Sequence record: OL739525.1 | Strand: one strand, 5' to 3' | DNA: 64,000 bases | From: Escherichia phage dw-ec | Shown: in pieces, positions 1 through 64,000 of the stretch | Layout: each line of letters starts with the position of its first letter | Position numbering within the stretch: the first letter of the stretch is position 1 | The notes under the pieces: model-generated | The model's input: only the letters and a program-made list of their open reading frames with translations | The model's database searches: none | What the model was told of the DNA's origin: nothing | Translations under genes and position numbers: made by a program

Positions 1-17
1 CTTTAGCCATTTACTTC

Positions 18-167
18 CTATTCGTCGTCTCCTACTCCGTGATCCAACTCGTTAAACAACAGATGTTCTGGAGAAGTTTCACGTTTTGGTTTCGTTTTCT
101 TTATGTTGGACTTCAGCTCATTTGCCAAAGCACGAGAAAAGATCTTACGTTTCTGTTTACTTTTCAT
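18..167 (-). CDS. small basic hypothetical protein (about 49 aa, below ORF-track cutoff)
   Basis: ATG at 167 on minus strand, open to a TAG near 18; Lys/Arg-rich; same orientation as flanking operon; coordinates approximate. Confidence 0.25.
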   Translation of the reverse strand: MKSKQKRKIFSRALANELKSNIKKTKPKRETSPEHLLFNELDHGVGDDE

Positions 168-172
168 AATTG

Positions 173-433
173 TTACTCCGCAATTTGAGCCATGAGATCA
201 CGCAGTTCGGTAAAACCGCCTACGTATGTTACCTCCCCGTTCACTTCAGACAGAATTTGTGGAAATGTGCGTGGAGGAACTCCGGTAAGATCAACAACTG
301 TTTTAGTCATTGATTCTAAATCATAGTCTTGATCAAGACTTAAATATTCAAACTGTTTATTGCGCATGGTTAATAGTTGTTTTGACATTTCGCAAAATTG
401 ACAGTTAGGTTTACCAAAAATTACAAATTCCAT
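173..433 (-). CDS. glutaredoxin (NrdC/Grx-like thiol-disulfide redox protein)
   Basis: CQFC active-site motif near N-terminus, TFPQI...GG glutaredoxin signature, 86 aa; sits in the ribonucleotide reductase neighbourhood. Confidence 0.75.
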   Translation of the reverse strand: MEFVIFGKPNCQFCEMSKQLLTMRNKQFEYLSLDQDYDLESMTKTVVDLTGVPPRTFPQILSEVNGEVTYVGGFTELRDLMAQIAE

Positions 434-1275
434 TACCTCTCCTTATTAAGTAATACTGCTAAAGACTGTTCAATACCTTTATTTAAATCTGATTTTGTAA
501 GATAGTGACTGGTTACTAGTTGTGACTTCACCGGACGTGCTGCTGGAGCATTATAGGTTGAAGCTGATACCGCCGATATCTTAACAGGTTCTGGCATCTG
601 TGTCAAGATCTTTTCCGCAAACTCCGCCCAAGAAATAAAATGGCTTCCTGCAAAATGGTAAGTCTTAACAGACCTTGACCAACCTGTTTTTAATACTTCA
701 AAAATAGCTTCTGCTAAATCTGGAGCATATGTTGGGCAAGAGAACTGATCAGCAACAACAATAAAATCACGTTGTCCATCATTATAGCGAGACAACATGG
801 TTTTTAGAAAGTTATTTCCAAATTCGCTATATACCGAGGCTGTTCGAATAATATATGCATTTGGGTTAACTCCTCGCACCATTTTTTCACCAAGTTCTTT
901 CGTATACCCATAATTGTTTATTGGGTTAGGTGTAGTATCTTCAAAAATAGGATGAGAATAATTAAAAATATAATCTGTAGAAATATGCACAAAATCAATT
1001 TTAAGTTTGCTGCACACTGCCGCAATATTTGCAGGTCCATATGCATTAACAGCCAAAGCAGTAGCAAAATCATGTTCTGCTTTATCTACAGCCGTATAAG
1101 CAGCGCAGTTAATAACACCGTCTACATAATCTTCAACAATAGCGTTTCGCACAGCTTCAAAATTTGTAATATCTACACGTTCTTTAGGATAAATTAAAGA
1201 TACATTTGAAGGAACCACTTTACGTAAAGCTTGTCCCAGTTGTCCATTACCACCCAATACCAGATATATTAGCAT
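433..1275 (-). CDS. rmlD: dTDP-4-dehydrorhamnose reductase-like (RmlD family)
   Basis: N-terminal GGNGQLG Rossmann motif; NCAAYTAVDKAE, ISTDYIF, YGYTKELGE, GNNFLKTML, DQFSCPT match RmlD landmark blocks; 280 aa. Confidence 0.7.
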   Translation of the reverse strand: MLIYLVLGGNGQLGQALRKVVPSNVSLIYPKERVDITNFEAVRNAIVEDYVDGVINCAAYTAVDKAEHDFATALAVNAYGPANIAAVCSKLKIDFVHISTDYIFNYSHPIFEDTTPNPINNYGYTKELGEKMVRGVNPNAYIIRTASVYSEFGNNFLKTMLSRYNDGQRDFIVVADQFSCPTYAPDLAEAIFEVLKTGWSRSVKTYHFAGSHFISWAEFAEKILTQMPEPVKISAVSASTYNAPAARPVKSQLVTSHYLTKSDLNKGIEQSLAVLLNKER

Positions 1276-1835
1276 ACACCCTCACTACGCAACTGTTGAA
1301 AAGATTTAGCCATTGCATCTTTTGTTGATAAGATAGGTTTAAAATCTTCATCAAAAATCATATCAAAGCCCCAATCGATCCCTATATCAGGATCATCCCA
1401 ACGTAAACTTTGTTCGCTAGAAGGGTCGTATGGAGTTGTGCATTTGTATTCAAAGATAGCATCCATACTCAAAACTATAAAACCATGTGCCAAACCAGGT
1501 GGAAGCCAAAATTGCGTATGGTGTCGTGCACGAAGAACAACACCGTCCCAAGCACCGTAAGTTGGACTATCTTTACGTAAATCTACAGCGAAATCCAATA
1601 CTTCTCCACTTACACAACGAACAAGCTTACCTTGCGGGTTGTTTGTTTGGAAGTGCATTCCTCGCAAAACACCGAAGTTTGATTTAGACATGTTATCTTG
1701 AACGAAAGTTTGTCTACCAATAATATCTTCGTATTTTTGTTCATTGTATGTTTCTAAAAAGAAACCACGATCATCTTTATAAACGTCTGGTTTGATAATT
1801 ACCGCACCTTCAATTTTTGTTTTTTCTACTTTCAT
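1269..1835 (-). CDS. rmlC: dTDP-4-dehydrorhamnose 3,5-epimerase-like (RmlC cupin)
   Basis: DDRGFFLETY...QDNMSKSNFGVLRGMHFQ matches RmlC signature; 188 aa; 7-nt overlap with rmlD-like gene. Confidence 0.7.
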   Translation of the reverse strand: MKVEKTKIEGAVIIKPDVYKDDRGFFLETYNEQKYEDIIGRQTFVQDNMSKSNFGVLRGMHFQTNNPQGKLVRCVSGEVLDFAVDLRKDSPTYGAWDGVVLRARHHTQFWLPPGLAHGFIVLSMDAIFEYKCTTPYDPSSEQSLRWDDPDIGIDWGFDMIFDEDFKPILSTKDAMAKSFQQLRSEGVC

Positions 1836-1844
1836 TTTCTCTCC

Positions 1845-2171
1845 TTACCAGACATGTTGAGAAATAATAGTTTCCGTTTTAATGTTATATTTTTCAAGTA
1901 GCTCTGCATAGGCTTCTTTTGCATTCTCATTTAATTGCTCAAGATCTACAGCTACGCTTCCTTCTCCGCCTTCTAAATAAATACCATATATGCAATAAGA
2001 CTCATCAGCATCGTAGAAAGGAGAGATGCGACTTAAGTCCAGACCTTCTTGTAAGAACCAGTTAAAATCTCCGTCAAATTCTTCTTCAATTCTAGGATCT
2101 TCTCCTACAGCCTCTTCCCACTTATTAAAAGGTGCACCCTGTAACATACGCCATTCGATATCAATACCCAT
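1845..2171 (-). CDS. hypothetical protein (acidic, 108 aa)
   Basis: ORF track; GAGGAGGA RBS upstream of ATG. Confidence 0.5.
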   Translation of the reverse strand: MGIDIEWRMLQGAPFNKWEEAVGEDPRIEEEFDGDFNWFLQEGLDLSRISPFYDADESYCIYGIYLEGGEGSVAVDLEQLNENAKEAYAELLEKYNIKTETIISQHVW

Positions 2172-2322
2172 TTTTCATCTCCTCCTCTTGAGCAGCTTTA
2201 ATAATTGCTTCATAAATATCGTAAGCAATGCCTCCACAACATCTAGCTTCGAAAGCTATTGCTTCTGCAATGTGGTCTGTTAGTTCTCGTGGAATTCGGA
2301 CATACTCTTTTTCACTCTCCAT
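2161..2322 (-). CDS. small hypothetical protein (about 53 aa, not in ORF track)
   Basis: ATG preceded by GGAGG; fills gap between flanking minus-strand genes; overlaps neighbours by 11 nt each side. Confidence 0.3.
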   Translation of the reverse strand: MESEKEYVRIPRELTDHIAEAIAFEARCCGGIAYDIYEAIIKAAQEEEMKNGY

Positions 2323-2463
2323 CTTCTACCTCCGACCCTGCTTTTTCAAATACTACTACTCGTCCTTCACCATGACAATTCAGGCAAGGAAATGTTACCA
2401 TAATTTCCACTTCCATCTGTCCAGTCCCACCACACACAGGACAAAAAATAAGTTTTTCAGCCA
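2312..2463 (-). CDS. small zinc-ribbon protein (about 49 aa, two CxxCxGxG motifs, DnaJ-type zinc finger-like)
   Basis: Reads MAEKLIFCPVCGGTGQMEVEIMVTFPCLNCHGEG...; strong TAAGGAGGA RBS; not in ORF track (under 60 aa). Confidence 0.35.
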
Positions 2464-2673
2464 TTATTCCTCCTTAATTATTTCAAACTTGGCAACACCA
2501 TTTACAATAATATGACCACAAGACATAACTCCTAGCCAAGGATCGCCGTTTTTCTTCAGGCGTTTACCGAATACATCACAAAAACCATTCTTCATTTCGG
2601 AGGCTTCATAAGAAGCCCCTTTGTCAAAAACGTCTTTGAATGTGTCGATTATACCAACACATCTCAAAATCAT
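2464..2673 (-). CDS. hypothetical protein (69 aa)
   Basis: ORF track; start overlaps nrdB stop (coupled). Confidence 0.45.
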   Translation of the reverse strand: MILRCVGIIDTFKDVFDKGASYEASEMKNGFCDVFGKRLKKNGDPWLGVMSCGHIIVNGVAKFEIIKEE

Positions 2674-3758
2674 TAGAAGTCAAGCTCCTCATCATCAGAG
2701 AGATCTTTGTTAGCTGAATTCAATTTGTAATTAGTTAACTGAATCTCTTGGGCTGCTGACTGAATCAAATCAGGATTCAACCATTTTTCCATCCAAGCTA
2801 AAGGACTATGTTTAGGTGCTTTAAACTTGGCTTTCATTTTCAATCGACGATAAATAGGAGCAGCATTGAAATAAACCCACTGTTTAGACAATTCGGCGTT
2901 AAGACCTACAATAAAACGACCTTCACTAAACAGGTAGTCACACCACTGTTCCTCTTGTTCAACAACAGTGTCGAGGATCAAAGTCAACTCTTCAATATTG
3001 TCTTCGTAAATTTTACGCCAAATTGGGTCATGCATCAATGCATCAATTACAGCATAATCCATCTTAACATGCAAGATTTCATCTAGCATAATTTTCTGGA
3101 TCAGCTTACAAGCCCCAACAAACAATTGTTGTTCTGCCATAGCAAAAGTAGCAGAGAAGGAAGATATAAACTGAATACCTTCTAATCCAATCAGGGCTAC
3201 CATCCCTTTAAGAATCAGCAATCGAAGTTCATCGTTAGCTTCAATCAATCCTAGAGCATACTTATGACCAGCTTCTTCCAACTGACCCATGATATCAGCA
3301 ATGATACCCATACGATTGAAAATTTTATCATTAATCATAATCTGATTGATGACTTCAATTGGATCTGGAGTACATTGACGAATTATTTCAGAATACGTTA
3401 ACGCATGGAGAACTTCCATTTCACTCTGCTTCATCATCATAGCACAGGCTTCATTGTTACTCAAGAATGGAGAGAACAAAGTGATGATTGATTTTGCAAG
3501 AGAATCATTTTCCCATTGGAACGATAAGTTTTTAATCATAACATCATAGTTGTTTTTAGAACAAGCTACGAAATCTTTACGTGTCTGATCCAAGTTAACT
3601 TCGTTTTCATCCCAATCTTGTGCTTTTTGAAGTTTGTAGAGTTTGTGCATTTCTGGATAAGTTACGTTAACAGAATCAAAGATCCCTAATTGCTCCCCCA
3701 AAAATACTGGATATTTTCCTGTTTTGTAAACTTCGTTGTGTAAATTAATTGCTGCCAT
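2673..3758 (-). CDS. nrdB: ribonucleotide reductase class Ia small subunit
   Basis: 361 aa; recognised as NrdB by overall sequence character and size, adjacent to nrdA. Confidence 0.9.
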   Translation of the reverse strand: MAAINLHNEVYKTGKYPVFLGEQLGIFDSVNVTYPEMHKLYKLQKAQDWDENEVNLDQTRKDFVACSKNNYDVMIKNLSFQWENDSLAKSIITLFSPFLSNNEACAMMMKQSEMEVLHALTYSEIIRQCTPDPIEVINQIMINDKIFNRMGIIADIMGQLEEAGHKYALGLIEANDELRLLILKGMVALIGLEGIQFISSFSATFAMAEQQLFVGACKLIQKIMLDEILHVKMDYAVIDALMHDPIWRKIYEDNIEELTLILDTVVEQEEQWCDYLFSEGRFIVGLNAELSKQWVYFNAAPIYRRLKMKAKFKAPKHSPLAWMEKWLNPDLIQSAAQEIQLTNYKLNSANKDLSDDEELDF

Positions 3759-4083
3759 TTAAATCCTCCACTATTTCACAAAAACCTCTTAAGCTTAAAA
3801 TATCTTCTTCCTCAAAATCATTGCTCCGGTAGAAAGCTTCCAGTGCTTCCCATACGCTTCTACCAAGTATAACAGTCACTGTTTCTTCACTTCTTGCCCT
3901 TGTTATTGCGTAAGCCGTGGCTTCTGGATAAAAAGATTCCCAAATCTGCATGTTAGCTATTTCAAGACCGCCAAGATAATGGTGACACCAAGTAGGGGTA
4001 AAATCTTCAGGGCGAATCAACAGAGGCTTAAACCCAGGTCGGTAGATTGGGGTTACTCCAGGTAAAACTATAAGTGTGCTCAT
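3745..4083 (-). CDS. hypothetical protein between nrdA and nrdB (about 112 aa)
   Basis: Track ORF 3745..4152 trimmed to the ATG at 4083 that follows GAGGAGG RBS and lies downstream of the nrdA terminator hairpin. Confidence 0.5.
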   Translation of the reverse strand: MSTLIVLPGVTPIYRPGFKPLLIRPEDFTPTWCHHYLGGLEIANMQIWESFYPEATAYAITRARSEETVTVILGRSVWEALEAFYRSNDFEEEDILSLRGFCEIVEDLNGSN

Positions 4084-4093
4084 AATCCTCCTC

Positions 4094-4116
4094 AATAAAA
4101 AGGGGCTGAAGCCCCT
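4094..4116 (-). terminator. intrinsic terminator after nrdA (possible attenuator before nrdB)
   Basis: AGGGGC-TGAA-GCCCCT hairpin with T-run on the minus strand directly after the nrdA stop. Confidence 0.5.
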
Positions 4117-4123
4117 AGTTTCA

Positions 4124-6364
4124 TCACATCTTGCAAGCTTCACAACCACCATCAGAATCTTCTTGTGCTAAAGAGTCTGCTGATTTTGTTCTACTATTAA
4201 GGTAATACAACGACTTACCACCCAGTCTAGCAAAATTCAGAATAAACTGCATCTCAGCTTTCACTGATAAACGTCCACCTACCAATTTAGAATAATCTAG
4301 CCAAGAATCACAAGAAATTCCTTGGTCCGTAAACTTGGTAAAGATACCATACATTTCTGCAAGGTCTTTAGCCGGAGTGTCCCAGGCGGACTGGTAGAAC
4401 ATTTTCAGTTTTTCGTAGTCTGGAACAATAAATAATACACTACCTTTCTGACTTTGTTTATACATAATAGTATCACGAACAGGATACAGAGAGTTAGTAG
4501 TATTGCTTACCAAACTGCTGGACTCATTAGGTGCGATAGCAGCCAAGACACTGTTACGGATACCACCTTGTTCAATGATTTCAGCACGTAAGCCTTCCCA
4601 GTCCATTTTAAGATCAAAATTACCGATACTATCTACTGTTTTAGCATAAGTGTCAATTGGTAGCCAACCTTGAGGCCATTTGGTCTTATCAATCCATTCC
4701 GCATTACCTTTTTCCTTAGCCAGACGCAGAGAGGCTTTTGCCAACCAGAAGTAATGACGTTCTGCAAGTTCATGCATTAATTTTTTAGCGTAAGCATCTG
4801 AATAATTTACAAAATTACTTGCCAAGTAATGCGCTAAGTTTGTAATGCCTACACCAATAGATCTACGTGCTTTAGCAGTTATTTCGTTATGTTTAAATGG
4901 ATAATCCATTGTTTCAATAACGTTGTCAATTGTCAATACAGTGTAGTATGCAACATCCTCATATTCTTCAGGTAAGACACGACCAGCAACAATAGAAGAT
5001 AAGAAGCATAAAGCCAACTCTTGATCTTCTGTATTCTCACCAGTAAAGAGATCCGGCATACTGTGGAAAGCTTTAGTTGGTAAGAAGATCTCTTGACACA
5101 GGTTTGATTGATACACCGTATCCAGGAAAGGTGTATGGTTGTTAACGTTGTCAGCAAAGAACATGTAAATACGTCCTGTTTCTGCACGTTGAACAATAAT
5201 CTCTGTCAGAAGATCACGAGCCTTAACAAATTTTTTCTTAATGCGACGACGGCTTACTTTGTCATAAACTGCATCAAACTCTTCTTCACTTTTATACAAA
5301 GCTTCATAAAGTTCAGGAGCATCATCACAACTAACTAACATCCAATCTTCGTTTTTTGCTGCTCGACGCAAGAATGAACGGTTAACAACAATAGAATAAT
5401 CCAGTTTGTCTACTCGTTTATCTATAGGTGTTGTTGGATTCTTCAGTCGAATCAGATCGTCGAAGTCTGGTTCAAGTATGGTAAAGGTAACTGTAGCACT
5501 ACCTCCACGGCTTGCTTGCTTCGAAGCTCCAACACTATCTTCCATCCATTTCAGATACGGAAGAAGACCACCATGAATAATACGATTATTCTTAACACCT
5601 TGACCTGTGGCACGAGTTTGAAGATTAACACCAATACCTGCGTTATTCAACGTATACTCATGAGCTAAGTAATTAGCAATGGCTAAAGACTCTGCTGTGT
5701 CATCTGCACGGAATAAACAACAAGACGCACTTCCTTTGATTGGAGTTCGTAGAGTTGTCAGATATGGTGATGGCAGATTAATCTTAAGATCGCTAACATA
5801 AGTATACAGTTTTTTAATATCTTCTATACGGCGTTCTTTTGGTTGGATCTCCATAACCTTCATTGCGATACCAATGAAAAGAAACTGTGGAGACTCATGC
5901 ACCACATCGTTTACTGCATCTCGGATAAGATATTTATCCACCATCTGACGTAAAACAGAATAGCCATAAGTTAGATTTTTATTATGCTTTACAATCTTAC
6001 CAATTTCTTTGATCTCTTCATCAGTATAATCCATTTTAGCCCAATGTCCACGTTCTACCATATCATGATAAAAGGTATTCAGTGAAGGGATACTGTGGTA
6101 TCCCCCATGAGCCTGTTTGTAAATCATACCCAGAAGAAGTCTTCCTGCCATATCACTGTAAGCTTGTGTTTTCTTGTCAATACACGCTGCAATCATTGCT
6201 TTATGCAGATCACGTGTAGACACACCGTCATAACACCGCTTCACAGCTTCTAATTCAATTTCAGACCAGTTTAGTTTACCTGCTGCAAATTCAGACCACT
6301 TGCGAAGTTTTTCTGGATTAAACTCCTCTGTCTTACCGTTAGATTTAGTTACAAAACGAATCAA
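4124..6364 (-). CDS. nrdA: ribonucleotide reductase class Ia large subunit
   Basis: 746 aa; recognised as NrdA by overall sequence character and size, with C-terminal Cys residues. Confidence 0.92.
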   Translation of the reverse strand: MIRFVTKSNGKTEEFNPEKLRKWSEFAAGKLNWSEIELEAVKRCYDGVSTRDLHKAMIAACIDKKTQAYSDMAGRLLLGMIYKQAHGGYHSIPSLNTFYHDMVERGHWAKMDYTDEEIKEIGKIVKHNKNLTYGYSVLRQMVDKYLIRDAVNDVVHESPQFLFIGIAMKVMEIQPKERRIEDIKKLYTYVSDLKINLPSPYLTTLRTPIKGSASCCLFRADDTAESLAIANYLAHEYTLNNAGIGVNLQTRATGQGVKNNRIIHGGLLPYLKWMEDSVGASKQASRGGSATVTFTILEPDFDDLIRLKNPTTPIDKRVDKLDYSIVVNRSFLRRAAKNEDWMLVSCDDAPELYEALYKSEEEFDAVYDKVSRRRIKKKFVKARDLLTEIIVQRAETGRIYMFFADNVNNHTPFLDTVYQSNLCQEIFLPTKAFHSMPDLFTGENTEDQELALCFLSSIVAGRVLPEEYEDVAYYTVLTIDNVIETMDYPFKHNEITAKARRSIGVGITNLAHYLASNFVNYSDAYAKKLMHELAERHYFWLAKASLRLAKEKGNAEWIDKTKWPQGWLPIDTYAKTVDSIGNFDLKMDWEGLRAEIIEQGGIRNSVLAAIAPNESSSLVSNTTNSLYPVRDTIMYKQSQKGSVLFIVPDYEKLKMFYQSAWDTPAKDLAEMYGIFTKFTDQGISCDSWLDYSKLVGGRLSVKAEMQFILNFARLGGKSLYYLNSRTKSADSLAQEDSDGGCEACKM

Positions 6365-6380
6365 CTTCTCCTCCCTATTA

Positions 6381-6635
6381 TTAATGCATATTCAAAACAT
6401 CTACATCATAACCGAACTTCATTTCATTAAAAAGTCCATTAGCATATAGAAAACCTTCAAAATGAGTTATGTCATCAAACCCTTTTGCTTTTGCTCGACG
6501 GTCTGCTTCTTGTCTTTTAGGAGATAAACGTTTTGAAGTGTCTAGAATTACAGTTACATTACAACCAACAGTTTCATCAAAATAGACTTCGATTTCACAG
6601 CCTTCATATTTATTATCAGTCATTGTCCCTCTCAT
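6381..6635 (-). CDS. hypothetical protein (84 aa)
   Basis: ORF track. Confidence 0.45.
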   Translation of the reverse strand: MRGTMTDNKYEGCEIEVYFDETVGCNVTVILDTSKRLSPKRQEADRRAKAKGFDDITHFEGFLYANGLFNEMKFGYDVDVLNMH

Positions 6636-7052
6636 TGATTAGTATCATCTGCTTTCGCAGGATCATAAGAGTTACCGAAATCATCCATCTTAATATGTGA
6701 CGCACCCCAACCTGTAAATTCTTCATCACCAAAATGAAAAATATCATTTTCTTGATAGATTCGTTTAAAACCACAATTAGGTGAAACAGGGAAAGTGAAA
6801 AGCGTTGTATTTGCAAACACTACTCGCTTATCGTTATTGCTTCGGATATTCACATTACGCTCAACAGAATAGTGTGAATCTTCAGCCATACCCAGCATTA
6901 CAAGCGACGCTCTAATAACAGCATTTTGTTTCTCGTGTGGGATATTGCCATTGTGTTTATTTGATTCTAGTTTCCAGATAGGGGTAGACATTACAGTAGA
7001 CATGCTTACGGTAGCCCAAGTTGTAGTATTTACTAATGACATATTTTCTCCT
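6632..7052 (-). CDS. hypothetical protein (about 140 aa)
   Basis: Track ORF 6632..7075 trimmed to ATG at 7052 preceded by AAGGAG RBS. Confidence 0.5.
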
Positions 7053-7096
7053 TCGTTTTGAATGGGAGGACTCACCTCCTCCCAGTATTGTGCTAT

Positions 7097-7124
7097 ATTA
7101 TACTAAAACTAATACTAAAGTCAA
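7097..7124 (-). promoter_or_regulatory. sigma70-like promoter (TTGACT-16-TATAAT)
   Basis: Near-consensus -35 and -10 on minus strand upstream of a GGGAGG...CCTCCC hairpin and the 7052 start. Confidence 0.5.
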
Positions 7125-7140
7125 TAACTATTTAAACAGA

Positions 7141-8139
7141 TCACCATTTAGTATGATTTGTTAAAAGTTGACGATGTTGAATCCAGCCTTTGAAATTGCC
7201 AGACCAAAACTTACCATTACGATCTACATGGGTAATACCTGGTTCCCAAGAGTTAAAATCCCAAGGAGCATTGATAAACAAATCTTCAAAACAGTTCTCT
7301 CCATATTGTTCGTATGTTTCTTGCATTGGAGTGGCTTGATGTTCAAACGGAGAAGCATGAACCTTGCGCCCAGTCAGCAAACGACCATAGATATCTAAAG
7401 CTTTATCTTTAGTTGCATTTAAACGACGATAGCTAACCTGTGCACAACACGAAGCTGAAATAGCTTTGGCTTCTTCCAAAGTAAGCACAACAACTTCTCC
7501 AGATTCATCTTGAACATAGTATCCACCAAAAACAAAATGATCGTCACCTTCTGTGCCAATATTATCATAGAAATGGTTTACATAAGGTGTGTGCCATTGC
7601 CCTGGTTTCAGCACTTCTGGTGTAGATTCTTCATACTCTTTGTGCATCTCTTTAGCCAAAGCTTCGATAGTAGGATCGGCTTCTTTGTCATCACGTAGCC
7701 ACCAGAAATTTTCATATTCTGTTGCTGTCAGAACTGTTTTAATTCGTTGGAAAGGTTCCAGAAGACGGTTTGCAACTTGTTTGTGGTACCCTGCCAAAGA
7801 GAATTCTTCTGCAAAACGTGCTGCACTAAGCGCGGCAAGATCCCACCACTCTTGAGCAGTATAACCTGCATCAATAAGAGCATCATGGTCAACACCTTTG
7901 TCCTGCATACCAGGTTGGTTAGCCCCGAAACGATAAGGACGAGCAGGCTGATTTCGAACCATTTCGATCAGTGTTTTAACAGGTATAGCACGGCTAGAAG
8001 CAGCATTACGACTGAACAGGCGGTGAGTCATCAGTTCTGAATGAATAATACGTGGATATTCAAGTTCGAAAGTTACAATCTCTTTTCCGTCTTCAGTGAT
8101 GGAATGTGCAATAATACTAGCCGAAATCTGTTTTGTCAT
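7141..8139 (-). CDS. ThyX-like (flavin-dependent thymidylate synthase family) protein, divergent
   Basis: TFELEYPRIIHSELMTHRLFSRNAASSRAIP resembles the ThyX RHR...S...S.RY block; HASPFEH motif present but near the C-terminus; 332 aa, longer than typical ThyX. Confidence 0.55.
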   Translation of the reverse strand: MTKQISASIIAHSITEDGKEIVTFELEYPRIIHSELMTHRLFSRNAASSRAIPVKTLIEMVRNQPARPYRFGANQPGMQDKGVDHDALIDAGYTAQEWWDLAALSAARFAEEFSLAGYHKQVANRLLEPFQRIKTVLTATEYENFWWLRDDKEADPTIEALAKEMHKEYEESTPEVLKPGQWHTPYVNHFYDNIGTEGDDHFVFGGYYVQDESGEVVVLTLEEAKAISASCCAQVSYRRLNATKDKALDIYGRLLTGRKVHASPFEHQATPMQETYEQYGENCFEDLFINAPWDFNSWEPGITHVDRNGKFWSGNFKGWIQHRQLLTNHTKW

Positions 8140-8148
8140 TTTTTCTCC

Positions 8149-8757
8149 TTAGTTTTTAAAATTGTTCAAAGTGTTAAAAACATCCAAACATGTTAGCCAC
8201 TGATCTTCTAAACCTGTGATCACAACATTTGGTTTTTTCTTTAGTTCTTCTAGATGGTTATCTTTATAAGGCGTATTAAAATATATTTTAACCACTTCAT
8301 CTGGAAAATATAGTAGGTTATCAGCCCTGTCATCTATTGCTATATCACAAGGCAATAAGTATTTTTCTTTCGTAGCAAAAAAGCCGTTGCCAGATCCTTT
8401 GCTAAAATCAATCGTATCTAATGTTCTTAAAACATGCTTATGTTTAGAACTTAAGTGACCACCTTTTGTCACACTTGCGATCAAAAGATTGCTACCTTTC
8501 CTTGAAACATACTTTAAGAAATCTGGCATACCTGGAACAAAACCCATTGTATCATAGAGATGAGGATTATCCAGAAATCCGTAAGGATCTATATTGAACT
8601 CCTCCCTGAAACCAGGAAAGTAGTTGGTAAGATCGTAATCTGCATTTTTTGTGAATGTGTCGATTTTAACACCAAGGCCACTAATCTTATTCAACCATTC
8701 TAACCAAGCAACATCTAACGGAGCCACAACTAAATCCCAATCACATACTATCTGCAT
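8149..8757 (-). CDS. HAD-superfamily hydrolase (possible 5-prime nucleotidase)
   Basis: N-terminal IVCDWDLVV (DxD motif I); 202 aa. Confidence 0.45.
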   Translation of the reverse strand: MQIVCDWDLVVAPLDVAWLEWLNKISGLGVKIDTFTKNADYDLTNYFPGFREEFNIDPYGFLDNPHLYDTMGFVPGMPDFLKYVSRKGSNLLIASVTKGGHLSSKHKHVLRTLDTIDFSKGSGNGFFATKEKYLLPCDIAIDDRADNLLYFPDEVVKIYFNTPYKDNHLEELKKKPNVVITGLEDQWLTCLDVFNTLNNFKN

Positions 8758-8775
8758 AAAACCTCCTCTCTCTTT

Positions 8776-8803
8776 TAGTATAGTTATCTTATACTAACTT
8801 TCA
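8776..8803 (-). promoter_or_regulatory. sigma70-like promoter (TTGAAA-16-TATACT)
   Basis: Minus-strand hexamers upstream of the 8757 start. Confidence 0.4.
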
Positions 8804-9369
8804 ATTTCCTGCAATAGGATTTTGACTATTTGTTTACGGCGTTTCGCTACTGTGCTTTCAGGTTCTATTTTACGCTTCTTCAGCCATGCTTTATCTTTCT
8901 TAGCTCTGCACAAAGCTATCGCTTCTTTTTCAGCTTTCGCTTCTTCAAAAGATATGCCTTGCTTGTCTGCATAAGCAAGAATAGAGTTGCACAATTTACA
9001 AACCATTCGCAAATCTTCTTCTTTCACATAGATCAAACGGAAAACAAAAAGGGGAATATCCTCAAAACATTGAAGTTGTTTTGCTGCGTGAATATGATCC
9101 ACTTGGAAGTCTTTCATTCCTCCTCTGTGTCCACATATTTCGCACTCACAATTCCAAACTTGTTTTGGTTTTCCAGTTTTCTTGTCTATCATTACATTGC
9201 CGTCTTTATCTACACGATCAACTTTAAAACGCCTTGCATTGATAACCTTAATTTTATTAGGGTGTCTCATCCATGCTTTTCTAAAACATCCCCTAAGATA
9301 AGTATAAAATTCAGCTTGTGTTTTCCAGGGTGTTCCTTCACCCCACATTATTTTTGGTTCACCTGCCAA
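8794..9369 (-). CDS. HNH endonuclease (free-standing, homing-endonuclease-like)
   Basis: CECEICGH...FQVDHIHAAKQ...CKLCN HNH motif; 191 aa. Confidence 0.7.
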   Translation of the reverse strand: MAGEPKIMWGEGTPWKTQAEFYTYLRGCFRKAWMRHPNKIKVINARRFKVDRVDKDGNVMIDKKTGKPKQVWNCECEICGHRGGMKDFQVDHIHAAKQLQCFEDIPLFVFRLIYVKEEDLRMVCKLCNSILAYADKQGISFEEAKAEKEAIALCRAKKDKAWLKKRKIEPESTVAKRRKQIVKILLQEIES

Positions 9370-9412
9370 TATTGCTCACCTTTTTAGCTGTATATTCCCC
9401 TGGTGGGATATT

Positions 9413-9447
9413 GTGTTTAAAAAACAAAAGGCGGTCTAACCCCGCCT
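9413..9447 (-). terminator. intrinsic terminator
   Basis: AAGGCGG-loop-CCGCCTT hairpin followed by T-run on the minus strand, between the 9537..9938 gene and the HNH gene. Confidence 0.5.
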
Positions 9448-9536
9448 TGCACATTGTTTCTGGAATAGTCAAAGTTAGTAAAAGTTTATCACCTTTTCGG
9501 TTGAATATTTTATAAACTTCTCCTGCTCCATATTGT

Positions 9537-9938
9537 TTAGTATTGCTCGCCACTAATACGTTCCTTAAGTTGTTTAATAGCTTCGATTGCATCTACATAA
9601 GAAGAGTTATACATGTGTTTCAGTGCTACTCGTACTAAAGGATCTTTTGTGAAGAAATCAATAAGAAGCATAGCTTGATCATGTTTAGCTGCATTTGTCA
9701 TAGATGGATAATTTTCACGAACCATATACGTGTTATTTTGCATAAGGGTTCTTTCTAGTTCAATACAATGAATAGCTTTATCTAGGTTAATCTGACGTTC
9801 ACCTTTAATACGTGTTGCGTATTTTGCCAATTTGCAAAAACAAGGTGTGCCACCAACCAAATAAGCTAGTTCAATAGGTTGCATTGCCATTTTTGTGTAG
9901 TGATCACCGTCAACCTGATTATCAAAAGCATTAGACAT
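9537..9938 (-). CDS. DUF3310-like phage protein
   Basis: GDHY...IELAYLVGGTPCFCKLAKYATRIKGE...DLDKAIHCIELE resembles the DUF3310 signature. Confidence 0.45.
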   Translation of the reverse strand: MSNAFDNQVDGDHYTKMAMQPIELAYLVGGTPCFCKLAKYATRIKGERQINLDKAIHCIELERTLMQNNTYMVRENYPSMTNAAKHDQAMLLIDFFTKDPLVRVALKHMYNSSYVDAIEAIKQLKERISGEQY

Positions 9939-10158
9939 AATTTTCCTCCTGAATTCCTACTGCGCCTTCTTCTGGGTAATCTGTATAATAAGCTACCCTA
10001 CCTTGATAGATAACATCACCATCATCATTGTAGATTGCTGTATCTTCTTGAATTGTTATTTCAACGTCAAGTAAATCTGGGTCTTTCTCGATGGTATAGT
10101 TTAAACCTAACATTTCAAACAGTTCGAAAATTTCGTTACCTGTTAATGTAATGCTCAT
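9931..10158 (-). CDS. hypothetical protein (about 75 aa)
   Basis: Track ORF 9931..10203 trimmed to ATG after AGGAGG RBS; the longer start would overlap the promoter. Confidence 0.45.
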   Translation of the reverse strand: MSITLTGNEIFELFEMLGLNYTIEKDPDLLDVEITIQEDTAIYNDDGDVIYQGRVAYYTDYPEEGAVGIQEENYV

Positions 10159-10174
10159 ATTTCCTCCTTTTATT

Positions 10175-10204
10175 GTGGTTAGCAGAGTATACACTAATAT
10201 CAAA
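10175..10204 (-). promoter_or_regulatory. sigma70-like promoter (TTGACA-17-TATACT)
   Basis: Consensus hexamers on minus strand immediately after the upstream terminator. Confidence 0.5.
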
Positions 10205-10205
10205 T

Positions 10206-10229
10206 TTTTGTCAATAAAAAAGGGAGCAA
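10206..10229 (-). terminator. intrinsic terminator
   Basis: GGGAGC-loop-GCTCCC hairpin plus T-run on the minus strand after the 10245 stop. Confidence 0.55.
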
Positions 10230-10244
10230 TAAGCTCCCTGATTA

Positions 10245-11204
10245 TTAGATTCCAATAATAGTTGCTGCTCGTTTATCTTTGGATCTGGTGTTTGCTCTAC
10301 TACGTGACAAACCTCCACAAGATTCACAACGAATGATATCGAAAGAACTTACCGCAGTGTGGTATTGCTTACCAGTAACAACGTGAACATGATCACTGCC
10401 GCAACGAGAACAACGGACTTTCTCATCTGGGTAATAAGCGGATAAGTTAGGATGCTGTGGAATCCACGGAAGGATTTTCATATACAAATCACGAAGTGAA
10501 ACAACATCACCATCATTGTAAATCTGCATACGTTCAAAAGCATCACGATCACCTTCACAACATGCTTTCCATAAAGGGAACCCCTCGTTATCCAGTTTTT
10601 CACTTTCTGTTTCAAAATACGCTCCCATCTCTTTAAGAGAATTGGAAGGAAGTGCAAACTGTTTCTTAGCTGCCTTCAAGGTATCAACAACTACATAGTT
10701 AGAAGGTGGAGCCATATCATGATATGCGAAGCGTTGGTTAATGTATGCACGGTCAAACTTGTACCCATTGTGAGCCACAACAACATCAGCTTCATTCAGA
10801 AGATTCCAAAGATCTTGGCAAAGTTCCCAATCATCTGTATGATCGATATCGAAAAGAGGATAAGAAGATAAGTTCTTACCTTCTACTTCACCTGTATACA
10901 AATCAGCAGAAGAGTAAGATAACAAATAACCCCTACGAATTACCTGGTCTGGAGAAATGAAGGCTTTGAATCGACGGAAAGTATATGCAATCTCTGGTGC
11001 AGTTTCAACATCAATAATTTTAATAACTGGTTGTTTCTTTTTAACTGGCTCTTGTTTACTTGCACCGAAACGTGCAAGAAAATCATTTACTGTGCTTTTT
11101 CTTGTTGGACTACCTAAAACAATTGCTGCAATATTGCGAGAAGACATACCCTCTGCACTCATACTAAGGATATCTGCTTTCTGCTCTTCTGTTAATCTGC
11201 TCAC
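10245..11204 (-). CDS. DEDD-family 3-prime to 5-prime exonuclease with N-terminal HTH and C-terminal zinc ribbon
   Basis: IDVETA (Exo I), HNGYKFD (Exo II), YNDGD (Exo III); N-terminal sigma-region-4-like HTH; C-terminal CSRCG...CESCGG. Confidence 0.6.
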   Translation of the reverse strand: MSRLTEEQKADILSMSAEGMSSRNIAAIVLGSPTRKSTVNDFLARFGASKQEPVKKKQPVIKIIDVETAPEIAYTFRRFKAFISPDQVIRRGYLLSYSSADLYTGEVEGKNLSSYPLFDIDHTDDWELCQDLWNLLNEADVVVAHNGYKFDRAYINQRFAYHDMAPPSNYVVVDTLKAAKKQFALPSNSLKEMGAYFETESEKLDNEGFPLWKACCEGDRDAFERMQIYNDGDVVSLRDLYMKILPWIPQHPNLSAYYPDEKVRCSRCGSDHVHVVTGKQYHTAVSSFDIIRCESCGGLSRSRANTRSKDKRAATIIGI

Positions 11205-12319
11205 TCTGCCTCCTGTTGTGAGATGTATGACTGAAGCATACTCTCAAATGTTGTATCGTCATTATCCCAGCGTTTCATGTATACCAACTGGAAAATTGTT
11301 TCTATCCATTCATCTGTTGTCATATGGACTTCTTCTCCATCCCAAGAAGTAAAATTAACGCCATCTGGGAACCACGAGTAGTAAGTATCTTTAACTGTTT
11401 GGAAAAGTTCTGCTTGAGTTTTACAAGCTGAAAGAAGATTAAAACAAGTAATATCTCCGAACTTAATATCAAAATCTTGATAAGGTCGGATACTATCTGT
11501 TTTATCTCCCATTAGCATCTGATAGGCTAACCAATAACTTCCCCAACCTTTAACTTCTTTCTTTTTACCTTTATCTACGATCCATATGTCGCCAATAGAC
11601 TCGTCAATAAGAATTATATCTGGATTTTTAAATACTCCATCCTCTTTGTAGAAATTAAAAAGGATACTAGGAGTATGTAAACTATCTTTATCTATAGACA
11701 CTACGATATAAGAAAATTTACCCGTCCTTTTATAATCTTTATAACCTTGGAAACCATACTTCTCTAACTCATCGTCAGCCTCTATTACAGTAACAACATC
11801 ACCATTGTGGAACTCCACAAGATAATCTTTGGTTTCTGAAAGCTGAAGTGGTTTGATATCTAATCGTTCAGATTTATATTCTACAGGCATTTTGAAGGCG
11901 TGTCTGAAAGTTTTTCCTACGCCAATAACCCCGCAATATTTTTCTAAACGTAGATGTTTTAGAATACCTAAGACTTTTGTTTTAGCTGCTTGGAAGGTGT
12001 GTCCGATATCTTCTGGCGGGTATTGCTTATCAATAATTTCGAACTCTTCCTTTGTGAAGGGACGTTTGTTTTTGGAGGCTCTTTCTGCATTTGTATCTCC
12101 TAGCCAACCTCCAATTTTAGTCTTACTTTTACCCCAAAACTCTGTCTTATTTTTAAATTCCTTTTGAGCACCTGAAGGGATGTGCTTCGCAATGATTGTT
12201 CTTTTCTCTAATGCAGACGCTGCTTGGAAAGCGATCTGATCATAATCAATTGCAGCTATTGTTTCTTCGTTGACATATAAATGAAGATCTTCAGGTTTAA
12301 TTAAAATATAACCGCTAAT
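11201..12319 (-). CDS. T4 RNase H-like 5-prime to 3-prime exonuclease / flap endonuclease (start codon unresolved)
   Basis: Track ORF 11201..11890 is preceded by about 145 in-frame stop-free codons; combined product has AIDYDQIAFQ, EADD, DESIGD and LMGDKTDSI landmark blocks; no ATG/GTG/TTG in the N-terminal part, candidate ATT start at 12319 after AGGGGGA. Confidence 0.55.
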   Translation of the reverse strand: MSGYILIKPEDLHLYVNEETIAAIDYDQIAFQAASALEKRTIIAKHIPSGAQKEFKNKTEFWGKSKTKIGGWLGDTNAERASKNKRPFTKEEFEIIDKQYPPEDIGHTFQAAKTKVLGILKHLRLEKYCGVIGVGKTFRHAFKMPVEYKSERLDIKPLQLSETKDYLVEFHNGDVVTVIEADDELEKYGFQGYKDYKRTGKFSYIVVSIDKDSLHTPSILFNFYKEDGVFKNPDIILIDESIGDIWIVDKGKKKEVKGWGSYWLAYQMLMGDKTDSIRPYQDFDIKFGDITCFNLLSACKTQAELFQTVKDTYYSWFPDGVNFTSWDGEEVHMTTDEWIETIFQLVYMKRWDNDDTTFESMLQSYISQQEAE

Positions 12320-12331
12320 ATTTCCCCCTAA

Positions 12332-12541
12332 TTATTCATCGTCATCCTCTGTTGAGAATGTTTTAGTATACGGACATTGACGACTTTTCGGGATTGCTAT
12401 AACTTCATCTTGGTTAGCGTTAGAATAGTAGCAATATTTTGTGTTGCCATTAACTTCAGAATCAGACAAGATTAAAGTAATTTGACCTGCTGCTACTGTG
12501 AAACTAAAAGCTAAAAGAACGACTGTCAGAATCTTTTTCAT
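12332..12541 (-). CDS. small secreted protein (signal-peptide-like N-terminus, 69 aa)
   Basis: MKKILTVVLLAFSFTVAAGQ hydrophobic leader; AGGAGG RBS; its TAA stop is in frame with the downstream nuclease reading frame. Confidence 0.5.
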   Translation of the reverse strand: MKKILTVVLLAFSFTVAAGQITLILSDSEVNGNTKYCYYSNANQDEVIAIPKSRQCPYTKTFSTEDDDE

Positions 12542-12580
12542 AACGCCTCCTAAAAAGCCTACCTCATTAAGTAGGTAGGC

Positions 12581-12609
12581 ATAATATCATAACTAATCCC
12601 GCAAGTCAA
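12581..12609 (-). promoter_or_regulatory. sigma70-like promoter (TTGACT-17-TATTAT) followed by a 5-prime UTR hairpin
   Basis: Hexamers on minus strand; GCCTACCT-loop-AGGTAGGC hairpin between -10 and RBS. Confidence 0.4.
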
Positions 12610-12613
12610 GAAC

Positions 12614-13492
12614 TTATTTAAGGATTGTTGCTTTGGTTAAATCTTCCATCAGACCTCGAATCTCATTGAAGCACAGAAGGACTGAAGCTTCAATACTACC
12701 TTCTTCGTCTGCAAAATATTTCGGAAAACGTAGTTTAGAAAGTTTAAACTCTTTATCCACTACAAAATCTACAACACCGTCATATTCAAGACCGATTGCA
12801 ACCACATCTTTACCATCTTCTTTTAGTTCGACAGCTTTAGACTCATATAAGGATTCTTTACTCCAAACAACAACGCCCTCGCTATCCTCCATTTTGATAT
12901 AATTTCCGAGAGTAATACGATCTGCTTCGTGATTCTCCAGCAATTCACCAAAACCTTTTACAATAGCTTCTTCGTGCACACTAAAACCTACTGAAGGGAA
13001 AGTCCCCAGAACGGAACGGAGGAAAGAAGTAATCTCTTCTGCAACCTTTTTACTTCCATTAAGAACATAAAGAAGATTCGTAGTTTTATCCAAGACAACA
13101 TAGTTAAAGAAATCTTCAGGTTCTGTTTCAGGCAATAGTGCAAATTCAATATCTTCCTTCATTGCTTTGACTACTTCTTTATCGACATAAAACTCTTTAC
13201 CCTCGCTCTCCATGTCCTGACGCATTTCTTCTAGACGTTCATTCAGAATACGTTTAACTTTCTTTTTATCTACCTTCTTCACAGATTGACCTACATTAAG
13301 TAGTTCAAGATCTGAAAACTCTTTTACAAATTTAGAGTCATCTTCGAAACGAACAAGACCGATGGTGTGGGACTGGGAGCCTTCTGCTGTTACAAATTCC
13401 AGAGGAATATCTGTAATGCTGTTAAGGGATGCTACAGAAGCATTGTCACCAACAACCATAGGCAGAGCGGATTTAAAAGATTTTACAAACAT
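12614..13492 (-). CDS. RdgC-like recombination-associated protein
   Basis: LLYVLNGSKKVAEEITSFLRSVLGTFPSVGFSVHEE resembles a central RdgC block; 292 aa matches family size. Confidence 0.5.
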   Translation of the reverse strand: MFVKSFKSALPMVVGDNASVASLNSITDIPLEFVTAEGSQSHTIGLVRFEDDSKFVKEFSDLELLNVGQSVKKVDKKKVKRILNERLEEMRQDMESEGKEFYVDKEVVKAMKEDIEFALLPETEPEDFFNYVVLDKTTNLLYVLNGSKKVAEEITSFLRSVLGTFPSVGFSVHEEAIVKGFGELLENHEADRITLGNYIKMEDSEGVVVWSKESLYESKAVELKEDGKDVVAIGLEYDGVVDFVVDKEFKLSKLRFPKYFADEEGSIEASVLLCFNEIRGLMEDLTKATILK

Positions 13493-13548
13493 GTTTCCTC
13501 CTATTTAATACATCTCACATTACCGCCCGTAAAGGGCGGCTTACAACA

Positions 13549-14274
13549 TTACTTGTTAATAATACCTGCAATATTAGGTTTGACAAAGGTCGATGGTTTC
13601 ATGATCTTACCTTTATCATCAAAGAACACATACACTTTCTGTTTTTCATTATAAACAGCATGAACACCAGTGTATGCCCCTTCTGGACGATTGGCATTTC
13701 GTTCTTCAATTGCAGCGCATTCTTGTGCAATGGCTGAATCGATATCCGAAGTTTTCCAAGTTTTCAGCAACTGTTGTTTAGTTGGATACTTGGAATCATT
13801 ACTTTTCAATACCTCTTTAATAACTTTCTTTTCTGGATATTTTGAACGGATTAGAGTGTCACGAGACATACGCATAATACCAGCAGCCATTAGTGCCATT
13901 TGAACTGGCTCTGTAAATGTTTGTTCCAAAGCATCAAAATCAGTATACACAGTTGGAGTAAAAACATCGCCTACAGCATAGTCCAAGAAATTCATCGTAT
14001 GTTCTTCACCAAAGAACATGTAAGTCAGATAACTGGATACTACAAAAATATCTGCTGCTGCATCCAAGAGTTCTACATGATCGTTTACTTTCGCGGCTGT
14101 TTCATACTCTTTAAGCTCTTCACGAACGAACCCGATTTGGGACATAAATAGCTCTTGAGTGAATTCAGGTTGTTCACCACCTCGTGCTTTGGCATTCCAA
14201 TCAATCACGTGCTTTGCTGCATTTTTGAAAAATTCAGTATCGAATTTAATATCTTTAAAAAAATTCTCGATCAT
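13549..14274 (-). CDS. MazG-like NTP pyrophosphohydrolase (all-alpha)
   Basis: REELKEYETAAKVNDHVELLDAAADIF EExxE...D motif pattern; 241 aa. Confidence 0.45.
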   Translation of the reverse strand: MIENFFKDIKFDTEFFKNAAKHVIDWNAKARGGEQPEFTQELFMSQIGFVREELKEYETAAKVNDHVELLDAAADIFVVSSYLTYMFFGEEHTMNFLDYAVGDVFTPTVYTDFDALEQTFTEPVQMALMAAGIMRMSRDTLIRSKYPEKKVIKEVLKSNDSKYPTKQQLLKTWKTSDIDSAIAQECAAIEERNANRPEGAYTGVHAVYNEKQKVYVFFDDKGKIMKPSTFVKPNIAGIINK

Positions 14275-14283
14275 TATAACTCC

Positions 14284-14466
14284 TTATTTAAAATAGCTTT
14301 CTAGAAAGTTGCTAATATTTACTACAGTCTCACCCATGTAAATTCCTGCGAAACCGAAAACAAGCATACGTGGAATATTGAAATACCATTTATCCGCCGG
14401 AAAAGATGCCAGAATTACAATAGCAATTGCTATCAACATCATAAGAATTGTTGCTAAAATTATCAT
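14284..14466 (-). CDS. small membrane protein (about 60 aa)
   Basis: Track ORF trimmed to the Met after a GGAGG RBS; hydrophobic segments. Confidence 0.4.
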   Translation of the reverse strand: MIILATILMMLIAIAIVILASFPADKWYFNIPRMLVFGFAGIYMGETVVNISNFLESYFK

Positions 14467-14657
14467 AAAAATGCCTCCAGGTATTTTGCACAATGGTAAG
14501 CTAAGAAACAAGAAACTACCGCATACCCAACTCCAGACATACATGAATCAATCGCAATACATACGGTTCTTTTCTTTGAATTCTTAGGAAAGCTTTCCGA
14601 AGCATTCATACAATAAAAAGAAAGCACACTGAAAACGATTAAAATGGCTAAGAACAT
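14463..14657 (-). CDS. small membrane protein (64 aa)
   Basis: ORF track; N-terminal hydrophobic helix MFLAILIVFSVLSFY. Confidence 0.4.
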   Translation of the reverse strand: MFLAILIVFSVLSFYCMNASESFPKNSKKRTVCIAIDSCMSGVGYAVVSCFLAYHCAKYLEAFL

Positions 14658-14666
14658 TTTTCCTCC

Positions 14667-15794
14667 TTATTCTGCTGGTTCCCAAGTGCCTGGGATCATT
14701 TCTCGAATACGAACACCAACAGGTTTTGTTGGAATACCTTCATCTGAAAATTCTTCATACTCTATTTCAACGAACTGATTAATCAAGGTAGAAGCATTCT
14801 CTGCTTTACGATAATTGATAGTCTCATGAGCATCTTTACGCATTAAGAATTCGACTACTTTACCATTTTCCATCTCACCTGTCAACACTCCATCACCATT
14901 TTTATCACTTTTTGAATTTGTTACTTTAACTTCAAGGGTGTGGCGAGGCTTACGTTTAATAACGTCATAAGAACGTTTATCAAATTCGTAAACTCCGTGA
15001 GCATTACGATATACTACACCTTCAGCTTTCTCAAGTAAAGCTTTTTCATAGAAAGCATCAAACTGTTCTTGGTTTTCAATATACTCTGTATGAACTACAC
15101 AAATAAGCTCGTCAAGACCATAATCTTCAACTACTGCCTTAAGAGCAGTAAGAACATCAACACGTTTTTCAAACGGTAGATCTGGAACTGGAATATCGTA
15201 TACGTAATAATTCAGCAAAGGTGTATTTGCATTATGCTTCTTCCAGGCACTGTTAATTTGTTGCAGACTAAGGACACCTAACCCAGCAAACACTTCACCA
15301 TCAAGAGGATGACCAACAACTTCACTAATAAAGTTTGGAATACCTTTCCAATGAGGTGGCAGGTTATACACTTCCCCAGCTTTTGATAAACACTCCCCTT
15401 TCATGTTAATCATAGAACGTAACCCGTTCAGTTTGTATTGTGCATAACCAGGGAACACAACCCTTTCAGGATAATCTTTATAATCCTGGCATTTCATTGG
15501 TGTAGAAGGAACATGGTTTTCAGCTTCTTCTTTTGTTTTATAATAGCCATTCTTTAACTGTTTTGTCCATTTGGCAAAAGCTTCAAGTTCAGCTTGTTCT
15601 TCTGGTGTTGTTTCATTGGAACGACCGATGTTTTTTGCTTCTGCTGTATAAGATTTTTCTGTGATTTTTCCACCTACCCTTCCATGAGCTACAGTAACAA
15701 CTGCACCATCTGTATACACTGTCCACTGTTTAAGTTTTCCTTTTGAATCTTTACCATACAGCGTTTGATTTGTTTGTTGCATTAGTCCTCCCAT
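14667..15794 (-). CDS. ATP-dependent DNA ligase
   Basis: KLNGLR adenylation motif (KxNG) with nucleotidyltransferase and OB-like C-terminal region; 375 aa. Confidence 0.8.
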   Translation of the reverse strand: MGGLMQQTNQTLYGKDSKGKLKQWTVYTDGAVVTVAHGRVGGKITEKSYTAEAKNIGRSNETTPEEQAELEAFAKWTKQLKNGYYKTKEEAENHVPSTPMKCQDYKDYPERVVFPGYAQYKLNGLRSMINMKGECLSKAGEVYNLPPHWKGIPNFISEVVGHPLDGEVFAGLGVLSLQQINSAWKKHNANTPLLNYYVYDIPVPDLPFEKRVDVLTALKAVVEDYGLDELICVVHTEYIENQEQFDAFYEKALLEKAEGVVYRNAHGVYEFDKRSYDVIKRKPRHTLEVKVTNSKSDKNGDGVLTGEMENGKVVEFLMRKDAHETINYRKAENASTLINQFVEIEYEEFSDEGIPTKPVGVRIREMIPGTWEPAE

Positions 15795-16003
15795 TTAAAA
15801 ACTGAAATTTTCAATCTGTTACACACTTCATCCAAATCTGCGTCGAGTAACGTTGTGGATGTTGCCAACATATAATCAATGCTTGTGAAACCTTGCCCTT
15901 TGGCATAGTCAAGCATATCTTCATACATATCTTCAAGATCACCGTCATCAAAAGTAGCTAGAAAATCCTCGTCCCCGCTACGAACATAAAATGCAGTACT
16001 CAT
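15782..16003 (-). CDS. hypothetical acidic protein (73 aa)
   Basis: ORF track. Confidence 0.45.
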   Translation of the reverse strand: MSTAFYVRSGDEDFLATFDDGDLEDMYEDMLDYAKGQGFTSIDYMLATSTTLLDADLDEVCNRLKISVFKWED

Positions 16004-16191
16004 TCATCTTCATCCCAAGATTCAAAAACGCAGCAATCATCGGTTTCTATAATACCAACACGTCCGCAGGTATTGCAAGTGATTTTATCACCGTAGAATA
16101 AATAATTTTTATCACCCTCTGTGTTTACAGTTATGTCATTACTACCACAAGGGCAAGTCAGCCAACCAACAACAACGATATCTTTTTTCAT
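16000..16191 (-). CDS. small zinc-ribbon protein (63 aa)
   Basis: CPCG...CNTCG Cys pairs. Confidence 0.45.
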   Translation of the reverse strand: MKKDIVVVGWLTCPCGSNDITVNTEGDKNYLFYGDKITCNTCGRVGIIETDDCCVFESWDEDE

Positions 16192-16200
16192 AATCCCTCC

Positions 16201-16527
16201 TTAAGCGTTCAGTTCGTTGTTGAGTTCGTAAATCTCTTCTTGAAGAGCATCAATCTCTTCCTCCAAACGGGAGATCTCTTCTTTTAGATATACCGTTTCT
16301 GATTCTTTCTCTTCTAATTCATTTTCAAATTTTACTTTATTCGCCTCATTTTCATAATGCAGTTCAGCGTAATCATCACGCATTTGTTCAATAAGATGAA
16401 TCAGAGATAAGATATAGTTATCCCCAGTTTCATCTCGCCACTCTTCCCCGTGGCGCAAGATTGTGATTCGTCCCGTGTTTTCATCTAAAATTGTCTCATA
16501 TTTACGATCATCTGTATAAATCTGCAT
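16201..16527 (-). CDS. hypothetical coiled-coil acidic protein (108 aa)
   Basis: ORF track; Glu/Leu-rich heptad-like C-terminus. Confidence 0.45.
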   Translation of the reverse strand: MQIYTDDRKYETILDENTGRITILRHGEEWRDETGDNYILSLIHLIEQMRDDYAELHYENEANKVKFENELEEKESETVYLKEEISRLEEEIDALQEEIYELNNELNA

Positions 16528-16536
16528 TATTACTCC

Positions 16537-16941
16537 TTATTGAAGTTTAAGTGAACCACGAAGACGTTTCTCTTGCTGATCACGAATATATTGTGGAACC
16601 TCGTGAATTGAATCATTACCGTGCCTATTTTCAACAACTAAAGAGATAACTTGATAACCAAACTCTTCAGCAAGAGTTAGATAAGGTTTAAGTTCTTTCT
16701 CTGTGGTTGAAGTGTTAGAAACAATAATCTTGTTAAGATTAGATGCCATAGCATCACGAACAATACTCTGACACCATGCGTGTGCTTTACCTACATTTTC
16801 TGGCTTCCAATCGTAAACACCACTTTCTGTATAATGATATTGATCTGCCTCACAGATAGGCCAATAACCTTCAGAAATAATTTCTGCTACCGTAGATTTA
16901 CCAGCACCTGAAACGCCACGTAAAATGATAAGTTGTTTCAT
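16537..16941 (-). CDS. P-loop polynucleotide 5-prime kinase (kinase domain only)
   Basis: GVSGAGKST Walker A near N-terminus; 134 aa; adjacent to RNA ligase. Confidence 0.6.
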   Translation of the reverse strand: MKQLIILRGVSGAGKSTVAEIISEGYWPICEADQYHYTESGVYDWKPENVGKAHAWCQSIVRDAMASNLNKIIVSNTSTTEKELKPYLTLAEEFGYQVISLVVENRHGNDSIHEVPQYIRDQQEKRLRGSLKLQ

Positions 16942-17874
16942 TTATCCTCCAAAGAAGTTTTCGATTTTTTCACGTCGCTCTTGCTGATTTAAAGCAGCCC
17001 ATTGAGTCTTCGTAAAATTATTTCGAATCCATTCTAACAAAGCGTAATATTCTTCGTCAACAATTTGTTTGGCATTTTTTGGATTATCCCAAATCAGATC
17101 CCACTTTTTATCTCCACCACGCATAAGAAACTTCTTAGTAAGATAGTGTGGTGATTTAATTTTTAAAAGTAAGTTGAACGGATAGTTTGTTTCACGAACT
17201 ACAAACCCTTCGTGTTTACAATGTTTAGACATTTCAACAACATCTGAAAACTTAACCATTGGATGAACTTCAGGACGCTTAAATTTGGTGACAGAAGCAA
17301 TTCCATCAAGAGCACCTTCAGGTAACATAAAACTTGTCCCATCAGGATTTTGAATTCTGGCACCAATTAAGTATGCACCTGGTTCTTCTTCGACAATATG
17401 TGGATCAGAAGGATCACAGATTTCAAACAGGAAAGTTGCTTTTGCACTCTCTGCCCATTTGATGAAATGTTCTATGTCATCGCACTCTGAAACAATATGA
17501 TTCTTTGCAATACTTGCAAAATCTGATTCAAGGCTTCCTGTTGTCGATACAATAAGTTGACCTTTATATACACCTACAGAGGCCATAAAACCATTTACTT
17601 TACGAACCACATCTACAAGTTCATCCGCTGGTAGATCTGTGCCATTCTCAAAACGATTAAAAATCTTAGTGAAAGGCCAAATAACAACATTGTCATCAGC
17701 ATCAACAACGATTCCGCGACATTCTAGAAGACGAGAATCAATGCTCCATAAATTATCCCAGAAAACTTTGTTCTTATACTTAAGAACAGATAGACCAGAA
17801 TACTCTCCTTCTTTATATGTTTTCTTATGAACTAAACCTTTTTCAACCAAATCGTCGCAATTAAATTTAGTCAC
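16942..17874 (-). CDS. RNA ligase (Rnl family nucleotidyltransferase)
   Basis: VVRKVNGFMASVGVY contains the KxNG lysine-adenylate motif; 310 aa. Confidence 0.65.
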   Translation of the reverse strand: MTKFNCDDLVEKGLVHKKTYKEGEYSGLSVLKYKNKVFWDNLWSIDSRLLECRGIVVDADDNVVIWPFTKIFNRFENGTDLPADELVDVVRKVNGFMASVGVYKGQLIVSTTGSLESDFASIAKNHIVSECDDIEHFIKWAESAKATFLFEICDPSDPHIVEEEPGAYLIGARIQNPDGTSFMLPEGALDGIASVTKFKRPEVHPMVKFSDVVEMSKHCKHEGFVVRETNYPFNLLLKIKSPHYLTKKFLMRGGDKKWDLIWDNPKNAKQIVDEEYYALLEWIRNNFTKTQWAALNQQERREKIENFFGG

Positions 17875-17875
17875 A

Positions 17876-18427
17876 TTACTCTCCTTTGATTATTTTGTGA
17901 TGGTCTACAGTCACGATATCTCGTTTACTCATCATAGAAATTATCTCATCAAAATGCAAGATTTTTCCGTGTGCATCCCAACCCACATCTAACATTTTAC
18001 CATAAGCTTCATCAGGGAAAGATCCGTGGGAATGCCCGTGTAGCATGATTGATCCACGACCTTGTTTATTCCAGGAGGCAATAGGGTAATGACTTAAGAC
18101 GAAGAACAGCTTCTGGTATTTCACTTCGTCATAATACACCACTTCGCCATACTCTGCAAGCACTTCTCGGTGCTTGCTGTAATCATGATTCCCAACAAGA
18201 TAAGTGATATCCCCTTGCAGACGGGAAGCAATCTTACGGGTATCTTCTTCAGTCCCGAAACAGAAGTCGCCCAAATGCCACATCTTAACACCAGGGGTAG
18301 TAGCACATTTGTTCCATGCTTCGATCAAGGCTTCTGTCATGTGGTCCATATCTTCCCACGGACGATATTCAGGAGCAAACTCTCGAATGCGTTTATGCAT
18401 AAAATGCAAATCGCTTGTAATAAACAT
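17876..18427 (-). CDS. calcineurin-like metallophosphoesterase
   Basis: SDLHFMH, LGDFCFG, GNHDY, HGHSHG metallophosphatase motifs; 183 aa. Confidence 0.7.
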   Translation of the reverse strand: MFITSDLHFMHKRIREFAPEYRPWEDMDHMTEALIEAWNKCATTPGVKMWHLGDFCFGTEEDTRKIASRLQGDITYLVGNHDYSKHREVLAEYGEVVYYDEVKYQKLFFVLSHYPIASWNKQGRGSIMLHGHSHGSFPDEAYGKMLDVGWDAHGKILHFDEIISMMSKRDIVTVDHHKIIKGE

Positions 18428-18783
18428 TAGTATAATCCCTCGCTAAATAATTCATGGTCGTGACCATTACGCTCATGGTCGATCTGGTCAGCATTTTCCG
18501 CGATGATGTAAGCATCCGCACGACTCCACCAATTGTAATACTGATCGATAAAGCCTTGATTATCTGGTGTGCACAAAGTTTTGTTGATTACACCTGCTTC
18601 TTTCAACACGTTTAACTGTGCATATAGTACAGGATTTGCATGTCGAACACAAGGAATAATTAACTCTTCGCCATTATTCAAAATATACTTATTTGCAGCA
18701 CAGACAATAACACGTTGCGCATAATGACCCTCACCCATCCAGGTAAGAGGTTGGTAACAAATGTTGTTTTCAATACCACTCAT
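18427..18783 (-). CDS. hypothetical protein (118 aa)
   Basis: ORF track; start coupled to downstream metallophosphatase gene. Confidence 0.5.
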   Translation of the reverse strand: MSGIENNICYQPLTWMGEGHYAQRVIVCAANKYILNNGEELIIPCVRHANPVLYAQLNVLKEAGVINKTLCTPDNQGFIDQYYNWWSRADAYIIAENADQIDHERNGHDHELFSEGLY

Positions 18784-18789
18784 TGTTTC

Positions 18790-18933
18790 CTAATCCTCCT
18801 CTCTTAAATTATCCTCGAAAAAACTAGTATCTGGAAGTAAAAGATCATTGCTTGTGTCGGGCGAATCCTCTTCTTCTCTGTAGATAAAGTAACCTTCGTC
18901 CTCTTCTTGTTCCGACCAAACCGAATGATGCAT
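18790..18933 (-). CDS. small acidic hypothetical protein (about 47 aa, not in ORF track)
   Basis: ATG after AGGAGA RBS; fills the 18784-18942 gap. Confidence 0.3.
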   Translation of the reverse strand: MHHSVWSEQEEDEGYFIYREEEDSPDTSNDLLLPDTSFFEDNLREED

Positions 18934-18942
18934 GTTCTCTCC

Positions 18943-19299
18943 TTAGTAGTGCACACGAATCATTTTAATACCATAACGCTGCATGGATTCTTTTGCAAGC
19001 ATGAATTTATCCCCAGCGGCGGGATTAGAAGTATGCACGAAAATGGTAGGTGAACCAAAGCAAGGTTTACCAAACGCCAGAAGTTCTTCCAGGTGCAGGA
19101 AAACATCATACCCATCTTGGTCTGACTCCATACCTAAATCGTTGTCAAAATGCCACTCGTCTACAAAACGATAACCCTTCTGCACCTCATTCATGTAACG
19201 AGAGGCAAGAAGTTCCTGTGAGGTTTTAAACCAGATTGCATCTGGACAACCATAATCTTTTGGATCACGTAAATCATCAAGCCAAATAATAGTACCCAT
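18943..19299 (-). CDS. hypothetical protein with receiver-domain-like signature
   Basis: IIWLDD ... FDNDLG ... VHTSN ... AGDK spacing resembles CheY-like DD/D/T/K landmarks; 118 aa. Confidence 0.4.
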   Translation of the reverse strand: MGTIIWLDDLRDPKDYGCPDAIWFKTSQELLASRYMNEVQKGYRFVDEWHFDNDLGMESDQDGYDVFLHLEELLAFGKPCFGSPTIFVHTSNPAAGDKFMLAKESMQRYGIKMIRVHY

Positions 19300-19309
19300 A
19301 TAACCTCCT

Positions 19310-19780
19310 CTAAGCTGGCATGATTAAAAAAGAACTCTCCACTTCAAAATGCCAATCATCCACAAGCCCTGATTCCCAATCCTTCTCTTCATGGAAAGAG
19401 CAAATCCAACGGTACATACCTGGCGGTGTATTCTCAACATCTTCTGGCAACCCATAATCCAAAGCTGTCTTACCGTTCTCTGTAAAACCAGGATGGAGAT
19501 TAGGAGCTTTCAGTACAGAAACCATACCTCCAACATCCACAGCTACGATCCACTCTGTCATGTATGGGCTGTCATATTGAGGCTCATCAGAACCTACCTC
19601 AACAGCCTCTGTGCGTAAGATGATAATAGCCTGCTCTGTGATTGGGGCTTTGACAATATACCCGTGATCCTCAAAAAGATCGATAACCTCGAACTCATCG
19701 CCGTTTTCGACACCATAACTCTTATTCAAAGAGATAAACTTCGGGTTATCATCATAAGCTTTAGTTACTTTAATTCTCAT
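19310..19780 (-). CDS. hypothetical protein (156 aa)
   Basis: ORF track. Confidence 0.5.
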   Translation of the reverse strand: MRIKVTKAYDDNPKFISLNKSYGVENGDEFEVIDLFEDHGYIVKAPITEQAIIILRTEAVEVGSDEPQYDSPYMTEWIVAVDVGGMVSVLKAPNLHPGFTENGKTALDYGLPEDVENTPPGMYRWICSFHEEKDWESGLVDDWHFEVESSFLIMPA

Positions 19781-20001
19781 TTTTCCTCCTTCACTTTAAC
19801 CTCAAATTCTACAGGCTTACCCTCAATGTAAAAACACTGATACTCTGCCTTATCATCCTCATCATGAGGCCAAGTTACCAAGGAGTTATAGCAATCTTCT
19901 GGTGCTTTGAAGATGGTTTTAGTCTCCACAGTAACATTCCCATTAAGTGTTGCCAATACCACCCACCCAGCTACATGGATCATAGTGCCTCCACTTTCCA
20001 C
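19777..20001 (-). CDS. hypothetical protein (74 aa)
   Basis: ORF track; 4-nt overlap with downstream gene. Confidence 0.45.
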   Translation of the reverse strand: MESGGTMIHVAGWVVLATLNGNVTVETKTIFKAPEDCYNSLVTWPHDEDDKAEYQCFYIEGKPVEFEVKVKEEK

Positions 20002-20162
20002 GTTTTACCCTTATCAACCAAGGTCTTTGCTACAGCATACTCCTTCCCATTAACAAGGAAATAATAAACGATAAAAGATTTCCCGATTGTTACTGTCTTA
20101 GTAACCTCTACACGTTTAACACCTTGCATGTATTTTGCCTTACCGGAATAGAGTAGAATCAT
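19980..20162 (-). CDS. hypothetical protein (60 aa)
   Basis: ORF track. Confidence 0.4.
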   Translation of the reverse strand: MILLYSGKAKYMQGVKRVEVTKTVTIGKSFIVYYFLVNGKEYAVAKTLVDKGKTWKVEAL

Positions 20163-20440
20163 TTTGCATTCCTCTTGTTGTTGATAACATCCATAGCAGT
20201 ATATGGTTTATTAGTGCCATGATACTCCAGAATCATTGGAGAGCCTTCTTGCACTACTTCAAAGATACCATAAACAGAACTTTCAGCAAATACCATTTGC
20301 TTCGTTCCTTCATCATTTACAACAAGAGAAAACTTCTTGCCTGTTCCGTTGAGGATCTCGTATTTCTTGCCAGCAGTGAATAATCCAGAGTACCACTCAT
20401 TATCTGTTGCTTTTACACACTTCAGAAAAGTCTTGATCAT
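20159..20440 (-). CDS. hypothetical protein (93 aa)
   Basis: ORF track. Confidence 0.45.
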   Translation of the reverse strand: MIKTFLKCVKATDNEWYSGLFTAGKKYEILNGTGKKFSLVVNDEGTKQMVFAESSVYGIFEVVQEGSPMILEYHGTNKPYTAMDVINNKRNAK

Positions 20441-20790
20441 TTCTTTTTGCTCCTCTTTTTAGATTTCTCATACAAACCTAACACAGCCGCTTCTTTTGCA
20501 CAAGTAGGAACTGAAGTCATTCCTCTTCTTTTTGCTTCTGGTAGTTGCAAAGTCCATATTCCCCACCAATAAATTTGGTCTGCCGTGAGTGGTTCAGCCA
20601 TTGGATCTGCCTCCTGCTCCTCAAGACGTTGCAACGCTTCTTCAATCTTCTCGATTGGTGTGTCAAAGACGAATGCCTCCGTATCAAATTTATCTTTCTT
20701 AGGAACTGATTTGGCTACTTTGAGAACCTCGTTTTTCGGTTTCTTAGTAACGTTCTTTGGCTTTGATAACTTCTTCGGTGTTTTCGCCAC
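20437..20790 (-). CDS. lysine-rich basic protein (possible nucleic-acid binding)
   Basis: Lys-rich N- and C-termini; 117 aa. Confidence 0.45.
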   Translation of the reverse strand: MAKTPKKLSKPKNVTKKPKNEVLKVAKSVPKKDKFDTEAFVFDTPIEKIEEALQRLEEQEADPMAEPLTADQIYWWGIWTLQLPEAKRRGMTSVPTCAKEAAVLGLYEKSKKRSKKK

Positions 20791-20983
20791 TTACTACCTC
20801 CATACGATCTAAAAAGTCATTCACAAATCTCCAGTAACGTTGACCTGTTCTAAGATCTTCATAGATAACCACAGGATCAAACACTTTAGATATTCCGGCA
20901 GGTTTTGGAAATTCCACTACCGTATATAAACCACCTTTTGCTACACAAGAATAGGTTACGCCTGTAATTGGATAGTTGCTCAT
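20744..20983 (-). CDS. hypothetical protein (79 aa)
   Basis: ORF track. Confidence 0.4.
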   Translation of the reverse strand: MSNYPITGVTYSCVAKGGLYTVVEFPKPAGISKVFDPVVIYEDLRTGQRYWRFVNDFLDRMEVVSGENTEEVIKAKERY

Positions 20984-21174
20984 TTCTTTACGTACTCCAT
21001 GATTGGGGTATGGTCGCCAGTAAGCGTAACACGGCTGTAGGACACATCTTGTGTCTTCAGTGTATCAATCCACTCTAAGAAGTGTTCTTTCGCTTCTGTG
21101 TAGTTCTGTGTGCCTTTAACAACGTGTATACCATCTAGAGTTACACGGAATACCATTTGAATAACGTCTTTCAT
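20980..21174 (-). CDS. hypothetical protein (64 aa)
   Basis: ORF track. Confidence 0.4.
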   Translation of the reverse strand: MKDVIQMVFRVTLDGIHVVKGTQNYTEAKEHFLEWIDTLKTQDVSYSRVTLTGDHTPIMEYVKK

Positions 21175-21287
21175 TTCTTACCTCCTTTGTTGTCAAAATA
21201 ACTTACCAGAACATCGTGAACCACACACATGGCAAAAATCAGAACAATTGTTGTCAGGACTGGATTCTCACTAATTAGTGCTATCAT
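21171..21287 (-). CDS. small membrane protein (about 38 aa)
   Basis: Track ORF 21171..21368 trimmed to internal Met; hydrophobic helix. Confidence 0.3.
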   Translation of the reverse strand: MIALISENPVLTTIVLIFAMCVVHDVLVSYFDNKGGKK

Positions 21288-21594
21288 CTTCAACCACCTC
21301 CAATTGCCTTTCGAGTTTGACTTTGTTTGAGAACTGATAATGACACAACTTACATTGCATGTCAACAATCTGATCGTGATTTAACCCTACAATTTTAACT
21401 TCCTTTGCACCATCCCATTCCAAATACTCAAAGCCATCCAAATGATTACTCTTGTCCAACAAGAATGCTATCTGCTGCCATTCAATCTGAATGTCATTTA
21501 AATGATATGCTGCACAGAAGATATCCTCGTAGTAAAAGACGATCATTGTCATTGCTTCGTCCAGCACAACTACCTCTTGTCTTGTAAATCTCAT
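21271..21594 (-). CDS. hypothetical protein, first gene of leftward operon (107 aa)
   Basis: ORF track; GGAGG RBS; adjacent to divergent control region. Confidence 0.45.
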   Translation of the reverse strand: MRFTRQEVVVLDEAMTMIVFYYEDIFCAAYHLNDIQIEWQQIAFLLDKSNHLDGFEYLEWDGAKEVKIVGLNHDQIVDMQCKLCHYQFSNKVKLERQLEVVEDDSTN

Positions 21595-21840
21595 TCTAGC
21601 CTCCTAAACGCGTCTCTGACGCACTTTTTATATATAAGATGATAAATCACCTTACCTAGTAAGTGAACTTGCTCTACGAGCCTCTTATGAAGCTTATGTT
21701 ATAGGCTATACTATTGCTACCTGTTTAAGCAAGGTTTTTGCACACAGAAAATAATTTTTAATTAAACTCTTGACTTTTGTGTTCGAAGTATGCTACCCTA
21801 GAAATCTATTAACGAGCGCAGCGAGTTAAGGTTTTAGGTT

Positions 21841-22040
21841 GTTGATGTAGTACTCTGTACTCCGTACTAGATTAATAATTATTAAATATTAATAATAAAT
21901 AATTATTAGATCTAACAAACAGGTACAGTGTATCAGAACTGGTACGTACAGATCAACTTCTATCAATTAAAAAAATAAAATAATAAATTATTATAAATAA
22001 TACTTGATCTATAGATCAGTATGAAGTACAGTACGTAACA
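21841..22040. repeat. AT-rich divergent control region with clustered GTAC-core repeats and short palindromes
   Basis: Eight GTAC cores in about 200 bp; palindromes TAGATCTA and TGATCTATAGATCA; long AT tracts; no ORFs. Confidence 0.5.
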
Positions 22041-22064
22041 TCTTAACAAGAATGGAGGTGTGCA

Positions 22065-22250
22065 ATGATTAGTGAGAATCCGTGCAAATGGCATCATGTG
22101 CCTATTAAAGATTGTATGTCTTGTAATCCACGTTCTATTTATAACATTGCATCTTATGATGATGACAATGTGTTAGACGATGATGAAGGCTGGGAGGATT
22201 TGGATTGGACTGGTTATGAAACCAAAAAGGATAAAATTATTCCTAGTTGA
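22065..22250 (+). CDS. hypothetical Cys/His-containing small protein (61 aa)
   Basis: GGAGG RBS; first rightward gene. Confidence 0.45.
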   Translation: MISENPCKWHHVPIKDCMSCNPRSIYNIASYDDDNVLDDDEGWEDLDWTGYETKKDKIIPS

Positions 22251-22287
22251 CTTAAGATATCCTTCGTGCTAAACTAGAAGTGAGGAG

Positions 22288-22539
22288 ATGCCGATCACTC
22301 CCCATTTGGGGTTCGAAGGATATATGCAAAATAGCTTTTATTTTAGGTGCCGTGCTTGTAATAGGCATTTGACAAACCACTCCAGACGTGATAAAAATGG
22401 AGTCATCAAGGAATCAGACCTCTGTTCTATTTGCACAGGTTTGGCTTTTGATGATAGTCCCGAAAGGGTTTATCAGCATCAATGTATAACAGACGTTCTC
22501 GTGTCAAACTTGGTAGAGGACGAACAACTAACAGATTAG
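22288..22539 (+). CDS. hypothetical zinc-finger-like protein (83 aa)
   Basis: GAGGAG RBS; CRACN...CSIC Cys pairs. Confidence 0.45.
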   Translation: MPITPHLGFEGYMQNSFYFRCRACNRHLTNHSRRDKNGVIKESDLCSICTGLAFDDSPERVYQHQCITDVLVSNLVEDEQLTD

Positions 22540-22547
22540 GAGGAACA

Positions 22548-22796
22548 ATGTCTCTATTAGAAAAACACGTGTTTGAAGATGGTAACGGCAATGCAGTTTT
22601 TCTTTTCCATCCAGAAAAATACACATCTGAAAACAATGGTACAACTTCTATTGTAATCACTAAAGATGTTAAAGTTATTGATTTCTTGGCTCTGATGCGA
22701 GAGATGGATCTTGAAATTAATACTTTTAACGCAGAAGCTTTGGTTGTTGCTCTTCTGGAAAAGAAAGATAGTGAAGAAGTAGCAGAATATGCTTAA
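22548..22796 (+). CDS. hypothetical protein (about 82 aa)
   Basis: Track ORF 22482..22796 trimmed to ATG after AGGAGG RBS. Confidence 0.45.
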   Translation: MSLLEKHVFEDGNGNAVFLFHPEKYTSENNGTTSIVITKDVKVIDFLALMREMDLEINTFNAEALVVALLEKKDSEEVAEYA

Positions 22797-22803
22797 ATAA
22801 CTA

Positions 22804-22833
22804 TTGACAAACGTATCCTTCATATGTTAGGAT
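22804..22833 (+). promoter_or_regulatory. sigma70-like promoter P1 of tRNA array (CTATTGACAA ... TGtTAGGAT) with 10-bp inverted repeat
   Basis: TTGACA, 18-bp spacer, extended -10; AACGTATCCT / AGGATACGTT inverted repeat spans spacer and -10. Confidence 0.5.
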
Positions 22834-23042
22834 ACGTTCATCAAGTGTGGTAACAGGGTCGTTGACTTTTGTTAAGAGGGGCTTGCACTGCGGTAGTGTT
22901 AGAGACTACTTCTTCAGAGGTTAGCTACCAAAGAGGAAAAGGAATAGTCTCGGCTCAAGAACTTTTACGCTGAAAGTTGGGCTTGGTCTTAGAGAATGTA
23001 GCGGTTCTCTACAATCGTCAGCGTCTCTGTTACCACATTTAT

Positions 23043-23117
23043 GGCCCTGTAGCTCAATGGGAGAGCTGTCGGCTCATAACCGATAGGTAGCTGGATCGAA
23101 ACCAGCCAGGGCCACCA
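23043..23117 (+). tRNA. tRNA with CAT anticodon (Met or lysidine-type Ile2)
   Basis: Cloverleaf folds by hand: GGCCCTG/CAGGGCC acceptor, anticodon loop CTCATAA, CCA encoded. Confidence 0.75.
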
Positions 23118-23119
23118 AC

Positions 23120-23194
23120 GTCTTTATGGTGTAATGGATAGCACAGGAGTCTTCTAAACTCTTAGTCAAGGTTCGATTCCTTGTAAAGACACCA
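23120..23194 (+). tRNA. tRNA-Arg (TCT)
   Basis: 7-bp acceptor, anticodon loop CTTCTAA, T-arm CAAGG-TTCGATT-CCTTG, CCA encoded. Confidence 0.8.
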
Positions 23195-23390
23195 GAACAT
23201 TTTAACATGAATTAGCTCAAGTGATTTGAACCCACTACTGATCATGGTGGCAGAGAATGAGGCAAGTATGTCAGACATTATAAACAAAGGCCACGGTTAT
23301 ATTAGAAGACATAAATGCTCGAAGAGCACCGTTCGTTGAGAACGGGGGTTGGTGGAGTCACCATTCATGGTAAAATGTTTTAAAAAACTA

Positions 23391-23420
23391 TTGACAACTA
23401 ACATTATTTTATGTTAGATT
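23391..23420 (+). promoter_or_regulatory. sigma70-like promoter P2 inside tRNA array (CTATTGACAA ... TGtTAGATT)
   Basis: TTGACA, 18-bp spacer, extended -10; CTAACAT/ATGTTAG inverted repeat. Confidence 0.5.
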
Positions 23421-23428
23421 ATAAGTAT

Positions 23429-23519
23429 GGAAGGGCAAATCGATGTGGCGACGAAAACGGTCTTGAAAACCGCCGAGCTTGAAAGAGCCTTGGGAGTTCG
23501 ACTCTCCCTCCTTCCGCCA
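23429..23519 (+). tRNA. tRNA-Ser (TGA), class II
   Basis: Anticodon loop CTTGAAA, long variable arm, T-arm GGGAG-TTCGACT-CTCCC, CCA encoded. Confidence 0.8.
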
Positions 23520-23524
23520 GATTA

Positions 23525-23610
23525 GGTAGATTGGTGAAATGGTAGCCACAACAGTTTGCTAAACTGTAGTCGGAAACGGCGTGTAGGTTCGAGTCCTACA
23601 TCTACCGCCA
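23525..23610 (+). tRNA. tRNA-Ser (GCT), class II
   Basis: GGTAGAT/ATCTACC acceptor, anticodon loop TTGCTAA, long variable arm, CCA encoded. Confidence 0.8.
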
Positions 23611-23740
23611 AGTTCTTTTTAATATAGCTTACTTTAATAGAGTAAACTTTCGGCAGATGGCCTCCACCATCTTACCGATAACTCATAGTTAGTGGTGTGA
23701 ACACTGGCTATTTTAAAAAGAATTTAAATATTAGTATTTA

Positions 23741-23828
23741 GGTGAGTTAATTCCGTAGGGGTAGCGGGGCAGACTGTAAATCTGTTATCATTGCGATTCG
23801 GGTGGTTCGACTCCATCACTCACCACCA
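23741..23828 (+). tRNA. tRNA-Tyr (GTA), class II
   Basis: GGTGAGT/ACTCACC acceptor, anticodon loop CTGTAAA, long variable arm, CCA encoded. Confidence 0.8.
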
Positions 23829-23834
23829 AATTAA

Positions 23835-23920
23835 GATGAGTTGGCTGAATGGTTTAAGCGGCGGACTGTTAATCCGTGTTCGAAAGAACGATATAGGTTC
23901 AAATCCTATACTCATCGCCA
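23835..23920 (+). tRNA. class II tRNA with apparent GTT (Asn-type) anticodon; isotype uncertain
   Basis: Good acceptor and T-arm, 15-nt variable arm, anticodon stem GCGGA/TCCGT with loop CTGTTAA; class II architecture with an Asn anticodon is non-canonical. Confidence 0.55.
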
Positions 23921-23927
23921 GAATTAT

Positions 23928-24004
23928 GGACTTGTAGAGTTAAGGTAAACCCCCAGTCGCCAAGAGGCTTCTGGAATTGCAGGTATCGAATCCTGCCGAG
24001 TCCC
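23928..24004 (+). pseudogene. degenerate tRNA-like element
   Basis: Acceptor pairing GGACTTG/CGAGTCC and T-arm-like GCAGG-TATCGAAT-CCTGC (8-nt loop), but no canonical anticodon arm could be folded. Confidence 0.35.
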
Positions 24005-24010
24005 AGTTTT

Positions 24011-24085
24011 GCTCCTATAGTATAATGGCTATTACAACGGTTTTGTAATCCGTGGATCTCTGTTCGATTCAGAGTGGGAGCACCA
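24011..24085 (+). tRNA. tRNA-Thr (TGT)
   Basis: GCTCCTA/TGGGAGC acceptor, anticodon loop TTTGTAA (one non-WC pair closing the stem), CCA encoded. Confidence 0.7.
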
Positions 24086-24358
24086 ACATAACATTAAGAG
24101 CACTGTGATTGATCGTCGTATCCTGTGCACAAGGTCTGCTCGAAAGACAGTGTTCTTAGTATTGTGTTGATCACACAAAGAGTTACCTGAAACTTGACCG
24201 GAGTAGGGTTGGATGGGGCAAAAGAAGAAGCGGCTCTCCCATCGACAGCAACGAAGAATAATATTTGACTTTGGTTTTGTATTATTTTAAGTTAGCTTAC
24301 CGAACGTAGGGCTAGTCACCCAATGGGATACTCGTCACTGTCCCACTCAATAAAACTA

Positions 24359-24388
24359 TTGACAACCAATAGTAAAATGTAGTATAGT
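24359..24388 (+). promoter_or_regulatory. sigma70-like promoter P3 inside tRNA array (CTATTGACAA-18-TATAGT)
   Basis: Consensus hexamers about 10 nt upstream of tRNA-Gly. Confidence 0.5.
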
Positions 24389-24399
24389 AAAGATGTAGG

Positions 24400-24473
24400 G
24401 CGTTCTTGGTGTAGCGGTAGCATTCCGTCCTTCCAAGTCGGCGGCACGAGTTCGATCCTCGTAGAACGCTCCA
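24400..24473 (+). tRNA. tRNA-Gly (TCC)
   Basis: Anticodon loop CTTCCAA, T-arm ACGAG-TTCGATC-CTCGT, CCA encoded. Confidence 0.75.
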
Positions 24474-24571
24474 AATTATTTAATAAAGGGTTGCCAGAAA
24501 ACTTTCTCTTTTACTCATGGTTTTCTCCTTCTCTCACACCTCTTCTGGTTGCCCTTCATTAAATGATTTAT

Positions 24572-24647
24572 TGGTTTGTAGTGTAGTCCGGTAGCACACG
24601 ACACTTTGACTGTCGTAGGTTTGGTTCAAATCCAGACAGACCAGCCA
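24572..24647 (+). tRNA. tRNA-Gln (TTG)
   Basis: TGGTTTG/CAGACCA acceptor, anticodon stem CGACA/TGTCG with loop CTTTGAC, CCA encoded. Confidence 0.75.
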
Positions 24648-24652
24648 TATAA

Positions 24653-24729
24653 CGGAATTTAGCTCAGTTTGGTAGAGCATACGCTTTGGGAGCGTAGGGT
24701 CGCAGGTTCGAATCCTGCAATTCCGACCA
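24653..24729 (+). tRNA. tRNA-Pro (TGG)
   Basis: CGGAATT/AATTCCG acceptor, anticodon loop TTTGGGA, T-arm GCAGG-TTCGAAT-CCTGC, CCA encoded. Confidence 0.85.
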
Positions 24730-24735
24730 ATCAAA

Positions 24736-24809
24736 TGTTTCGTAGTTCAATGGTAGAACCCACGACTGATAATCGTGAGACACAAGTTCGATTCTTGTCG
24801 AAACAACCA
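24736..24809 (+). tRNA. tRNA-Ile (GAT)
   Basis: TGTTTCG/CGAAACA acceptor, anticodon stem CACGA/TCGTG with loop CTGATAA, CCA encoded. Confidence 0.8.
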
Positions 24810-24811
24810 GT

Positions 24812-24881
24812 TTCCCGTTAGACTTACAGGATAAGAGTTCCACAACTTATTGTGATGCTGGTTCGAATCCAGCACGGGATA
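24812..24881 (+). pseudogene. tRNA-like element with aberrant anticodon arm
   Basis: Canonical T-arm GCTGG-TTCGAAT-CCAGC and acceptor (1-72 mismatch), but anticodon region folds only as a 4-bp stem with 6-nt loop ACTTAT; 70 nt, no CCA. Confidence 0.4.
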
Positions 24882-24887
24882 CATAAT

Positions 24888-24966
24888 AGCGGGATAGAGG
24901 AGTCTGGTCGTCCTCGCCAGTTTCATATGCTGGAGATCATCGGTTCAAATCCGATTCCCGCCTCCA
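24888..24966 (+). tRNA. tRNA-Met (CAT), second CAT-anticodon tRNA
   Basis: Anticodon stem CCAGT/GCTGG with loop TTCATAT, T-arm ATCGG-TTCAAAT-CCGAT, CCA encoded; A1-C72 mismatch at top of acceptor. Confidence 0.65.
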
Positions 24967-25081
24967 AATATCGCTTGCCAGCGGTATCTTTGAAGACCTT
25001 GCCTGGTTCCTTCTAAGATGGAGGGGTGCGACTCCTTAACGCACAATTATAATAAAGCATTTCAAATTAACAGTATTTATT

Positions 25082-25104
25082 AGCCTCCTTATTGGAGGCT
25101 TTTT
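25082..25104 (+). terminator. intrinsic terminator closing the tRNA array
   Basis: AGCCTCC-loop-GGAGGCT hairpin followed by TTTTT. Confidence 0.6.
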
Positions 25105-25123
25105 GCTATCTATTGAATAAAAC

Positions 25124-25152
25124 TTGACTTATTATTTTTTATATGTTAAGAT
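25124..25152 (+). promoter_or_regulatory. sigma70-like promoter (TTGACT-17-TGtTAAGAT)
   Basis: Hexamers upstream of the 25174 gene; shares TATGTTA motif with array promoters. Confidence 0.45.
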
Positions 25153-25173
25153 AAAGTTTAGGAGGATTTTATT

Positions 25174-25470
25174 ATGCCTAAACTAAAACGTGGTCGTGGA
25201 AGACCAACAGCCGAAATGCAACAGATCTACGCAATGGATGCGGCGCAAGCAAGTGTAAAAGAATTATTTGCAGAGCATTATTTAGAAGCTATGCGATATA
25301 TTGTTGAACTTGTTAATGATAAGGATGCAGCAAAACCTCTCCGCTTCCAAGCAGCTAAAGCTATTAAAGAGCAAGTAGAAGAATGGTTAGAAGAACATTA
25401 TGAAGCTATGGAAGAAGAAACCCCTGCCGTGCAGAATACAGATGACGTTCCTAAAAAGATCGTAATCTAA
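25174..25470 (+). CDS. hypothetical DNA-binding protein (KRGRGRP motif); small-terminase candidate
   Basis: N-terminal basic AT-hook-like KRGRGRPT; AGGAGG RBS; upstream of terminase region. Confidence 0.35.
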   Translation: MPKLKRGRGRPTAEMQQIYAMDAAQASVKELFAEHYLEAMRYIVELVNDKDAAKPLRFQAAKAIKEQVEEWLEEHYEAMEEETPAVQNTDDVPKKIVI

Positions 25471-25485
25471 TCCCTCTCCTCTCTT

Positions 25486-25550
25486 GGGGCTTTGCCCCTC
25501 CTCCTTGTTATTTTTAACACCCCTCTCCGAAAGGTTAGGGGCTTTTTTTA
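25486..25550 (+). terminator. tandem intrinsic terminator hairpins
   Basis: GGGGC-TTT-GCCCC then CCCCT...AGGGG hairpin followed by CTTTTTTTATTTTT. Confidence 0.5.
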
Positions 25551-25560
25551 TTTTTAATGC

Positions 25561-25590
25561 TTGCAATTGTATATCATTTTGTGATAAGAT
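25561..25590 (+). promoter_or_regulatory. sigma70-like promoter (TTGCAA-18-TGaTAAGAT)
   Basis: Hexamers upstream of GAGGAGGA RBS and ATG at 25612. Confidence 0.45.
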
Positions 25591-25611
25591 CAGATATGAG
25601 GAGGATAAAAT

Positions 25612-25782
25612 ATGCGCAATTTTGTAGTTAAAAATGATTTTAACCGTTCTTCTTATCATAAAGATAAAAAGAATGATTACACACGGGTTTGGAACTTGGA
25701 GGAAGAACTTTATGATGACAGAGAAGACTTGGGAAGAGATCCTAGCGGAGGCTCAACCAATGGAAGTGAAGAAGATAGTTAA
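25612..25782 (+). CDS. small hypothetical acidic protein (56 aa, not in ORF track)
   Basis: ATG 7 nt after GAGGAGGA RBS; overlaps track ORF 25634..25849 in another frame. Confidence 0.3.
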   Translation: MRNFVVKNDFNRSSYHKDKKNDYTRVWNLEEELYDDREDLGRDPSGGSTNGSEEDS

Positions 25783-25832
25783 CAACGCCCCTTCTCTTCC
25801 TAAAATAAAATTTTATGAGGAAGTAGAAGATA

Positions 25833-26225
25833 ATGAATCTAAAGACTAAAACTGTATTAAGTTTTGTTTTAATTGTTGTTCTTATTCTTGCCGGAATGTT
25901 TGCTTATAACAAGATACGTGAGTCTGGTTACAAAGATGGTGTTGCCTATCAAACGCAAGTATATCAAGCAGCCCAAGCAAAAGCAAAACAAGATTTCGAT
26001 GTTCTTCAAAAAAGAGCGGATGAAGAAAGAGCATTATTAAATACTCAAATAAACAACTTGTCTAAAAACAATGCACAATTAAAAGCAGATTTAGAGAAGA
26101 AGAAACAAACGATCAATGAGGATACAACGAATTATGCAAAAACTAATTCTGGCAGTATGTCTTGCTTTGCCCCTAATGATGACGGGTTGTTCATCATCAA
26201 CAAAAGTTTCCCCAGTTCTTATTGA
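25833..26225 (+). CDS. i-spanin-like protein (N-terminal TM helix plus coiled coil)
   Basis: TM helix VLSFVLIVVLILAGMFAY followed by Ala/Gln/Lys-rich helical region; 130 aa. Confidence 0.45.
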   Translation: MNLKTKTVLSFVLIVVLILAGMFAYNKIRESGYKDGVAYQTQVYQAAQAKAKQDFDVLQKRADEERALLNTQINNLSKNNAQLKADLEKKKQTINEDTTNYAKTNSGSMSCFAPNDDGLFIINKSFPSSY

Positions 26226-26460
26226 TGAGTGTAAGGCTGTAGCCATAGAAAAGGTTAAAGGTCCAGATTCGGACTTGATGGATAAAGTATCGACACCTGT
26301 GCCATACACTAAAAATCAAATTGCAAAAGGGGCTAGTAGATCTGAAGTTGTTAACAACCAAACTCAAAACAATGCTCTTTGGGAGCAAGATAGACGAAAG
26401 GTTCTAGGTTTACAAACATATATTAAAACACTGCAAGAAAAAGGTATTATTGCTGAATAA
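26116..26460 (+). CDS. o-spanin-like lipoprotein, overlapped architecture
   Basis: Signal peptide with lipobox-like LMMTGC; starts inside the i-spanin-like gene in another frame and extends past it. Confidence 0.45.
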   Translation: MRIQRIMQKLILAVCLALPLMMTGCSSSTKVSPVLIDECKAVAIEKVKGPDSDLMDKVSTPVPYTKNQIAKGASRSEVVNNQTQNNALWEQDRRKVLGLQTYIKTLQEKGIIAE

Positions 26461-26469
26461 GGAGGGAAT

Positions 26470-28545
26470 GTGGCAAAGAAAAAGGCAGCAGGTAGTTTAG
26501 CTGGAGTAGATATTGAAGTAAAGGCTCAACCAGGTAAACAGACTCTTGCAATGGATTTAATGCCAGAAGTTATGATTTATGGTGGTGCCGCTGGATGTGT
26601 TTCTGCTGAAACGGAATATCTTACAAAAGATGGTTGGAGGCAGATTAGTGAATATTCGGGAGAGGATATTTACCAATACAATCCTAAGAATAAGCGTTTA
26701 GAATTGGTAACACCTTATTTTGTAGAATACGATTTAAATGGAGATAACCTATACAGAATAACAAATGGTGTAGGATTGTTCCAAGAACTTAGTATGGAAC
26801 ACCGTTTTGTATTCTATAAGAAAAAGAAATCAAAGAAACATTTCGAGATTCTTGTAGGAGATCTTATTGCATTACAGCAAATAGGAAAACCCCTTCAAGG
26901 TTATGTAGAAAATCCATTCGGTAAACGTGTTCCTTTTAACATACCTGGTAAAAAGAGCACTTACTTAAAAATACACGAGGTTATTTCAACAGATGATAAG
27001 AAATATTGTTTTGAGACTCCAAGCAGTTATATTGTCTTTAGACGTGGCGATCACTGCTTCGTTACTGGGAATAGCGGCAAGTCTCGTCTGCTATTGCTGA
27101 AAGCTTTAAAATACGCCTACAAAGACCCTTTGTTTGGTGGAATACTTTTCCGTAAGAACACCACTGCTCACCGTAAACCAGGTGGTCTGTTTACAGAAGC
27201 AAAACGTTTGTATCTTCCTTTACAACCGCACGTAAAAGAAAGTACAATGGATATCATTTTTGAAGCCACTGGTGGTGGAACCCTCAAATTTGACCATTTG
27301 GAAAATGATAACGTAACAGCAGAAACAAACCATCAGGGTACACAGTATTCAATGGTAGGTTTTGACGAGTTAACCCACTTCACACAATATGAAATGCTCT
27401 ATCTTCTGGGACGTATGCGTTCAGAGTCAGAAACAAGTTTCATGTTGTGCACATGTAACCCTGACGCAGATAGTTGGGTTTTGAATTGGGTGTTACCTTA
27501 TCTTGATGAGGGTGGTTATCCTAGAGAAGATATGTGTGGTAAACAAAAATATTTCATCATTGTTAACGATGAACCTGTTTTTGCTGACACACCTGAAGAA
27601 CTGAAAGAAAAATATCCAGAAAACTGTTTCATGGAAAACCCTAATACAGGGGAGACAGTTGTTATTGAACCACAAACTTTCGTATTTATTGGTGGGACAA
27701 TATTTGATAACCCAGAACTCATTAGGCTTAACCCTAATTACTTAGCACAGCTTAAATCACAAACAGCGATTAAAAGAGCACAGCTTCTGGACGGTTGTTG
27801 GTTTGCACGTATTCAGAAAGAATCTTTCTTTCAACGTGAATGGTTACATAAAATATCTTATAAAGATGTTCCTAACAATCTTAAACTAATGCGAGCATGG
27901 GATAAAGCTGTTTCAGTTCCTACAGAAACTTACCGTTATCCAGACTATACAACATCTGTCAAAATGGGTAAAGACCAAGATGGTAATATCTACATCTTTG
28001 GCGACTATGATTATGATGCTGTGGATGAGAAAAGTAAAATTTTTGGAAGGTTTCGAAGACTACCTGGGGAAAGGGATAACCTGATTCTAAATCAATGTAA
28101 GATCGATGGACCAGAAGTTACAGTAGTTCTTCCTAAAGACCCATCTGGTGCTGGGACAATAGAATATACAGAGTCTGCAAAGAAACTCATTCTGGAAGGT
28201 TTTGTTGTTAAACCAGATGCTATGCCAGGTAACAAGAAAAAGCTTCAGCGTTTTATGCCTTTTAGTAGTGCGTGTCAAAACGGTTTTGTTTATATTGTTG
28301 AAGATTCTTTCCCTAATGTGGAAACTTTAACCCACTTTTATAAAGAATTGGAATCTTTCAATGGTGAAAGATCTACAGCCACTATTAAAGATGACATTCC
28401 CGATGCTGCTGCCTCTTGTTTTAATACTCTGTCAAAAGAGAATACTTTCAAGGCAGTAGCTATCCCTACAACAACAAATGCTCCTACAGGATACAGTAGA
28501 ATGAACAGCGGATTTCACCAACCGTATAGTGTCCGTAAAAGATAA
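26470..28545 (+). CDS. terminase large subunit, interrupted by an in-frame mini-intein
   Basis: GTG start; Walker A split as GGAAG / insert / SGKS; 691 aa; located before portal. Confidence 0.85.
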   Translation: MAKKKAAGSLAGVDIEVKAQPGKQTLAMDLMPEVMIYGGAAGCVSAETEYLTKDGWRQISEYSGEDIYQYNPKNKRLELVTPYFVEYDLNGDNLYRITNGVGLFQELSMEHRFVFYKKKKSKKHFEILVGDLIALQQIGKPLQGYVENPFGKRVPFNIPGKKSTYLKIHEVISTDDKKYCFETPSSYIVFRRGDHCFVTGNSGKSRLLLLKALKYAYKDPLFGGILFRKNTTAHRKPGGLFTEAKRLYLPLQPHVKESTMDIIFEATGGGTLKFDHLENDNVTAETNHQGTQYSMVGFDELTHFTQYEMLYLLGRMRSESETSFMLCTCNPDADSWVLNWVLPYLDEGGYPREDMCGKQKYFIIVNDEPVFADTPEELKEKYPENCFMENPNTGETVVIEPQTFVFIGGTIFDNPELIRLNPNYLAQLKSQTAIKRAQLLDGCWFARIQKESFFQREWLHKISYKDVPNNLKLMRAWDKAVSVPTETYRYPDYTTSVKMGKDQDGNIYIFGDYDYDAVDEKSKIFGRFRRLPGERDNLILNQCKIDGPEVTVVLPKDPSGAGTIEYTESAKKLILEGFVVKPDAMPGNKKKLQRFMPFSSACQNGFVYIVEDSFPNVETLTHFYKELESFNGERSTATIKDDIPDAAASCFNTLSKENTFKAVAIPTTTNAPTGYSRMNSGFHQPYSVRKR
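26596..27072 (+). mobile_element. mini-intein (Hint domain, about 159 aa) inserted in the terminase Walker A P-loop
   Basis: Insert starts with Cys (CVSAETEYLTKDG, block A-like), has SMEH block B-like motif, ends ...FVTGN followed by Ser; excision restores GGAAGSGKS (GxxxxGKS). Confidence 0.55.
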
Positions 28546-28548
28546 TTG

Positions 28549-28577
28549 TTGACAAAAGTCACTTTAAAGTGTATTAT
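28549..28577 (+). promoter_or_regulatory. sigma70-like promoter (TTGACA-17-TATTAT)
   Basis: Consensus hexamers between terminase and portal genes. Confidence 0.5.
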
Positions 28578-28646
28578 AACTAGATAGGTGAGGTTGTATA
28601 TAATACAGCCTTGCCTTAACGATTTTATACCTGACTGGAGGAACAA

Positions 28647-30212
28647 GTGTCAACAGGAAAAAGAACGTACACTAAAAAGTCAGAATACTGGGACAAAGGT
28701 GCTGCAAATAAAGCTGCTCTCTCTCCAACAAAAGAAGCAGAGAAAGAGAAAACGTTACTCCTGTCACCTGAAATAGGAACGATCGGATTAAACTCAATCA
28801 AAGCATTTACGAATTTCATGCAACCCTATGAGACTCGTTTCCCAGAATGTATTCGCACTTTTAAAGAGATGGGTGAAGACCCTGATGTAGCTACTGCTCT
28901 TGACGCTACATATATCTTTGTAGATAGAGCATTCTTTGATTTCAAGATAAAATACAATGTAAACTCGGCAAAGTCAAGAAAAGCTGCTAAGTTTATTGAT
29001 TACATGTTACGCAATATGCAAGCCCCTCTACGTCAATATGTTAGATCACTTTTGACATATAAGCAATATGGTTTTGCATTCGCAGAGAAAGTTTATGAGT
29101 TGGATGAAGATCCTAAAAGTCCTTACTTTGGGTATTGGCGATTGACCAAATTGGCTTTTAGACCACAAGACACTCTTCACATGGCTCAACCTTTTACATA
29201 TTCGGCAGACGGACGTTCTATTCTATCTGTTAACCAGAATATCACCAATACGATGTTAGCTCCAGGTAATACAACTTTAGAAACGGGTATTAAAGAAATT
29301 CCTTTCAGTAAAGTTTTATTTGTTGGTAGCAACATTACAGAGAATAACCCATTAGGAGTTAGTCCGCTTTTAGCTGTATATCGTAGCTGGCGTGAAAAAT
29401 CTCTTATTCAGGAATTTGAGGTTATTGGGGTATCTAAAGATTTAGGCGGTATGCCAGTTCTTAAGGTTCCAAGTGACATTCTAAACAGGGCATCTTTAGA
29501 TCCTGCGGGGGATGAAGCACAATCTCTTCGAGTTCTCCAAGCCAACATCGCTAACCTGCACTCTGGTGAGCAAGCCTACATGGTGTTGCCTTCAGACGTT
29601 TATGAAGGCACAGTGATGCGTCAATACGATCTTGTATTCCAAGGTGTTGATGGCACGGGTAAACAGTTTGACACTCAAGCACTAATCAAACAACGTAAAC
29701 TGGATATTTATAACCGCTTTGGTGCGGGTGTGTTGATTATGGGTGATGGTGACGCAGGAAGTTTTGCGCTTTCTGACAACAAACAAACACTATTGTCTCA
29801 TTTTATTGAGCGAGATGTAGATATTGTTGTAGAAGCTATAAACTCTCAACTGATTCCTCAAACACTACGACTAAACAATATCTTCCTTTCTGATGAAGAT
29901 ATGCCTAAGTTTGTCAGTGGTGAAATGGGTGATCCTGATATTGAAGTAAATGCTAAAGCTATTCAGCAGTTGGTAGCCTCTGGTGCAATACCTTTAACCC
30001 CAGAAGTTATTAACGAGTTTCTTGAAAAAATTGGTTTTGAATATCGCATCCCTGATGATATTGTTGCCAATAAAGAGAAATTCTTTGAATTCATGGATAA
30101 CTATATGCCTGACAAAACTTCACGATCAGGAGATGGTTTAGCTACAGCGGGAACTGGAACGTCTGATACTGTTTCTGCTCTAGATCCTTCAGCACAAAAC
30201 CTGTCGAATTAA
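28647..30212 (+). CDS. portal protein
   Basis: 521 aa; position immediately after terminase large subunit; GTG start after GGAGG RBS. Confidence 0.65.
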   Translation: MSTGKRTYTKKSEYWDKGAANKAALSPTKEAEKEKTLLLSPEIGTIGLNSIKAFTNFMQPYETRFPECIRTFKEMGEDPDVATALDATYIFVDRAFFDFKIKYNVNSAKSRKAAKFIDYMLRNMQAPLRQYVRSLLTYKQYGFAFAEKVYELDEDPKSPYFGYWRLTKLAFRPQDTLHMAQPFTYSADGRSILSVNQNITNTMLAPGNTTLETGIKEIPFSKVLFVGSNITENNPLGVSPLLAVYRSWREKSLIQEFEVIGVSKDLGGMPVLKVPSDILNRASLDPAGDEAQSLRVLQANIANLHSGEQAYMVLPSDVYEGTVMRQYDLVFQGVDGTGKQFDTQALIKQRKLDIYNRFGAGVLIMGDGDAGSFALSDNKQTLLSHFIERDVDIVVEAINSQLIPQTLRLNNIFLSDEDMPKFVSGEMGDPDIEVNAKAIQQLVASGAIPLTPEVINEFLEKIGFEYRIPDDIVANKEKFFEFMDNYMPDKTSRSGDGLATAGTGTSDTVSALDPSAQNLSN

Positions 30213-30242
30213 AAATATTTAATATTTTTTAATTTTTCTATT

Positions 30243-30271
30243 GACAAAACAACAAATATCCTGTAGACTAA
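30243..30271 (+). promoter_or_regulatory. sigma70-like promoter (CTATTGACAA-17-TAGACT)
   Basis: Same extended -35 motif as tRNA array promoters. Confidence 0.45.
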
Positions 30272-30305
30272 GATTTATGGGATATCTGTTTTTAAGAGGT
30301 TTCAA

Positions 30306-30785
30306 ATGGAACTCAATAAAGATACACTGTGGGAACTCTTCAAAACCTTCGCTGGTTTTAAAGAGAATTCTGAATCCCAACAAGATTCTATACCATCTCA
30401 AAAACCTGAAACTCTAGTCAAACAAAATAAATTTGATGAAGAAAAGATGCAGGTTATTGAGGTCTTGTATTGTCCACCTGAAGAAGACGATCTCCACGGA
30501 GAGCGCATGTCTGATTTGGAAATCAGGAAGATGGTTGACAACTTCAATGAGAATATTACCAATATTAGCGGTAATCTTGGTCACATGAAGAACACCGATA
30601 AGTTTGCTCCAATTAAAGCTTGGGTAAATGAAGTCGATTGTTACATTGGTGACGAACTCGTTGTGGAAGGAACTCCCCTCGTTAAAATCCAATTCAACGA
30701 CCCTGAATTATATCAAGCTCGTAAAGACGGCGTTCTTAAAGGTTTGAGTATAGGCGCAATGGGCGTTAAAGTCAAGAAGGACTAA
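30306..30785 (+). CDS. head morphogenesis protein (possible prohead protease or scaffold accessory)
   Basis: 159 aa, between portal and scaffold genes; function by position only. Confidence 0.35.
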   Translation: MELNKDTLWELFKTFAGFKENSESQQDSIPSQKPETLVKQNKFDEEKMQVIEVLYCPPEEDDLHGERMSDLEIRKMVDNFNENITNISGNLGHMKNTDKFAPIKAWVNEVDCYIGDELVVEGTPLVKIQFNDPELYQARKDGVLKGLSIGAMGVKVKKD

Positions 30786-30787
30786 TC

Positions 30788-31903
30788 GTGGCAAATACAT
30801 ATTTAACTAACGTAGACTTTTCAGGAAAAGCTACGGAAGAGTCACTAGGTGCTCATATTGCTTACACTTTTGATTTTCAAGGTGGAGCGGCATCTGGTTA
30901 TAATACCCCCCTTTTATTTAAGTCAGACGGATCTCCAGACATAACTTTTGAAAAGTTAGAAGCTCTCACTAAAATGGGAGAAGATGTTACAGAGTTACGT
31001 AAAAGCTATATTCAACAAGTGATGGATCGCATTTCTGAAAAAGTGCGTGAAAAATTTGAAGCTGGTTGGGATTGGGTTTACGTTATTGATGCTGACTTCG
31101 ATGCGAACGTTGCAATTTTCTGTTCAGATAACGGTATGTTCTCTGTTGGCTTTAAAGTTGACGGACTGAATGTTGAAGTTGAAGAGGTTGCTAAACCTGT
31201 TGTTCGTGTTACTGATTATCAAGTTGTTGATGGTGATGTAATGATCTCCATTGATTTCTTTGAGGACGTTTTAGACGATGCTTTGAGTAATCTCGTTAAG
31301 AGTTCCTTAAAACAAAGTCAAGTTAAAGATTATTTAGTGAAAGCTCACGCTAAAGCTAATACAAACTCTGTGGATGCAGAGGCTAACCCCGCAGGTGATA
31401 AATCTGCAAACACAACTGGAATCAATAAAGGAGAAACCCCTTTGGAAAATATCAACAAAGAAGAATTCCTGAAATCTGCTGAATTCCAAGAACTGATGAA
31501 AGCACAGATCGCTGAAGCTGTAGAAAAAGCAGCCGCAGATGCACGTGCAGCCGCAGAACTTGAAGCACAGGAAAAAATCGCTAAGGCAGAACAGGAAGCA
31601 GAAGAACTTCGTAAAGCTGAACAAGCTCGTATCGAAGAAGAATATACAACTGTTGTTAAATCCTATTCTTTCGTAGAAGAAGACAAAGTTGAAGCTCTCG
31701 TTAAATATCTGGTAGACAATAAAGATATCGCTGAAACTATCGTCAAAGCATTCGAAAAAGCACGTGCAGAAGTGGACGCAGTTAAGAAAGAATTTGGAAC
31801 AGAACGTGGTGTTGACGTGATCAATACTCAACCTGTAGCTAAATCTTCTTCTGAACTGATTAGTCAGAAAGCTGCTGAACTTAAAAAAGCCCAGAAACAA
31901 TAA
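30788..31903 (+). CDS. scaffolding protein
   Basis: Ala/Glu/Lys-rich coiled-coil C-terminal half (AAADARAAAELEAQEKIAKAEQEAEELRKAEQ); upstream of capsid gene; 371 aa. Confidence 0.5.
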   Translation: MANTYLTNVDFSGKATEESLGAHIAYTFDFQGGAASGYNTPLLFKSDGSPDITFEKLEALTKMGEDVTELRKSYIQQVMDRISEKVREKFEAGWDWVYVIDADFDANVAIFCSDNGMFSVGFKVDGLNVEVEEVAKPVVRVTDYQVVDGDVMISIDFFEDVLDDALSNLVKSSLKQSQVKDYLVKAHAKANTNSVDAEANPAGDKSANTTGINKGETPLENINKEEFLKSAEFQELMKAQIAEAVEKAAADARAAAELEAQEKIAKAEQEAEELRKAEQARIEEEYTTVVKSYSFVEEDKVEALVKYLVDNKDIAETIVKAFEKARAEVDAVKKEFGTERGVDVINTQPVAKSSSELISQKAAELKKAQKQ

Positions 31904-31922
31904 TCTTAGGAGATTAAATTAA

Positions 31923-32321
31923 ATGGCTAAAGGAATTACTTTATCTAACTCTCGCCAGGAATTCGGACACCTGGTTCTGGGTGGAGTGTTTAGCTCTGAC
32001 CTTGGACACTGTGTACGTGAAGTTAACCTGGTTAAAACAGCAACCATGAAAATTGGTTCTATCCTGAAAGCTGACAACACTGAAGCTGCTAAAGCTGAAG
32101 CTGCCGATGCTGCTAAAGTTCTGATTTGGACTGATGCTCTGTTCGGTATTGACGATGTAGCAGTAGGTGACACTTTCACCGCAGTCGTTGGCGTACGTGA
32201 TCTTACTCTGAACCGCTTTGCAGTATACTACAAAGATGGCTCCCTGGTAGATGAAGCTGGCGTAGCAGCACTGGAAACACATGATCTGAAACTGACCGAA
32301 AAAGTCGTTTTCACTTCTTAA
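31923..32321 (+). CDS. head decoration / capsid accessory protein
   Basis: 132 aa directly upstream of major capsid gene; host-optimised codon usage like the capsid gene. Confidence 0.4.
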   Translation: MAKGITLSNSRQEFGHLVLGGVFSSDLGHCVREVNLVKTATMKIGSILKADNTEAAKAEAADAAKVLIWTDALFGIDDVAVGDTFTAVVGVRDLTLNRFAVYYKDGSLVDEAGVAALETHDLKLTEKVVFTS

Positions 32322-32342
32322 TTTTAATAGGAGATTAATATA

Positions 32343-33344
32343 ATGCCAGCAGTAATTTTAGATCAGGTTGTAGATTTCAGCCCTATGATCGAACTTCAGG
32401 ATTCCCCTGATACACTGATTGCCAGCCTGAATCTGTTCAGTGTTGACTATCATTCAACTACCGCTATTGAAATCGGTAAAGAAAAAGCTGAAGATGCTCT
32501 GATCTCCGCTCGTGAGCGTGGTGGTGAGCGTAACTTCCTGAGCATGAAAAATCCAGAACTGAAAGCGTTCCGCATTCCGTTCTTCCCTCTGGATAAAAAC
32601 ATCAAAGCTCAAGATATTCAATCTTTCCGTAGCTTTGCAATGGCAGGAATCAATGACTCTCTGCGCACAGACGCTGAAGTTGTTAACCGCTATATGTCCC
32701 AGATTCTGCGTGACGTAGCAAAAACCAAAGAGAAAATCTTTGCAGAAGCAGTTATGGGTCGTGCCTATAACGGCGTAGGTGGTGCAGCTAACTCTGCATA
32801 CAACTGGTATACCGAATGGGGTGCTACCCAGAAATCTGTTGCTGTAGACTTTGCTTCTACCACTGTTTCTCCAGCAGCCACTATCGAGAAAGAAGCTCGT
32901 GCTTACATCATCGATACTAAACAAGATGGTTCTACCGCTACTCGTATCGTAGCTCTGTGTTCTCGTGAATTTTTCGCATCTCTGGTTAACTCTCCATTTG
33001 TTCGCCAGGCATATCAGTATTTCCAGGGAACTCCTAACCTTCTGCGTGATCGCCTTAGCGGTAACATGGATGTTCAGGTGTTCGAATGGAACGGTGTAAC
33101 TTACATTGAAGATATCCACGGTAACATCCCTGCTGGTGAAGCATATGTTCTGCCTATGGGTATCGAAGGTATGTTCCAGGCGCACTACGCTCCTGCGGAT
33201 ACTCCAGAACTGGCTAACACCCAGGCTCGTGAACTGTATACCTTCATGATCAGCCAGCACCGCACTATTCAGCTTCAGTCTGAATTCTCGCTGCTCGCAG
33301 TTAACACCCGTCCAGAACTGGTAGTTAAACTGACTACGGCTTAA
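32343..33344 (+). CDS. major capsid protein
   Basis: 333 aa; strongly host-adapted codon usage (CTG, CGT, GGT rich); followed by a terminator; position after scaffold. Confidence 0.7.
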   Translation: MPAVILDQVVDFSPMIELQDSPDTLIASLNLFSVDYHSTTAIEIGKEKAEDALISARERGGERNFLSMKNPELKAFRIPFFPLDKNIKAQDIQSFRSFAMAGINDSLRTDAEVVNRYMSQILRDVAKTKEKIFAEAVMGRAYNGVGGAANSAYNWYTEWGATQKSVAVDFASTTVSPAATIEKEARAYIIDTKQDGSTATRIVALCSREFFASLVNSPFVRQAYQYFQGTPNLLRDRLSGNMDVQVFEWNGVTYIEDIHGNIPAGEAYVLPMGIEGMFQAHYAPADTPELANTQARELYTFMISQHRTIQLQSEFSLLAVNTRPELVVKLTTA

Positions 33345-33364
33345 TAGAACTCTGTTAAGATTAG

Positions 33365-33399
33365 AGGCTCGTCCGTGATGGGCGAGCCTTTTCTGTTTA
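33365..33399 (+). terminator. intrinsic terminator after major capsid gene
   Basis: AGGCTCG-loop-CGAGCCT hairpin followed by TTTTCTGTTT. Confidence 0.5.
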
Positions 33400-33428
33400 C
33401 AATAAGAGTTTACAACGAGGAGATTGAT

Positions 33429-33773
33429 ATGTCAAACCCAGAATTGAAACGTTACTTTAGTTATCACGAAATGATTCGTGATTTCGAATCGCTTTCACCA
33501 CTGATCGATGCTGATAAAACATTAGTATCTGCGCCACCAATGTCTTTCTATCTGAAAGATGGTCGTATTGCATTAGGTGGAAACTTCATTCACTTCCTCA
33601 CGCGTTTGAGAGAAGAAACAGGTATTCTTGTGCATCCTTTTGCAAGTGAAGAACACATGGGTTACTATCTTGTAAGTTACGAAGACTATGCACCTGTAAA
33701 AATCAAAGAAGAAGTTTTAAAAGTAGAAGCGGTAGACACTCCAGCTAAAAAACGTTCCCTTCGTAAAAAATAA
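33429..33773 (+). CDS. head-tail connector / completion protein candidate (about 114 aa)
   Basis: Track ORF 33375..33773 trimmed to ATG after AGGAG RBS (longer start lies inside terminator hairpin). Confidence 0.4.
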   Translation: MSNPELKRYFSYHEMIRDFESLSPLIDADKTLVSAPPMSFYLKDGRIALGGNFIHFLTRLREETGILVHPFASEEHMGYYLVSYEDYAPVKIKEEVLKVEAVDTPAKKRSLRKK

Positions 33774-33782
33774 GGTGGGCTT

Positions 33783-34331
33783 ATGCTGAATGCGGTAGAG
33801 TTGGCACCACTGATCCGAATTCTTGTTTATAACCCTTCTCAAGAAGTATTGCCAGATGCAATGCTGATTCAGATCATCCAAACTTGGATTGATATTATAG
33901 GGAATGAAGATAAGGATAAGTGTGCAGTATTGTGGAACAGCTTGATTTCTGTTTTAGAGTATTTATGGAACAACGATGTTCTTAACAATAGTACTCAAAC
34001 AGGAGGAGCTATGTCCCGCAGAGAAAAGATGGGTGAAGTCGAAGTTGAAGTTAAATTTAACAACGGTCAAGTAACTTATAAGTCTCCGTGGGAAGATATC
34101 TATCATAACTATTTAAATGGTCTTATGGTCATTCCTGGGTGCACGGCAGGACGAGGGGCAACCAGTAAAGTTCTTATTGGCGGTGTTGATGCTCGTGAGA
34201 TTGATCGAGTAAACAGCGATCCTAACTCTGTGAATGGTCTTGGTAATGTTGCAAGTGTTGATCGTAATACCCGCAACGTTAATTATTTGCGAAATTACGG
34301 ACCTGTTTCTTTTTATCGTAGGGACAAATAA
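33783..34331 (+). CDS. hypothetical head-tail joining protein
   Basis: ORF track; 182 aa. Confidence 0.4.
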   Translation: MLNAVELAPLIRILVYNPSQEVLPDAMLIQIIQTWIDIIGNEDKDKCAVLWNSLISVLEYLWNNDVLNNSTQTGGAMSRREKMGEVEVEVKFNNGQVTYKSPWEDIYHNYLNGLMVIPGCTAGRGATSKVLIGGVDAREIDRVNSDPNSVNGLGNVASVDRNTRNVNYLRNYGPVSFYRRDK

Positions 34332-34819
34332 TGGAAAGTGAGATCTTACCAGGTGATGATACAGATTGGGAAACCATTATCAAAAAGATGATGGATCTCG
34401 AACAAGTTCAAATCGAAGCTGGTTTTTTAACAAACAAAAGGCATCCTGAATCAGATCTCACTATTCCTGCAATAGCAGCTATTCAACAATATGGTAATGA
34501 AACAAATAACATACCTGCTCGTCCTTTTATAACAGATGGTGCTGTTATCTCACAGAACAATATCGCTAAAAAGATGAAGCAGGTTTTTGCAAATTACCTA
34601 ATGAACAATGTCGGATTAGCTGTTTTTGAGCCTATAGCGAGAGCCTCTAGAGAAGGAATAGCTCAAGCGATTGCAATGCAACGTTATCGTCCTTTATCTC
34701 CTGTGACAATTAAGATACGACAAGATAAAGGCAACTATTCTAATCATATCTTAATAGATACGGCATATATGATAAATGCAATCGAAACAAAAATCACAAA
34801 AAGCAAGTCTAAAAAATAA
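34331..34819 (+). CDS. hypothetical head-tail joining protein
   Basis: ORF track; ATGA start/stop overlap with upstream gene; 162 aa. Confidence 0.4.
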   Translation: MESEILPGDDTDWETIIKKMMDLEQVQIEAGFLTNKRHPESDLTIPAIAAIQQYGNETNNIPARPFITDGAVISQNNIAKKMKQVFANYLMNNVGLAVFEPIARASREGIAQAIAMQRYRPLSPVTIKIRQDKGNYSNHILIDTAYMINAIETKITKSKSKK

Positions 34820-34820
34820 C

Positions 34821-34849
34821 TTGCATAAACTTTGTTTTTGATGTATACT
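34821..34849 (+). promoter_or_regulatory. sigma70-like promoter (TTGCAT-17-TGTATACT)
   Basis: Near-consensus hexamers with extended -10 TG. Confidence 0.45.
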
Positions 34850-34864
34850 AAAAAGGAGATACAA

Positions 34865-35281
34865 GTGTTACTAGATCAATTTACTCTCCTTGATCTAACT
34901 GAATACCAAGGTCGTAGACGAGTCTACAAAGAGGCAGTTGGTTCAGTTATTGCTAACTTAGAAAGTAGTGTAGAATATGAACCATTTACTATTGAAGCGG
35001 CAAGCTTACAACCGATATCTGGTAAAACACTGAATGCACTACCTGAAGGTTACAGATCTAAGGCTCAATATAGTTTCTGGACTAAAACAGAAATGAAGGG
35101 GTTACAACAAGGAACAGAACAGTTATCAGATCAGATATTGATAGATGGTAAATGGTATTCTGTTTATTCCCTTAAAGATTGGACCAGAACATCTTTCTTA
35201 GTCCATCATCACTGTGTTGCGATATTAGACGATCAAAACAACTCCTGGTCTTATGGAACAGAAGGAGGAAACTTTGGCTAA
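34865..35281 (+). CDS. hypothetical tail/connector protein (about 138 aa)
   Basis: Track ORF 34832..35281 trimmed to GTG after AAAAGGAG RBS, downstream of the promoter -10. Confidence 0.4.
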   Translation: MLLDQFTLLDLTEYQGRRRVYKEAVGSVIANLESSVEYEPFTIEAASLQPISGKTLNALPEGYRSKAQYSFWTKTEMKGLQQGTEQLSDQILIDGKWYSVYSLKDWTRTSFLVHHHCVAILDDQNNSWSYGTEGGNFG

Positions 35282-35912
35282 TATTTACCAACAAATAGAA
35301 GCATACGAAAATGCCATCTACTTAAATATAGGTGGCTTCCTTCAAGAATTAGTGGGGTTGCCAGTCTATGTTATGGATAAGCCATTCATTAAACCGGATA
35401 CTCCTTACCTAGCACTACGTATTATCACTTCCAGCGATTCTGGAGGTTGGTCTTACCGAAGCTCTATTCAAAATGATATGTATTCCTACGAGATGGATAA
35501 TACCTACGAGATTGAACTTGTAGCCTATCGTGGAAGACCTACCACTTTGATGAGCTATGTTCTGGCTGCTCTCCGTGGTGCAGAGGAATTAAAATACAAA
35601 CATCTCTATTCTAAAGGTCTTGGTTTTTTAGGAGCCTCTAATATAGCTCAAGCCAATACAATTGTAGACGGAGATAAGACTGAATTAAGAGCGCGTATGG
35701 TTATGACGTTCAACACTCGTATGAGTATTGAAGATATTGCTACTACACCAATAGAAGCAATCAACATGCACATCCGTTCATTCAGAGATAGTTACAATGA
35801 TCCTATCCCTTTAGATTTAATTCTAAACAGGGTTTATGCAATTACTTTGGTTCCAGGCGAATACTCGTCAGTTAATCAAAATGGATCATTATTTAACAAC
35901 CCTACCGAATAA
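35253..35912 (+). CDS. hypothetical tail protein (219 aa)
   Basis: ORF track; AAGGAGG RBS; overlaps upstream gene by 29 nt. Confidence 0.4.
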   Translation: MEQKEETLANIYQQIEAYENAIYLNIGGFLQELVGLPVYVMDKPFIKPDTPYLALRIITSSDSGGWSYRSSIQNDMYSYEMDNTYEIELVAYRGRPTTLMSYVLAALRGAEELKYKHLYSKGLGFLGASNIAQANTIVDGDKTELRARMVMTFNTRMSIEDIATTPIEAINMHIRSFRDSYNDPIPLDLILNRVYAITLVPGEYSSVNQNGSLFNNPTE

Positions 35913-35946
35913 ACTCATTGGAATTAAGTTTCTAACAGGAGCATAA

Positions 35947-37320
35947 ATGGCAACTTTTCGTGAAAAGGTAGCAACCGTAACTTTACTGTATGGTGCTACA
36001 TCAATTCGTGAAACCCAGTTCGATATTCCCCTGATCCTTACAGGTCAGAACGTAACTGGCGAAGCGATTCAATATTACTCTTCTTCCGATGCACTTTTGG
36101 AAGCAGGTTATGGATTAAATGATCCAGCGTATATTATGGCAGTCAAACTGTTTAACGGTTTGTTCCCACCAGATCAAGTCATGGTTGGTAAGCGTGAAGT
36201 TACAAACTTTACTCTAACTCCAATCGTAGAAGATAGTGCAACTTACACAATTACCATCAAAAATGGTACCAAGAAAAAAGAATTTAAATTCATTGCTGAT
36301 GACACTGCAACTGCACAAGAGATTGTAGTTGGTCTGACTGAAATGATCAATGCAGATCTTGTTTATGGCCCACTGTTTACAGTAGCTAACAACGGCGCTG
36401 CAATGACTTTCACTCCAGTAGAAGGTAAGTTTGGTTCTATTGACAGCACAGGTTTCACTCAAGAAACTGTCTATGCTAATGCTATTACGGAAGATATTGC
36501 TGCTCTGCATGATATTGATAGTAGCTGGTTCTGGACCCTTTCAGATTCCCATGAAACAGAAGATGTTCTAGCTTTGGCTGCATGGGTAGAAGAGAATGAT
36601 AAAGTTTACTTCTTCTCTAGCTCTGAACCTGGAATTAAAACGAAAGCAGAAGATAACGTTCTGGAACGACTGAATGACCTCGGTTATAATAACACTTGCT
36701 TTGCTTTGTGGATGACCGATGCAGATTCTGTATTCCCAGAAGCAGCAGTTGTTGGTGCAATCTGTTCTCGTCAACCTGGTTTAACTACTCTTCACGGTAA
36801 AACACTGGTAGGTGTAGAGATCGAGAAACTGGATCAGACTTCGGAAAACAATATTGTTCAACAGAACGGCAACATCTATCGTAAAGAGCATGGAACTCTG
36901 TTCTATCGTGATGGATTGATGGTTAGCGGTTTCTTTGTTGACTATGTTGTTCATGCTTTGTGGTTTAAAGCTCGCACAGAAGAATCACTGTTTACACTGT
37001 TTAAACAACAGTCTATGCTGGGTGGTGGCGTTCGTGCTACTTCAAACGGTCTGGCTTTGATTCGACAAGCTGTTCTGGCTAACCCGATCCAAGTAGGTAT
37101 CCTCAACGGTTCCATCGCTAATGAAGTTGTTACTTCTGAAGAGACTGGTTTGCGTGTCGATCTGAAACCTATTGTTTATATTCCTTCTCGTGCTGATATG
37201 ACTGATGCGCAAATCAATGCTCGTCTGGTCGATGGGATGAAGATTGAATATGTTTACGCTGGCTTCTTCCATTACGTTAAAGTTCAGGTCAACGTCCTGA
37301 CTAACCGTACTGCAAACTAA
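35947..37320 (+). CDS. tail sheath protein
   Basis: 457 aa; precedes a small tube-sized gene, chaperone pair and tape measure; host-adapted codon usage. Confidence 0.5.
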   Translation: MATFREKVATVTLLYGATSIRETQFDIPLILTGQNVTGEAIQYYSSSDALLEAGYGLNDPAYIMAVKLFNGLFPPDQVMVGKREVTNFTLTPIVEDSATYTITIKNGTKKKEFKFIADDTATAQEIVVGLTEMINADLVYGPLFTVANNGAAMTFTPVEGKFGSIDSTGFTQETVYANAITEDIAALHDIDSSWFWTLSDSHETEDVLALAAWVEENDKVYFFSSSEPGIKTKAEDNVLERLNDLGYNNTCFALWMTDADSVFPEAAVVGAICSRQPGLTTLHGKTLVGVEIEKLDQTSENNIVQQNGNIYRKEHGTLFYRDGLMVSGFFVDYVVHALWFKARTEESLFTLFKQQSMLGGGVRATSNGLALIRQAVLANPIQVGILNGSIANEVVTSEETGLRVDLKPIVYIPSRADMTDAQINARLVDGMKIEYVYAGFFHYVKVQVNVLTNRTAN

Positions 37321-37366
37321 TACGGCGGGGGTTAAGCCCCCGTTATCAAAATAAAGAGGATCTATA

Positions 37367-37846
37367 ATGGATAAAATGCTTACTGGCGTAATGGCCTACG
37401 ACCCATCTCAAGTTATCCTTTCATTAGGTGGTTGGGAACCGTGGGGTTTTGCGGCTGATACTAAAATCGTTATTGCTAAATCTAACGATATTATCAACCC
37501 TTATTCAGGGACTGATGGTGACGTTTCACTAGCTTTGAGTCGTAACCGTTTGGGAACACTCACAATGTCTTTGCAACGCACATCTCCAGCTAACGAAGTA
37601 CTTGCAACATATGCACAAACAATGTATTCTACTCGTCAAGTAGCATTCAGCGTTTACTTGGAAGACCCACGTGGCTATTACATTAGCACGATTGGATGGA
37701 TTCAAAGTCAGCCTGAAGATACTATTGGCGAAATGATTACAGAGAACCAATGGGTTATTGGTCTTAAAGATGCAAGCCTTCTGCGTAATGAAGTTGGTGT
37801 AGGTTTGAGCACCCTTAACTCAATCTCTGCTCTGACAATTCAATAA
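37367..37846 (+). CDS. tail tube protein
   Basis: 159 aa between sheath and chaperone genes. Confidence 0.45.
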   Translation: MDKMLTGVMAYDPSQVILSLGGWEPWGFAADTKIVIAKSNDIINPYSGTDGDVSLALSRNRLGTLTMSLQRTSPANEVLATYAQTMYSTRQVAFSVYLEDPRGYYISTIGWIQSQPEDTIGEMITENQWVIGLKDASLLRNEVGVGLSTLNSISALTIQ

Positions 37847-37852
37847 TAAATA

Positions 37853-37875
37853 AAGGGCAGAAATGCCCTTTTTAT
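37853..37875 (+). terminator. intrinsic terminator after tube gene
   Basis: AAGGGCA-GAAA-TGCCCTT hairpin followed by TTTTT. Confidence 0.55.
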
Positions 37876-37891
37876 CATTAGAGAGGAAAAT

Positions 37892-38374
37892 ATGTCACAA
37901 GAACAAGATAACACAATTCAAAAATATGCTCGACCAGAAGAAGTAGTTGAGATTCCGTTAGATGGAAACAGATCTGTTACTTTCCGTATTATGAAGTGGA
38001 GTCCATCTAAAGTGTTTGACAGGATTCCAGAATTAGGTAGTGTTCTGGTTGTTCCTATGACTATGTATAGCACAGCAACAATGTCCGCAGACGAAGACCT
38101 TGAGTCACGTATTGCTATGGCACTGATCCAACTTTTTGCAGGTTTGGAAGAAAAGAATTTAACTGTCTTTTTGCGTAAAATTTTAGATGAGGTTTATACT
38201 CAAGACGGTTATAACGTTGCAGAAAATTTTGATGAATTATTTATGGCTCACCCAGAACTAGTGTTAGATCTTACTGCTAAAGTTCTGGAGGTAAACTACG
38301 GCCCTTTTTTCAAACGAGGTTTCGGAAAACTGTTCACACAGCTTCAGGCGATGACGAGTTTAGCAGCAAATTAA
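37892..38374 (+). CDS. tail assembly chaperone (short form)
   Basis: 160 aa acidic protein immediately upstream of tape measure; overlapped by a -1 frame ORF at its end. Confidence 0.5.
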   Translation: MSQEQDNTIQKYARPEEVVEIPLDGNRSVTFRIMKWSPSKVFDRIPELGSVLVVPMTMYSTATMSADEDLESRIAMALIQLFAGLEEKNLTVFLRKILDEVYTQDGYNVAENFDELFMAHPELVLDLTAKVLEVNYGPFFKRGFGKLFTQLQAMTSLAAN

Positions 38375-38640
38375 CACCTGCGATTGAACATGCTATCGAC
38401 ACAGCAACGAAAACCCTTACTTTGAAGTGGTATGAGGTTATTCTTTGCAAAGTCGTTAAAGATACCTCGGAAACACTGAAAACATTGGATAACTACGGTG
38501 TAGATTATCTTTTAAAACTATATGAGTATTTAACATACGAAGAGTATGTTGAAGCCATGTATGTTAAAGACACTTCAATAAAGAGAAAACATCAAAACCA
38601 GACAAATAAAATGTCAGATTTGTTTAAGAAACTTGTTTAA
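38281..38640 (+). CDS. -1 frame extension ORF (long-form tail assembly chaperone C-terminus)
   Basis: -1 frame open from about 38281 through track ORF 38422..38640; overlaps chaperone 3-prime end by about 94 nt; no independent RBS or ATG. Confidence 0.4.
   Translation, partial: SSGGKLRPFFQTRFRKTVHTASGDDEFSSKLTPAIEHAIDTATKTLTLKWYEVILCKVVKDTSETLKTLDNYGVDYLLKLYEYLTYEEYVEAMYVKDTSIKRKHQNQTNKMSDLFKKLV
38305..38311 (+). other. candidate -1 programmed frameshift slippery heptamer T_TTT_TTC
   Basis: X_XXY_YYZ heptamer in the chaperone zero frame (codons P-F-F) inside the overlap where the -1 frame is open. Confidence 0.4.
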
Positions 38641-38660
38641 TCCAACACGAGGAACATACT

Positions 38661-40649
38661 TTGTTAGAAATTAACGCCTCCAAAATTAGTAACGTGGTTA
38701 CGTTTAAGGTGGACAAGAACAGTCTCAAGGAAGCAAAAGATGCCGTGTTGAGTGTTCAGAAGTTTGCAAATAAAATGCAACCCACTATGAACATGACCAA
38801 GTTTAGACAACAAATGAAAGAGATTGAGCGTGAACTTAAGAAAGCTCAAACTCAAAGTCAAAAACCTATGCGAGCACCTACTCCCGCTGGAGCGGGTGCT
38901 CCTGTAGGTGGATCTGGCAGACCAAGAACTCCTAAAACCCCGCAAGGAAGAGAAGAAGAAAAAGCTCGTAAAGCGGCTGAACGCGAAGCTAAAGCAGCAG
39001 CACGTAGGGAAGACTTAGGTAATCTTCGTTTGCAAAACTTTAACTACCGAGCAAAAGCATTTAGTAAAGCCAGCCCTGGCGCTATGCAAGAAGCTAGAGA
39101 CGTTATGGGTAAAGCTGTAGAGCAATACAAAAAGGGTGAAATAACTCTTCAACGTATGAACCAAGCTCTTGCTCACCAGTTAGATGCCTTACGCAGATCT
39201 CATCGTGAAAAGAATGCTGAAATAGAAGACGAGGTTCGCGGTCGTCGCCGTATTCGTAGAGAGCTAGAAGCAGAAGCTAAAATGCGTATACGTATGCGAA
39301 ATCGTGAACTTAGAGATATAGAACGCAACCGTAAGCGTGAATTAGCTCAACAAAAACGTGATCGTGATCGTCGATATGGACAATTAAAAGAAGGTGCAGC
39401 AGGTCTTAATCCACGTATGATTGCATCCTCTTTGATAGGTGCTGGGCTGTTTGCAGGTGGTTCTGTAGTTGGTAACACGTTGATGAATACTAACGAAAGA
39501 ATTAAACTTGTAAGTCGTGGCGCTGAAAACGTTCAGACAAACGCCAACGCTATTTTGGCAATGACAGCTTGGGGTGAACAGAACGGTGTAGACTCTGCAA
39601 ATATTATTAAATCAATAGATAATATTAAAGACGTTCGTGAACGTCTTGGTAATACAGTTTTAGCCTCAAAATGGAATGAGAAAGAAGGGAAGTGGAAAGG
39701 CGGTGATAATGGCATAAATGACATTATGAACTTGTTTGGATGGAATCCAGAACAGCTTAAACCTTTACAGAACGACCCTTTAGCTTTTATTCAGGCTACT
39801 GTTAATGAAGGTGAGCGTCGAGGTATGAACTCTGCTCAAATCGGGCGACTTCTTGAAAACCTTGGTGACGACCTTATGCACTACCAGCGCATGTTTAGTA
39901 AAAACGGCGAAGGGTATAATGAGGTATTGAAAATGCTTCAAAGAACAGGTGCAACATTAACTCAAGAACAAATAGATGCTTCTAAAGAGTTTACTCGTTT
40001 TGCTGCAACAGTTCAGCTTGTAGGTCAAGGTATGCAGAACCATTTCTTAGAGGGTTTTGTGAAAGCCTTACCTAAAGATGATTCTTGGTTGGATAACGTT
40101 AAAGTGCTAGATCAGTTTGCCAAAGATTTAGGTGAAGAACTTGGTAAAACAACAGTTCAACTTGGTGGTTTTGCTAAAGAATTGGGAGATGGTTTCGGAT
40201 CTTTTACCAATTGGCTTAAAGAAACATTCCCAGATACCTTCGGAGACAACACAGATCCTAATAAATCTATGGCACAAAAAGCATACGAGGCAACGCAAAG
40301 TGGAGACAGTAACCCTGTAGCAGATTGGTTGTACAATTTAACAGGTATTGATACACAAGATATTGGTCGTATGTGGAGAGGAGAACAAACAAGGACACGT
40401 GCTTTTGGATTTGGTAATCCTCTTGAAGATTTACGTGAATCAGCCTATACACCTAACGTAAGTTTGGCTCGTAATCAACCTGTTGTTGAGAATACGGTAG
40501 CAATACCAAGTGATCTTATCAAAGTTACGATCAGCCCTTCTTCCGAGTTTGGAAATATTCTTGATGCAAGAATTCAAAATAGCGGAAATAGCATTTTCCA
40601 ACGTTTGTCTCTTTCAACTCTAAGTGGACAATCTAACACTGGTGGTTAA
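38661..40649 (+). CDS. tail tape measure protein
   Basis: 662 aa; long Arg/Glu/Ala-rich coiled-coil segments and Gly-rich hydrophobic stretch; position after chaperone pair. Confidence 0.7.
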   Translation: MLEINASKISNVVTFKVDKNSLKEAKDAVLSVQKFANKMQPTMNMTKFRQQMKEIERELKKAQTQSQKPMRAPTPAGAGAPVGGSGRPRTPKTPQGREEEKARKAAEREAKAAARREDLGNLRLQNFNYRAKAFSKASPGAMQEARDVMGKAVEQYKKGEITLQRMNQALAHQLDALRRSHREKNAEIEDEVRGRRRIRRELEAEAKMRIRMRNRELRDIERNRKRELAQQKRDRDRRYGQLKEGAAGLNPRMIASSLIGAGLFAGGSVVGNTLMNTNERIKLVSRGAENVQTNANAILAMTAWGEQNGVDSANIIKSIDNIKDVRERLGNTVLASKWNEKEGKWKGGDNGINDIMNLFGWNPEQLKPLQNDPLAFIQATVNEGERRGMNSAQIGRLLENLGDDLMHYQRMFSKNGEGYNEVLKMLQRTGATLTQEQIDASKEFTRFAATVQLVGQGMQNHFLEGFVKALPKDDSWLDNVKVLDQFAKDLGEELGKTTVQLGGFAKELGDGFGSFTNWLKETFPDTFGDNTDPNKSMAQKAYEATQSGDSNPVADWLYNLTGIDTQDIGRMWRGEQTRTRAFGFGNPLEDLRESAYTPNVSLARNQPVVENTVAIPSDLIKVTISPSSEFGNILDARIQNSGNSIFQRLSLSTLSGQSNTGG

Positions 40650-40656
40650 TAAAATA

Positions 40657-40678
40657 CCTCGCTTCGGCGGGGTTTTTT
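40657..40678 (+). terminator. intrinsic terminator after tape measure gene
   Basis: CCTCGC-TTCG-GCGGGG hairpin followed by TTTTTT. Confidence 0.6.
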
Positions 40679-40686
40679 CGTTTCCC

Positions 40687-40716
40687 TTGACACGAAGTTT
40701 CTATATGTGTTACAAT
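40687..40716 (+). promoter_or_regulatory. sigma70-like promoter (TTGACA-18-TGtTACAAT)
   Basis: Consensus hexamers with extended -10 upstream of baseplate genes. Confidence 0.5.
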
Positions 40717-40775
40717 AATCAATATGGGAAGATCTTGCATCTTCCTTTTGGCATTATCATTACTACGAGGTTATC

Positions 40776-41477
40776 ATGGCAGCAATGACTCCACAACAGT
40801 CGGTGAGAGCCGTCTATAAGGCAGAACAGGAAATCAACTCTACCGAGAATAAAAATACCTCGGCATCTACTGTAAAGGGTGATAATGGTTTCTGCATTTT
40901 AGCAAGTGTTTATAATAGTTCAAGTGATCAATACATTCAAAACTTTAAAGCAATTACTTTCGATTCAGTCCCTGAAATAGGTGTAACTCGTGAGGCAGAT
41001 GTTACAAGTTTTCCAGTAGAATCAGGATCGGATGTAAGCGACCACGTTCAAATAAAAAACAACAGATTTAAACTTTCAGGTATAATTACCGAAACACCAA
41101 TTCGGCTTATGCGAGATCAATTATACAGTGCAGGTGTAAATGGGGCAAGGATTTCTCAAGCAATAGAATATCTAGATCAAATATTTGAGTCAAGACAACC
41201 AATAGTTCTTTTGACAGAACACAGAACTTTTGAAAATGTTATTCTCAAAGGTTATTCATATGATTATAAATCTGAATTTGCTATGCAATTTGATTTAGAG
41301 TTTGAACAAATCCGTCTCGTTTCTAAGGCCACTACTAACGCTATTGCTGTAAAAACAGCACCAAATAAGTCAACTGGTGGTGATGTGAAAGGTCAAGTTG
41401 CTTCTAATGGTCCTAAGTCAGATATTACAGTAAGAACTGCTGAAGCTACTAATACCCCAACAAACAATGGAGGTTAA
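40776..41477 (+). CDS. tail/baseplate protein (P2 gpU-position)
   Basis: 233 aa; gene order after tape measure. Confidence 0.35.
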   Translation: MAAMTPQQSVRAVYKAEQEINSTENKNTSASTVKGDNGFCILASVYNSSSDQYIQNFKAITFDSVPEIGVTREADVTSFPVESGSDVSDHVQIKNNRFKLSGIITETPIRLMRDQLYSAGVNGARISQAIEYLDQIFESRQPIVLLTEHRTFENVILKGYSYDYKSEFAMQFDLEFEQIRLVSKATTNAIAVKTAPNKSTGGDVKGQVASNGPKSDITVRTAEATNTPTNNGG

Positions 41478-41479
41478 TA

Positions 41480-41893
41480 GTGACAACTTATTCTAAAACA
41501 ACAAGGTCTACAAGTAATACTGGCTACAGTGCAGTTTATCTGGAGGACCATTCTACTTATTTTGCATGGTATCTGAAAACTGAAGAGTACCCCGATCAAA
41601 CATATACAGTTACATTGGATGGAGTTGATTATGACATTCGTTTAAGGTGGAACACTAGGGACGAATCTTGGCAATGTCAAATGGGATTATCTGGAGATGA
41701 TCCGAGTATAAGTTTCAAAGTTACAAATGGTTTAGATCTTCTTAAACCTTATAAATATCTTGAAAGTGTACCAGATGGTCAATTGTATATAGTAGATACA
41801 GTTAAGATTAATGGTCGTCCTGGGTATACAACTACAGGTCGAGATAAACGTTTTGTATTGGTTTATATTGATAACAAACCTAATCAGGCGTAA
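41480..41893 (+). CDS. hypothetical tail protein
   Basis: 137 aa; ORF track. Confidence 0.35.
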   Translation: MTTYSKTTRSTSNTGYSAVYLEDHSTYFAWYLKTEEYPDQTYTVTLDGVDYDIRLRWNTRDESWQCQMGLSGDDPSISFKVTNGLDLLKPYKYLESVPDGQLYIVDTVKINGRPGYTTTGRDKRFVLVYIDNKPNQA

Positions 41894-41902
41894 GGAGATA
41901 AT

Positions 41903-42913
41903 ATGGCAGAAAGAGAGTATACAAAAGCTCCTGCCCCTAATTTAAACAGGGCATACAAATTATTAATTGGTTCTGCCACAAACACAATACAGAAGAGAAC
42001 TAAGAACTCGGCATTTAAATCTACAGTAGATTTGGATACCAAGTTAGGGACAACAGAAAAATCCTCTTCTAATTTGTATTTGTTGCAAGACCATCAAATA
42101 ACCTTCAGTATTAAGAAAGATAATAACAAAGATCCTAACCAAGCAGAGATTGTAGTTTATAACCTTTCAGATGATACTGTTAACTATATAAACCGTGGTA
42201 TCCGAAATAACTTGGCTGTTGCTTTAGCGGTAGGATACGAAGGTGAAGAGTTGGTTATGATCTTCAAAGGAACTATCCAGTGGGTTAGTGATACTTTTGA
42301 CTCGGTAGACAGGAAAACCACTTTACACTGTTTGGATGGTGGTATTAACATTGCAGAAGCAAGAACAAGCCGCAGTTACCCAAAAGGAACTAAAATCAAA
42401 CGTGTTGTGACAGATTTGGTAAAGGATTTAGGGACTACAGAAGGTAATATACATGTAGACAATGACCAAACCCTATCTTCAGCAACAGCTATGTGTGGGA
42501 ACACTTCACATTACCTAGAACATATTTGTAAGAGTATTGATCACAATGTGTCAATACAAGACGGATCTGTTTATGTTACTCCACGTTCCCAAATGTCTAG
42601 TGCACGTAGCGCCTACATTAGTCCTGAAACTGGTTTAATAGGAAGCCCAGAACCATTCCACAACGATATTAAACCTACTAAAAAAGTTACCAAATCCTCT
42701 AAGAAGGCAAAGAAACCTACAGATGGTGTTAAATTTAAATGCCAAATGAATGGTGCAATCTTACCAGAAAAAACAATCTGGTTAAAAAGCCGAGATTATG
42801 ATGGTCCATTTAAAGTAGTCTCTGTTTCCCACAATGGGGATAAAGAAGGTAAAGAGTGGGTTACTGAAGTGGAATGTGTATCCGTGTCTGAAATAATGAC
42901 TAAGGAGAAATAA
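41903..42913 (+). CDS. baseplate hub / late control gpD-like tail protein
   Basis: 336 aa; position and size consistent with P2 gpD-like protein. Confidence 0.4.
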   Translation: MAEREYTKAPAPNLNRAYKLLIGSATNTIQKRTKNSAFKSTVDLDTKLGTTEKSSSNLYLLQDHQITFSIKKDNNKDPNQAEIVVYNLSDDTVNYINRGIRNNLAVALAVGYEGEELVMIFKGTIQWVSDTFDSVDRKTTLHCLDGGINIAEARTSRSYPKGTKIKRVVTDLVKDLGTTEGNIHVDNDQTLSSATAMCGNTSHYLEHICKSIDHNVSIQDGSVYVTPRSQMSSARSAYISPETGLIGSPEPFHNDIKPTKKVTKSSKKAKKPTDGVKFKCQMNGAILPEKTIWLKSRDYDGPFKVVSVSHNGDKEGKEWVTEVECVSVSEIMTKEK

Positions 42914-43647
42914 TGGACGCATTAAATTTTGTCACAGCAATGCGTGGCTTAATGACAGAACAATTGGCAGAAGTCCATACAGCCCTGCCAGTCCGTGTGA
43001 CTGGCGTTAATTATGGTGCTAAGACTGTCACCTTAGAATCTATTGTTAAAAACACCCGATCTAGCGAAGATGAAATAGATTACCCTACTTTTGAAGATGT
43101 TCCTTTTATGGTTAATGGCGGTGGGACAGGAAGAATCTCATTCCCTATTAAAGCTGGCGATTTAGGAACTGTTATATTTTCTGAAAGAGATCCTTCTAAT
43201 GCACTGCAAACTAGTGGGGAAACCTCTTCATCATCCACTTTTATGCAGCCTTGTGGATTATACCCTATTTGTTTTATTCCTAAAATAGCTACAGGAACAG
43301 ATTCAACAGAAGCTGTAGATTCTGAAAAGGTAGTTATTTCTAATAACAAAAACACGTACGCTTCTTTCGACCCTACAGGTAATATTTCAATATGGAATAG
43401 TCAAGGGATGAAAATAGATATTACTACCTCCGGTATTACTATTACAGACGGCACAGGGACTTTGGATCTAAAAGGTGGTAATTTAACTTTCAAAGGCGGC
43501 GTAGCAGATATCAATGGTCTTAAAATAGATCAGAACGGTTTGATGACAGATGGTAATGGCATCGGATTCCATACTCACACGCACACGGTTCGTAATATTC
43601 AGAGCGGTAGCTCAAGTGCCGAGTCCTTAAAACCAACAGGAGCCTAA
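42913..43647 (+). CDS. baseplate central spike (gpV / gp5-like) with His-rich apex motif
   Basis: C-terminal repetitive Gly/Thr-rich region and HTHTHT motif near C-terminus; 244 aa. Confidence 0.45.
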   Translation: MDALNFVTAMRGLMTEQLAEVHTALPVRVTGVNYGAKTVTLESIVKNTRSSEDEIDYPTFEDVPFMVNGGGTGRISFPIKAGDLGTVIFSERDPSNALQTSGETSSSSTFMQPCGLYPICFIPKIATGTDSTEAVDSEKVVISNNKNTYASFDPTGNISIWNSQGMKIDITTSGITITDGTGTLDLKGGNLTFKGGVADINGLKIDQNGLMTDGNGIGFHTHTHTVRNIQSGSSSAESLKPTGA

Positions 43648-43648
43648 C

Positions 43649-44275
43649 ATGGGAATCCCTTTTGACTTAAAACTTGGACCAAACAACGACCTCATCATGG
43701 ACGATGGGGATTTGGTCCTTACCACAACCAGAACAGAAATTGCAGCACAAACTCTTGGGATAACTCTGAACACGTATCGTGGAGAGTGGTTTTTAAATAC
43801 TAACTTCGGTGTGCCTTATTTACAAGAGATTATTGGTGTTGCCAGAAAGAAAGATATTGTAGATAGAATATTTTTAGCAGAGATTGCCAAAAACGTTTAC
43901 GTAGATACAATAAACAGTTATAAATCTGCTTATGATATGGACCAACGTTATTACTCAATGACAGTTATGGTCACAGTTGGAGCAGATACAGTAACATCTA
44001 TATTCAATACTCAACCTTCTGAAGAGTTTATTTACCCTGAAGCTGGTGAAGACAATGCAGCGATCATTTGTGAAGCTTACAGTATTGTTGAGAATTCGAA
44101 TAGACTTTATCGCTTTATCAACTTTGTTGGTTTGCCACGTGATACCTACTCTACTTGGTGGAATGAATGGTCTACAGAGTCAGCAGTGGAAAGAATCATG
44201 GTTAACGAAAAAGGTGATGCATTAGCTACAAACAATGACTTCGGTATAACAGCTATGACAGGAGTAGAAGAGTAA
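43649..44275 (+). CDS. baseplate wedge protein (gp25 / gpW-like)
   Basis: N-terminal MGIPFDLKLG...DLVLTTT...GEWFLNTNFGVPY resembles gp25/GPW family start; 208 aa. Confidence 0.45.
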   Translation: MGIPFDLKLGPNNDLIMDDGDLVLTTTRTEIAAQTLGITLNTYRGEWFLNTNFGVPYLQEIIGVARKKDIVDRIFLAEIAKNVYVDTINSYKSAYDMDQRYYSMTVMVTVGADTVTSIFNTQPSEEFIYPEAGEDNAAIICEAYSIVENSNRLYRFINFVGLPRDTYSTWWNEWSTESAVERIMVNEKGDALATNNDFGITAMTGVEE

Positions 44276-44748
44276 TGGCAGATTTAACTACGATCAAAAT
44301 TTCTGATCTTACACAAACAACCTCTGTGTCTGATACAGATTTCTTTGTAACAGATCAGGCTGGAATAACAAAGAAAACTTCTTTGAAAGTGCTGTTGAGT
44401 GGTGCAGGGGTAACTAGAAACCGTCTGAATGCACGGGGAACAGTAACTAGCACCTTGGCATTAGATATTAGTTCAGCAGAATATTTTTCTGCAACTTTAT
44501 CTTCTGCAACGTGCACAATTAGTTTTACTAATATTCCAGTAGCAACAAATGCAGTTTTAAACTTTACTTTAGCTTTGCGTCAAGGAAGTGGTGCAAATAA
44601 AGTCGTATGGCCTTCTTCTGTAAAATGGAGTTTTGGTCGCCCCCCAGTTTTGAGTTATCGTCAAGGTGCAACAGACACTTTTGAGTTTATCAGTTATGAT
44701 AATGGAGCAACTTGGACAGGTAGCTTAGTTTTAGCAGGAGTTATTTAA
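44275..44748 (+). CDS. hypothetical tail fiber-associated protein
   Basis: 157 aa; ORF track; coupled ATGA junctions. Confidence 0.35.
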   Translation: MADLTTIKISDLTQTTSVSDTDFFVTDQAGITKKTSLKVLLSGAGVTRNRLNARGTVTSTLALDISSAEYFSATLSSATCTISFTNIPVATNAVLNFTLALRQGSGANKVVWPSSVKWSFGRPPVLSYRQGATDTFEFISYDNGATWTGSLVLAGVI

Positions 44749-47624
44749 TGTCAAGAGTTAAGCACAATATTGACAACACGTTTCAGTTGATTGAAGGGTT
44801 GGTTCAGTTTTTGGAAAGAAATACTGGTCTTACCATAGATCCTACGGTTCAGCACTACATTATCAACCCACAAAACGTATTGGCGAACAACAGACACTTT
44901 ATTAACTGGACAGCGCAGGAAGGGCAACCAAACGGTGACGCTACTACCGAAGGTCAATCTGTGCTTATCACTGGTTTTGCTTATGCATATTTGGCTACAG
45001 GAGATAAAAAATATCTTGAATCTGCCGAGAAGTATTGGCAAGCCTATATAGATCACTTCTTCGGGGGCCAACCTATTCCTGATCCTCCAGCTAAGTATCG
45101 TCCCAACTGGATCATCAATGGTAAAGAACCACGTTTAGCACACTACCCTCTCACAGATGATGGGTATCCTACGCACGGTGGGTTCAAAGGTAGCATGATG
45201 ACTTGGATTAACGGAAGGACTGTTATTCCTAAAGGTGCGCCACATTGGGGAGAATACTTAGATAAAGCTTGGTTTGCTTTCAATGGTAATCTTGGTTGGA
45301 ACTCTGTTAACGCAACAGTGTATGCAACTAACCCAGATGGTTCAACCAACTGGAAAGAATATGGAGATCAGTGGGACGTTGAATGGATTATAGATCGTCT
45401 AGGACGTAAAGTTGATTGGGATGGTAACATTTTATCCACTGGGCATAGCTTTGCAGAATATGGAACAGTGCAACTTAAAAACGCTTCTGTGAACGGAGAC
45501 TATAAATTCAACTACGCTACATGCAATCCTGTAGAACACGGTGGATATCTGCTTAAGCGTAATGAGATGTGGCATAACCGTCCTGTAAACGTTCCGGTAG
45601 AGTTAGGTTATCAAGACAATGCTTCCGATGCTGAAACGTGGTGGTGTGATGCAAACTACTTAATGTATCAGATCACAGGAGAGAGAAAATACTGGCTTTG
45701 CTGGCAATCTTCTTTATTGTTGTGTCAAGACTACTCAAACATCGATATGTTTGATAAATTCTTCCGTAGATCTACGACAGCAATAATTCCTTTTACAGAT
45801 GGTATCTCGTATGATTACTCATACCCATCTACAGCAATACCTAAATATTCTCGTGACGAGTTAGGATACACAGTAATTCGCCAAGATGTTGCAGCACAAA
45901 CAACTCTAGAACAACAGGCAGTTTGGTTCAGAGTGGATCAGAATTCAAAACTGCGTATTGAGTTTCAAGGCGTAGATGATGCAGGGGAAGGTGTTCTTTT
46001 CCGTCCAGAGTTAGAATTAAGCAAGACTAAGAGTGAAACAGACACAGTGACATATCGTTGTGGCTTACCTCTTGGTGCAGCTAATATGACTAAGATGGAT
46101 ATACCTTTATCCAGTTTTATGCGCACTGAACCTCCTGGAGGTGGTGTATATATTATTGCCGAACCTAGAATCATTGTTGACTGGGGAAGCAATACTGTGA
46201 TACAATATAAATATGCAACTGGTATTGCTGGGACAAATAGTGATCAGATAGTTTCTGCTAATATGGATTCAGATGGTGGTTTTACTATTGGGTTTTGGTT
46301 AACACCAACTAAAACAACCAATTTAAAATCTATTACGTATCGTTCATACGCAGATGATTTTAACATCACTATTACGGATTCCGCAGGTTGGAGATGGTGG
46401 GCCATGTTAGAAAAAACAAATTCTGCATGGGTTACTAAAGCTTTAAGTCCTGCTGATTTCAAATTAAGTACTTGGCAACCTAATCACAATGACACAGAGA
46501 CAAAACCTTCGTCAATAAACCTGACTGCTGTTGATCAGATGAACATTGCATTGGATTCTGAACCTGCAAATGGCTTGACAGGGGCAATCGACTTTTATTG
46601 CGTTAACGATATCCCATCTTTGTATTCTTCAGCCGCTGGTGATGATTACACAATGTATTTCAGGGTTACAGTTTCATCTGAAAATCCTTATACAGCAAAA
46701 CTTGGAGATTGTACAATACTGGACTACAAACTTGACAGTTTGAATTATACTCCAGGAATCATCCCATTTTCCAATATTAGTGATCCTAATACAGCATTAT
46801 ATGACGGTTGGCGTGGTATTCCTTACCCAGGTTATCAATACCCATCCTTATATTGTTTTAAAGGGAGAGATATTGACTGGGTTCGTATGAACAACAGTAT
46901 AGACTTTTTATATGATTCACAAATGTGGTTTTATAATAAGTTTGCCCCTGTAATGCCTGGGCCAATGGCACAAGCTTATGTTTGGGATCGTTGGGATGCT
47001 CATAAATATGGAAACAAAAATGAGTTCACAATGTATCATTGGAACGATAAAGCTTGGGATGGTTATGAAGCAAGAGCATTCTTCTGTGCGTGTCATACGG
47101 TATACGAACTAAAGCGACGAGGAGCCGAAGTTCCTGAAAAACTTTTAACAGTTTGTAAAAACTGGATCAACTACCTGAAGTGGTTCCAAGATAACAACGA
47201 AGGAAGAACACCAACAATATTTTATCCCAACGGAGAAGTGGCTGCGCCTGTAGATGACTTTACAAGTCACATGTCTGCGCTCTTTATGGCGGGATGTGCT
47301 ATAATGGGGATGGCTGGATATGATTCAGAAATTCCTAACATTAAAATAGTAGCAGATCGCTGTTTTGAACTTATTCAGGAAAATTATATTGTTCTTGGTC
47401 CTAATCACGTTATGAATGGTTGTTGGAGTGCTGCTCCTAGACCAGACAGTGATAACGGAGTCTTCTTTGGCTTCCACGCTGGAGAGTTGTTACGTGGTTT
47501 TGGGTTGTATGCTTTATACAAAAAACTTAATCCCCAAAATGCATTACCTGTTTTGGATTCGAGCAATATTCCTGCACTTACTGTTTTGACAATGGCAAAC
47601 ATTAGTGTGGACGTTACCGAGTAA
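44748..47624 (+). CDS. large tailspike / tail fiber protein
   Basis: 958 aa, Trp/Tyr/Asn-rich; within tail module. Confidence 0.45.
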   Translation: MSRVKHNIDNTFQLIEGLVQFLERNTGLTIDPTVQHYIINPQNVLANNRHFINWTAQEGQPNGDATTEGQSVLITGFAYAYLATGDKKYLESAEKYWQAYIDHFFGGQPIPDPPAKYRPNWIINGKEPRLAHYPLTDDGYPTHGGFKGSMMTWINGRTVIPKGAPHWGEYLDKAWFAFNGNLGWNSVNATVYATNPDGSTNWKEYGDQWDVEWIIDRLGRKVDWDGNILSTGHSFAEYGTVQLKNASVNGDYKFNYATCNPVEHGGYLLKRNEMWHNRPVNVPVELGYQDNASDAETWWCDANYLMYQITGERKYWLCWQSSLLLCQDYSNIDMFDKFFRRSTTAIIPFTDGISYDYSYPSTAIPKYSRDELGYTVIRQDVAAQTTLEQQAVWFRVDQNSKLRIEFQGVDDAGEGVLFRPELELSKTKSETDTVTYRCGLPLGAANMTKMDIPLSSFMRTEPPGGGVYIIAEPRIIVDWGSNTVIQYKYATGIAGTNSDQIVSANMDSDGGFTIGFWLTPTKTTNLKSITYRSYADDFNITITDSAGWRWWAMLEKTNSAWVTKALSPADFKLSTWQPNHNDTETKPSSINLTAVDQMNIALDSEPANGLTGAIDFYCVNDIPSLYSSAAGDDYTMYFRVTVSSENPYTAKLGDCTILDYKLDSLNYTPGIIPFSNISDPNTALYDGWRGIPYPGYQYPSLYCFKGRDIDWVRMNNSIDFLYDSQMWFYNKFAPVMPGPMAQAYVWDRWDAHKYGNKNEFTMYHWNDKAWDGYEARAFFCACHTVYELKRRGAEVPEKLLTVCKNWINYLKWFQDNNEGRTPTIFYPNGEVAAPVDDFTSHMSALFMAGCAIMGMAGYDSEIPNIKIVADRCFELIQENYIVLGPNHVMNGCWSAAPRPDSDNGVFFGFHAGELLRGFGLYALYKKLNPQNALPVLDSSNIPALTVLTMANISVDVTE

Positions 47625-47632
47625 GGGGTAAA

Positions 47633-49786
47633 ATGAAACAAGCTATATTTACTGTCACGCGAGACAAGAGAGTAAATGCGAGTTCATTTAACTACACGAC
47701 TGTTGACGGAACAGCAGTCGCTGGTAGAGATTATATTGCAAAATCGGGAACACTTGTGTTCCCTGATGATGCTGATTCTGCTACTATTGTGGTTGAAGTA
47801 TTTGAACGACCAAAGAACTCAATAGATCTTAACTTCTCCCTCCAAGTTTCAGGGATTAGTCAAAATAACATGATGGTTGAAACAACCATCAATTGTATTA
47901 TAACTACTATCCAAGAAAATACTACTCCAATAACTTGGACTACAAAAGACGTTAAAATGTTCTCTCCTATGTATTGGACAATAGACTCTCAAGCAACGGA
48001 AAGTTGTTCTATTGTATCTCATGGAGACTCTTTTACTGCAAGATTTGTAAACAGAACAACAGCAGGTTTGGCAGGGGTTATCTGGAGCACAGTTGACAAA
48101 TATGATCACAAAGGTGTTGGGTATTTACCACACACAGATTTAAGTTCAGATAAACTTTGGTTTAAAATGGAAATTAGTCAAAACATGCCAGGTTTTAAAG
48201 AAGAACCTTTGGTGCCGACTTTGACTGTAACTCTCCTGGATAAAAGTGTTCATTATGTCAGTTTAGGATTCTACGCTTCGGATATTTCAGAAGATGGTAA
48301 AACAGCTACAATCAAGTTAGATTTTGGTAATATCTTTTCTGGCCCTAATAATGATATTCCTTTGGATATGAGTGCTGTAGATAATATTTTCTTCTCTTTG
48401 ATTACAGCAAGGTATGAAGAAATAGAAGAGGTTGTACCTATTGACAGTCAAGAGGCTTGGTTTACTTTCACTCTTCTTGAACCTACCTCTGGTTATAGTA
48501 TGATGAAAGTCAGCAACCTTGTCCAGCCTGAACATGATATTCGCATGTGCACATCTTATGATGATATGTATAACCTGACTCCAGAAAGAGTTATTTATAA
48601 TACATATGCGCTAGGTTATCGTGGAATGATTAACCATTACAACGGAATGTCTCACTATTATGAGTTCTCATGGAACGGAACATCTTGGGCTTTAAATAGA
48701 TCTGTTTTCCTGAATCCGGCTACAGAAGCTTGGCTAAATAGTTTCCATTCTATAGCAAACGAGAAGGGCTACACGATAATGAACTCTTTAAGTTTTGAAT
48801 TGATGAGCACAGTTTGTCCTGTAGAATGGGTCCAGCATGATTGGAACGATGCTCTTGCAGCAACAGGGTATGAACCTCCTAGTTATGTGTTGTCTCCAAC
48901 TATTGACGAAGGTATGGAATATTTGCAAAATGTTATTAATAAAATAGCATCTATTTCGCAAGCTAATAATATTCCAGTTGTCATTCAAATTGGTGAGCCT
49001 TGGTGGTGGTATAATACAGCAAGTAAAATGCCTTGCATATATGATTACACTACCAAACTGGCATTCAACACAGAAACAGGTTTATTTGCACAAGATGCAG
49101 GAACAATAGATAATTATAAAACAGGAACGCCGTTTGACGAATACTATGCATTTTTGTCTCGTAAACTAGGATTAAGAGTTACAAAGTTTGCAACAGATAC
49201 TAGAGCAACTTACCCAGGAGCCAAGGTAACATTGCTTCCGTTCTTGCCATCAATTATCGGCAACGGTTTGATGGAGAAAGTTAACTTCCCGTCTGATTAC
49301 TACATTCCTGAAGCTTTTGATTTTTACTGTTCAGAGTGTTATGACTGGCTTCTGGAAGGTAAGATGATGAAAGCATTTGATGCAATTACCATACCACATG
49401 AAAAATTAGGTTTTGAATATTCTGATATTCACTACCTTTCAGGTTTTGTTCCAGATGCTACTCTTGCACCTTTGTATGGCTTTGATCCTAAATCAAACTA
49501 CCGCACATATCTTTGGAAGATGATTATAGGTAACATAGTGTTGAACGCCAATAAGTTTGACGGACTTACACAATATATATGGGCCTATCCTCAAATAATG
49601 CATGATTCTATCACGGTAGTTAATTCTCAATCCCAAGTTTTCTATATGGGTAACGTGCCTTTGAACGTTTATTTACAGGATATCACTCTTAAACAGGTAA
49701 ATGTTGAGATTGCCACCATAAGTGGAATTACATTAGCCACTAAATCTGGAGAAGATTTAGTAACAACACAAAAATTTTATATATAG
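47633..49786 (+). CDS. tail fiber / tailspike protein
   Basis: 717 aa; ORF track. Confidence 0.4.
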   Translation: MKQAIFTVTRDKRVNASSFNYTTVDGTAVAGRDYIAKSGTLVFPDDADSATIVVEVFERPKNSIDLNFSLQVSGISQNNMMVETTINCIITTIQENTTPITWTTKDVKMFSPMYWTIDSQATESCSIVSHGDSFTARFVNRTTAGLAGVIWSTVDKYDHKGVGYLPHTDLSSDKLWFKMEISQNMPGFKEEPLVPTLTVTLLDKSVHYVSLGFYASDISEDGKTATIKLDFGNIFSGPNNDIPLDMSAVDNIFFSLITARYEEIEEVVPIDSQEAWFTFTLLEPTSGYSMMKVSNLVQPEHDIRMCTSYDDMYNLTPERVIYNTYALGYRGMINHYNGMSHYYEFSWNGTSWALNRSVFLNPATEAWLNSFHSIANEKGYTIMNSLSFELMSTVCPVEWVQHDWNDALAATGYEPPSYVLSPTIDEGMEYLQNVINKIASISQANNIPVVIQIGEPWWWYNTASKMPCIYDYTTKLAFNTETGLFAQDAGTIDNYKTGTPFDEYYAFLSRKLGLRVTKFATDTRATYPGAKVTLLPFLPSIIGNGLMEKVNFPSDYYIPEAFDFYCSECYDWLLEGKMMKAFDAITIPHEKLGFEYSDIHYLSGFVPDATLAPLYGFDPKSNYRTYLWKMIIGNIVLNANKFDGLTQYIWAYPQIMHDSITVVNSQSQVFYMGNVPLNVYLQDITLKQVNVEIATISGITLATKSGEDLVTTQKFYI

Positions 49787-49794
49787 GAGTAAAA

Positions 49795-51693
49795 ATGTCA
49801 ACTACAATTACTAATTTACCCGAAACATCAAAAGTTAATGGTTCAGATTACCTGGTTTTAGATCAACCTGATAAAACTGTTAAAAGCACAGTTTCCAACT
49901 TTCTTACTGACACTGGGGTGGTTTTAGCCACCCAGTTGAAAGATACAAATGGAGCAGATTTAATACAATCCTCAAATGGTAATACTGTTCAGGAAGAGTT
50001 GAATAACAATCTTCTTAATGATCGTGAACAGTGGCGTCGTAGTCTTGCCGAGGCTGGGTTAACTCTTGTTGATGGTAGTTTTGAAGAAGGGGCTACAGTG
50101 GGCAGTGTAACTGATGCTGTTTGGCACATTTCTGTTGGACAGTGTTATACATGGCATGGCGCTTTCCCTAAAACTGTTCCTGCTGACTCAACCCCTGAAG
50201 CATCTGGTGGTGTTGGTATTGGTGCATGGGTTAGTGTTGGAGATGCATCTTTGAGAAGCAATCTTGCATCTGATGATGGCGCGGGTCTGGTCGGATTTAA
50301 GTCGCCTCTGGCCAACTCTATTAAGCGAGCACTACATGATAAAAATAATGACCTGGTGTCAGTCAAGGACTTTGGAGTTGTTGGCGACGGTGTGACCGAC
50401 GATACCGCCGCATTTCAGGCAGCAATAGATTCGAAAAAGAGTTTATACATACCGGATGGTATTTATCTTATAAGCTCTACTTTAATCATAACTGCCACTG
50501 ATAGTTTATGTATTGTTGGTAATAGTTTTGGACATGTTAATGACCAAACAACAGGTTCAGTAATTAAGTTTACTGGGTTAGCGTCACCCGCCATTCGGGT
50601 TCAAGGTGGTGCGATAGGAGCTAAGATTTCTGGACTTTTTCTGGATATCCAGGATTCATCATCTGATGGCTTTGATTTCGGTGGGGCTTGGTATTTAAAA
50701 CTTCAAGATTGCGTTGTCAGAAACGCTCGATATGGGGTCTATTTACATTACGATAGCCCAGACTATTTTTCCGGAGTAGCTGAGCTAACTTCGTGCTATT
50801 TCGCTAAATGCGCAAATGGCGTAAAAACGTCAAAAGTAGATATCAACGTAGTTAAAGTTGATAATTGCACCTTCTTTGACGGAGTTAACGGTGTTCTTAT
50901 TGGTGACTCAGGTGCTGCAAGTAGTGTGCGAAATTTCATAGTCAGAGACTCTCTATTCGAAGCGAACACAGGTTATGACGTAGGCGTCGTCGCTGGGGGT
51001 GCGCAGCAGTTACTGGTAGATGGTAACTATTTCGAAGAGAATACCGCTTCCTCTTTAGCGAGGGTATATGTTGCAGATGATGTTCGCTCTCCGCGTTCTT
51101 CCTCGGTTTCAATAACTAACAACACGTTTAGTAAAGATACGACAGGCGACCTTGTTTTCTTGTCCGGTGTTTCCGGCGTTCTTGTTAAACAAAACTGGTC
51201 TGCGTTCGGAGGTATAGGTTTTGTACGGGCGATTAATATTGACAATTATGAGATAGATAGATGCTCCACAGTATCAGGTGCGGCTCCATGTAATGTTGTC
51301 ATAGACAACATCTTACAAGTACCGGACACTTCTGTTAATAAGATTTCTATTAACAAGGCCCAAGAATACTCGTTTATTGGGACTACTGTCGTAAAAAGGT
51401 CTAGTGCATGTACACGGGCTATGATTCAATTTAATGGAATTTCTGGGTCGTTAGTGTATGCAGACGGAGCAACTGTATCTAAAACCGGGACCGGTAAATA
51501 TACCATCAACCTATCTAATGCTTTACCCTCTTCCGCATACGCTGTTTCGTGTAGTGTCGGCAATACTACAGGCGGAGAGAAATTAGCAATTAATGTTGTA
51601 AGTACATCCGCTGGTTCTTTTAACCTTGAAGTTTTCGACCTTTCAGGGGCGTATCAGGATTCTGGATACATATCTGCCGCAGTTATTATGTAA
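49795..51693 (+). CDS. tailspike with pectate-lyase-like beta-helix (polysaccharide depolymerase candidate)
   Basis: DFGVVGDGVTDDTAAFQAAID motif typical of pectate lyase superfamily N-terminus; 632 aa. Confidence 0.55.
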   Translation: MSTTITNLPETSKVNGSDYLVLDQPDKTVKSTVSNFLTDTGVVLATQLKDTNGADLIQSSNGNTVQEELNNNLLNDREQWRRSLAEAGLTLVDGSFEEGATVGSVTDAVWHISVGQCYTWHGAFPKTVPADSTPEASGGVGIGAWVSVGDASLRSNLASDDGAGLVGFKSPLANSIKRALHDKNNDLVSVKDFGVVGDGVTDDTAAFQAAIDSKKSLYIPDGIYLISSTLIITATDSLCIVGNSFGHVNDQTTGSVIKFTGLASPAIRVQGGAIGAKISGLFLDIQDSSSDGFDFGGAWYLKLQDCVVRNARYGVYLHYDSPDYFSGVAELTSCYFAKCANGVKTSKVDINVVKVDNCTFFDGVNGVLIGDSGAASSVRNFIVRDSLFEANTGYDVGVVAGGAQQLLVDGNYFEENTASSLARVYVADDVRSPRSSSVSITNNTFSKDTTGDLVFLSGVSGVLVKQNWSAFGGIGFVRAINIDNYEIDRCSTVSGAAPCNVVIDNILQVPDTSVNKISINKAQEYSFIGTTVVKRSSACTRAMIQFNGISGSLVYADGATVSKTGTGKYTINLSNALPSSAYAVSCSVGNTTGGEKLAINVVSTSAGSFNLEVFDLSGAYQDSGYISAAVIM

Positions 51694-51726
51694 ATAATGC
51701 TCACTCCAGATATCCATCATGTAAAA

Positions 51727-51750
51727 AACCCCTCTTCGGAGGGGTTTCCT
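51727..51750 (+). terminator. intrinsic terminator
   Basis: CCCCTC-TTCG-GAGGGG hairpin followed by TTT. Confidence 0.5.
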
Positions 51751-51770
51751 AGAAAAACAATGAGGTTTAT

Positions 51771-52079
51771 ATGAACGAAATGTTCTCACAAGGTGGTAAG
51801 GGTTCAACTGGAATCTTAACCAACAAACAAGCAGTAGCCCGTCACTTTGGGGTTAAGCAATCTGAGGTTGTTTACTTCTCAGTTGGTGTGGATTTGGGTG
51901 GGTATAAGGTTATCTATGATAAGGAGACGCAAAGGGCGTATTCCCTACCTGCTGATATTGCCCCAGGTACTACTGCCATTAGTCTTAGTGCTGCTGTACT
52001 TGTGCATTCAGCGGGTTCTGTAGACCTTGGGGAATTAGCTGTATCTCGTGATTTAAAAAGTAATGAGAATGCACTATGA
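51771..52079 (+). CDS. hypothetical protein (102 aa)
   Basis: ORF track. Confidence 0.4.
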   Translation: MNEMFSQGGKGSTGILTNKQAVARHFGVKQSEVVYFSVGVDLGGYKVIYDKETQRAYSLPADIAPGTTAISLSAAVLVHSAGSVDLGELAVSRDLKSNENAL

Positions 52080-52318
52080 GAAAATTTTTAATAGGTATGT
52101 TCTGTACATATCCTGATAATAAAGTCAGTTCTACGAAAGTCTGGAACGCTGTAGGCATGTCGGTTATGACAGGCATGTTTATCTTTTTAGGAATAGAAAA
52201 AGAAATTCCTGAATGGATGGGTTGGGCTTTTGTTTTCATGATAACTCCTTCTCGCCTCATGAAAAATCTTATTGATTTACGCTGGGGCAGATCACAATCT
52301 ACCAAAGAGGATGACTAA
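52076..52318 (+). CDS. small two-TM membrane protein (holin-like topology)
   Basis: Two hydrophobic helices and charged C-terminus RWGRSQSTKEDD; 80 aa. Confidence 0.35.
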   Translation: MRKFLIGMFCTYPDNKVSSTKVWNAVGMSVMTGMFIFLGIEKEIPEWMGWAFVFMITPSRLMKNLIDLRWGRSQSTKEDD

Positions 52319-53805
52319 TGGACGAATATGGTTTGACAGATGCGGGATTTGTAATCCCGACTTTTGACGATGTTTTAAACAACTACATGACAGCAGTAAA
52401 AAACACATTTGGTGCAGATGCAGCCACTTCGGAAGATACTGTGATCGGACAACTGTTTAGAATAATTGCATACACAGATTACACATTGTGGGAAGGTATG
52501 CAAGGTGTTTATAATACTCAAACACTGGATGGTGCAGAAGGTATTTATCTTGATGAAATCTTTTCTAAACGCGGTTTCTATCGAGCAGGTGCAGCAGCAA
52601 GTACAGGTTATGCATATGTTAAGAGTAATAACAAAGCAGCTTGGACTTATGAGCTAGGCACGGATATTTACTTCAACTCTGACAGCGATATGAACTACTA
52701 TGTTAGCACACCAACTATGTTGAATGCTAAGATTGCAGCTTATCAAATCTCTCGTGCTAATGCAACTGCTACAGGTGTTCCAAATATTACTTTTTATGCA
52801 CAAAGTGCGGTCGATGGAGGACTAAACAGTAAAACACTTGCACCTGGTTCTTCTACATTTATAACCGATCTTGAAACTTTTATCAAGGCAAATTTAACAG
52901 AAGCTGATCGTAGTCTTGTATTTTCTGATTCAGGTAACTTATCAATTGGTTTTACTTCTTTAACCAGTGATACTCCAGTGGGGCTGGTAACTCCTATTAA
53001 ATTTTATGCTAGTGTTCCGGTTGGAACTAAATGGAGTGAGATTCCGGTAGTTGCAGCAGAGAAAGGATACAATCCTGTTGGTGTGGAGTCTATTACAGGG
53101 ATATCTTCTACCTTTACAGGTTATCTTGACAGTGGTAACTTCTATTCATTTTCTCCTGGTCGAGATGTTGAGACAGACGCAGAATTCCGCTCTCGTTTCA
53201 ATGACAACGTTGATGAAGCTAACGCAGGGACACGAGCAGCTATTGTGAAAGCTCTGTTGCTTACAGATGGTGTTACTAAGGTGAAGATTTATGATAACCC
53301 TACGTTACATGATCAAGAACACGCTCCAGCTATGACTTTCCAGACTATAGTTTATGGTGGCAGTGCAGAAGAAATTGCAAATGTTATCTATAAAACCAAA
53401 CCAATCAACACTTTGACACACGGAACAACTAACATAACAGTTACAACAGAAGATGGAGGACAAGAAATTATTCGCTTCTCCCCTGGTGCTTCTGCTATGT
53501 ATTCTGTAAAACTTGTTTATCAAACTGTCAACGGAACAACTTTAAGTGGAACAGAAAAACAAAACATCGTAGAAGCTTTACAAAACCTGCAAGCTTACTT
53601 TGAGTTAGGTTCTTCAGTAACGAACGATCAAATCAAAGGTGTTATTTATGCAGCACTTGCTTTTGGACGCTTGACTTCTCTTCGTGTTTATGTTAAACTT
53701 AATACTGAGGATGACAGTAAATATACAGAGAATAATATAGTTCCTGCTTATAATGTTGTCCCTTCTTTTGACCTTGATAACATTTCTTACGAGTATGGAG
53801 TGTAA
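52318..53805 (+). CDS. baseplate J-like protein
   Basis: 495 aa; position before I/H/G-like genes in P2-like order. Confidence 0.4.
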   Translation: MDEYGLTDAGFVIPTFDDVLNNYMTAVKNTFGADAATSEDTVIGQLFRIIAYTDYTLWEGMQGVYNTQTLDGAEGIYLDEIFSKRGFYRAGAAASTGYAYVKSNNKAAWTYELGTDIYFNSDSDMNYYVSTPTMLNAKIAAYQISRANATATGVPNITFYAQSAVDGGLNSKTLAPGSSTFITDLETFIKANLTEADRSLVFSDSGNLSIGFTSLTSDTPVGLVTPIKFYASVPVGTKWSEIPVVAAEKGYNPVGVESITGISSTFTGYLDSGNFYSFSPGRDVETDAEFRSRFNDNVDEANAGTRAAIVKALLLTDGVTKVKIYDNPTLHDQEHAPAMTFQTIVYGGSAEEIANVIYKTKPINTLTHGTTNITVTTEDGGQEIIRFSPGASAMYSVKLVYQTVNGTTLSGTEKQNIVEALQNLQAYFELGSSVTNDQIKGVIYAALAFGRLTSLRVYVKLNTEDDSKYTENNIVPAYNVVPSFDLDNISYEYGV

Positions 53806-53807
53806 AA

Positions 53808-54437
53808 ATGGCAGTGAGTGTTGACCATGTAACAACTTGGGCCAGTATCAATGAAGACGTTAAAAACCTTCTGATTGAAGATTTTAAATCTTCTCCTAAC
53901 ATTGTCAAGCTCCTCTACATCGTATCCAGTGAAAAGCAAAAGATAGATCAGGCAATGATCTATCTTGCTAAACACCGCTTGATCTCTACAGCTACAGGCA
54001 AATACCTAGATATTCTAGGGGAAGAAATGGGGATCGAACGTAATGGCTCTGATGATGAAGAGTATAGAACAATATTAAAAATCAGGGCTTACCGCGTAGC
54101 CTCATCGGGGACTCGTGGTGACATAATTGATATCTTCGCCCGTTTCACAGGAACAGAGCGTGAAACGCTTAATACTTACGTAGGTTTGAATAAAACCTTT
54201 GATGTGTTTTTCTACAACCTGTGTCTTCAATCTGATCAAGCTTTAGAGCAGTTGCTAAGTGTTTTCCCTATTATTAGTAGCTACCGTCTTGGAGCAAAAG
54301 CAGGATCAGCTTTTGGTTTTAGTTCTTATTATGCTACCAAACCGCCTCATGGTATTGGTGGTTTAGGTTCCCTGTACATGGAATCTACTGGGGATGAAAC
54401 AGGACGCATGTGTACGCTTCTCAAGCAAATAGATTAA
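53808..54437 (+). CDS. baseplate protein (gpI-position)
   Basis: 209 aa; gene order. Confidence 0.35.
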   Translation: MAVSVDHVTTWASINEDVKNLLIEDFKSSPNIVKLLYIVSSEKQKIDQAMIYLAKHRLISTATGKYLDILGEEMGIERNGSDDEEYRTILKIRAYRVASSGTRGDIIDIFARFTGTERETLNTYVGLNKTFDVFFYNLCLQSDQALEQLLSVFPIISSYRLGAKAGSAFGFSSYYATKPPHGIGGLGSLYMESTGDETGRMCTLLKQID

Positions 54438-54446
54438 GGAGTTTAA

Positions 54447-55508
54447 ATGGCGAAGCCAATATATTATCCTGACTGGGCTACACAAACTGTAACGCTCCCA
54501 GGAACTTTAAACACAAACAAAATTAGACCTAAAGAAACCATCCGCACAGTTGGTATGGATTATGGTCAAATCATGACTTGCGAAGAAATGAACTGGATTC
54601 TTAATAATATCGGTTTATGGATTCGCTATTTGGTGGATGACTTTCTTCCAACTTTACCTAATACCTACTTGCCTTTAGTGGGAACTAAGATTACAATGGC
54701 AGGTGATGCTACTGGTGAGGCTACTTGGAACGGTAACAAAGAAGTTACTTTATCTATCCAGGTTCAAGATAACAGTCATAATCACTTGTCGGCAAACATT
54801 ACAGATGCCACTAGTTCAACAGTAACACCAAACGTGCTGGTAAAACGTGATGCGGGTGGTGCTATTTATGGTGGCGATGTTTATGTTAACGGTACTTCCA
54901 CAACAGATCCTGCAACACTGTTCTTCAAAAACTTTGCAGGACAAACAAATGGTGAGATTTCTGCCGAGTATCAAAGCGGAGGTCAGCTTTATATTTATCG
55001 TAGAAATCCTAGCACAGGTAGTGTATCGGCAGGTGTTCGTTTATATGATGCAGGTTATGTTCTAATAGATAGTCCAAGATCAAACAGTGGACAAGATACT
55101 TCTAACGGAAATGCTTTAGTTCGTTTAGATTATCTGAACTCTCGTTTGACTTCCCTTCAGAACACATTGCAGACGAATATTAACACTGTTCAAAACAACT
55201 TGAATAATGTTAACAACAACCTCTCTTCTCGTATAAACAATGTAGAAAGTAATCATCAAAGTCAGATTACAAATAACTACAACTATGCTAACGGAACCTT
55301 TGTAAGAGATATTCGTTATACTAGCCAAGGTGTGTATTATCCACCAGGGAACGAGGTTTCTTGGACTTATATCTGTTCTTCTGGTTATGTTCTTTCTGGT
55401 ATTATCGTACAGGAAACAGGACGTAGCTCTGCGGATAACATCGGTGGGGTTTACTTCAAACGCCTCCAGCGCAACGTTAACGGAAACTGGTACGATATTG
55501 GAGGCTAA
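54447..55508 (+). CDS. tail fiber protein (gpH-position)
   Basis: 353 aa; Asn/Ser/Thr-rich repetitive C-terminus. Confidence 0.45.
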   Translation: MAKPIYYPDWATQTVTLPGTLNTNKIRPKETIRTVGMDYGQIMTCEEMNWILNNIGLWIRYLVDDFLPTLPNTYLPLVGTKITMAGDATGEATWNGNKEVTLSIQVQDNSHNHLSANITDATSSTVTPNVLVKRDAGGAIYGGDVYVNGTSTTDPATLFFKNFAGQTNGEISAEYQSGGQLYIYRRNPSTGSVSAGVRLYDAGYVLIDSPRSNSGQDTSNGNALVRLDYLNSRLTSLQNTLQTNINTVQNNLNNVNNNLSSRINNVESNHQSQITNNYNYANGTFVRDIRYTSQGVYYPPGNEVSWTYICSSGYVLSGIIVQETGRSSADNIGGVYFKRLQRNVNGNWYDIGG

Positions 55509-56054
55509 ATGATATTTACAAACTTTAAAAAATATATTCCTGAAGACCCTGAACTAAAAGAATTGGTAGAAGCAGAGAACATTCTTTTTCTTCGTTGCGA
55601 TCAAGGTTACGATTGGTATGATTTACGTAGCACAGAATTCAATAACGATAAAATGAAAGTCGTTTTTGATGATCAAAATCGTATTGTGTTTTGGAATACT
55701 GATCCTACACTACTTTGCCCTGAAGATCTTTCTATAGCACAAGTAGACTTTAATATAGATACTTTTGAGGATATTAGGAACAAGGTTCTGGATTTAGAAA
55801 CCTTAACTCTTAAGGATAAAGAGTATTCCCGTGAAGAGTTGATGACACAAGCTAGTGCAAAAATTCGCTCTTTACAAGAAACAGCGGTAGCACTTATAAC
55901 ACCTTTACAGTATGCTAAAGATTTAGAAATGGCTACTGAAGACGAATTAGCTTATCTTAAAAATCTTCAAGTTTATGTAGTTAAACTAAATCGTGTTCCG
56001 CTTCAAAAAGACTATCCTTACGCTATAGATTGGCCTACATTACCGACAGAATAA
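55509..56054 (+). CDS. tail fiber assembly protein candidate (gpG-position)
   Basis: 181 aa directly after fiber gene. Confidence 0.35.
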   Translation: MIFTNFKKYIPEDPELKELVEAENILFLRCDQGYDWYDLRSTEFNNDKMKVVFDDQNRIVFWNTDPTLLCPEDLSIAQVDFNIDTFEDIRNKVLDLETLTLKDKEYSREELMTQASAKIRSLQETAVALITPLQYAKDLEMATEDELAYLKNLQVYVVKLNRVPLQKDYPYAIDWPTLPTE

Positions 56055-56063
56055 GGGATCACT

Positions 56064-56399
56064 ATGGAATTTCAAGAAGCATGGGGACTTGCAAAGGATG
56101 CAATAATCCCTTTAATCGGAGTCATCTGGTTCTTTTTCAAACAAAAAATGGATAAATTCGGCTCTGATCTTGAGGAAATGGAGGAGAAAAGTCGAGAGCT
56201 AGAGAAGAAGTTGGTCTTTGTTGAATCAACTTACGCAACTAAAGCCGAACTTACCCAGATGCTAAATCAAATTAACTCTACATTAATGGCAAATAACAAC
56301 ACCCTTGAGCAAAAAATTGAAAAGATTATGGACCTCAAGAATGCGACTATCCAAATGATGCTAGATGACATAGTTAAACGTACACAGAATAAGGGGTAA
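56064..56399 (+). CDS. membrane-anchored coiled-coil protein
   Basis: N-terminal hydrophobic helix then Glu/Lys-rich helical region; 111 aa. Confidence 0.35.
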   Translation: MEFQEAWGLAKDAIIPLIGVIWFFFKQKMDKFGSDLEEMEEKSRELEKKLVFVESTYATKAELTQMLNQINSTLMANNNTLEQKIEKIMDLKNATIQMMLDDIVKRTQNKG

Positions 56400-56402
56400 T
56401 TA

Positions 56403-59400
56403 ATGGCAACATTCCCAACATATCCAGCAACGTCTCTCGAACAGGGCGTAGACCTGGTTATTTTCTCATCTAACCAACTCCATGATGTTATTAATGGAAG
56501 TGCTACAGAGAGTATTGAAACAGAATCAGGGTTGATACCAACCCTGAGAAAAGCCCTTGTTGACAACTTTTTCTTTAAAAGCCCATTGGATTGGGCGCAA
56601 GGCACAAACGAAACAGTTTTTAACCAACTTCGTTATTTCCAGAATGGAGTATTGAGCGGTTATTACTATGCTCCTAACGCTACATTGGTTAACCCAATCC
56701 CTATGCAAGGGACTCCAGTAGGAGATAACAACTGGGTATTGTGGGGACTGAAAACAGAACAATTAGCAACAGAAGTCACCCCGTGGGTATACTCTGGTGC
56801 AACTGGTTATGAAACAGTAATTAGTCCTCCTTACATCTTTGATAGTGCTATTGTTACGATCAATGGTGTTATTCAGGTTCTGGGGGAAGCTTTCCGTATA
56901 GAAGACAGTAAGATCATCTTATCTGAACCTTTGGGACACGATCCTGCAACAGGACTGCCAAACAAGCTTTTTGCTTATATTGGTAAAATCGTAGCTTCAG
57001 CAGATACAGATCCTAATCTAGAGAACCGTCTTGTTAGTTTAGAAACAAAAACGGAAGAACTAACAGAAAGCATGGATAAAGTCCCTCTGCAAACTATTGC
57101 TCGTAAGTATGGTTTGTTAGATGATGAGGTGGCTTACGCAACAGCAGGTCAATCGTTAACAGGGATTAAAGCTCTGTACGATCCGGTAGCACAGTCTTCC
57201 TACACATTACCTCCTAACATCACAGGAACTTTAACATCCTTATCTGTTTCTGGAGTAATGACTTATTCTGGAGGATCTGTAGACCTTTCTGCACTGGCTG
57301 TTGAGCGTGGACAGTTTGTTCATTTGCCTACAAGCTTTGGTAATAACGTAACTCTGACAGCTAAAAATCAGACGATTGGACGTGGTGCTGGTCGTTATCG
57401 TTGGGCTGGAAGTTTACCAAAAAGTATTTTGGCCTCTGATACATTGGAGACAAGCGGAGGATTAGGTCCAAATGCATGGGTTCTGACTAATACAGAAGGA
57501 CTGTTAACCCCTCGTGGTGGAACATACAACGATCTATTCGATGTTGTCTACTTGTCAGAATTTGCTAACAATACAACTACCTATACCACACCAGAAGCAG
57601 CTTTCCAGGCGGCACTGTTAGCAGCAAAAGCTTCGAAAAGCAAGATTCTCGATGCTTACGGTTGCGACATGACTTTCACGACAAGCTCTTTTGATATTCA
57701 AGATATCACTTTGCGTGGTGGTGTGTTCCGTGGTCAACGCGACTATCGTGTGCAGAATGCTACAGTAGAAGGCACAACTTTCCGTAACTCTCGTGTTATG
57801 TATTGGGGTGGTGCTGTGCGCATGTTCGATTGTTTGTGGGACGGTGCTCCTCGCGCAGGTCAAGTTGGTAGCTTGGTATTCCAAGGCAACCCAATATCAG
57901 GTACTTTTGAAATTGATAATTGTACTTTTAAAAACGGGTTATATGGTATTCTTCAACAAGGAACAGGGGAACCAGTAACACGCGGTGTCTTCCGTAACCT
58001 TACCTTCATGGACATGCAAGGTGATGCAATAGAACTGAACGTCATCAATAAACATTATGACGATGGTTGTGTGATTGAGAATATTTACCTGTCTAATATC
58101 GATGGGACTAACGCTCCTATTCCTCTGTCCAACTGGGGTATCGGTATCGGTGTAGCTGGTAAAGGACCATATGGTTACGGAATCCCTGATGATCAATATT
58201 GTAAGAACATTACAATTCGTAACGTTTTTGCAAAACGTTGTCGTCAGATTGTCCACGTAGAAGTTGGTCGTAATATCTCTATCGAAAACATTCATGGCGA
58301 TCCAGATCAAACCGTATCTGTTGGGACAGGTTTGGCAACTGGCGCAGTTGTAATGTATGGAAGTAAAGACTTTACGATTGATGGTGTTTATGGAGAGCCT
58401 AAAACAGACGGTAGCACACTTGCAAGTAATATCCGTATGATTTACTTGGAGTGGGGAACTAACGCAGTTCTGGATGAAGAGGGTAATCCGGTAGTTCCGG
58501 CACAGGGCAGACCTTCAAACCCATGCTTTAACTATTCTGTTCGTAACGTTCACACCAAAACTGGGCGTGTTTTTGCGGGAGTTTCCGCTGGGCCAGGTTA
58601 TGAAAACAGAGTTAGCTTTGAAAATATTCGTTGCGCTGCCTTGCAGTTGTTCGGTATAGCTTCTTGGCTTTCAATGTCTAACATCACCTGTAATATCTTC
58701 GATTGTGTTGGTCAACCTGAATCTGGTCCAGGGACATTTTATGATGGATTCTTCCGTAGAGAAAAATCTGTTCTTGAAATGGTTAACGTAAACTGTTACC
58801 CAGATGGCAAGACGATGGTTACTGGTCGTCCACAGTGGAGCCGTTGCCGTTACTCGGATATTCATCGTGTCAACTGTAATGTTGAAGCTAATATGTATAC
58901 CAATATCGCAGGTGGTATTGGAGCTATTGTAGGGACAACGGGCAAAGTTTATTACTTAGAGCCTAATCCTAGTCGAAACATTGATGGAATGCATTTCCCA
59001 ACAGGGAAAGAGTTTGACAAAGGGGATATGATAGTCAAGGCGGATAATACGTTCTTCCTTGTAACAACAAGTGGGGCATATATTCCAGATATCCCAGCTT
59101 TCGGTATTCGAGCTACACAGGCAGGAGATACCTTCCTGACACAGAACTTGACTCCTAACGGGACAGCAACAAATGCTTCTTGGTTGTATCATTACCCTCT
59201 GTCAGCAGGGACACGTATCCGTATTCCTGGCGCTGGTGTAGGTGGAGCAGATTTGGACACAGTTATTACTCGTGCACCTTATCAAGATAATGATACGTGG
59301 ACTAACCCAGTTAAAATAGACATTGCAGATCCAATTGTAACGCCTACAAGTGCTGGAGTTAGAATTAAAACCATACCTAATGATTCCAGTAATGTTTCTG

Positions 59401-59456
59401 TAGGTAATACTGCGGTTATTCGCCCAACGCCAGTAGTAGATGTGCCAACAACCTAA
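56403..59456 (+). CDS. large tailspike protein
   Basis: 1017 aa; Gly/Asn/Thr-rich repetitive central region. Confidence 0.45.
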   Translation: MATFPTYPATSLEQGVDLVIFSSNQLHDVINGSATESIETESGLIPTLRKALVDNFFFKSPLDWAQGTNETVFNQLRYFQNGVLSGYYYAPNATLVNPIPMQGTPVGDNNWVLWGLKTEQLATEVTPWVYSGATGYETVISPPYIFDSAIVTINGVIQVLGEAFRIEDSKIILSEPLGHDPATGLPNKLFAYIGKIVASADTDPNLENRLVSLETKTEELTESMDKVPLQTIARKYGLLDDEVAYATAGQSLTGIKALYDPVAQSSYTLPPNITGTLTSLSVSGVMTYSGGSVDLSALAVERGQFVHLPTSFGNNVTLTAKNQTIGRGAGRYRWAGSLPKSILASDTLETSGGLGPNAWVLTNTEGLLTPRGGTYNDLFDVVYLSEFANNTTTYTTPEAAFQAALLAAKASKSKILDAYGCDMTFTTSSFDIQDITLRGGVFRGQRDYRVQNATVEGTTFRNSRVMYWGGAVRMFDCLWDGAPRAGQVGSLVFQGNPISGTFEIDNCTFKNGLYGILQQGTGEPVTRGVFRNLTFMDMQGDAIELNVINKHYDDGCVIENIYLSNIDGTNAPIPLSNWGIGIGVAGKGPYGYGIPDDQYCKNITIRNVFAKRCRQIVHVEVGRNISIENIHGDPDQTVSVGTGLATGAVVMYGSKDFTIDGVYGEPKTDGSTLASNIRMIYLEWGTNAVLDEEGNPVVPAQGRPSNPCFNYSVRNVHTKTGRVFAGVSAGPGYENRVSFENIRCAALQLFGIASWLSMSNITCNIFDCVGQPESGPGTFYDGFFRREKSVLEMVNVNCYPDGKTMVTGRPQWSRCRYSDIHRVNCNVEANMYTNIAGGIGAIVGTTGKVYYLEPNPSRNIDGMHFPTGKEFDKGDMIVKADNTFFLVTTSGAYIPDIPAFGIRATQAGDTFLTQNLTPNGTATNASWLYHYPLSAGTRIRIPGAGVGGADLDTVITRAPYQDNDTWTNPVKIDIADPIVTPTSAGVRIKTIPNDSSNVSVGNTAVIRPTPVVDVPTT

Positions 59457-59462
59457 TGGAAT

Positions 59463-59486
59463 AGAGGGGGATTCCCCCTCTTCTTC
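59463..59486 (+). terminator. terminator-like hairpin (weak U-tract)
   Basis: GAGGGGG-ATT-CCCCCTC hairpin followed by TTCTTCC. Confidence 0.4.
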
Positions 59487-59517
59487 CAATAGAATGGTCT
59501 AATGATAGGAGAGATAA

Positions 59518-61542
59518 ATGAATTTAACAAGACCTAATAGTGCGATAGCCGATCTGGTAGAAGCTACTTATCGAAAACGTCGCAGCTTTGAGGCAGGTTT
59601 TACATTACGTAATTCCCGTGAAGTTTTGCTGTTAGCAGCAGAAGGGAATTATTACCAATGGAAAGGAACTTTTCCTAAAGTTGTTCCAGCAAACTCTACG
59701 CCAGCCACCACAGGTGGTATTTCTTCCCTTGCATGGCAAAGTGTTGGGACCGCTGATGATATAGCAATTATCAATGCCAAGTTTACGGCAATGCAGCAAC
59801 AGATTGATGATCTGTCGGAAACAATACCTGAAGCTGGTAAATCGGCTTATCAGATCGCACTTGATAATGGTTTTGTTGGAACAGAAGCACAATGGCTTGC
59901 TTCTTTGAAAGGGGATACTGGTGCTCAACTTAATATTAAAGGATCATTAGCAAACACTAGTGAACTACCATCCACAGGTAACGTTGCAGGGGATGGTTAT
60001 ATCGTAGGTGATGTAATCTACGCTTGGGACGGTTCTGTTTGGAAACTTATTTCTTCTCTTGGGCCAGAAGGTAAATCAGCTTACGAGGTATGGTTGGCAG
60101 ATGGTAATACAGGATCTGTTTATGATTTTCTTACCTCTATAAAAGGTGATAAAGGTGATGTTGGTCCTACAGGGCCACAGGGAGCACCTGGTGTTAACGC
60201 CAACGGTTTTGATTATCGTGGGGATTTGCCTTCTACAAGTAACTTACCACAACCAAACTCTGAAAACGTAAGTCAAGCTTATTCTATCAATGGTAATCTT
60301 TATGTCTCTAATGGGACAGCTTGGGTCAACATGGGTAATATTGTTGGTCCTCAAGGTCCACAAGGTGAGGCAGGTAAAGACGGTCTTGATGGAACAGATG
60401 GAGATGAAGGGAAATCTGCATATCAAAGTTGGCTGGATGCTGGTAATGAAGGGACAGAAGTAGATTTTATTGCCTCACTTAAAGGTCCAAAAGGAGACAA
60501 AGGTGATCAAGGAGAGCGAGGTCCACAAGGTGAACTAGGTCCACAAGGACCAGTGGGTGCAACAGGATCAGGCTTAGATATTATCGGGGTTCTGAACAGT
60601 GAAGCTGAACTTCCTCCTACCGGAGAAGTAGGTGATGCATATAAAATTAATAATGATTTATATGTTTGGGTTCAAGATGCTACGGAATGGATGAATGTTG
60701 GCAGTCTTGGAGGAACATCAATTACAGCTAAAGGTCATGTTCCGAACAGTGAAGCTCTCCCTGTTTATAATAACTATGGCGATGCCTACTTAACTGAAGA
60801 CACTAGTAATCTTTACATCTATACCTACGATCAAGACACCAATTCCGCATCTTTTGTTGACATGGGAAGTATTAAAGGCGACAAAGGTGAAAAAGGGGAT
60901 AAAGGAGATAAGGGTGATCCTGGAACAAACGGAACCAACGGTACTGATGGGACCAACGGTAAGGACGGCGCACAGTGGTTTGTAGCAACAACTAATCCAG
61001 TTGCAGGAGACGGTGTTATCAATGATTACGCCTTCAATACTACCACTGGAGCAGTGTTTAAGAAAACAGATTCTTCTACGTGGACGCTTATAGGCACTCT
61101 TCCTAGTATACCAGAAGCCCCTCAAGACGGCTTGACGTATGGTCGGTCTGATGGAAACTGGATCGAAATATCAGGATCAGATCCTACGGAAGCTATAACA
61201 CCAACTAGAGTTACAGCAGGTTTCATGGAACTTGAAACAACTGCTGCCAACTCTGGAGCATCTTGGACTCCTTCTGGAACTTCCAATATGTATGTTGTTA
61301 CAGTAACTGATGCTCTGACAGTTGGAGCATGGCCTGGTGTCACTGGCTCTACAAAACCTAAAGCGTTTTCAGCAATGATTTATTTGATTCAAGATACAAC
61401 GGGACACACGGTTACACTAGATGCGTCTTATGGAGCACTAAATGATACAGAAATAGCAACTGCTGCTAACGCAGTAACAATTTTGCAATTAACGTATCCT
61501 GGTGTGGGTGATATCGTGGACATGGTTGTTGTAACACGATAA
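59518..61542 (+). CDS. tail fiber with collagen-like Gly-X-Y repeats
   Basis: Multiple G-X-Y runs (GDKGDVGPTGPQGAPG; GPQGPQGEAGKDGLDGTDGDEGKS; GDKGEKGDKGDKGDPGTNGTNGTDGTNGKDG); 674 aa. Confidence 0.55.
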   Translation: MNLTRPNSAIADLVEATYRKRRSFEAGFTLRNSREVLLLAAEGNYYQWKGTFPKVVPANSTPATTGGISSLAWQSVGTADDIAIINAKFTAMQQQIDDLSETIPEAGKSAYQIALDNGFVGTEAQWLASLKGDTGAQLNIKGSLANTSELPSTGNVAGDGYIVGDVIYAWDGSVWKLISSLGPEGKSAYEVWLADGNTGSVYDFLTSIKGDKGDVGPTGPQGAPGVNANGFDYRGDLPSTSNLPQPNSENVSQAYSINGNLYVSNGTAWVNMGNIVGPQGPQGEAGKDGLDGTDGDEGKSAYQSWLDAGNEGTEVDFIASLKGPKGDKGDQGERGPQGELGPQGPVGATGSGLDIIGVLNSEAELPPTGEVGDAYKINNDLYVWVQDATEWMNVGSLGGTSITAKGHVPNSEALPVYNNYGDAYLTEDTSNLYIYTYDQDTNSASFVDMGSIKGDKGEKGDKGDKGDPGTNGTNGTDGTNGKDGAQWFVATTNPVAGDGVINDYAFNTTTGAVFKKTDSSTWTLIGTLPSIPEAPQDGLTYGRSDGNWIEISGSDPTEAITPTRVTAGFMELETTAANSGASWTPSGTSNMYVVTVTDALTVGAWPGVTGSTKPKAFSAMIYLIQDTTGHTVTLDASYGALNDTEIATAANAVTILQLTYPGVGDIVDMVVVTR

Positions 61543-61546
61543 CAGA

Positions 61547-61572
61547 AGCCCCGAAAGGGGCTTTCTTTTTAT
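61547..61572 (+). terminator. intrinsic terminator
   Basis: AGCCCC-GAAA-GGGGCT hairpin followed by TTCTTTTT. Confidence 0.55.
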
Positions 61573-61583
61573 GGAGGGTTTAA

Positions 61584-64000
61584 ATGTTTCCAATTCCAAT
61601 ATTTACTATTATGACCAGCACTGGTGTCGTTCCTCTGCCAGCGGGTATTGTTAAAAAAGTAATCACTTTAGATTACCCAGATAATGCTGGTAATTCTAAC
61701 AGCAGTTTAGCAATTTTGCTTAATGATGGTAGATTGTTTACTCAAGGCGCAAACCTTTTTGGTGAGATTGCAGATGGAACTCGTAGTGCACGATTCAATA
61801 ATTTCCACTTAGCTTCTACTGTAGTAGCGGATGTGTTTACCGCAGATCGTTGTTTTGTTATTAAAACTAACAGCGGGGGATGGCAATATTCAGGATTGAC
61901 AGCAGGGTTGGTAGGATCTATAGCAGCAGGTGGTACGGATGCATGTGTAACTACTTGGACCAGCTTTCCATCTGTAATAACAGGGACTATCTCTTTAGCC
62001 AATCTTAAAGAGGTTAAAGGAGGGTATAACAATACTCTTTGGTTAATGAATAGCGGTGTTCTTTATGGATCGGGTCAAAACACAGTAGGCAGTTTAGGTG
62101 CAAGCACTACTAACGAAGTTTCTACTCCCCGTCAGATAACAAGTTCAGCAGTTGCTTTTGATGCAGGTTATAACCAATGCTCTTATGTCAACAATGCGGG
62201 AACCTTGCGTGTTTGTGGAGCTAGTAAAGGTTTAGCAGGTAATAATAACACAACAACCGCTTTTGTCAATGCCACGATATCCACTACTGAAACAGTGTAT
62301 GTCAAAGATTACATCAATACAGTTTCCCAGACAATAGTTGTAGGAGATACCTCCGGTGGCGCGGGTACAGTAAACTACTTATATGTTAGATCTAATACAG
62401 AAACAACCTACACTAAACTGGACACCTTTGCAGCAGGTTTCTCAACATGGAAATTTCCACCAAGCCGCCACTCTTTTTTCGTTGGGATCAATAATTCCTT
62501 GTGGGCTATTGGTAAGAACTACACTGCAAACTTAGGTTTGGGATATGATTCTGCGAGCGGAGATCCACTCCAAGTGGGAAAACCAGTTAAACCTGAAGGA
62601 GTGGGTTCCTGGGATATAAACAAGCTCACAAGCGTTCATACGTTGAATATGGATATTACTAACCAATTAGGTTATCAAGGAACCTTTTTCGTTTATAACG
62701 GGGATATGTATTATTCCGGTATTTGGAAAGATGGGAAAGCCTCGTATCTGTTCAATAGTGGTCTAAACTATAATAAATTCACACCAATAGCAAGCTCCGT
62801 GATTACGGGGGATGTTCTGGCAACTGGCTTAACTACAGATTCTTTAGGAATTTGTATTGTAGGTGGAACTAAACAGTTGACACATTCTGTTAGCCCAGAA
62901 GGAGGTAAACTTTTCAATATTAAATACACTTCTTCTGCCCCTGCAAACATGACAATATCATCTACTGGTTTAATGACTTTCCATGCAGAAGGTGGTTTTG
63001 ATGCAGGTATGACAGCCTTAAACGCTGAAGGAACAACTTTATCAGATACCTCTGGAGGATATGCTTCAACATTGAGTGTTTACACCCCTAGCTTATCTGC
63101 GATGGATGTAGGAACAACACAAACAATGGTAGCAGAAATAACGCCAACAGGAGCAGCAAGCTTACCTGGTATGGTTGTTGAGTATACAACTACAGATCCT
63201 AATGTTGCTACAGTAGATCCTACAACTGGTGTAATAACTGGTGTTGGTGATGGTGGTTGTAGAATTGGTTGCACAGCTACATATCAAGGTGTTGTTACCG
63301 CTTCTGATAGTTCTTATTTAACGGTGAACGCTGTTGCGGGAAAGGAGTTAGCTCCATCTCCGAGTAGTAGTTTAACGGTTCTAAACGGATATTTCAACCA
63401 CTCGGCAGATGGGGCAATTACGTTCCCAATTTTATCGGGTACTGTCACACCAGCTAACTTTGTAGTTAAGGTGGATGACGTTGTAATACCTTCAAATAAA
63501 GTAATATTTAGAAATAAAGCTTTCTCTACAGTGGATAGTTATCCAGCAGGAGAATATAGACTGGCTATTGAATTTGCAAGTGCTTCAGTAGTGAATAGTG
63601 TTGATGTGTCTATGGAAGCAAATCCAGATCTTTTAGAATTATGGGGCGGCAACAGAATTGGTTATTCTACAAGCCCAGCCTCACAATTCTTAAAAGGTTG
63701 TGCTAACTTAAGACGAATAACTTCTGATTGTTTTAGTAACACATCTTACACCGGAACATCTATAAGTGGTATCTTCTCTGGCTGTACAAGTTTGACAGCT
63801 ATCCCTGAAGGATTATTCAGTGATGCTTTATTTCCTTCAATGACAACAATGTCAAGCACGTTTGAAGGTTGTACATCTTTAACATCTATTCCTTCAGATT
63901 TATTTAAAAATCTATCAAAAGTTACAAGATATTCTTACACCTTTAAAGATTGCACCTCTCTTGCAGAAGTTCCAGCAGGAATGTTTGATAATATTCCAAC
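61584..64000 (+). CDS. large tail fiber / adhesin, 3-prime partial (Ig-like and BspA-type leucine-rich repeat segments)
   Basis: Frame open from ATG at 61584 to window end; Big_2-like segment (TTDPNVATVDPTTGVITGVGDGG); repeated F..GCTSLTSIP LRR-like units near the end. Confidence 0.45.
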   Translation, partial: MFPIPIFTIMTSTGVVPLPAGIVKKVITLDYPDNAGNSNSSLAILLNDGRLFTQGANLFGEIADGTRSARFNNFHLASTVVADVFTADRCFVIKTNSGGWQYSGLTAGLVGSIAAGGTDACVTTWTSFPSVITGTISLANLKEVKGGYNNTLWLMNSGVLYGSGQNTVGSLGASTTNEVSTPRQITSSAVAFDAGYNQCSYVNNAGTLRVCGASKGLAGNNNTTTAFVNATISTTETVYVKDYINTVSQTIVVGDTSGGAGTVNYLYVRSNTETTYTKLDTFAAGFSTWKFPPSRHSFFVGINNSLWAIGKNYTANLGLGYDSASGDPLQVGKPVKPEGVGSWDINKLTSVHTLNMDITNQLGYQGTFFVYNGDMYYSGIWKDGKASYLFNSGLNYNKFTPIASSVITGDVLATGLTTDSLGICIVGGTKQLTHSVSPEGGKLFNIKYTSSAPANMTISSTGLMTFHAEGGFDAGMTALNAEGTTLSDTSGGYASTLSVYTPSLSAMDVGTTQTMVAEITPTGAASLPGMVVEYTTTDPNVATVDPTTGVITGVGDGGCRIGCTATYQGVVTASDSSYLTVNAVAGKELAPSPSSSLTVLNGYFNHSADGAITFPILSGTVTPANFVVKVDDVVIPSNKVIFRNKAFSTVDSYPAGEYRLAIEFASASVVNSVDVSMEANPDLLELWGGNRIGYSTSPASQFLKGCANLRRITSDCFSNTSYTGTSISGIFSGCTSLTAIPEGLFSDALFPSMTTMSSTFEGCTSLTSIPSDLFKNLSKVTRYSYTFKDCTSLAEVPAGMFDNIP

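Follow-up and report, generated by a model that had tools for sequence, protein, structure and literature searches.

The motif shared by three receptor-binding proteins of a phAPEC8-like coliphage is the known tailspike domain D2, a probable coupling module

The head parts of phage tailspikes are known, among others, from CBA120 and G7C, whose spikes contain a small sub-domain named D2 or TD2. In TSP1 and TSP3 of CBA120 it covers aa 97-154 and is followed by the neck helix (155-168), and its ~60 aa fold into one helix and a small antiparallel beta-sandwich, three of which assemble around the axis of the spike. Docking in CBA120 has been attributed to D1/TD1 (TD1 onto XD3) and not to D2/TD2. 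Similarly, in the virion structure of Sf11 the gp13 spike is held by helices of aa 4-59, D2 lies downstream of them at ~aa 61-125, and aa 162 is the site of a hinge. Some tail proteins carry arrays of 4-5 D2 copies. The literature commonly counts D2 within the "head-binding/anchor domain", and the functions of D1 and D2 have not been separated by experiment, so D2 may also add to partner binding. Two further systems are relevant here. The model of the phiTE long tail fibre (LTF) places its N-terminal region on the baseplate at wedge 2A and the sheath initiator, and in the cryo-EM study of phi92 the proteins gp150 and gp151 could not be fitted into the fibre II density. On the DNA level, Pas et al. 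(2023; Virol J 20:174) report conserved DNA motifs, with consensus lengths of 44 and 95 nt, that flank receptor-binding domains and which they propose as recombination hotspots; the genes are followed by a terminator motif that is likewise conserved.

The whole stretch of DNA analysed here, a window of 64,000 nt, belongs to a phAPEC8-like E. coli myophage (Phapecoctavirus), and three of its receptor-binding proteins, P1, P2, and P3, are compared in the following (Table 1). The initial annotation had pointed to a motif common to P1 and P3 and had read it as a conserved N-terminal adapter that fixes different receptor-binding modules to the same baseplate site. The motif is located as claimed and in frame in both genes, at aa 117-149 of P1 (CYTWHGAFPKTVPADSTPEASGGVGIGAWVSVG, encoded by 50143-50242) and at aa 45-77 of P3 (YYQWKGTFPKVVPANSTPATTGGISSLAWQSVG, encoded by 59650-59749), with 19/33 residues identical. 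BLASTP with composition-based statistics aligns P1 95-151 with P3 23-79 (57 aa, 46% identity, 51.2 bits, E=9e-11), hence the similarity is statistically significant, and it finds no second significant segment between the two proteins, which are otherwise unrelated as had been stated. A third copy had been overlooked: aa 332-360 of P2 read YRWAGSLPKSILASDTLETSGGLGPNAWV and match P1 with E=7e-6 and P3 with E=7e-4. When the six-frame translation of the whole window was searched with an HMM of the three copies, it matched these three alone, a fourth copy not being found there (next best E=1.8). On the opposite strand, an ORF at 50145-50366 overlaps the P1 motif; it was judged spurious, as the plus frame is strongly homologous throughout.

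Table 1. Coordinates of the receptor-binding genes, their domains and the adjoining elements in the window
Feature	Position	Strand	Description or basis
P1, variable tailspike, 632 aa	49795..51693	+	anchor aa 1-54, linker, D2 aa 93-150, neck, pectate-lyase-like beta-helix
P1 D2/TD2 (aa 93-150)	50071..50244	+	PF18668 3.4e-19; C-terminal two thirds formed by motif 50143-50242
GC-rich hairpin CCCCTC-ttcg-GAGGGG, just after P1	51729..51744	+	read from sequence
102-aa ORF, D1/TD1 domain alone	51771..52079	+	83% identical to YX22 tailspike aa 1-94
P2, colanic-acid-degrading tailspike, 1017 aa, phi92 gp150 homolog	56403..59456	+	PHROG 6117 6.7e-283; PDB 6e0v (phi92 gp150) 1.5e-78
P2 baseplate anchor, aa 10-114	56430..56744	+	Pfam PF26208 Phage_phiTE_241_N label from homologs
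P2 putative gp10-like XD domain, aa 122-178, candidate docking site for another trimer	56766..56936	+	profile matches
P2 D1/TD1, aa 230-300	57090..57302	+	P2 aa 230-372 to 4qnl aa 20-172 (9.3e-30) and 4oj5 aa 20-190 (6.2e-28)
P2 D2/TD2, aa 302-361, third motif copy	57306..57485	+	PF18668 2.4e-9, 37.6 bits
P3, collagen-repeat tail fibre, 674 aa, phi92 gp151 homolog	59518..61542	+	PHROG 15437; 60% identical to gp151
P3 D2/TD2, aa 7-88 (HMM; Pfam match 12-77), first domain, then predicted helix	59536..59781	+	PF18668 1.3e-19; 9vvr 1.9e-13

The shared motif is part of a known small tailspike domain, the D2/TD2 head sub-domain, which is represented in Pfam by PF18668 (Tail_spike_N). P1 and P3 reach 69.1 and 70.5 bits, respectively, and like P2 lie above the gathering threshold of 25 bits. 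All three copies align to the crystallised D2 of CBA120 TSP1, TSP3, and TSP4; with TSP1 (4oj5) the alignments pair P1 aa 91-169 with aa 99-174 (9e-16), P3 aa 22-80 with aa 102-158 (1.3e-6), and P2 aa 230-399 with aa 20-190 (6.2e-28). Altogether, the solved D2 domains matched are those of 4oj5, 5w6f, 5w6h, 4qnl, 8x8m, 9occ, and 9vvr, and with several crystal and cryo-EM structures and a Pfam family at hand the motif itself is nothing new. An AF2 model of P3 aa 1-130 made from the single sequence (mean pLDDT 55.7) has a helix at 8-19, strands at 37-48 and 73-78, and a helix at 79-100. PF18668 is widespread, with 2339 clusters (50% identity) at E<=1e-3 and 1399 representative clusters at E<=1e-10. 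Among the 150 best representatives its start varies between residue 2 and ~400, and its contexts include a position after the T7-fibre N-domain in a podophage, after D1 in Ackermannviridae, and after a short helical N-terminus in Bas80, a 47-kb phage with lambda-like tail genes. Scanning IMG/VR with P3 aa 1-135 mostly returned a widespread "GKSAYQ...WL.SLKG" fibre repeat and not D2. Given a short segment with many G, P, S, and T residues, one could think of chance or low complexity, or else of a recent duplication or gene conversion in this genome. The first of these options has to face the pairwise E-value, Pfam scores of 37-70 bits, and the large number of clusters just mentioned. The second is ruled out by the DNA, as the likeness is one of protein sequence: in the motif region the DNA of P1 and P3 is 63% identical with a longest exact run of 8 nt, and among all copies identity is 51-63% with exact runs of <=10 nt, so the copies must be old. 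We therefore give this explanation practically no weight.

Across P1, P2, and P3 the PF18668 domain is located between the particle-binding region and the neck with the receptor-binding body, and what stands ahead of it differs. P1 aa 1-54 constitute an anchor that is found genus-wide and is 94% identical to aa 1-54 of the phi92 endosialidase gp143. P2 has the layout anchor, XD-like domain, coiled coil, D1, D2, and beta-helix from ~aa 426, and its aa 11-127 are homologous to the N-terminus of the phiTE LTF (9cuy_g aa 14-132, E=2.7e-19), a type of anchor present in 394 phage records. No known anchor precedes D2 in P3, and both P3 and gp151 of phi92 begin with D2. The adapter idea thus stands in part: the shared domain is a virion-proximal module of otherwise unrelated receptor-binding proteins, and it is N-terminal in P3, but it is internal in P1 (from aa 93) and in P2 (from aa 302). 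The idea of a common baseplate site is not supported, as the segments upstream of D2 are unrelated and those of P1 and P2 each match a different known anchor. The phi92 proteins at the same loci point in the same direction. At the P1 locus, gp143 has no PF18668 and instead combines endosialidase domains with the P1-type anchor; at the P2 locus, gp150 gives no D2 match, though its anchor is kept (aa 1-215 are 75% identical to P2, and the catalytic domain is also common to both). Since gp143 and gp150 retain their anchors without D2, the domain appears dispensable for attachment at these two loci. Attachment specificity is accordingly predicted to lie outside D2, namely in aa 1-54 of P1 and in aa 10-114 plus the putative gp10-like XD domain of P2. 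It is unlikely that D2 itself plugs all three proteins into equivalent sites of the baseplate or of a common scaffold. That D1 and D2 are lumped as a "head-binding domain" and that ~12 of the 150 best representatives begin with D2, as do P3 and gp151, would be in favor of such a role, but in P1 and P2 the domain sits behind unrelated anchors, gp143 and gp150 of phi92 do without it, the in-situ anchor of Sf11 is upstream of D2, and docking in CBA120 is ascribed to TD1.

D2 is rather an ordinary, known building block between the virion attachment part and the host-binding part than a new anchor. We assume that it acts as a generic coupling ("shoulder") module, which follows the virion-fixing element and precedes the helical neck and the receptor-binding body. 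Taken as one joint claim, that the shared segment is the core of D2 and that D2 is a generic coupling module, a seam at which bodies are swapped, and a docking surface in P3 alone, this reading has in our estimate a probability of about 70%. A different role, as an auxiliary carbohydrate-binding module that lends each spike a weak generic affinity for glycans, could be deduced from the Pfam name, which implies "receptor binding". We regard it as rather improbable: according to a tailspike paper there is no report of a head domain that binds glycans, D2 sits at the end of the spike next to the virion and remote from the substrate, and the conserved aromatic residues could just be what so small a fold needs for its core.

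The presumed function of D2 as a seam, the second part of the coupling-module reading, can be followed in P1. While the P2 gene is conserved at full length in 69 phage records and the P3 gene in 69/70, more than 80% of the P1 gene is matched in just 1/88. Its Pfam match PF12708 lies at aa 188-250, and the beta-helix begins at aa 188. P1 aa 94-632 are 89% identical to the tailspike of the Ackermannviridae phage YX22, and the N-termini differ; as judged from this alignment, D2 and the body of P1 are derived from an Ackermannviridae-type spike. In megablast searches with the P1 gene, the alignments of 12 of the 40 sampled records stop at nt 438-476, others start at nt 358-378 (that of YX22 at nt 358), and Bas77, Bas80, and ST0223 match at nt 369-459 only, with 89-91% identity. 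Such breakpoints at the motif hold for P1 and not for P2 and P3, which are conserved throughout the genus. The 123-nt motif DNA is present at 555 places in 395 phage records (74-90% identity), which span Kuttervirus, Kayfunavirus including K1F gp17, Bas77/78/80, and Sashavirus; it is located at the 3' end of the anchor-coding region and is more conserved across phage genera than its flanks. As an independently folding unit whose DNA is conserved even across unrelated phages, D2 probably marks a seam for swapping receptor-binding bodies, and such exchange would be what is visible in the hypervariable P1. This fits the published junction idea as far as P1 is concerned, and DNA presumably equivalent to this motif was previously suggested to be a recombination hotspot (Pas et al. 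2023). The hairpin directly behind P1 could be a terminator and at the same time the downstream boundary of a swappable cassette, and it was not flagged by a consensus terminator scan. The D1 ORF that follows is 43% identical to D1 of P2 (E=2e-16), shares 82-86% nt identity with PhaxI, SKML-39, pSb-1, and Pollock tailspike genes at their 5' ends, and is present, shortened, or absent across Phapecoctavirus genomes. It resembles what would remain, at the 5' end, of a second tailspike gene of the Ackermannviridae/Gamaleyavirus type that came in together with the P1 body. With the parts that hold each fibre on the virion now indicated, points for exchanging the P1 body are marked after aa 150 or after aa 54, which is relevant to host-range engineering of broad-host-range therapeutic coliphages.

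P3 is the exception among the three proteins, as D2 comes first and is there probably the docking surface. The likeliest partner would be the XD-bearing N-terminal module of P2, which is encoded immediately upstream. A profile of P2 aa 118-194 from 5 homologs matches 9k4a (2.1e-11), the tail adaptor 7y22_e (2.4e-6), and Gp49 in 9d83 (1.3e-5) in the PDB, and aa 19-66 (XD2) of CBA120 TSP2 (6w4q) with 0.0028; AF2 modelling of P2 aa 1-230 from a 9-sequence alignment gave a pLDDT <50 over residues 117-230. A word-indexed homolog search with P2 aa 1-230 yielded 8 proteins and led to an adaptor-only homolog on a metagenomic contig (L087). This protein of 232 aa consists of anchor, XD, and coiled coil only and is 59% identical to P2 aa 1-227, and 16 nt behind it starts a fibre of 867 aa, which has D2 in first position and 50% identity to P3. 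In the rV5-like phage EmilHeitz and in phiTE, a single fibre joins a P2-like anchor to a P3-like tip. These arrangements suggest that P3 may dock on P2, the case being built from the order of genes and the logic of their domains among related phages, which are not phylogenetically independent. As a possible, still tentative scenario for phi92- and phAPEC8-like phages, P2/gp150 and P3/gp151 might form a two-branch complex, in which an ancestral rV5/phiTE-type fibre of anchor, shaft, and tip was split, the anchor gained a gp10-like XD domain, and the tip half re-attaches via its N-terminal D2. If so, docking through a leading D2 would give a novel function to a domain that has until now been seen as a passive element of the head, and P3/gp151 riding on P2/gp150 would identify the "fibre II" density of the phi92 baseplate.

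Compared with the described systems, the three proteins combine known parts in different ways. Regarding exchange, ~91 nt are conserved here and 95 nt in "motif two" of Pas et al. (2023), which is presumably the equivalent; the genera agree as well (Kutter-, Kayfuna-, and Kaguna-like phages, Justusliebigvirus), as does a hairpin or terminator downstream, whereas Phapecoctavirus is outside the set of that paper and exchange is found here in P1 only. Regarding the domain, D2 belongs to the same family as in CBA120 TSP1, TSP3, and TSP4 and in G7C gp63.1 (4OJ5, 5W6F, 5W6H, and 4QNL; phmmer E 1e-6 to 1e-16), although the phage carrying the three copies is a member of Stephanstirmvirinae and of neither Ackermannviridae nor Gamaleyavirus. 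As in those spikes, D2 of P1 and P2 is directly ahead of neck and beta-helix, and in P2 it is preceded by D1; in P1, however, it follows a 92-aa segment unrelated to D1, and in P3 it comes first, with a coiled coil and a collagen-like fibre behind it in place of the beta-helix. The Sf11 tailspike gp13 (PDB 9OCC) has the same D2 (E=6.8e-20 vs P1) directly behind its anchoring helices, but Sf11 is a siphophage and the anchor of its spike binds the distal tail protein. Regarding branched complexes such as those of CBA120 TSP2/TSP4 and G7C gp66-gp63.1, the predicted order XD, D1, D2, neck, and beta-helix in P2 is TSP2-like, its XD-like segment matches XD2 of TSP2 and adaptor or branching proteins by profile, and the neighboring gene encodes a fibre that has no anchor of its own. 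In contrast to these complexes, P2 has one XD-like domain only and in addition its own phiTE-type baseplate anchor, and its complex with P3 is a prediction from genomic context. Where the partner spikes of CBA120 and G7C start with D1/TD1, P1 starts with the gp143-type anchor and P3 with D2, the 102-aa fragment being the sole D1-first product. The phiTE LTF (PDB 9CUY), in which no D2 match was detected, has its anchoring N-terminus in common with P2 and its C-terminal tip in common with P3, and it unites both in a single polypeptide.

P1 (a variable tailspike), P2 (a colanic-acid-degrading tailspike) and P3 (a collagen-repeat tail fibre) are encoded in the right-hand third of the window, where baseplate and fibre genes form a plus-strand block. 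phAPEC8-like E. coli myophages, among them vB_EcoM-Ro121c4YLVW, ETEC-TG and phAPEC8, are 97-99% identical to the window and belong to the genus Phapecoctavirus, subfamily Stephanstirmvirinae. The initial annotation had described a motif common to P1 and P3, which is found exactly where it was placed (19 of 33 residues identical), while a third copy in P2 (aa 332-360; E=7e-6 against P1, E=7e-4 against P3) had escaped it. A search of all frames of the window with an HMM of these copies gave no fourth one. BLASTP of P1 against P3 gave a significant match of 57 residues with 46% identity (E=9e-11) and no other significant segment, so that the two proteins are indeed otherwise unrelated, as had been claimed.

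Coordinates of tail-protein genes and related features in the window
Feature	Position	Strand	Size	Remark
phi92 gp141 homologue	44748-47624	+	958 aa	
phi92 gp142 homologue	47633-49786	+		Calx-beta, PF23844 and PF23845 domains
P1	49795-51693	+	632 aa	
Motif copy in P1	50143-50242			P1 aa 117-149
GC-rich hairpin	51729-51744			after P1, before D1-only ORF
D1-only ORF	51771-52079	+	102 aa	just a D1/TD1 head domain
P2	56403-59456	+	1017 aa	
P2 part homologous to single-fibre end	56403-56792			P2 aa 1-130
P3	59518-61542	+	674 aa	
Motif copy in P3	59650-59749			P3 aa 45-77
P3 part homologous to single-fibre end	61204-61539			P3 aa 562-674
Right-most ORF	61584-64000	+	>805 aa	continues past window end

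All three copies exceed the gathering threshold of PF18668, titled "Tail spike TSP1/Gp66 receptor binding N-terminal domain" in Pfam (P1 aa 93-150, P2 aa 302-361, P3 aa 12-77), and align to the solved tailspikes CBA120 TSP1 (4OJ5, aa 99-174), TSP3, TSP4, 4QNL, 8X8M, 9OCC, 9VVR, 9D80 and 9LNA. CBA120 nomenclature divides the head into D1 (aa 13-96) and D2 (aa 97-154), alternatively named TD1 and TD2; behind them come a neck helix (aa 155-168) and a beta-helix body. By this alignment, the shared motif corresponds to D2. The feature is thus an already known domain in new members, and the family comprises 2339 clusters (50% identity) at E<=1e-3 and 1399 at E<=1e-10. At the DNA level the copies share 51-63% identity with exact runs of at most 10 nt, which indicates that they are old and have been kept at protein level, rather than arising by recent duplication or conversion. 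Chance similarity and recent duplication are excluded by the E-value of 9e-11, the PF18668 scores, the 1399 clusters and the 51-63% DNA identity. Some tail proteins (P0002, P0006, P0008) carry two to five tandem D2 copies, with 4-5 in some cases; another, P0001, is a T7-like fibre N-terminus concatenated three times in exact copy, probably an artefact of assembly.

It had further been proposed that the motif is an N-terminal adapter attaching different proteins to the same baseplate site, a reading that finds support in part. For P3 the position fits, since P3 begins directly with D2, whereas P1 and P2 carry anchors ahead of D2, and the segments upstream of D2 are mutually unrelated in all three proteins. 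The endosialidase gp143 of phi92, from the same locus as P1, is 94% identical to P1 over aa 1-54, then carries endosialidase domains, and contains no PF18668 match; likewise, phi92 gp150 is 75% identical to P2 aa 1-215 and has a homologous colanidase body, but no match to D2. P2 aa 11-127 and the N-terminal part of the phiTE long tail fibre are homologous (E=2.7e-19); the in situ model of that fibre places its residues 14-171 on wedge 2A and the sheath initiator. This anchor type occurs in 394 phage records of rV5-, phi92- and phiTE-like phages as well as Aeromonas and Vibrio phages. In the virion of siphophage Sf11, helices of tailspike gp13 (aa 4-59) are bundled with a distal tail protein helix and hold the spike; its D2 (about aa 61-125, aligned to P1 with E=6.8e-20) follows these helices, and a hinge lies beyond it at aa 162. 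In CBA120, docking is assigned to TD1 binding XD3, a T4 gp10-like domain, and TD2 is given no role. Elsewhere D2 stands behind quite different anchors: podophage ST0223 has a T7 fibre N-domain in front of it (D2 at aa 155-211), Bas80 a short N-terminus (D2 at aa 63-123), and the Ackermannviridae phage YX22 a D1 domain (D2 at aa 90-155). Among the best 150 representatives of the family it starts anywhere from residue 2 to about 400. Attachment of all three proteins by D2 itself is therefore contradicted. This comparison argues against D2 as the anchor of P1 and P2; overall, D2 behaves like a general-purpose coupling module instead of a plug for one particular site. For a carbohydrate-binding role, which seems unlikely, the fold resemblance and the conserved aromatics are the sole hints. 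The phi92 gp150 (L005, the phi92 sequence, 2864-5278; 804 aa) is 213 aa shorter than P2 and lacks the D1-D2 head located between coiled coil and beta-helix in Phapecoctavirus P2, and the catalytic domains of both are only 33% identical although the anchors share 75%.

In about 70 Phapecoctavirus genomes, P2 and P3 are conserved over their whole length; P1 is hypervariable, only one of 88 matching records covering >80% of the gene. Breakpoints of similarity in P1 are concentrated in two places: gene nt 150-170, where the 54-aa anchor common to all phAPEC8- and phi92-like phages ends, and nt 438-476, where D2 ends. The YX22 match runs from nt 358, the start of the motif, through the stop codon (89% protein identity to P1 aa 94-632, with different N-termini), and the unrelated small phages Bas77, Bas80 and ST0223 match only nt 369-459 (89-91% identity). 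The 123-nt motif DNA is found at 555 places in 395 phage records with 74-90% identity, among them K1F gp17 and Kuttervirus genomes (up to three places in one genome). D2 would accordingly appear to be a recombination seam in P1, the one gene for which this is shown; the pattern agrees with the conserved DNA motifs beside receptor-binding domains for which Pas et al. (2023) proposed a role as recombination hotspots, an equivalence that we infer from position, length and taxa. The homologues of phi92 gp142 and gp141 next to P1 are together a candidate for the arm bearing it (fibre I in phi92); PF23844 and PF23845 of the former are "non-contractile tail sheath" N and TIM-barrel domains, yet the phage tail is contractile.

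The D1-only ORF downstream of P1 shares 83% identity with the N-terminal end of the YX22 spike, and its DNA matches the 5' ends of tailspike genes from Ackermannviridae and Gamaleyavirus with 82-86% identity; among Phapecoctavirus genomes it is present, shortened or absent. It is probably left over from a tandem tailspike cassette that was imported, but could alternatively be expressed as a small trimer able to fill an XD docking site. It stops 9 codons past the D1/D2 boundary and overlaps the start of the next gene (ATGA).

Several observations lie beside these genes. The GC skew turns from negative to positive near 22000, coinciding with the switch from minus- to plus-strand genes. The right-most ORF combines an RCC1-like beta-propeller with Big_2 Ig-like domains, is without D2, and is probably another lateral fibre; its position resembles that of the intimin-domain fibre of rV5-like phages. 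Several "Campylobacter phage" records (B15, A110a, C15, C3, D#; including MG065650.1, MG065689.1 and MG065654.1) are 96-99% identical to E. coli Phapecoctavirus or rV5-like phages over the genes compared here, and their host labels look doubtful.

The most interesting outcome is the hypothesis that P3, or gp151 in phi92, docks on P2, or gp150. D2 is the only N-terminal element of both P3 and gp151 (60% identical to each other), which start directly with it. The rV5-like phage EmilHeitz, whose fibre locus contains no D2, has a single 581-aa fibre (bas49_0040; L086, its sequence, 8986-10731), which joins a P2-like anchor (aa 6-112, 44% identical) to a C-terminal tip resembling that of P3 (aa 477-581, 51% identical), and the phiTE long tail fibre (9CUY chain g) shows the same combination. 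In Stephanstirmvirinae anchor and tip are divided between two adjacent proteins, which therefore look like the two parts of a single ancestral fibre, now encoded by separate genes. On L087, a 135-kb metagenomic myophage contig (10001-13318), the P2 homologue has only 232 aa (59% identical to P2 aa 1-227), consisting of anchor, XD-like segment and coiled coil without any receptor-binding part; 16 nt after its gene follows an 867-aa D2-first collagen-like fibre, 50% identical to P3, and no other D1 or D2 is found within 20 kb on the contig. This looks like a natural adaptor-plus-fibre arrangement, most simply read as the 232-aa protein being the adaptor and the D2-first fibre its obvious cargo. 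Judging from this gene order in related phages, it seems likely that P2 receives P3 at its N-terminal module, with the leading D2 of P3 as the contact. The point bears on the 2026 phi92 cryo-EM study, which could neither assign fibre II nor locate gp150 and gp151. PDB 9D84 contains both Gp49 (XD-like aa 206-270) and Gp48 (D1-D2 head aa 20-160); it may represent an XD-head complex with a solved structure and could serve as a useful template. The extra segment of P2 (aa 122-178) matches adaptor and branching proteins in profile searches (9K4A, 2.1e-11; tail adaptor 7Y22, 2.4e-6; 9D83 Gp49, 1.3e-5), as well as CBA120 TSP2 aa 19-66 (0.0028), which falls inside XD2, through which TSP2 has been shown to bind TSP4.

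Follow-up and report, generated by a model that had tools for sequence, protein, structure and literature searches.

A Phapecoctavirus tail protein with an RCC1-like propeller, two Ig-like domains and an exchangeable leucine-rich-repeat tip

The last open reading frame of the window, i.e. the complete 64,000-nt stretch of DNA analysed here, encodes a phage tail protein that is composed of a conserved N-terminal part (residues 1-584) and an exchangeable C-terminal part, a discrete cassette formed by the last 306 residues (aa 585-890; junction aa 584/585, window 63335/63336). Structural claims refer to predicted models throughout; in these, an RCC1-like propeller is followed, towards the C-terminus, by two Ig-like domains, a beta-sandwich, seven leucine-rich-repeat (LRR) units and a C-terminal cap. 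The protein is probably a modular virion adhesin, most likely acting as an accessory receptor-binding protein of a multivalent adsorption apparatus. The gene is an ordinary one whose product has already been catalogued as tail protein, with a modestly interesting, uncharacterised tip.

Judged by nucleotide identity, the window derives from a Phapecoctavirus, an E. coli myophage similar to phAPEC8 and ESCO5. It was 99.9% identical to Escherichia phage ETEC-TG over 5 kb, and in the same comparison 69 phage records covered at least 80%. The coding sequence (61584..64000, + strand; aa 1-805 of 890, PHROG 11922/'TfpM1') is truncated by the window end. As stated in the initial annotation, the frame is open for more than 800 codons, with no stop in the 805 codons between the ATG at 61584 and the end of the window; in the five remaining frames 44-88 stops were counted (61001-64000). 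The ATG is preceded by a stop codon at 61581, and a Shine-Dalgarno sequence, GGAGGG (61573..61578, + strand; upstream sequence TCTTTTTATGGAGGGTTTAA), is located 5 nt before it. The preceding tail-fibre gene has its stop at 61542 and is separated from the tail-protein gene by a terminator-like hairpin, GAAGCCCC-GAAA-GGGGCTTT, with a T run (61545..61564, + strand). The two neighbouring fibre proteins are encoded at 56403-59456 and 59518-61542.

The frame was found intact in the full genome. In ETEC-TG the uninterrupted gene encodes 890 aa, thus only 85 residues lie beyond the window, and the same length was found for the ESCO5 homologue and for the representative of the protein cluster with its 134 member sequences. 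The term 'giant adhesin' that had been proposed for this frame is therefore not appropriate. Its designation as a phage tail protein, on the other hand, was confirmed by the match to PHROG 11922 'tail protein' (E = 0) and by its place as the final gene of the tail-fibre cluster, in which it follows baseplate, short-fibre, colanidase-spike and fibre genes. Upstream of it a colanidase tailspike and then a collagen-containing fibre are encoded, downstream a terminator is followed by the replication module on the opposite strand. In the literature the Phapecoctavirus tail protein of 890 or 891 aa is named TfpM1. The TfpM1/PHROG 11922 relatives (ETEC-TG WPK30741.1, ESCO5 YP_009787159.1, tuntematon; Phapecoctavirus/'Wecvirus') represent the same gene with 99-99.9% protein identity, the same length of 890 aa and the same last place in the cluster, and no sequence difference sets them apart. 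Domain architecture, tip dimorphism and ligand are absent from the accessible published descriptions of TfpM1.

A seven-bladed RCC1-like beta-propeller is predicted for aa 1-400 (61584..62783, + strand) by Pfam, Foldseek and AF2. It is the largest domain of the protein and was overlooked in the initial annotation. Both the repeat profile and the fold place it among the RCC1 propellers: Pfam RCC1 (PF00415) exceeded its gathering score of 21.7 with 24.4 bits, and in a Foldseek search against the PDB the propeller matched UVR8 (E 1.8e-13, target TM 0.70) as well as HERC2, RPGR and RCC1. WD40_RLD was found with an E value of 1.6e-11, but its 44.6 bits stayed under the whole-domain cut-off of 150. 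The AF2 pLDDT of the propeller was ~85-95. Within the N-terminal segment M1, P3, P5, G14, P17 and G21 are invariant; the N-terminal ~195 residues, corresponding to about three blades, are kept in Vequintavirinae and the entire region in Salmonella and Cronobacter phages.

The size of the propeller, its conservation beyond the genus and the existence of homologues of 565-610 aa without any tip would also fit a protein in which the propeller itself is the functional site, a lectin or enzyme acting on a conserved glycan (LPS core or ECA), with the C-terminal modules being secondary. A precedent may be seen in the receptor-binding protein of the S. aureus phage phi11, whose propeller platforms are reported to bind GlcNAc of wall teichoic acid. 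We regard such a role as quite unlikely here: the site is putative, a catalytic or sugar-binding signature was not among the findings, and Justusliebigviruses infect broadly without the propeller. Moreover, it would be compatible with an accessory receptor-binding function and not exclusive of it.

The propeller is followed by two tandem Ig-like domains (aa 409-496 and 497-584; 62808..63335, + strand), as detected by Pfam, PHROGs and AF2. The second one is the Big_2 segment already recognized in the initial annotation; Pfam Big_2 (PF02368) scored 36.7 bits over aa 505-565 (window 63096-63278), compared to a gathering score of 22.8, and 49.1 bits when the segment was scanned by itself. The Ig-region domains are all-beta in the AF2 model and matched PHROGs 32204, 28902 and 215. 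With 64% identity, the Ig pair is shared with phi92 gp152, which occupies the same genomic slot but has just 202 aa and contains neither propeller nor tip. Neither virion proteomics nor cryo-EM nor a placement of the protein or of its phi92, rV5 and PVP-SE1 counterparts was found in the literature searched, and a 2026 paper on the phi92 structure does not mention gp152. No sign of the trimeric architecture usual for fibres was seen in the protein, and in the Pfam scan it lacked the Tail_spike_N anchor present in three neighbouring fibre/spike proteins.

Upstream of the junction the sequence is conserved within the genus and also outside it; the cassette is replaced by an unrelated domain in phages that are otherwise near-identical. 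Two homologues (P0008 and P0009) shared 97% identity up to aa 584 and were unrelated from there on. At the DNA level, the homology to phage Schickermooser, which has a type-B tip, ended at position 12335 of the locus L001 (collinear with the window without indels, offset 50,999), i.e. at window position 63334 and aa 584, and resumed 22 nt past the stop codon; the swapped stretch extends from the inter-domain linker to the transcription terminator. At ≥90% identity, 35 records carry type A, the LRR tip, and 39 carry type B. Other homologues carry DUF285 repeats (as in P0021, P0022 and P0025), a fourth type or none, giving at least four tip types. The type-B tip matched the NCBIfam 'phage head spike fiber domain'.

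This match is among several observations that favour a different assignment, namely a protein that decorates the virion at its head, tail tube or sheath instead of the baseplate and that, instead of recognising a bacterial receptor, confers weak non-specific adherence, e.g. to animal extracellular matrix or mucus glycans. Binding to host matrix proteins is a property of BspA-family proteins of oral bacteria. The PHROGs matched by the Ig region are annotated as 'major tail protein' and 'structural protein with Ig domain, head and packaging', a lambda gpV-like fold has been annotated for phi92 gp152, the Tail_spike_N anchor is missing, and a tip-specific receptor was not recovered in resistance screens. 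Nevertheless, this assignment seems unlikely, as the gene closes the tail-fibre cluster and does not lie among head or tube genes, and as a sharp, ~50:50 split between two tips in near-identical phages would be expected of a host-range determinant. It is also countered by the last lateral tail-fibre protein of Vequintavirus (e.g. WalterGehring bas51_0041, 1875 aa), which shares the first ~195 residues at about 39-41% identity and is encoded by one of three allelically variable lateral-fibre genes. This protein is found in the same slot at the cluster end; it has twice the length and differs in its middle and end. A role in decoration would parallel the bacteriophage-adherence-to-mucus models.

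Within the cassette of the window, a predicted beta-sandwich (aa 585-690; 63336..63653, + strand; AF2) precedes the leucine-rich repeats of the TpLRR/BspA class (63681..64000, + strand), of which units start at 63690, 63774, 63861 and 63942; three further units and the C-terminal cap follow past the window end. The motif F-x-[GD]-C-x-x-L is present at aa 731, 760 and 787; the unit at aa 703 is degenerate. The full protein has seven units (aa 703, 731, 760, 787, 815, 847 and 873) with a period of 26-32 residues. The F-x-G-C-T-S-L-T-x-I-P repeats initially described near the end of the frame are real: shuffling the protein 20,000 times gave a mean motif count of 0.006 and never as many as 3. The consensus of the cassette family is FxGCTSLTxIPxxLF. 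Between the repeat units DNA identity was 31-51%, hence the repeats are old and a recent duplication as their origin was ruled out. AF2 yielded a pLDDT of 84 for the full-length model, which has a low-confidence linker at aa 585-589, and of 93.5 for the cassette (pTM 0.89).

The assignment of these repeats to the BspA type, also made initially, could be upheld by core motif, homologues and fold but not by the LRR_5 score. LRR_5 (PF13306) reached 17.1 bits (E 0.0054) with the C-terminal 205 aa of the window frame, below the gathering score of 27.7, and was not listed in the Pfam scan of the full-length protein. The related repeats DUF285 (PF03382; 16.6 bits, curated cut-off 25) and PARCEL (TIGR02167; 17.3 bits, curated cut-off 30) likewise remained below their cut-offs. 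Since all three were sub-threshold in direct scans, the class was assigned via homologues and fold. The cassette matched 13,851 representative proteins at E ≤ 1e-3, and a protein bearing PF13306 (P0189) matched it at E 1.6e-38. In an alignment of 62 rows (A2), comprising 6 phage cassettes and 56 metagenomic homologues, DUF285 was detected in 33 and LRR_5 in 31 rows at E ≤ 1e-3. Searched against known structures, the family profile gave 4fs7 (2.2e-31), 4gt6 (1.1e-24) and TpLRR (3.2e-10), and the predicted fold is an LRR solenoid with TpLRR-type structures as nearest neighbours. The F-x-G-C-x-x-L core and the single short beta-strand per unit are common to the phage tip and this class (T. pallidum TpLRR, 6mlx; B. 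ovatus BACOVA_04585, 4fs7). The phage units are, with 26-32 residues, longer than the ~23 residues of the TpLRR period, and just seven of them are placed C-terminally on a putative virion protein, whereas the TpLRR/BspA class is found on cell-surface proteins.

If the protein indeed acts as an accessory receptor-binding protein, the conserved propeller and Ig part would provide virion attachment and outward projection, and the LRR tip would bind a host-surface ligand through the beta-strand face, on which the residues of the repeats are variable. A tip swap might then change the usable secondary receptor or strains, while the LPS core as essential receptor would be read by other fibres. Published receptor data bear on this scheme. 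For the phages phiWec179, 181 and 186, the authors report tail-fibre proteins identical within the group and flagella as secondary receptor; YhaH is reportedly needed by the phiWec188/190 group, and the LPS core by both groups. We found a type-B tip in phiWec186 and type-A tips in phiWec188 and phiWec190. The link between tip type and secondary receptor is correlative only, and it is confounded, since the two groups differ in further fibres too. Phage 536_P1 has a 100% identical tip, and mutations conferring resistance to it were mapped to LPS core and capsule and not to a specific tip ligand; on that host, therefore, the essential receptor is not read by the tip.

The nature of the ligand might be considered as well. 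LRR tip and Ig stalk could bind something other than a bacterial glycan, either a proteinaceous E. coli surface structure or, more radically and by analogy with BspA-family adhesins of oral bacteria, an animal mucosa or matrix component, but we think this improbable. If a protein were bound, the tail protein would represent a protein-reading arm on an otherwise glycan-directed 'Swiss-army-knife' adsorption apparatus; in case of mucosa or matrix binding, the dimorphism between LRR and head-spike-like tips would reflect two ecological strategies in one genus. Phapecoctaviruses are among the E. coli phages with the broadest host range and are in development for therapy and biocontrol. The naturally dimorphic, sharply bounded cassette offers a ready swap experiment and a defined site for host-range engineering.

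Concerning the origin of the tip, it had been suggested that the frame is part of a giant adhesin of bacterial type, with Ig and BspA-LRR domains captured from the host. Big_2 and BspA-class repeats are indeed typical of bacterial surface proteins, and among distant relatives of the LRR module the top scores belong to giant multi-repeat proteins of 2,000-7,400 aa. However, apart from the total length of just 890 aa, the cassette had no DNA match in any of 5,426 complete E. coli genomes. The sole close match among 185,579 GTDB species genomes, searched with a narrower alignment (A3), was a Phapecoctavirus contig mis-binned into a MAG, consisting of collinear phage DNA with 97.9% identity. The cassette GC content of 34.7%, compared to 39.1% for the window, is phage-like and far from that of E. 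coli. Furthermore, the distant relatives are merely 30-45% identical; besides other phage tail proteins, they include giant proteins from metagenomes that contain BACON, Mfa, PKD and Flg_new domains. These domains typically occur in Bacteroidota and Firmicutes and not in E. coli; the taxonomy of the non-phage relatives is inferred solely from such co-occurring domains and one Alistipes MAG match, as 9 of 10 clusters are nameless. Acquisition from the host is thus not supported by the data, and the capture scenario as a whole appears highly improbable.

The statement that such repeats are uncommon in phage tail fibres was correct in terms of frequency, with the LRR tip matched in 56 of 50,697 phage records, but it has to be qualified, as these include Klebsiella P2-like phages whose baseplate protein gpI passes the LRR_5 cut-off. 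Taken together, the initial observation on this frame was right; its interpretation was for the most part wrong and finds support in some points. A functional characterisation of LRR-tipped phage proteins was not found in the searchable literature. In P2-like (Peduoviridae) gpI (Klebsiella ST16-OXA48phi5.4 QBP07953.1; 'tail protein I' of Trabulsiella), Big_2 is followed by BspA-class LRRs up to the C-terminus, similar to the arrangement seen here. This LRR region scored 41.3 bits with LRR_5 and was 32% identical to the phage tip. Unlike TfpM1 with its RCC1-like propeller, gpI has Tail_P2_I as N-terminal anchor, and its carriers are temperate phages of another family.

Upstream of the ATG at 61584 (plus strand) lay a GGAGGG Shine-Dalgarno sequence (61573-61578) and a stop codon (61581). 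The frame opened by this ATG continued without a stop for 805 codons up to the window end, and each of the remaining frames over 61001-64000 contained 44-88 stops, confirming the open frame of more than 800 codons reported in the initial annotation. The final 5 kb of the window were 99.9% identical to Escherichia phage ETEC-TG and were covered to at least 80% by 69 phage records, nearly all from Phapecoctavirus, the group of phAPEC8, ESCO5 and 536_P1 within Stephanstirmvirinae. Records titled 'Campylobacter phage B15' and 'Pseudomonas phage PsgM04F', as well as records of an Acinetobacter phage and of Klebsiella phages, also represent near-identical phapecoctaviruses. Intact, uninterrupted copies of the gene (2,673 nt, 890 aa), annotated as 'tail protein', were present in ETEC-TG and ESCO5; in Shigella phage SF1-1 the annotation splits it into two 'tail protein' pieces, perhaps owing to a frameshift or a sequencing error. 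Since the window copy differed from the 890-aa ETEC-TG protein by only 1 residue in 805, just 85 residues lie beyond the window and the protein is not the 'giant adhesin' first proposed. PHROG 11922 ('tail protein') matched the gene product end to end. A 2025 paper named the protein TfpM1 ('890 or 891 aa') and reported its presence in phapecoctaviruses and in the proposed 'Wecvirus', and its absence from justusliebigviruses. The gene is already in the databases, with essentially identical copies annotated as tail protein and a name from one paper.

The largest domain, overlooked in the initial annotation, was a seven-bladed RCC1-like beta-propeller at aa 1-400, with an RCC1 repeat above threshold and a match to the RCC1-like domain profile (E 1.6e-11). 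Foldseek returned UVR8 as its best match (E 1.8e-13, target TM 0.70), followed by HERC2, RPGR and RCC1. Two Ig-like domains occupied aa 409-584; the second was the predicted Big_2-type segment, matching Pfam Big_2 at aa 505-565 with 36.7 bits (gathering score 22.8) and with 49.1 bits when scanned alone. A beta-sandwich (aa 585-690) led to seven repeats of 26-32 residues each and a C-terminal cap (CTKLSDYNNIPSGYK) at aa 700-890; the cap motif was found again in the family consensus. The full-length AlphaFold2 model reached a pLDDT of 84. This domain order, from an RCC1-like propeller through an Ig pair and a beta-sandwich to TpLRR-class repeats, appears undescribed in the searchable literature.

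The F..GCTSLTSIP....F-type repeats noticed earlier were real: F-x-[GD]-C-x-x-L occurred at aa 731, 760 and 787, with a degenerate unit at aa 703, and three occurrences were not reached in any of 20,000 shuffled versions of the protein. The repeat units shared only 31-51% identity at the DNA level and are therefore ancient. A direct match to LRR_5, the profile originally proposed as a check, formally stayed below the curated cut-off (17.1 vs 27.7 bits), as did those to DUF285 (16.6 vs 25 bits) and the PARCEL repeat TIGR02167 (17.3 vs 30 bits). Homologues were more informative. In an exhaustive HMMER search, the C-terminal 306 residues matched 13,851 representative proteins at E <= 1e-3, of which 774 reached <= 1e-30, and sampled relatives carried DUF285 and/or LRR_5 alongside BACON, PKD, Flg_new or Mfa-type fimbrillin domains. 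In a second search (best E 1.6e-38) many matches had precomputed LRR_5 or DUF285 assignments. When phage tips and relatives were aligned, 31 of the 62 members matched LRR_5 and 33 matched DUF285 (E <= 1e-3), and the profile of this alignment matched the solved LRR structures 4fs7 (2.2e-31), 4gt6 (1.1e-24) and Treponema pallidum TpLRR (3.2e-10). The tip-only AlphaFold2 model was confident (pLDDT 93.5, pTM 0.89); Foldseek found no significant match with it. The indirect evidence is thus strong, and although the direct profiles stayed below threshold we assign the tip to the TpLRR/BspA class, as a divergent member with a long repeat period; the BspA designation was right.

The more interesting feature of the gene is the cassette formed by aa 585-890. 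Homologue groups had aa 1-584 in common and then diverged completely. In one homologue, most 20-residue segments were identical at 20/20 positions to about aa 520 and at 16-17/20 to aa 580, and beyond that identity was at chance level. Between ETEC-TG and phage Schickermooser, DNA homology stopped at aa 584 (window 63334) and returned where the terminator hairpin ends on its 3' side, 22 nt past the stop codon; the upstream boundary corresponded to a low-confidence linker (aa 585-589) in the AlphaFold2 model. The LRR tip (type A) was present at >=90% identity in 35 records. The unrelated Schickermooser tip (type B; VIVMDYDL...GLKYYD, about 307 aa, nt 3000-3924 of that phage's locus L008) was present at >=90% identity in 39, a phAPEC8 derivative among them. 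Type B matched the NCBIfam 'phage head spike fiber domain' (GTA_spike_fiber, 2.6e-20) and occurred at 62-92% identity in justusliebigvirus genomes, one copy being annotated as lateral tail-fibre protein. It was also found, more distantly related, in cyanophages, RcapMu and small siphoviruses of E. coli, and looks like a widely travelled binding module. Further relatives ended in DUF285 repeats, a fourth unrelated tip or no tip. Among type-A relatives the cassette was 90-93% identical vs 76-86% for the propeller and Ig part, consistent with a cassette moving between lineages. The genomic slot itself is variable: phi92 has only a 202-residue Ig protein (gp152) there, whereas Vequintaviruses have a 1875-residue 'lateral tail fiber protein with intimin domain' with the first ~195 residues in common with the studied protein. 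The clean A/B dimorphism across the genus appears undescribed in the searchable literature.

The suggested host origin of the LRR domains is not supported. At blastn sensitivity, none of 5,426 complete E. coli genomes contained a match to the cassette DNA, and a scan of 185,579 species, one genome each, gave a single close locus, a 43.5-kb contig of a 'Proteobacteria bacterium' MAG (JAEZZU010000064.1). Because all 6.6 kb compared were collinear with phage DNA and 97.9% identical to it, the contig comes from a Phapecoctavirus and was placed in a bacterial MAG by binning. GC content was 34.7% in the LRR segment vs 39.1% in the window. The module, described in the initial annotation as uncommon in phage tail fibres, is indeed uncommon (56 of 50,697 phage records matched the tip), but it is not unique: Klebsiella P2-like phages carry a related tip on the gpI baseplate protein (Tail_P2_I, Big_2 and LRR_5, the latter with 41.3 bits), this architecture recurs in a 'tail protein I' from a Trabulsiella prophage, and weaker matches were found in jumbo phages infecting Erwinia, Serratia and Klebsiella and in one Synechococcus and one Butyrivibrio phage. 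Altogether, the original observation held and its interpretation was partly supported, with the domains right and the size, adhesin label and host origin wrong. This is an ordinary tail gene whose modular tip is useful and testable, and its product belongs to the well-known modular phage receptor-binding proteins with swappable tips.

Architecture, synteny and cassette exchange are demonstrated here. The conserved propeller and Ig stalk would anchor and project the protein, and the tip would bind a surface ligand via its LRR beta-strand face; in the tip model the strands fell on ISG, MSS, YSY and SLT, residues differing between repeat units. A glycan-binding platform formed by the propeller itself would agree with this model. 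Tip identity would tune the use of a secondary receptor. The tip was type B in phiWec186 and type A in phiWec188 and phiWec190; flagella were reported as secondary receptor for the phiWec179-186 group and YhaH as required for the phiWec188-190 group, both needing the R1 LPS core, a correlation confounded by other fibres that also differ between the groups. The 536_P1 tip was 100% identical to the ETEC-TG type-A query, and mutants resistant to 536_P1 map to the LPS core and K15 capsule; therefore, on that host, the essential receptor is not read by the tip. That the protein instead decorates the virion or acts as a non-specific adhesin is a live alternative, and the literature searched reported no virion placement for the studied protein or phi92 gp152.

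In ETEC-TG and ESCO5 the gene was the last of the tail-fibre cluster, downstream of baseplate wedge, short fibre, chaperone, colanic-acid-degrading tailspike and collagen-containing fibre genes, and its stop codon was followed by a bidirectional terminator and an opposite-strand replication module. A terminator-like hairpin at 61545-61564, directly between the preceding fibre gene and the studied gene, suggests lower read-through expression of this last gene than of its neighbours. Tail_spike_N (TSP1/Gp66), a domain serving branched tailspike complexes in Ackermannviridae, was present in three neighbouring fibre or spike proteins (49795-51693, 56403-59456 and 59518-61542) but not in the studied protein; the 1017-aa one is a homologue of the phi92 gp150 colanidase and the 674-aa one contains collagen repeats. 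A 717-aa tail protein (47633-49786) combined Calx-beta with two domains, N-terminal and TIM-barrel, that Pfam assigns to its 'non-contractile tail sheath protein' families (E 4.8e-79), an odd family name for a contractile-tailed phage. Elsewhere, a plus-strand cluster of 10 tRNAs (23043-24966; Met, Arg, Ser, Asn, Thr, Gly, Gln, Pro, Ile, Met) lay in the gap separating leftward from rightward gene blocks; its 'tRNA-Asn(gtt)' (23835-23920) has 86 nt, an unusually large size for tRNA-Asn that may point to mis-typing.
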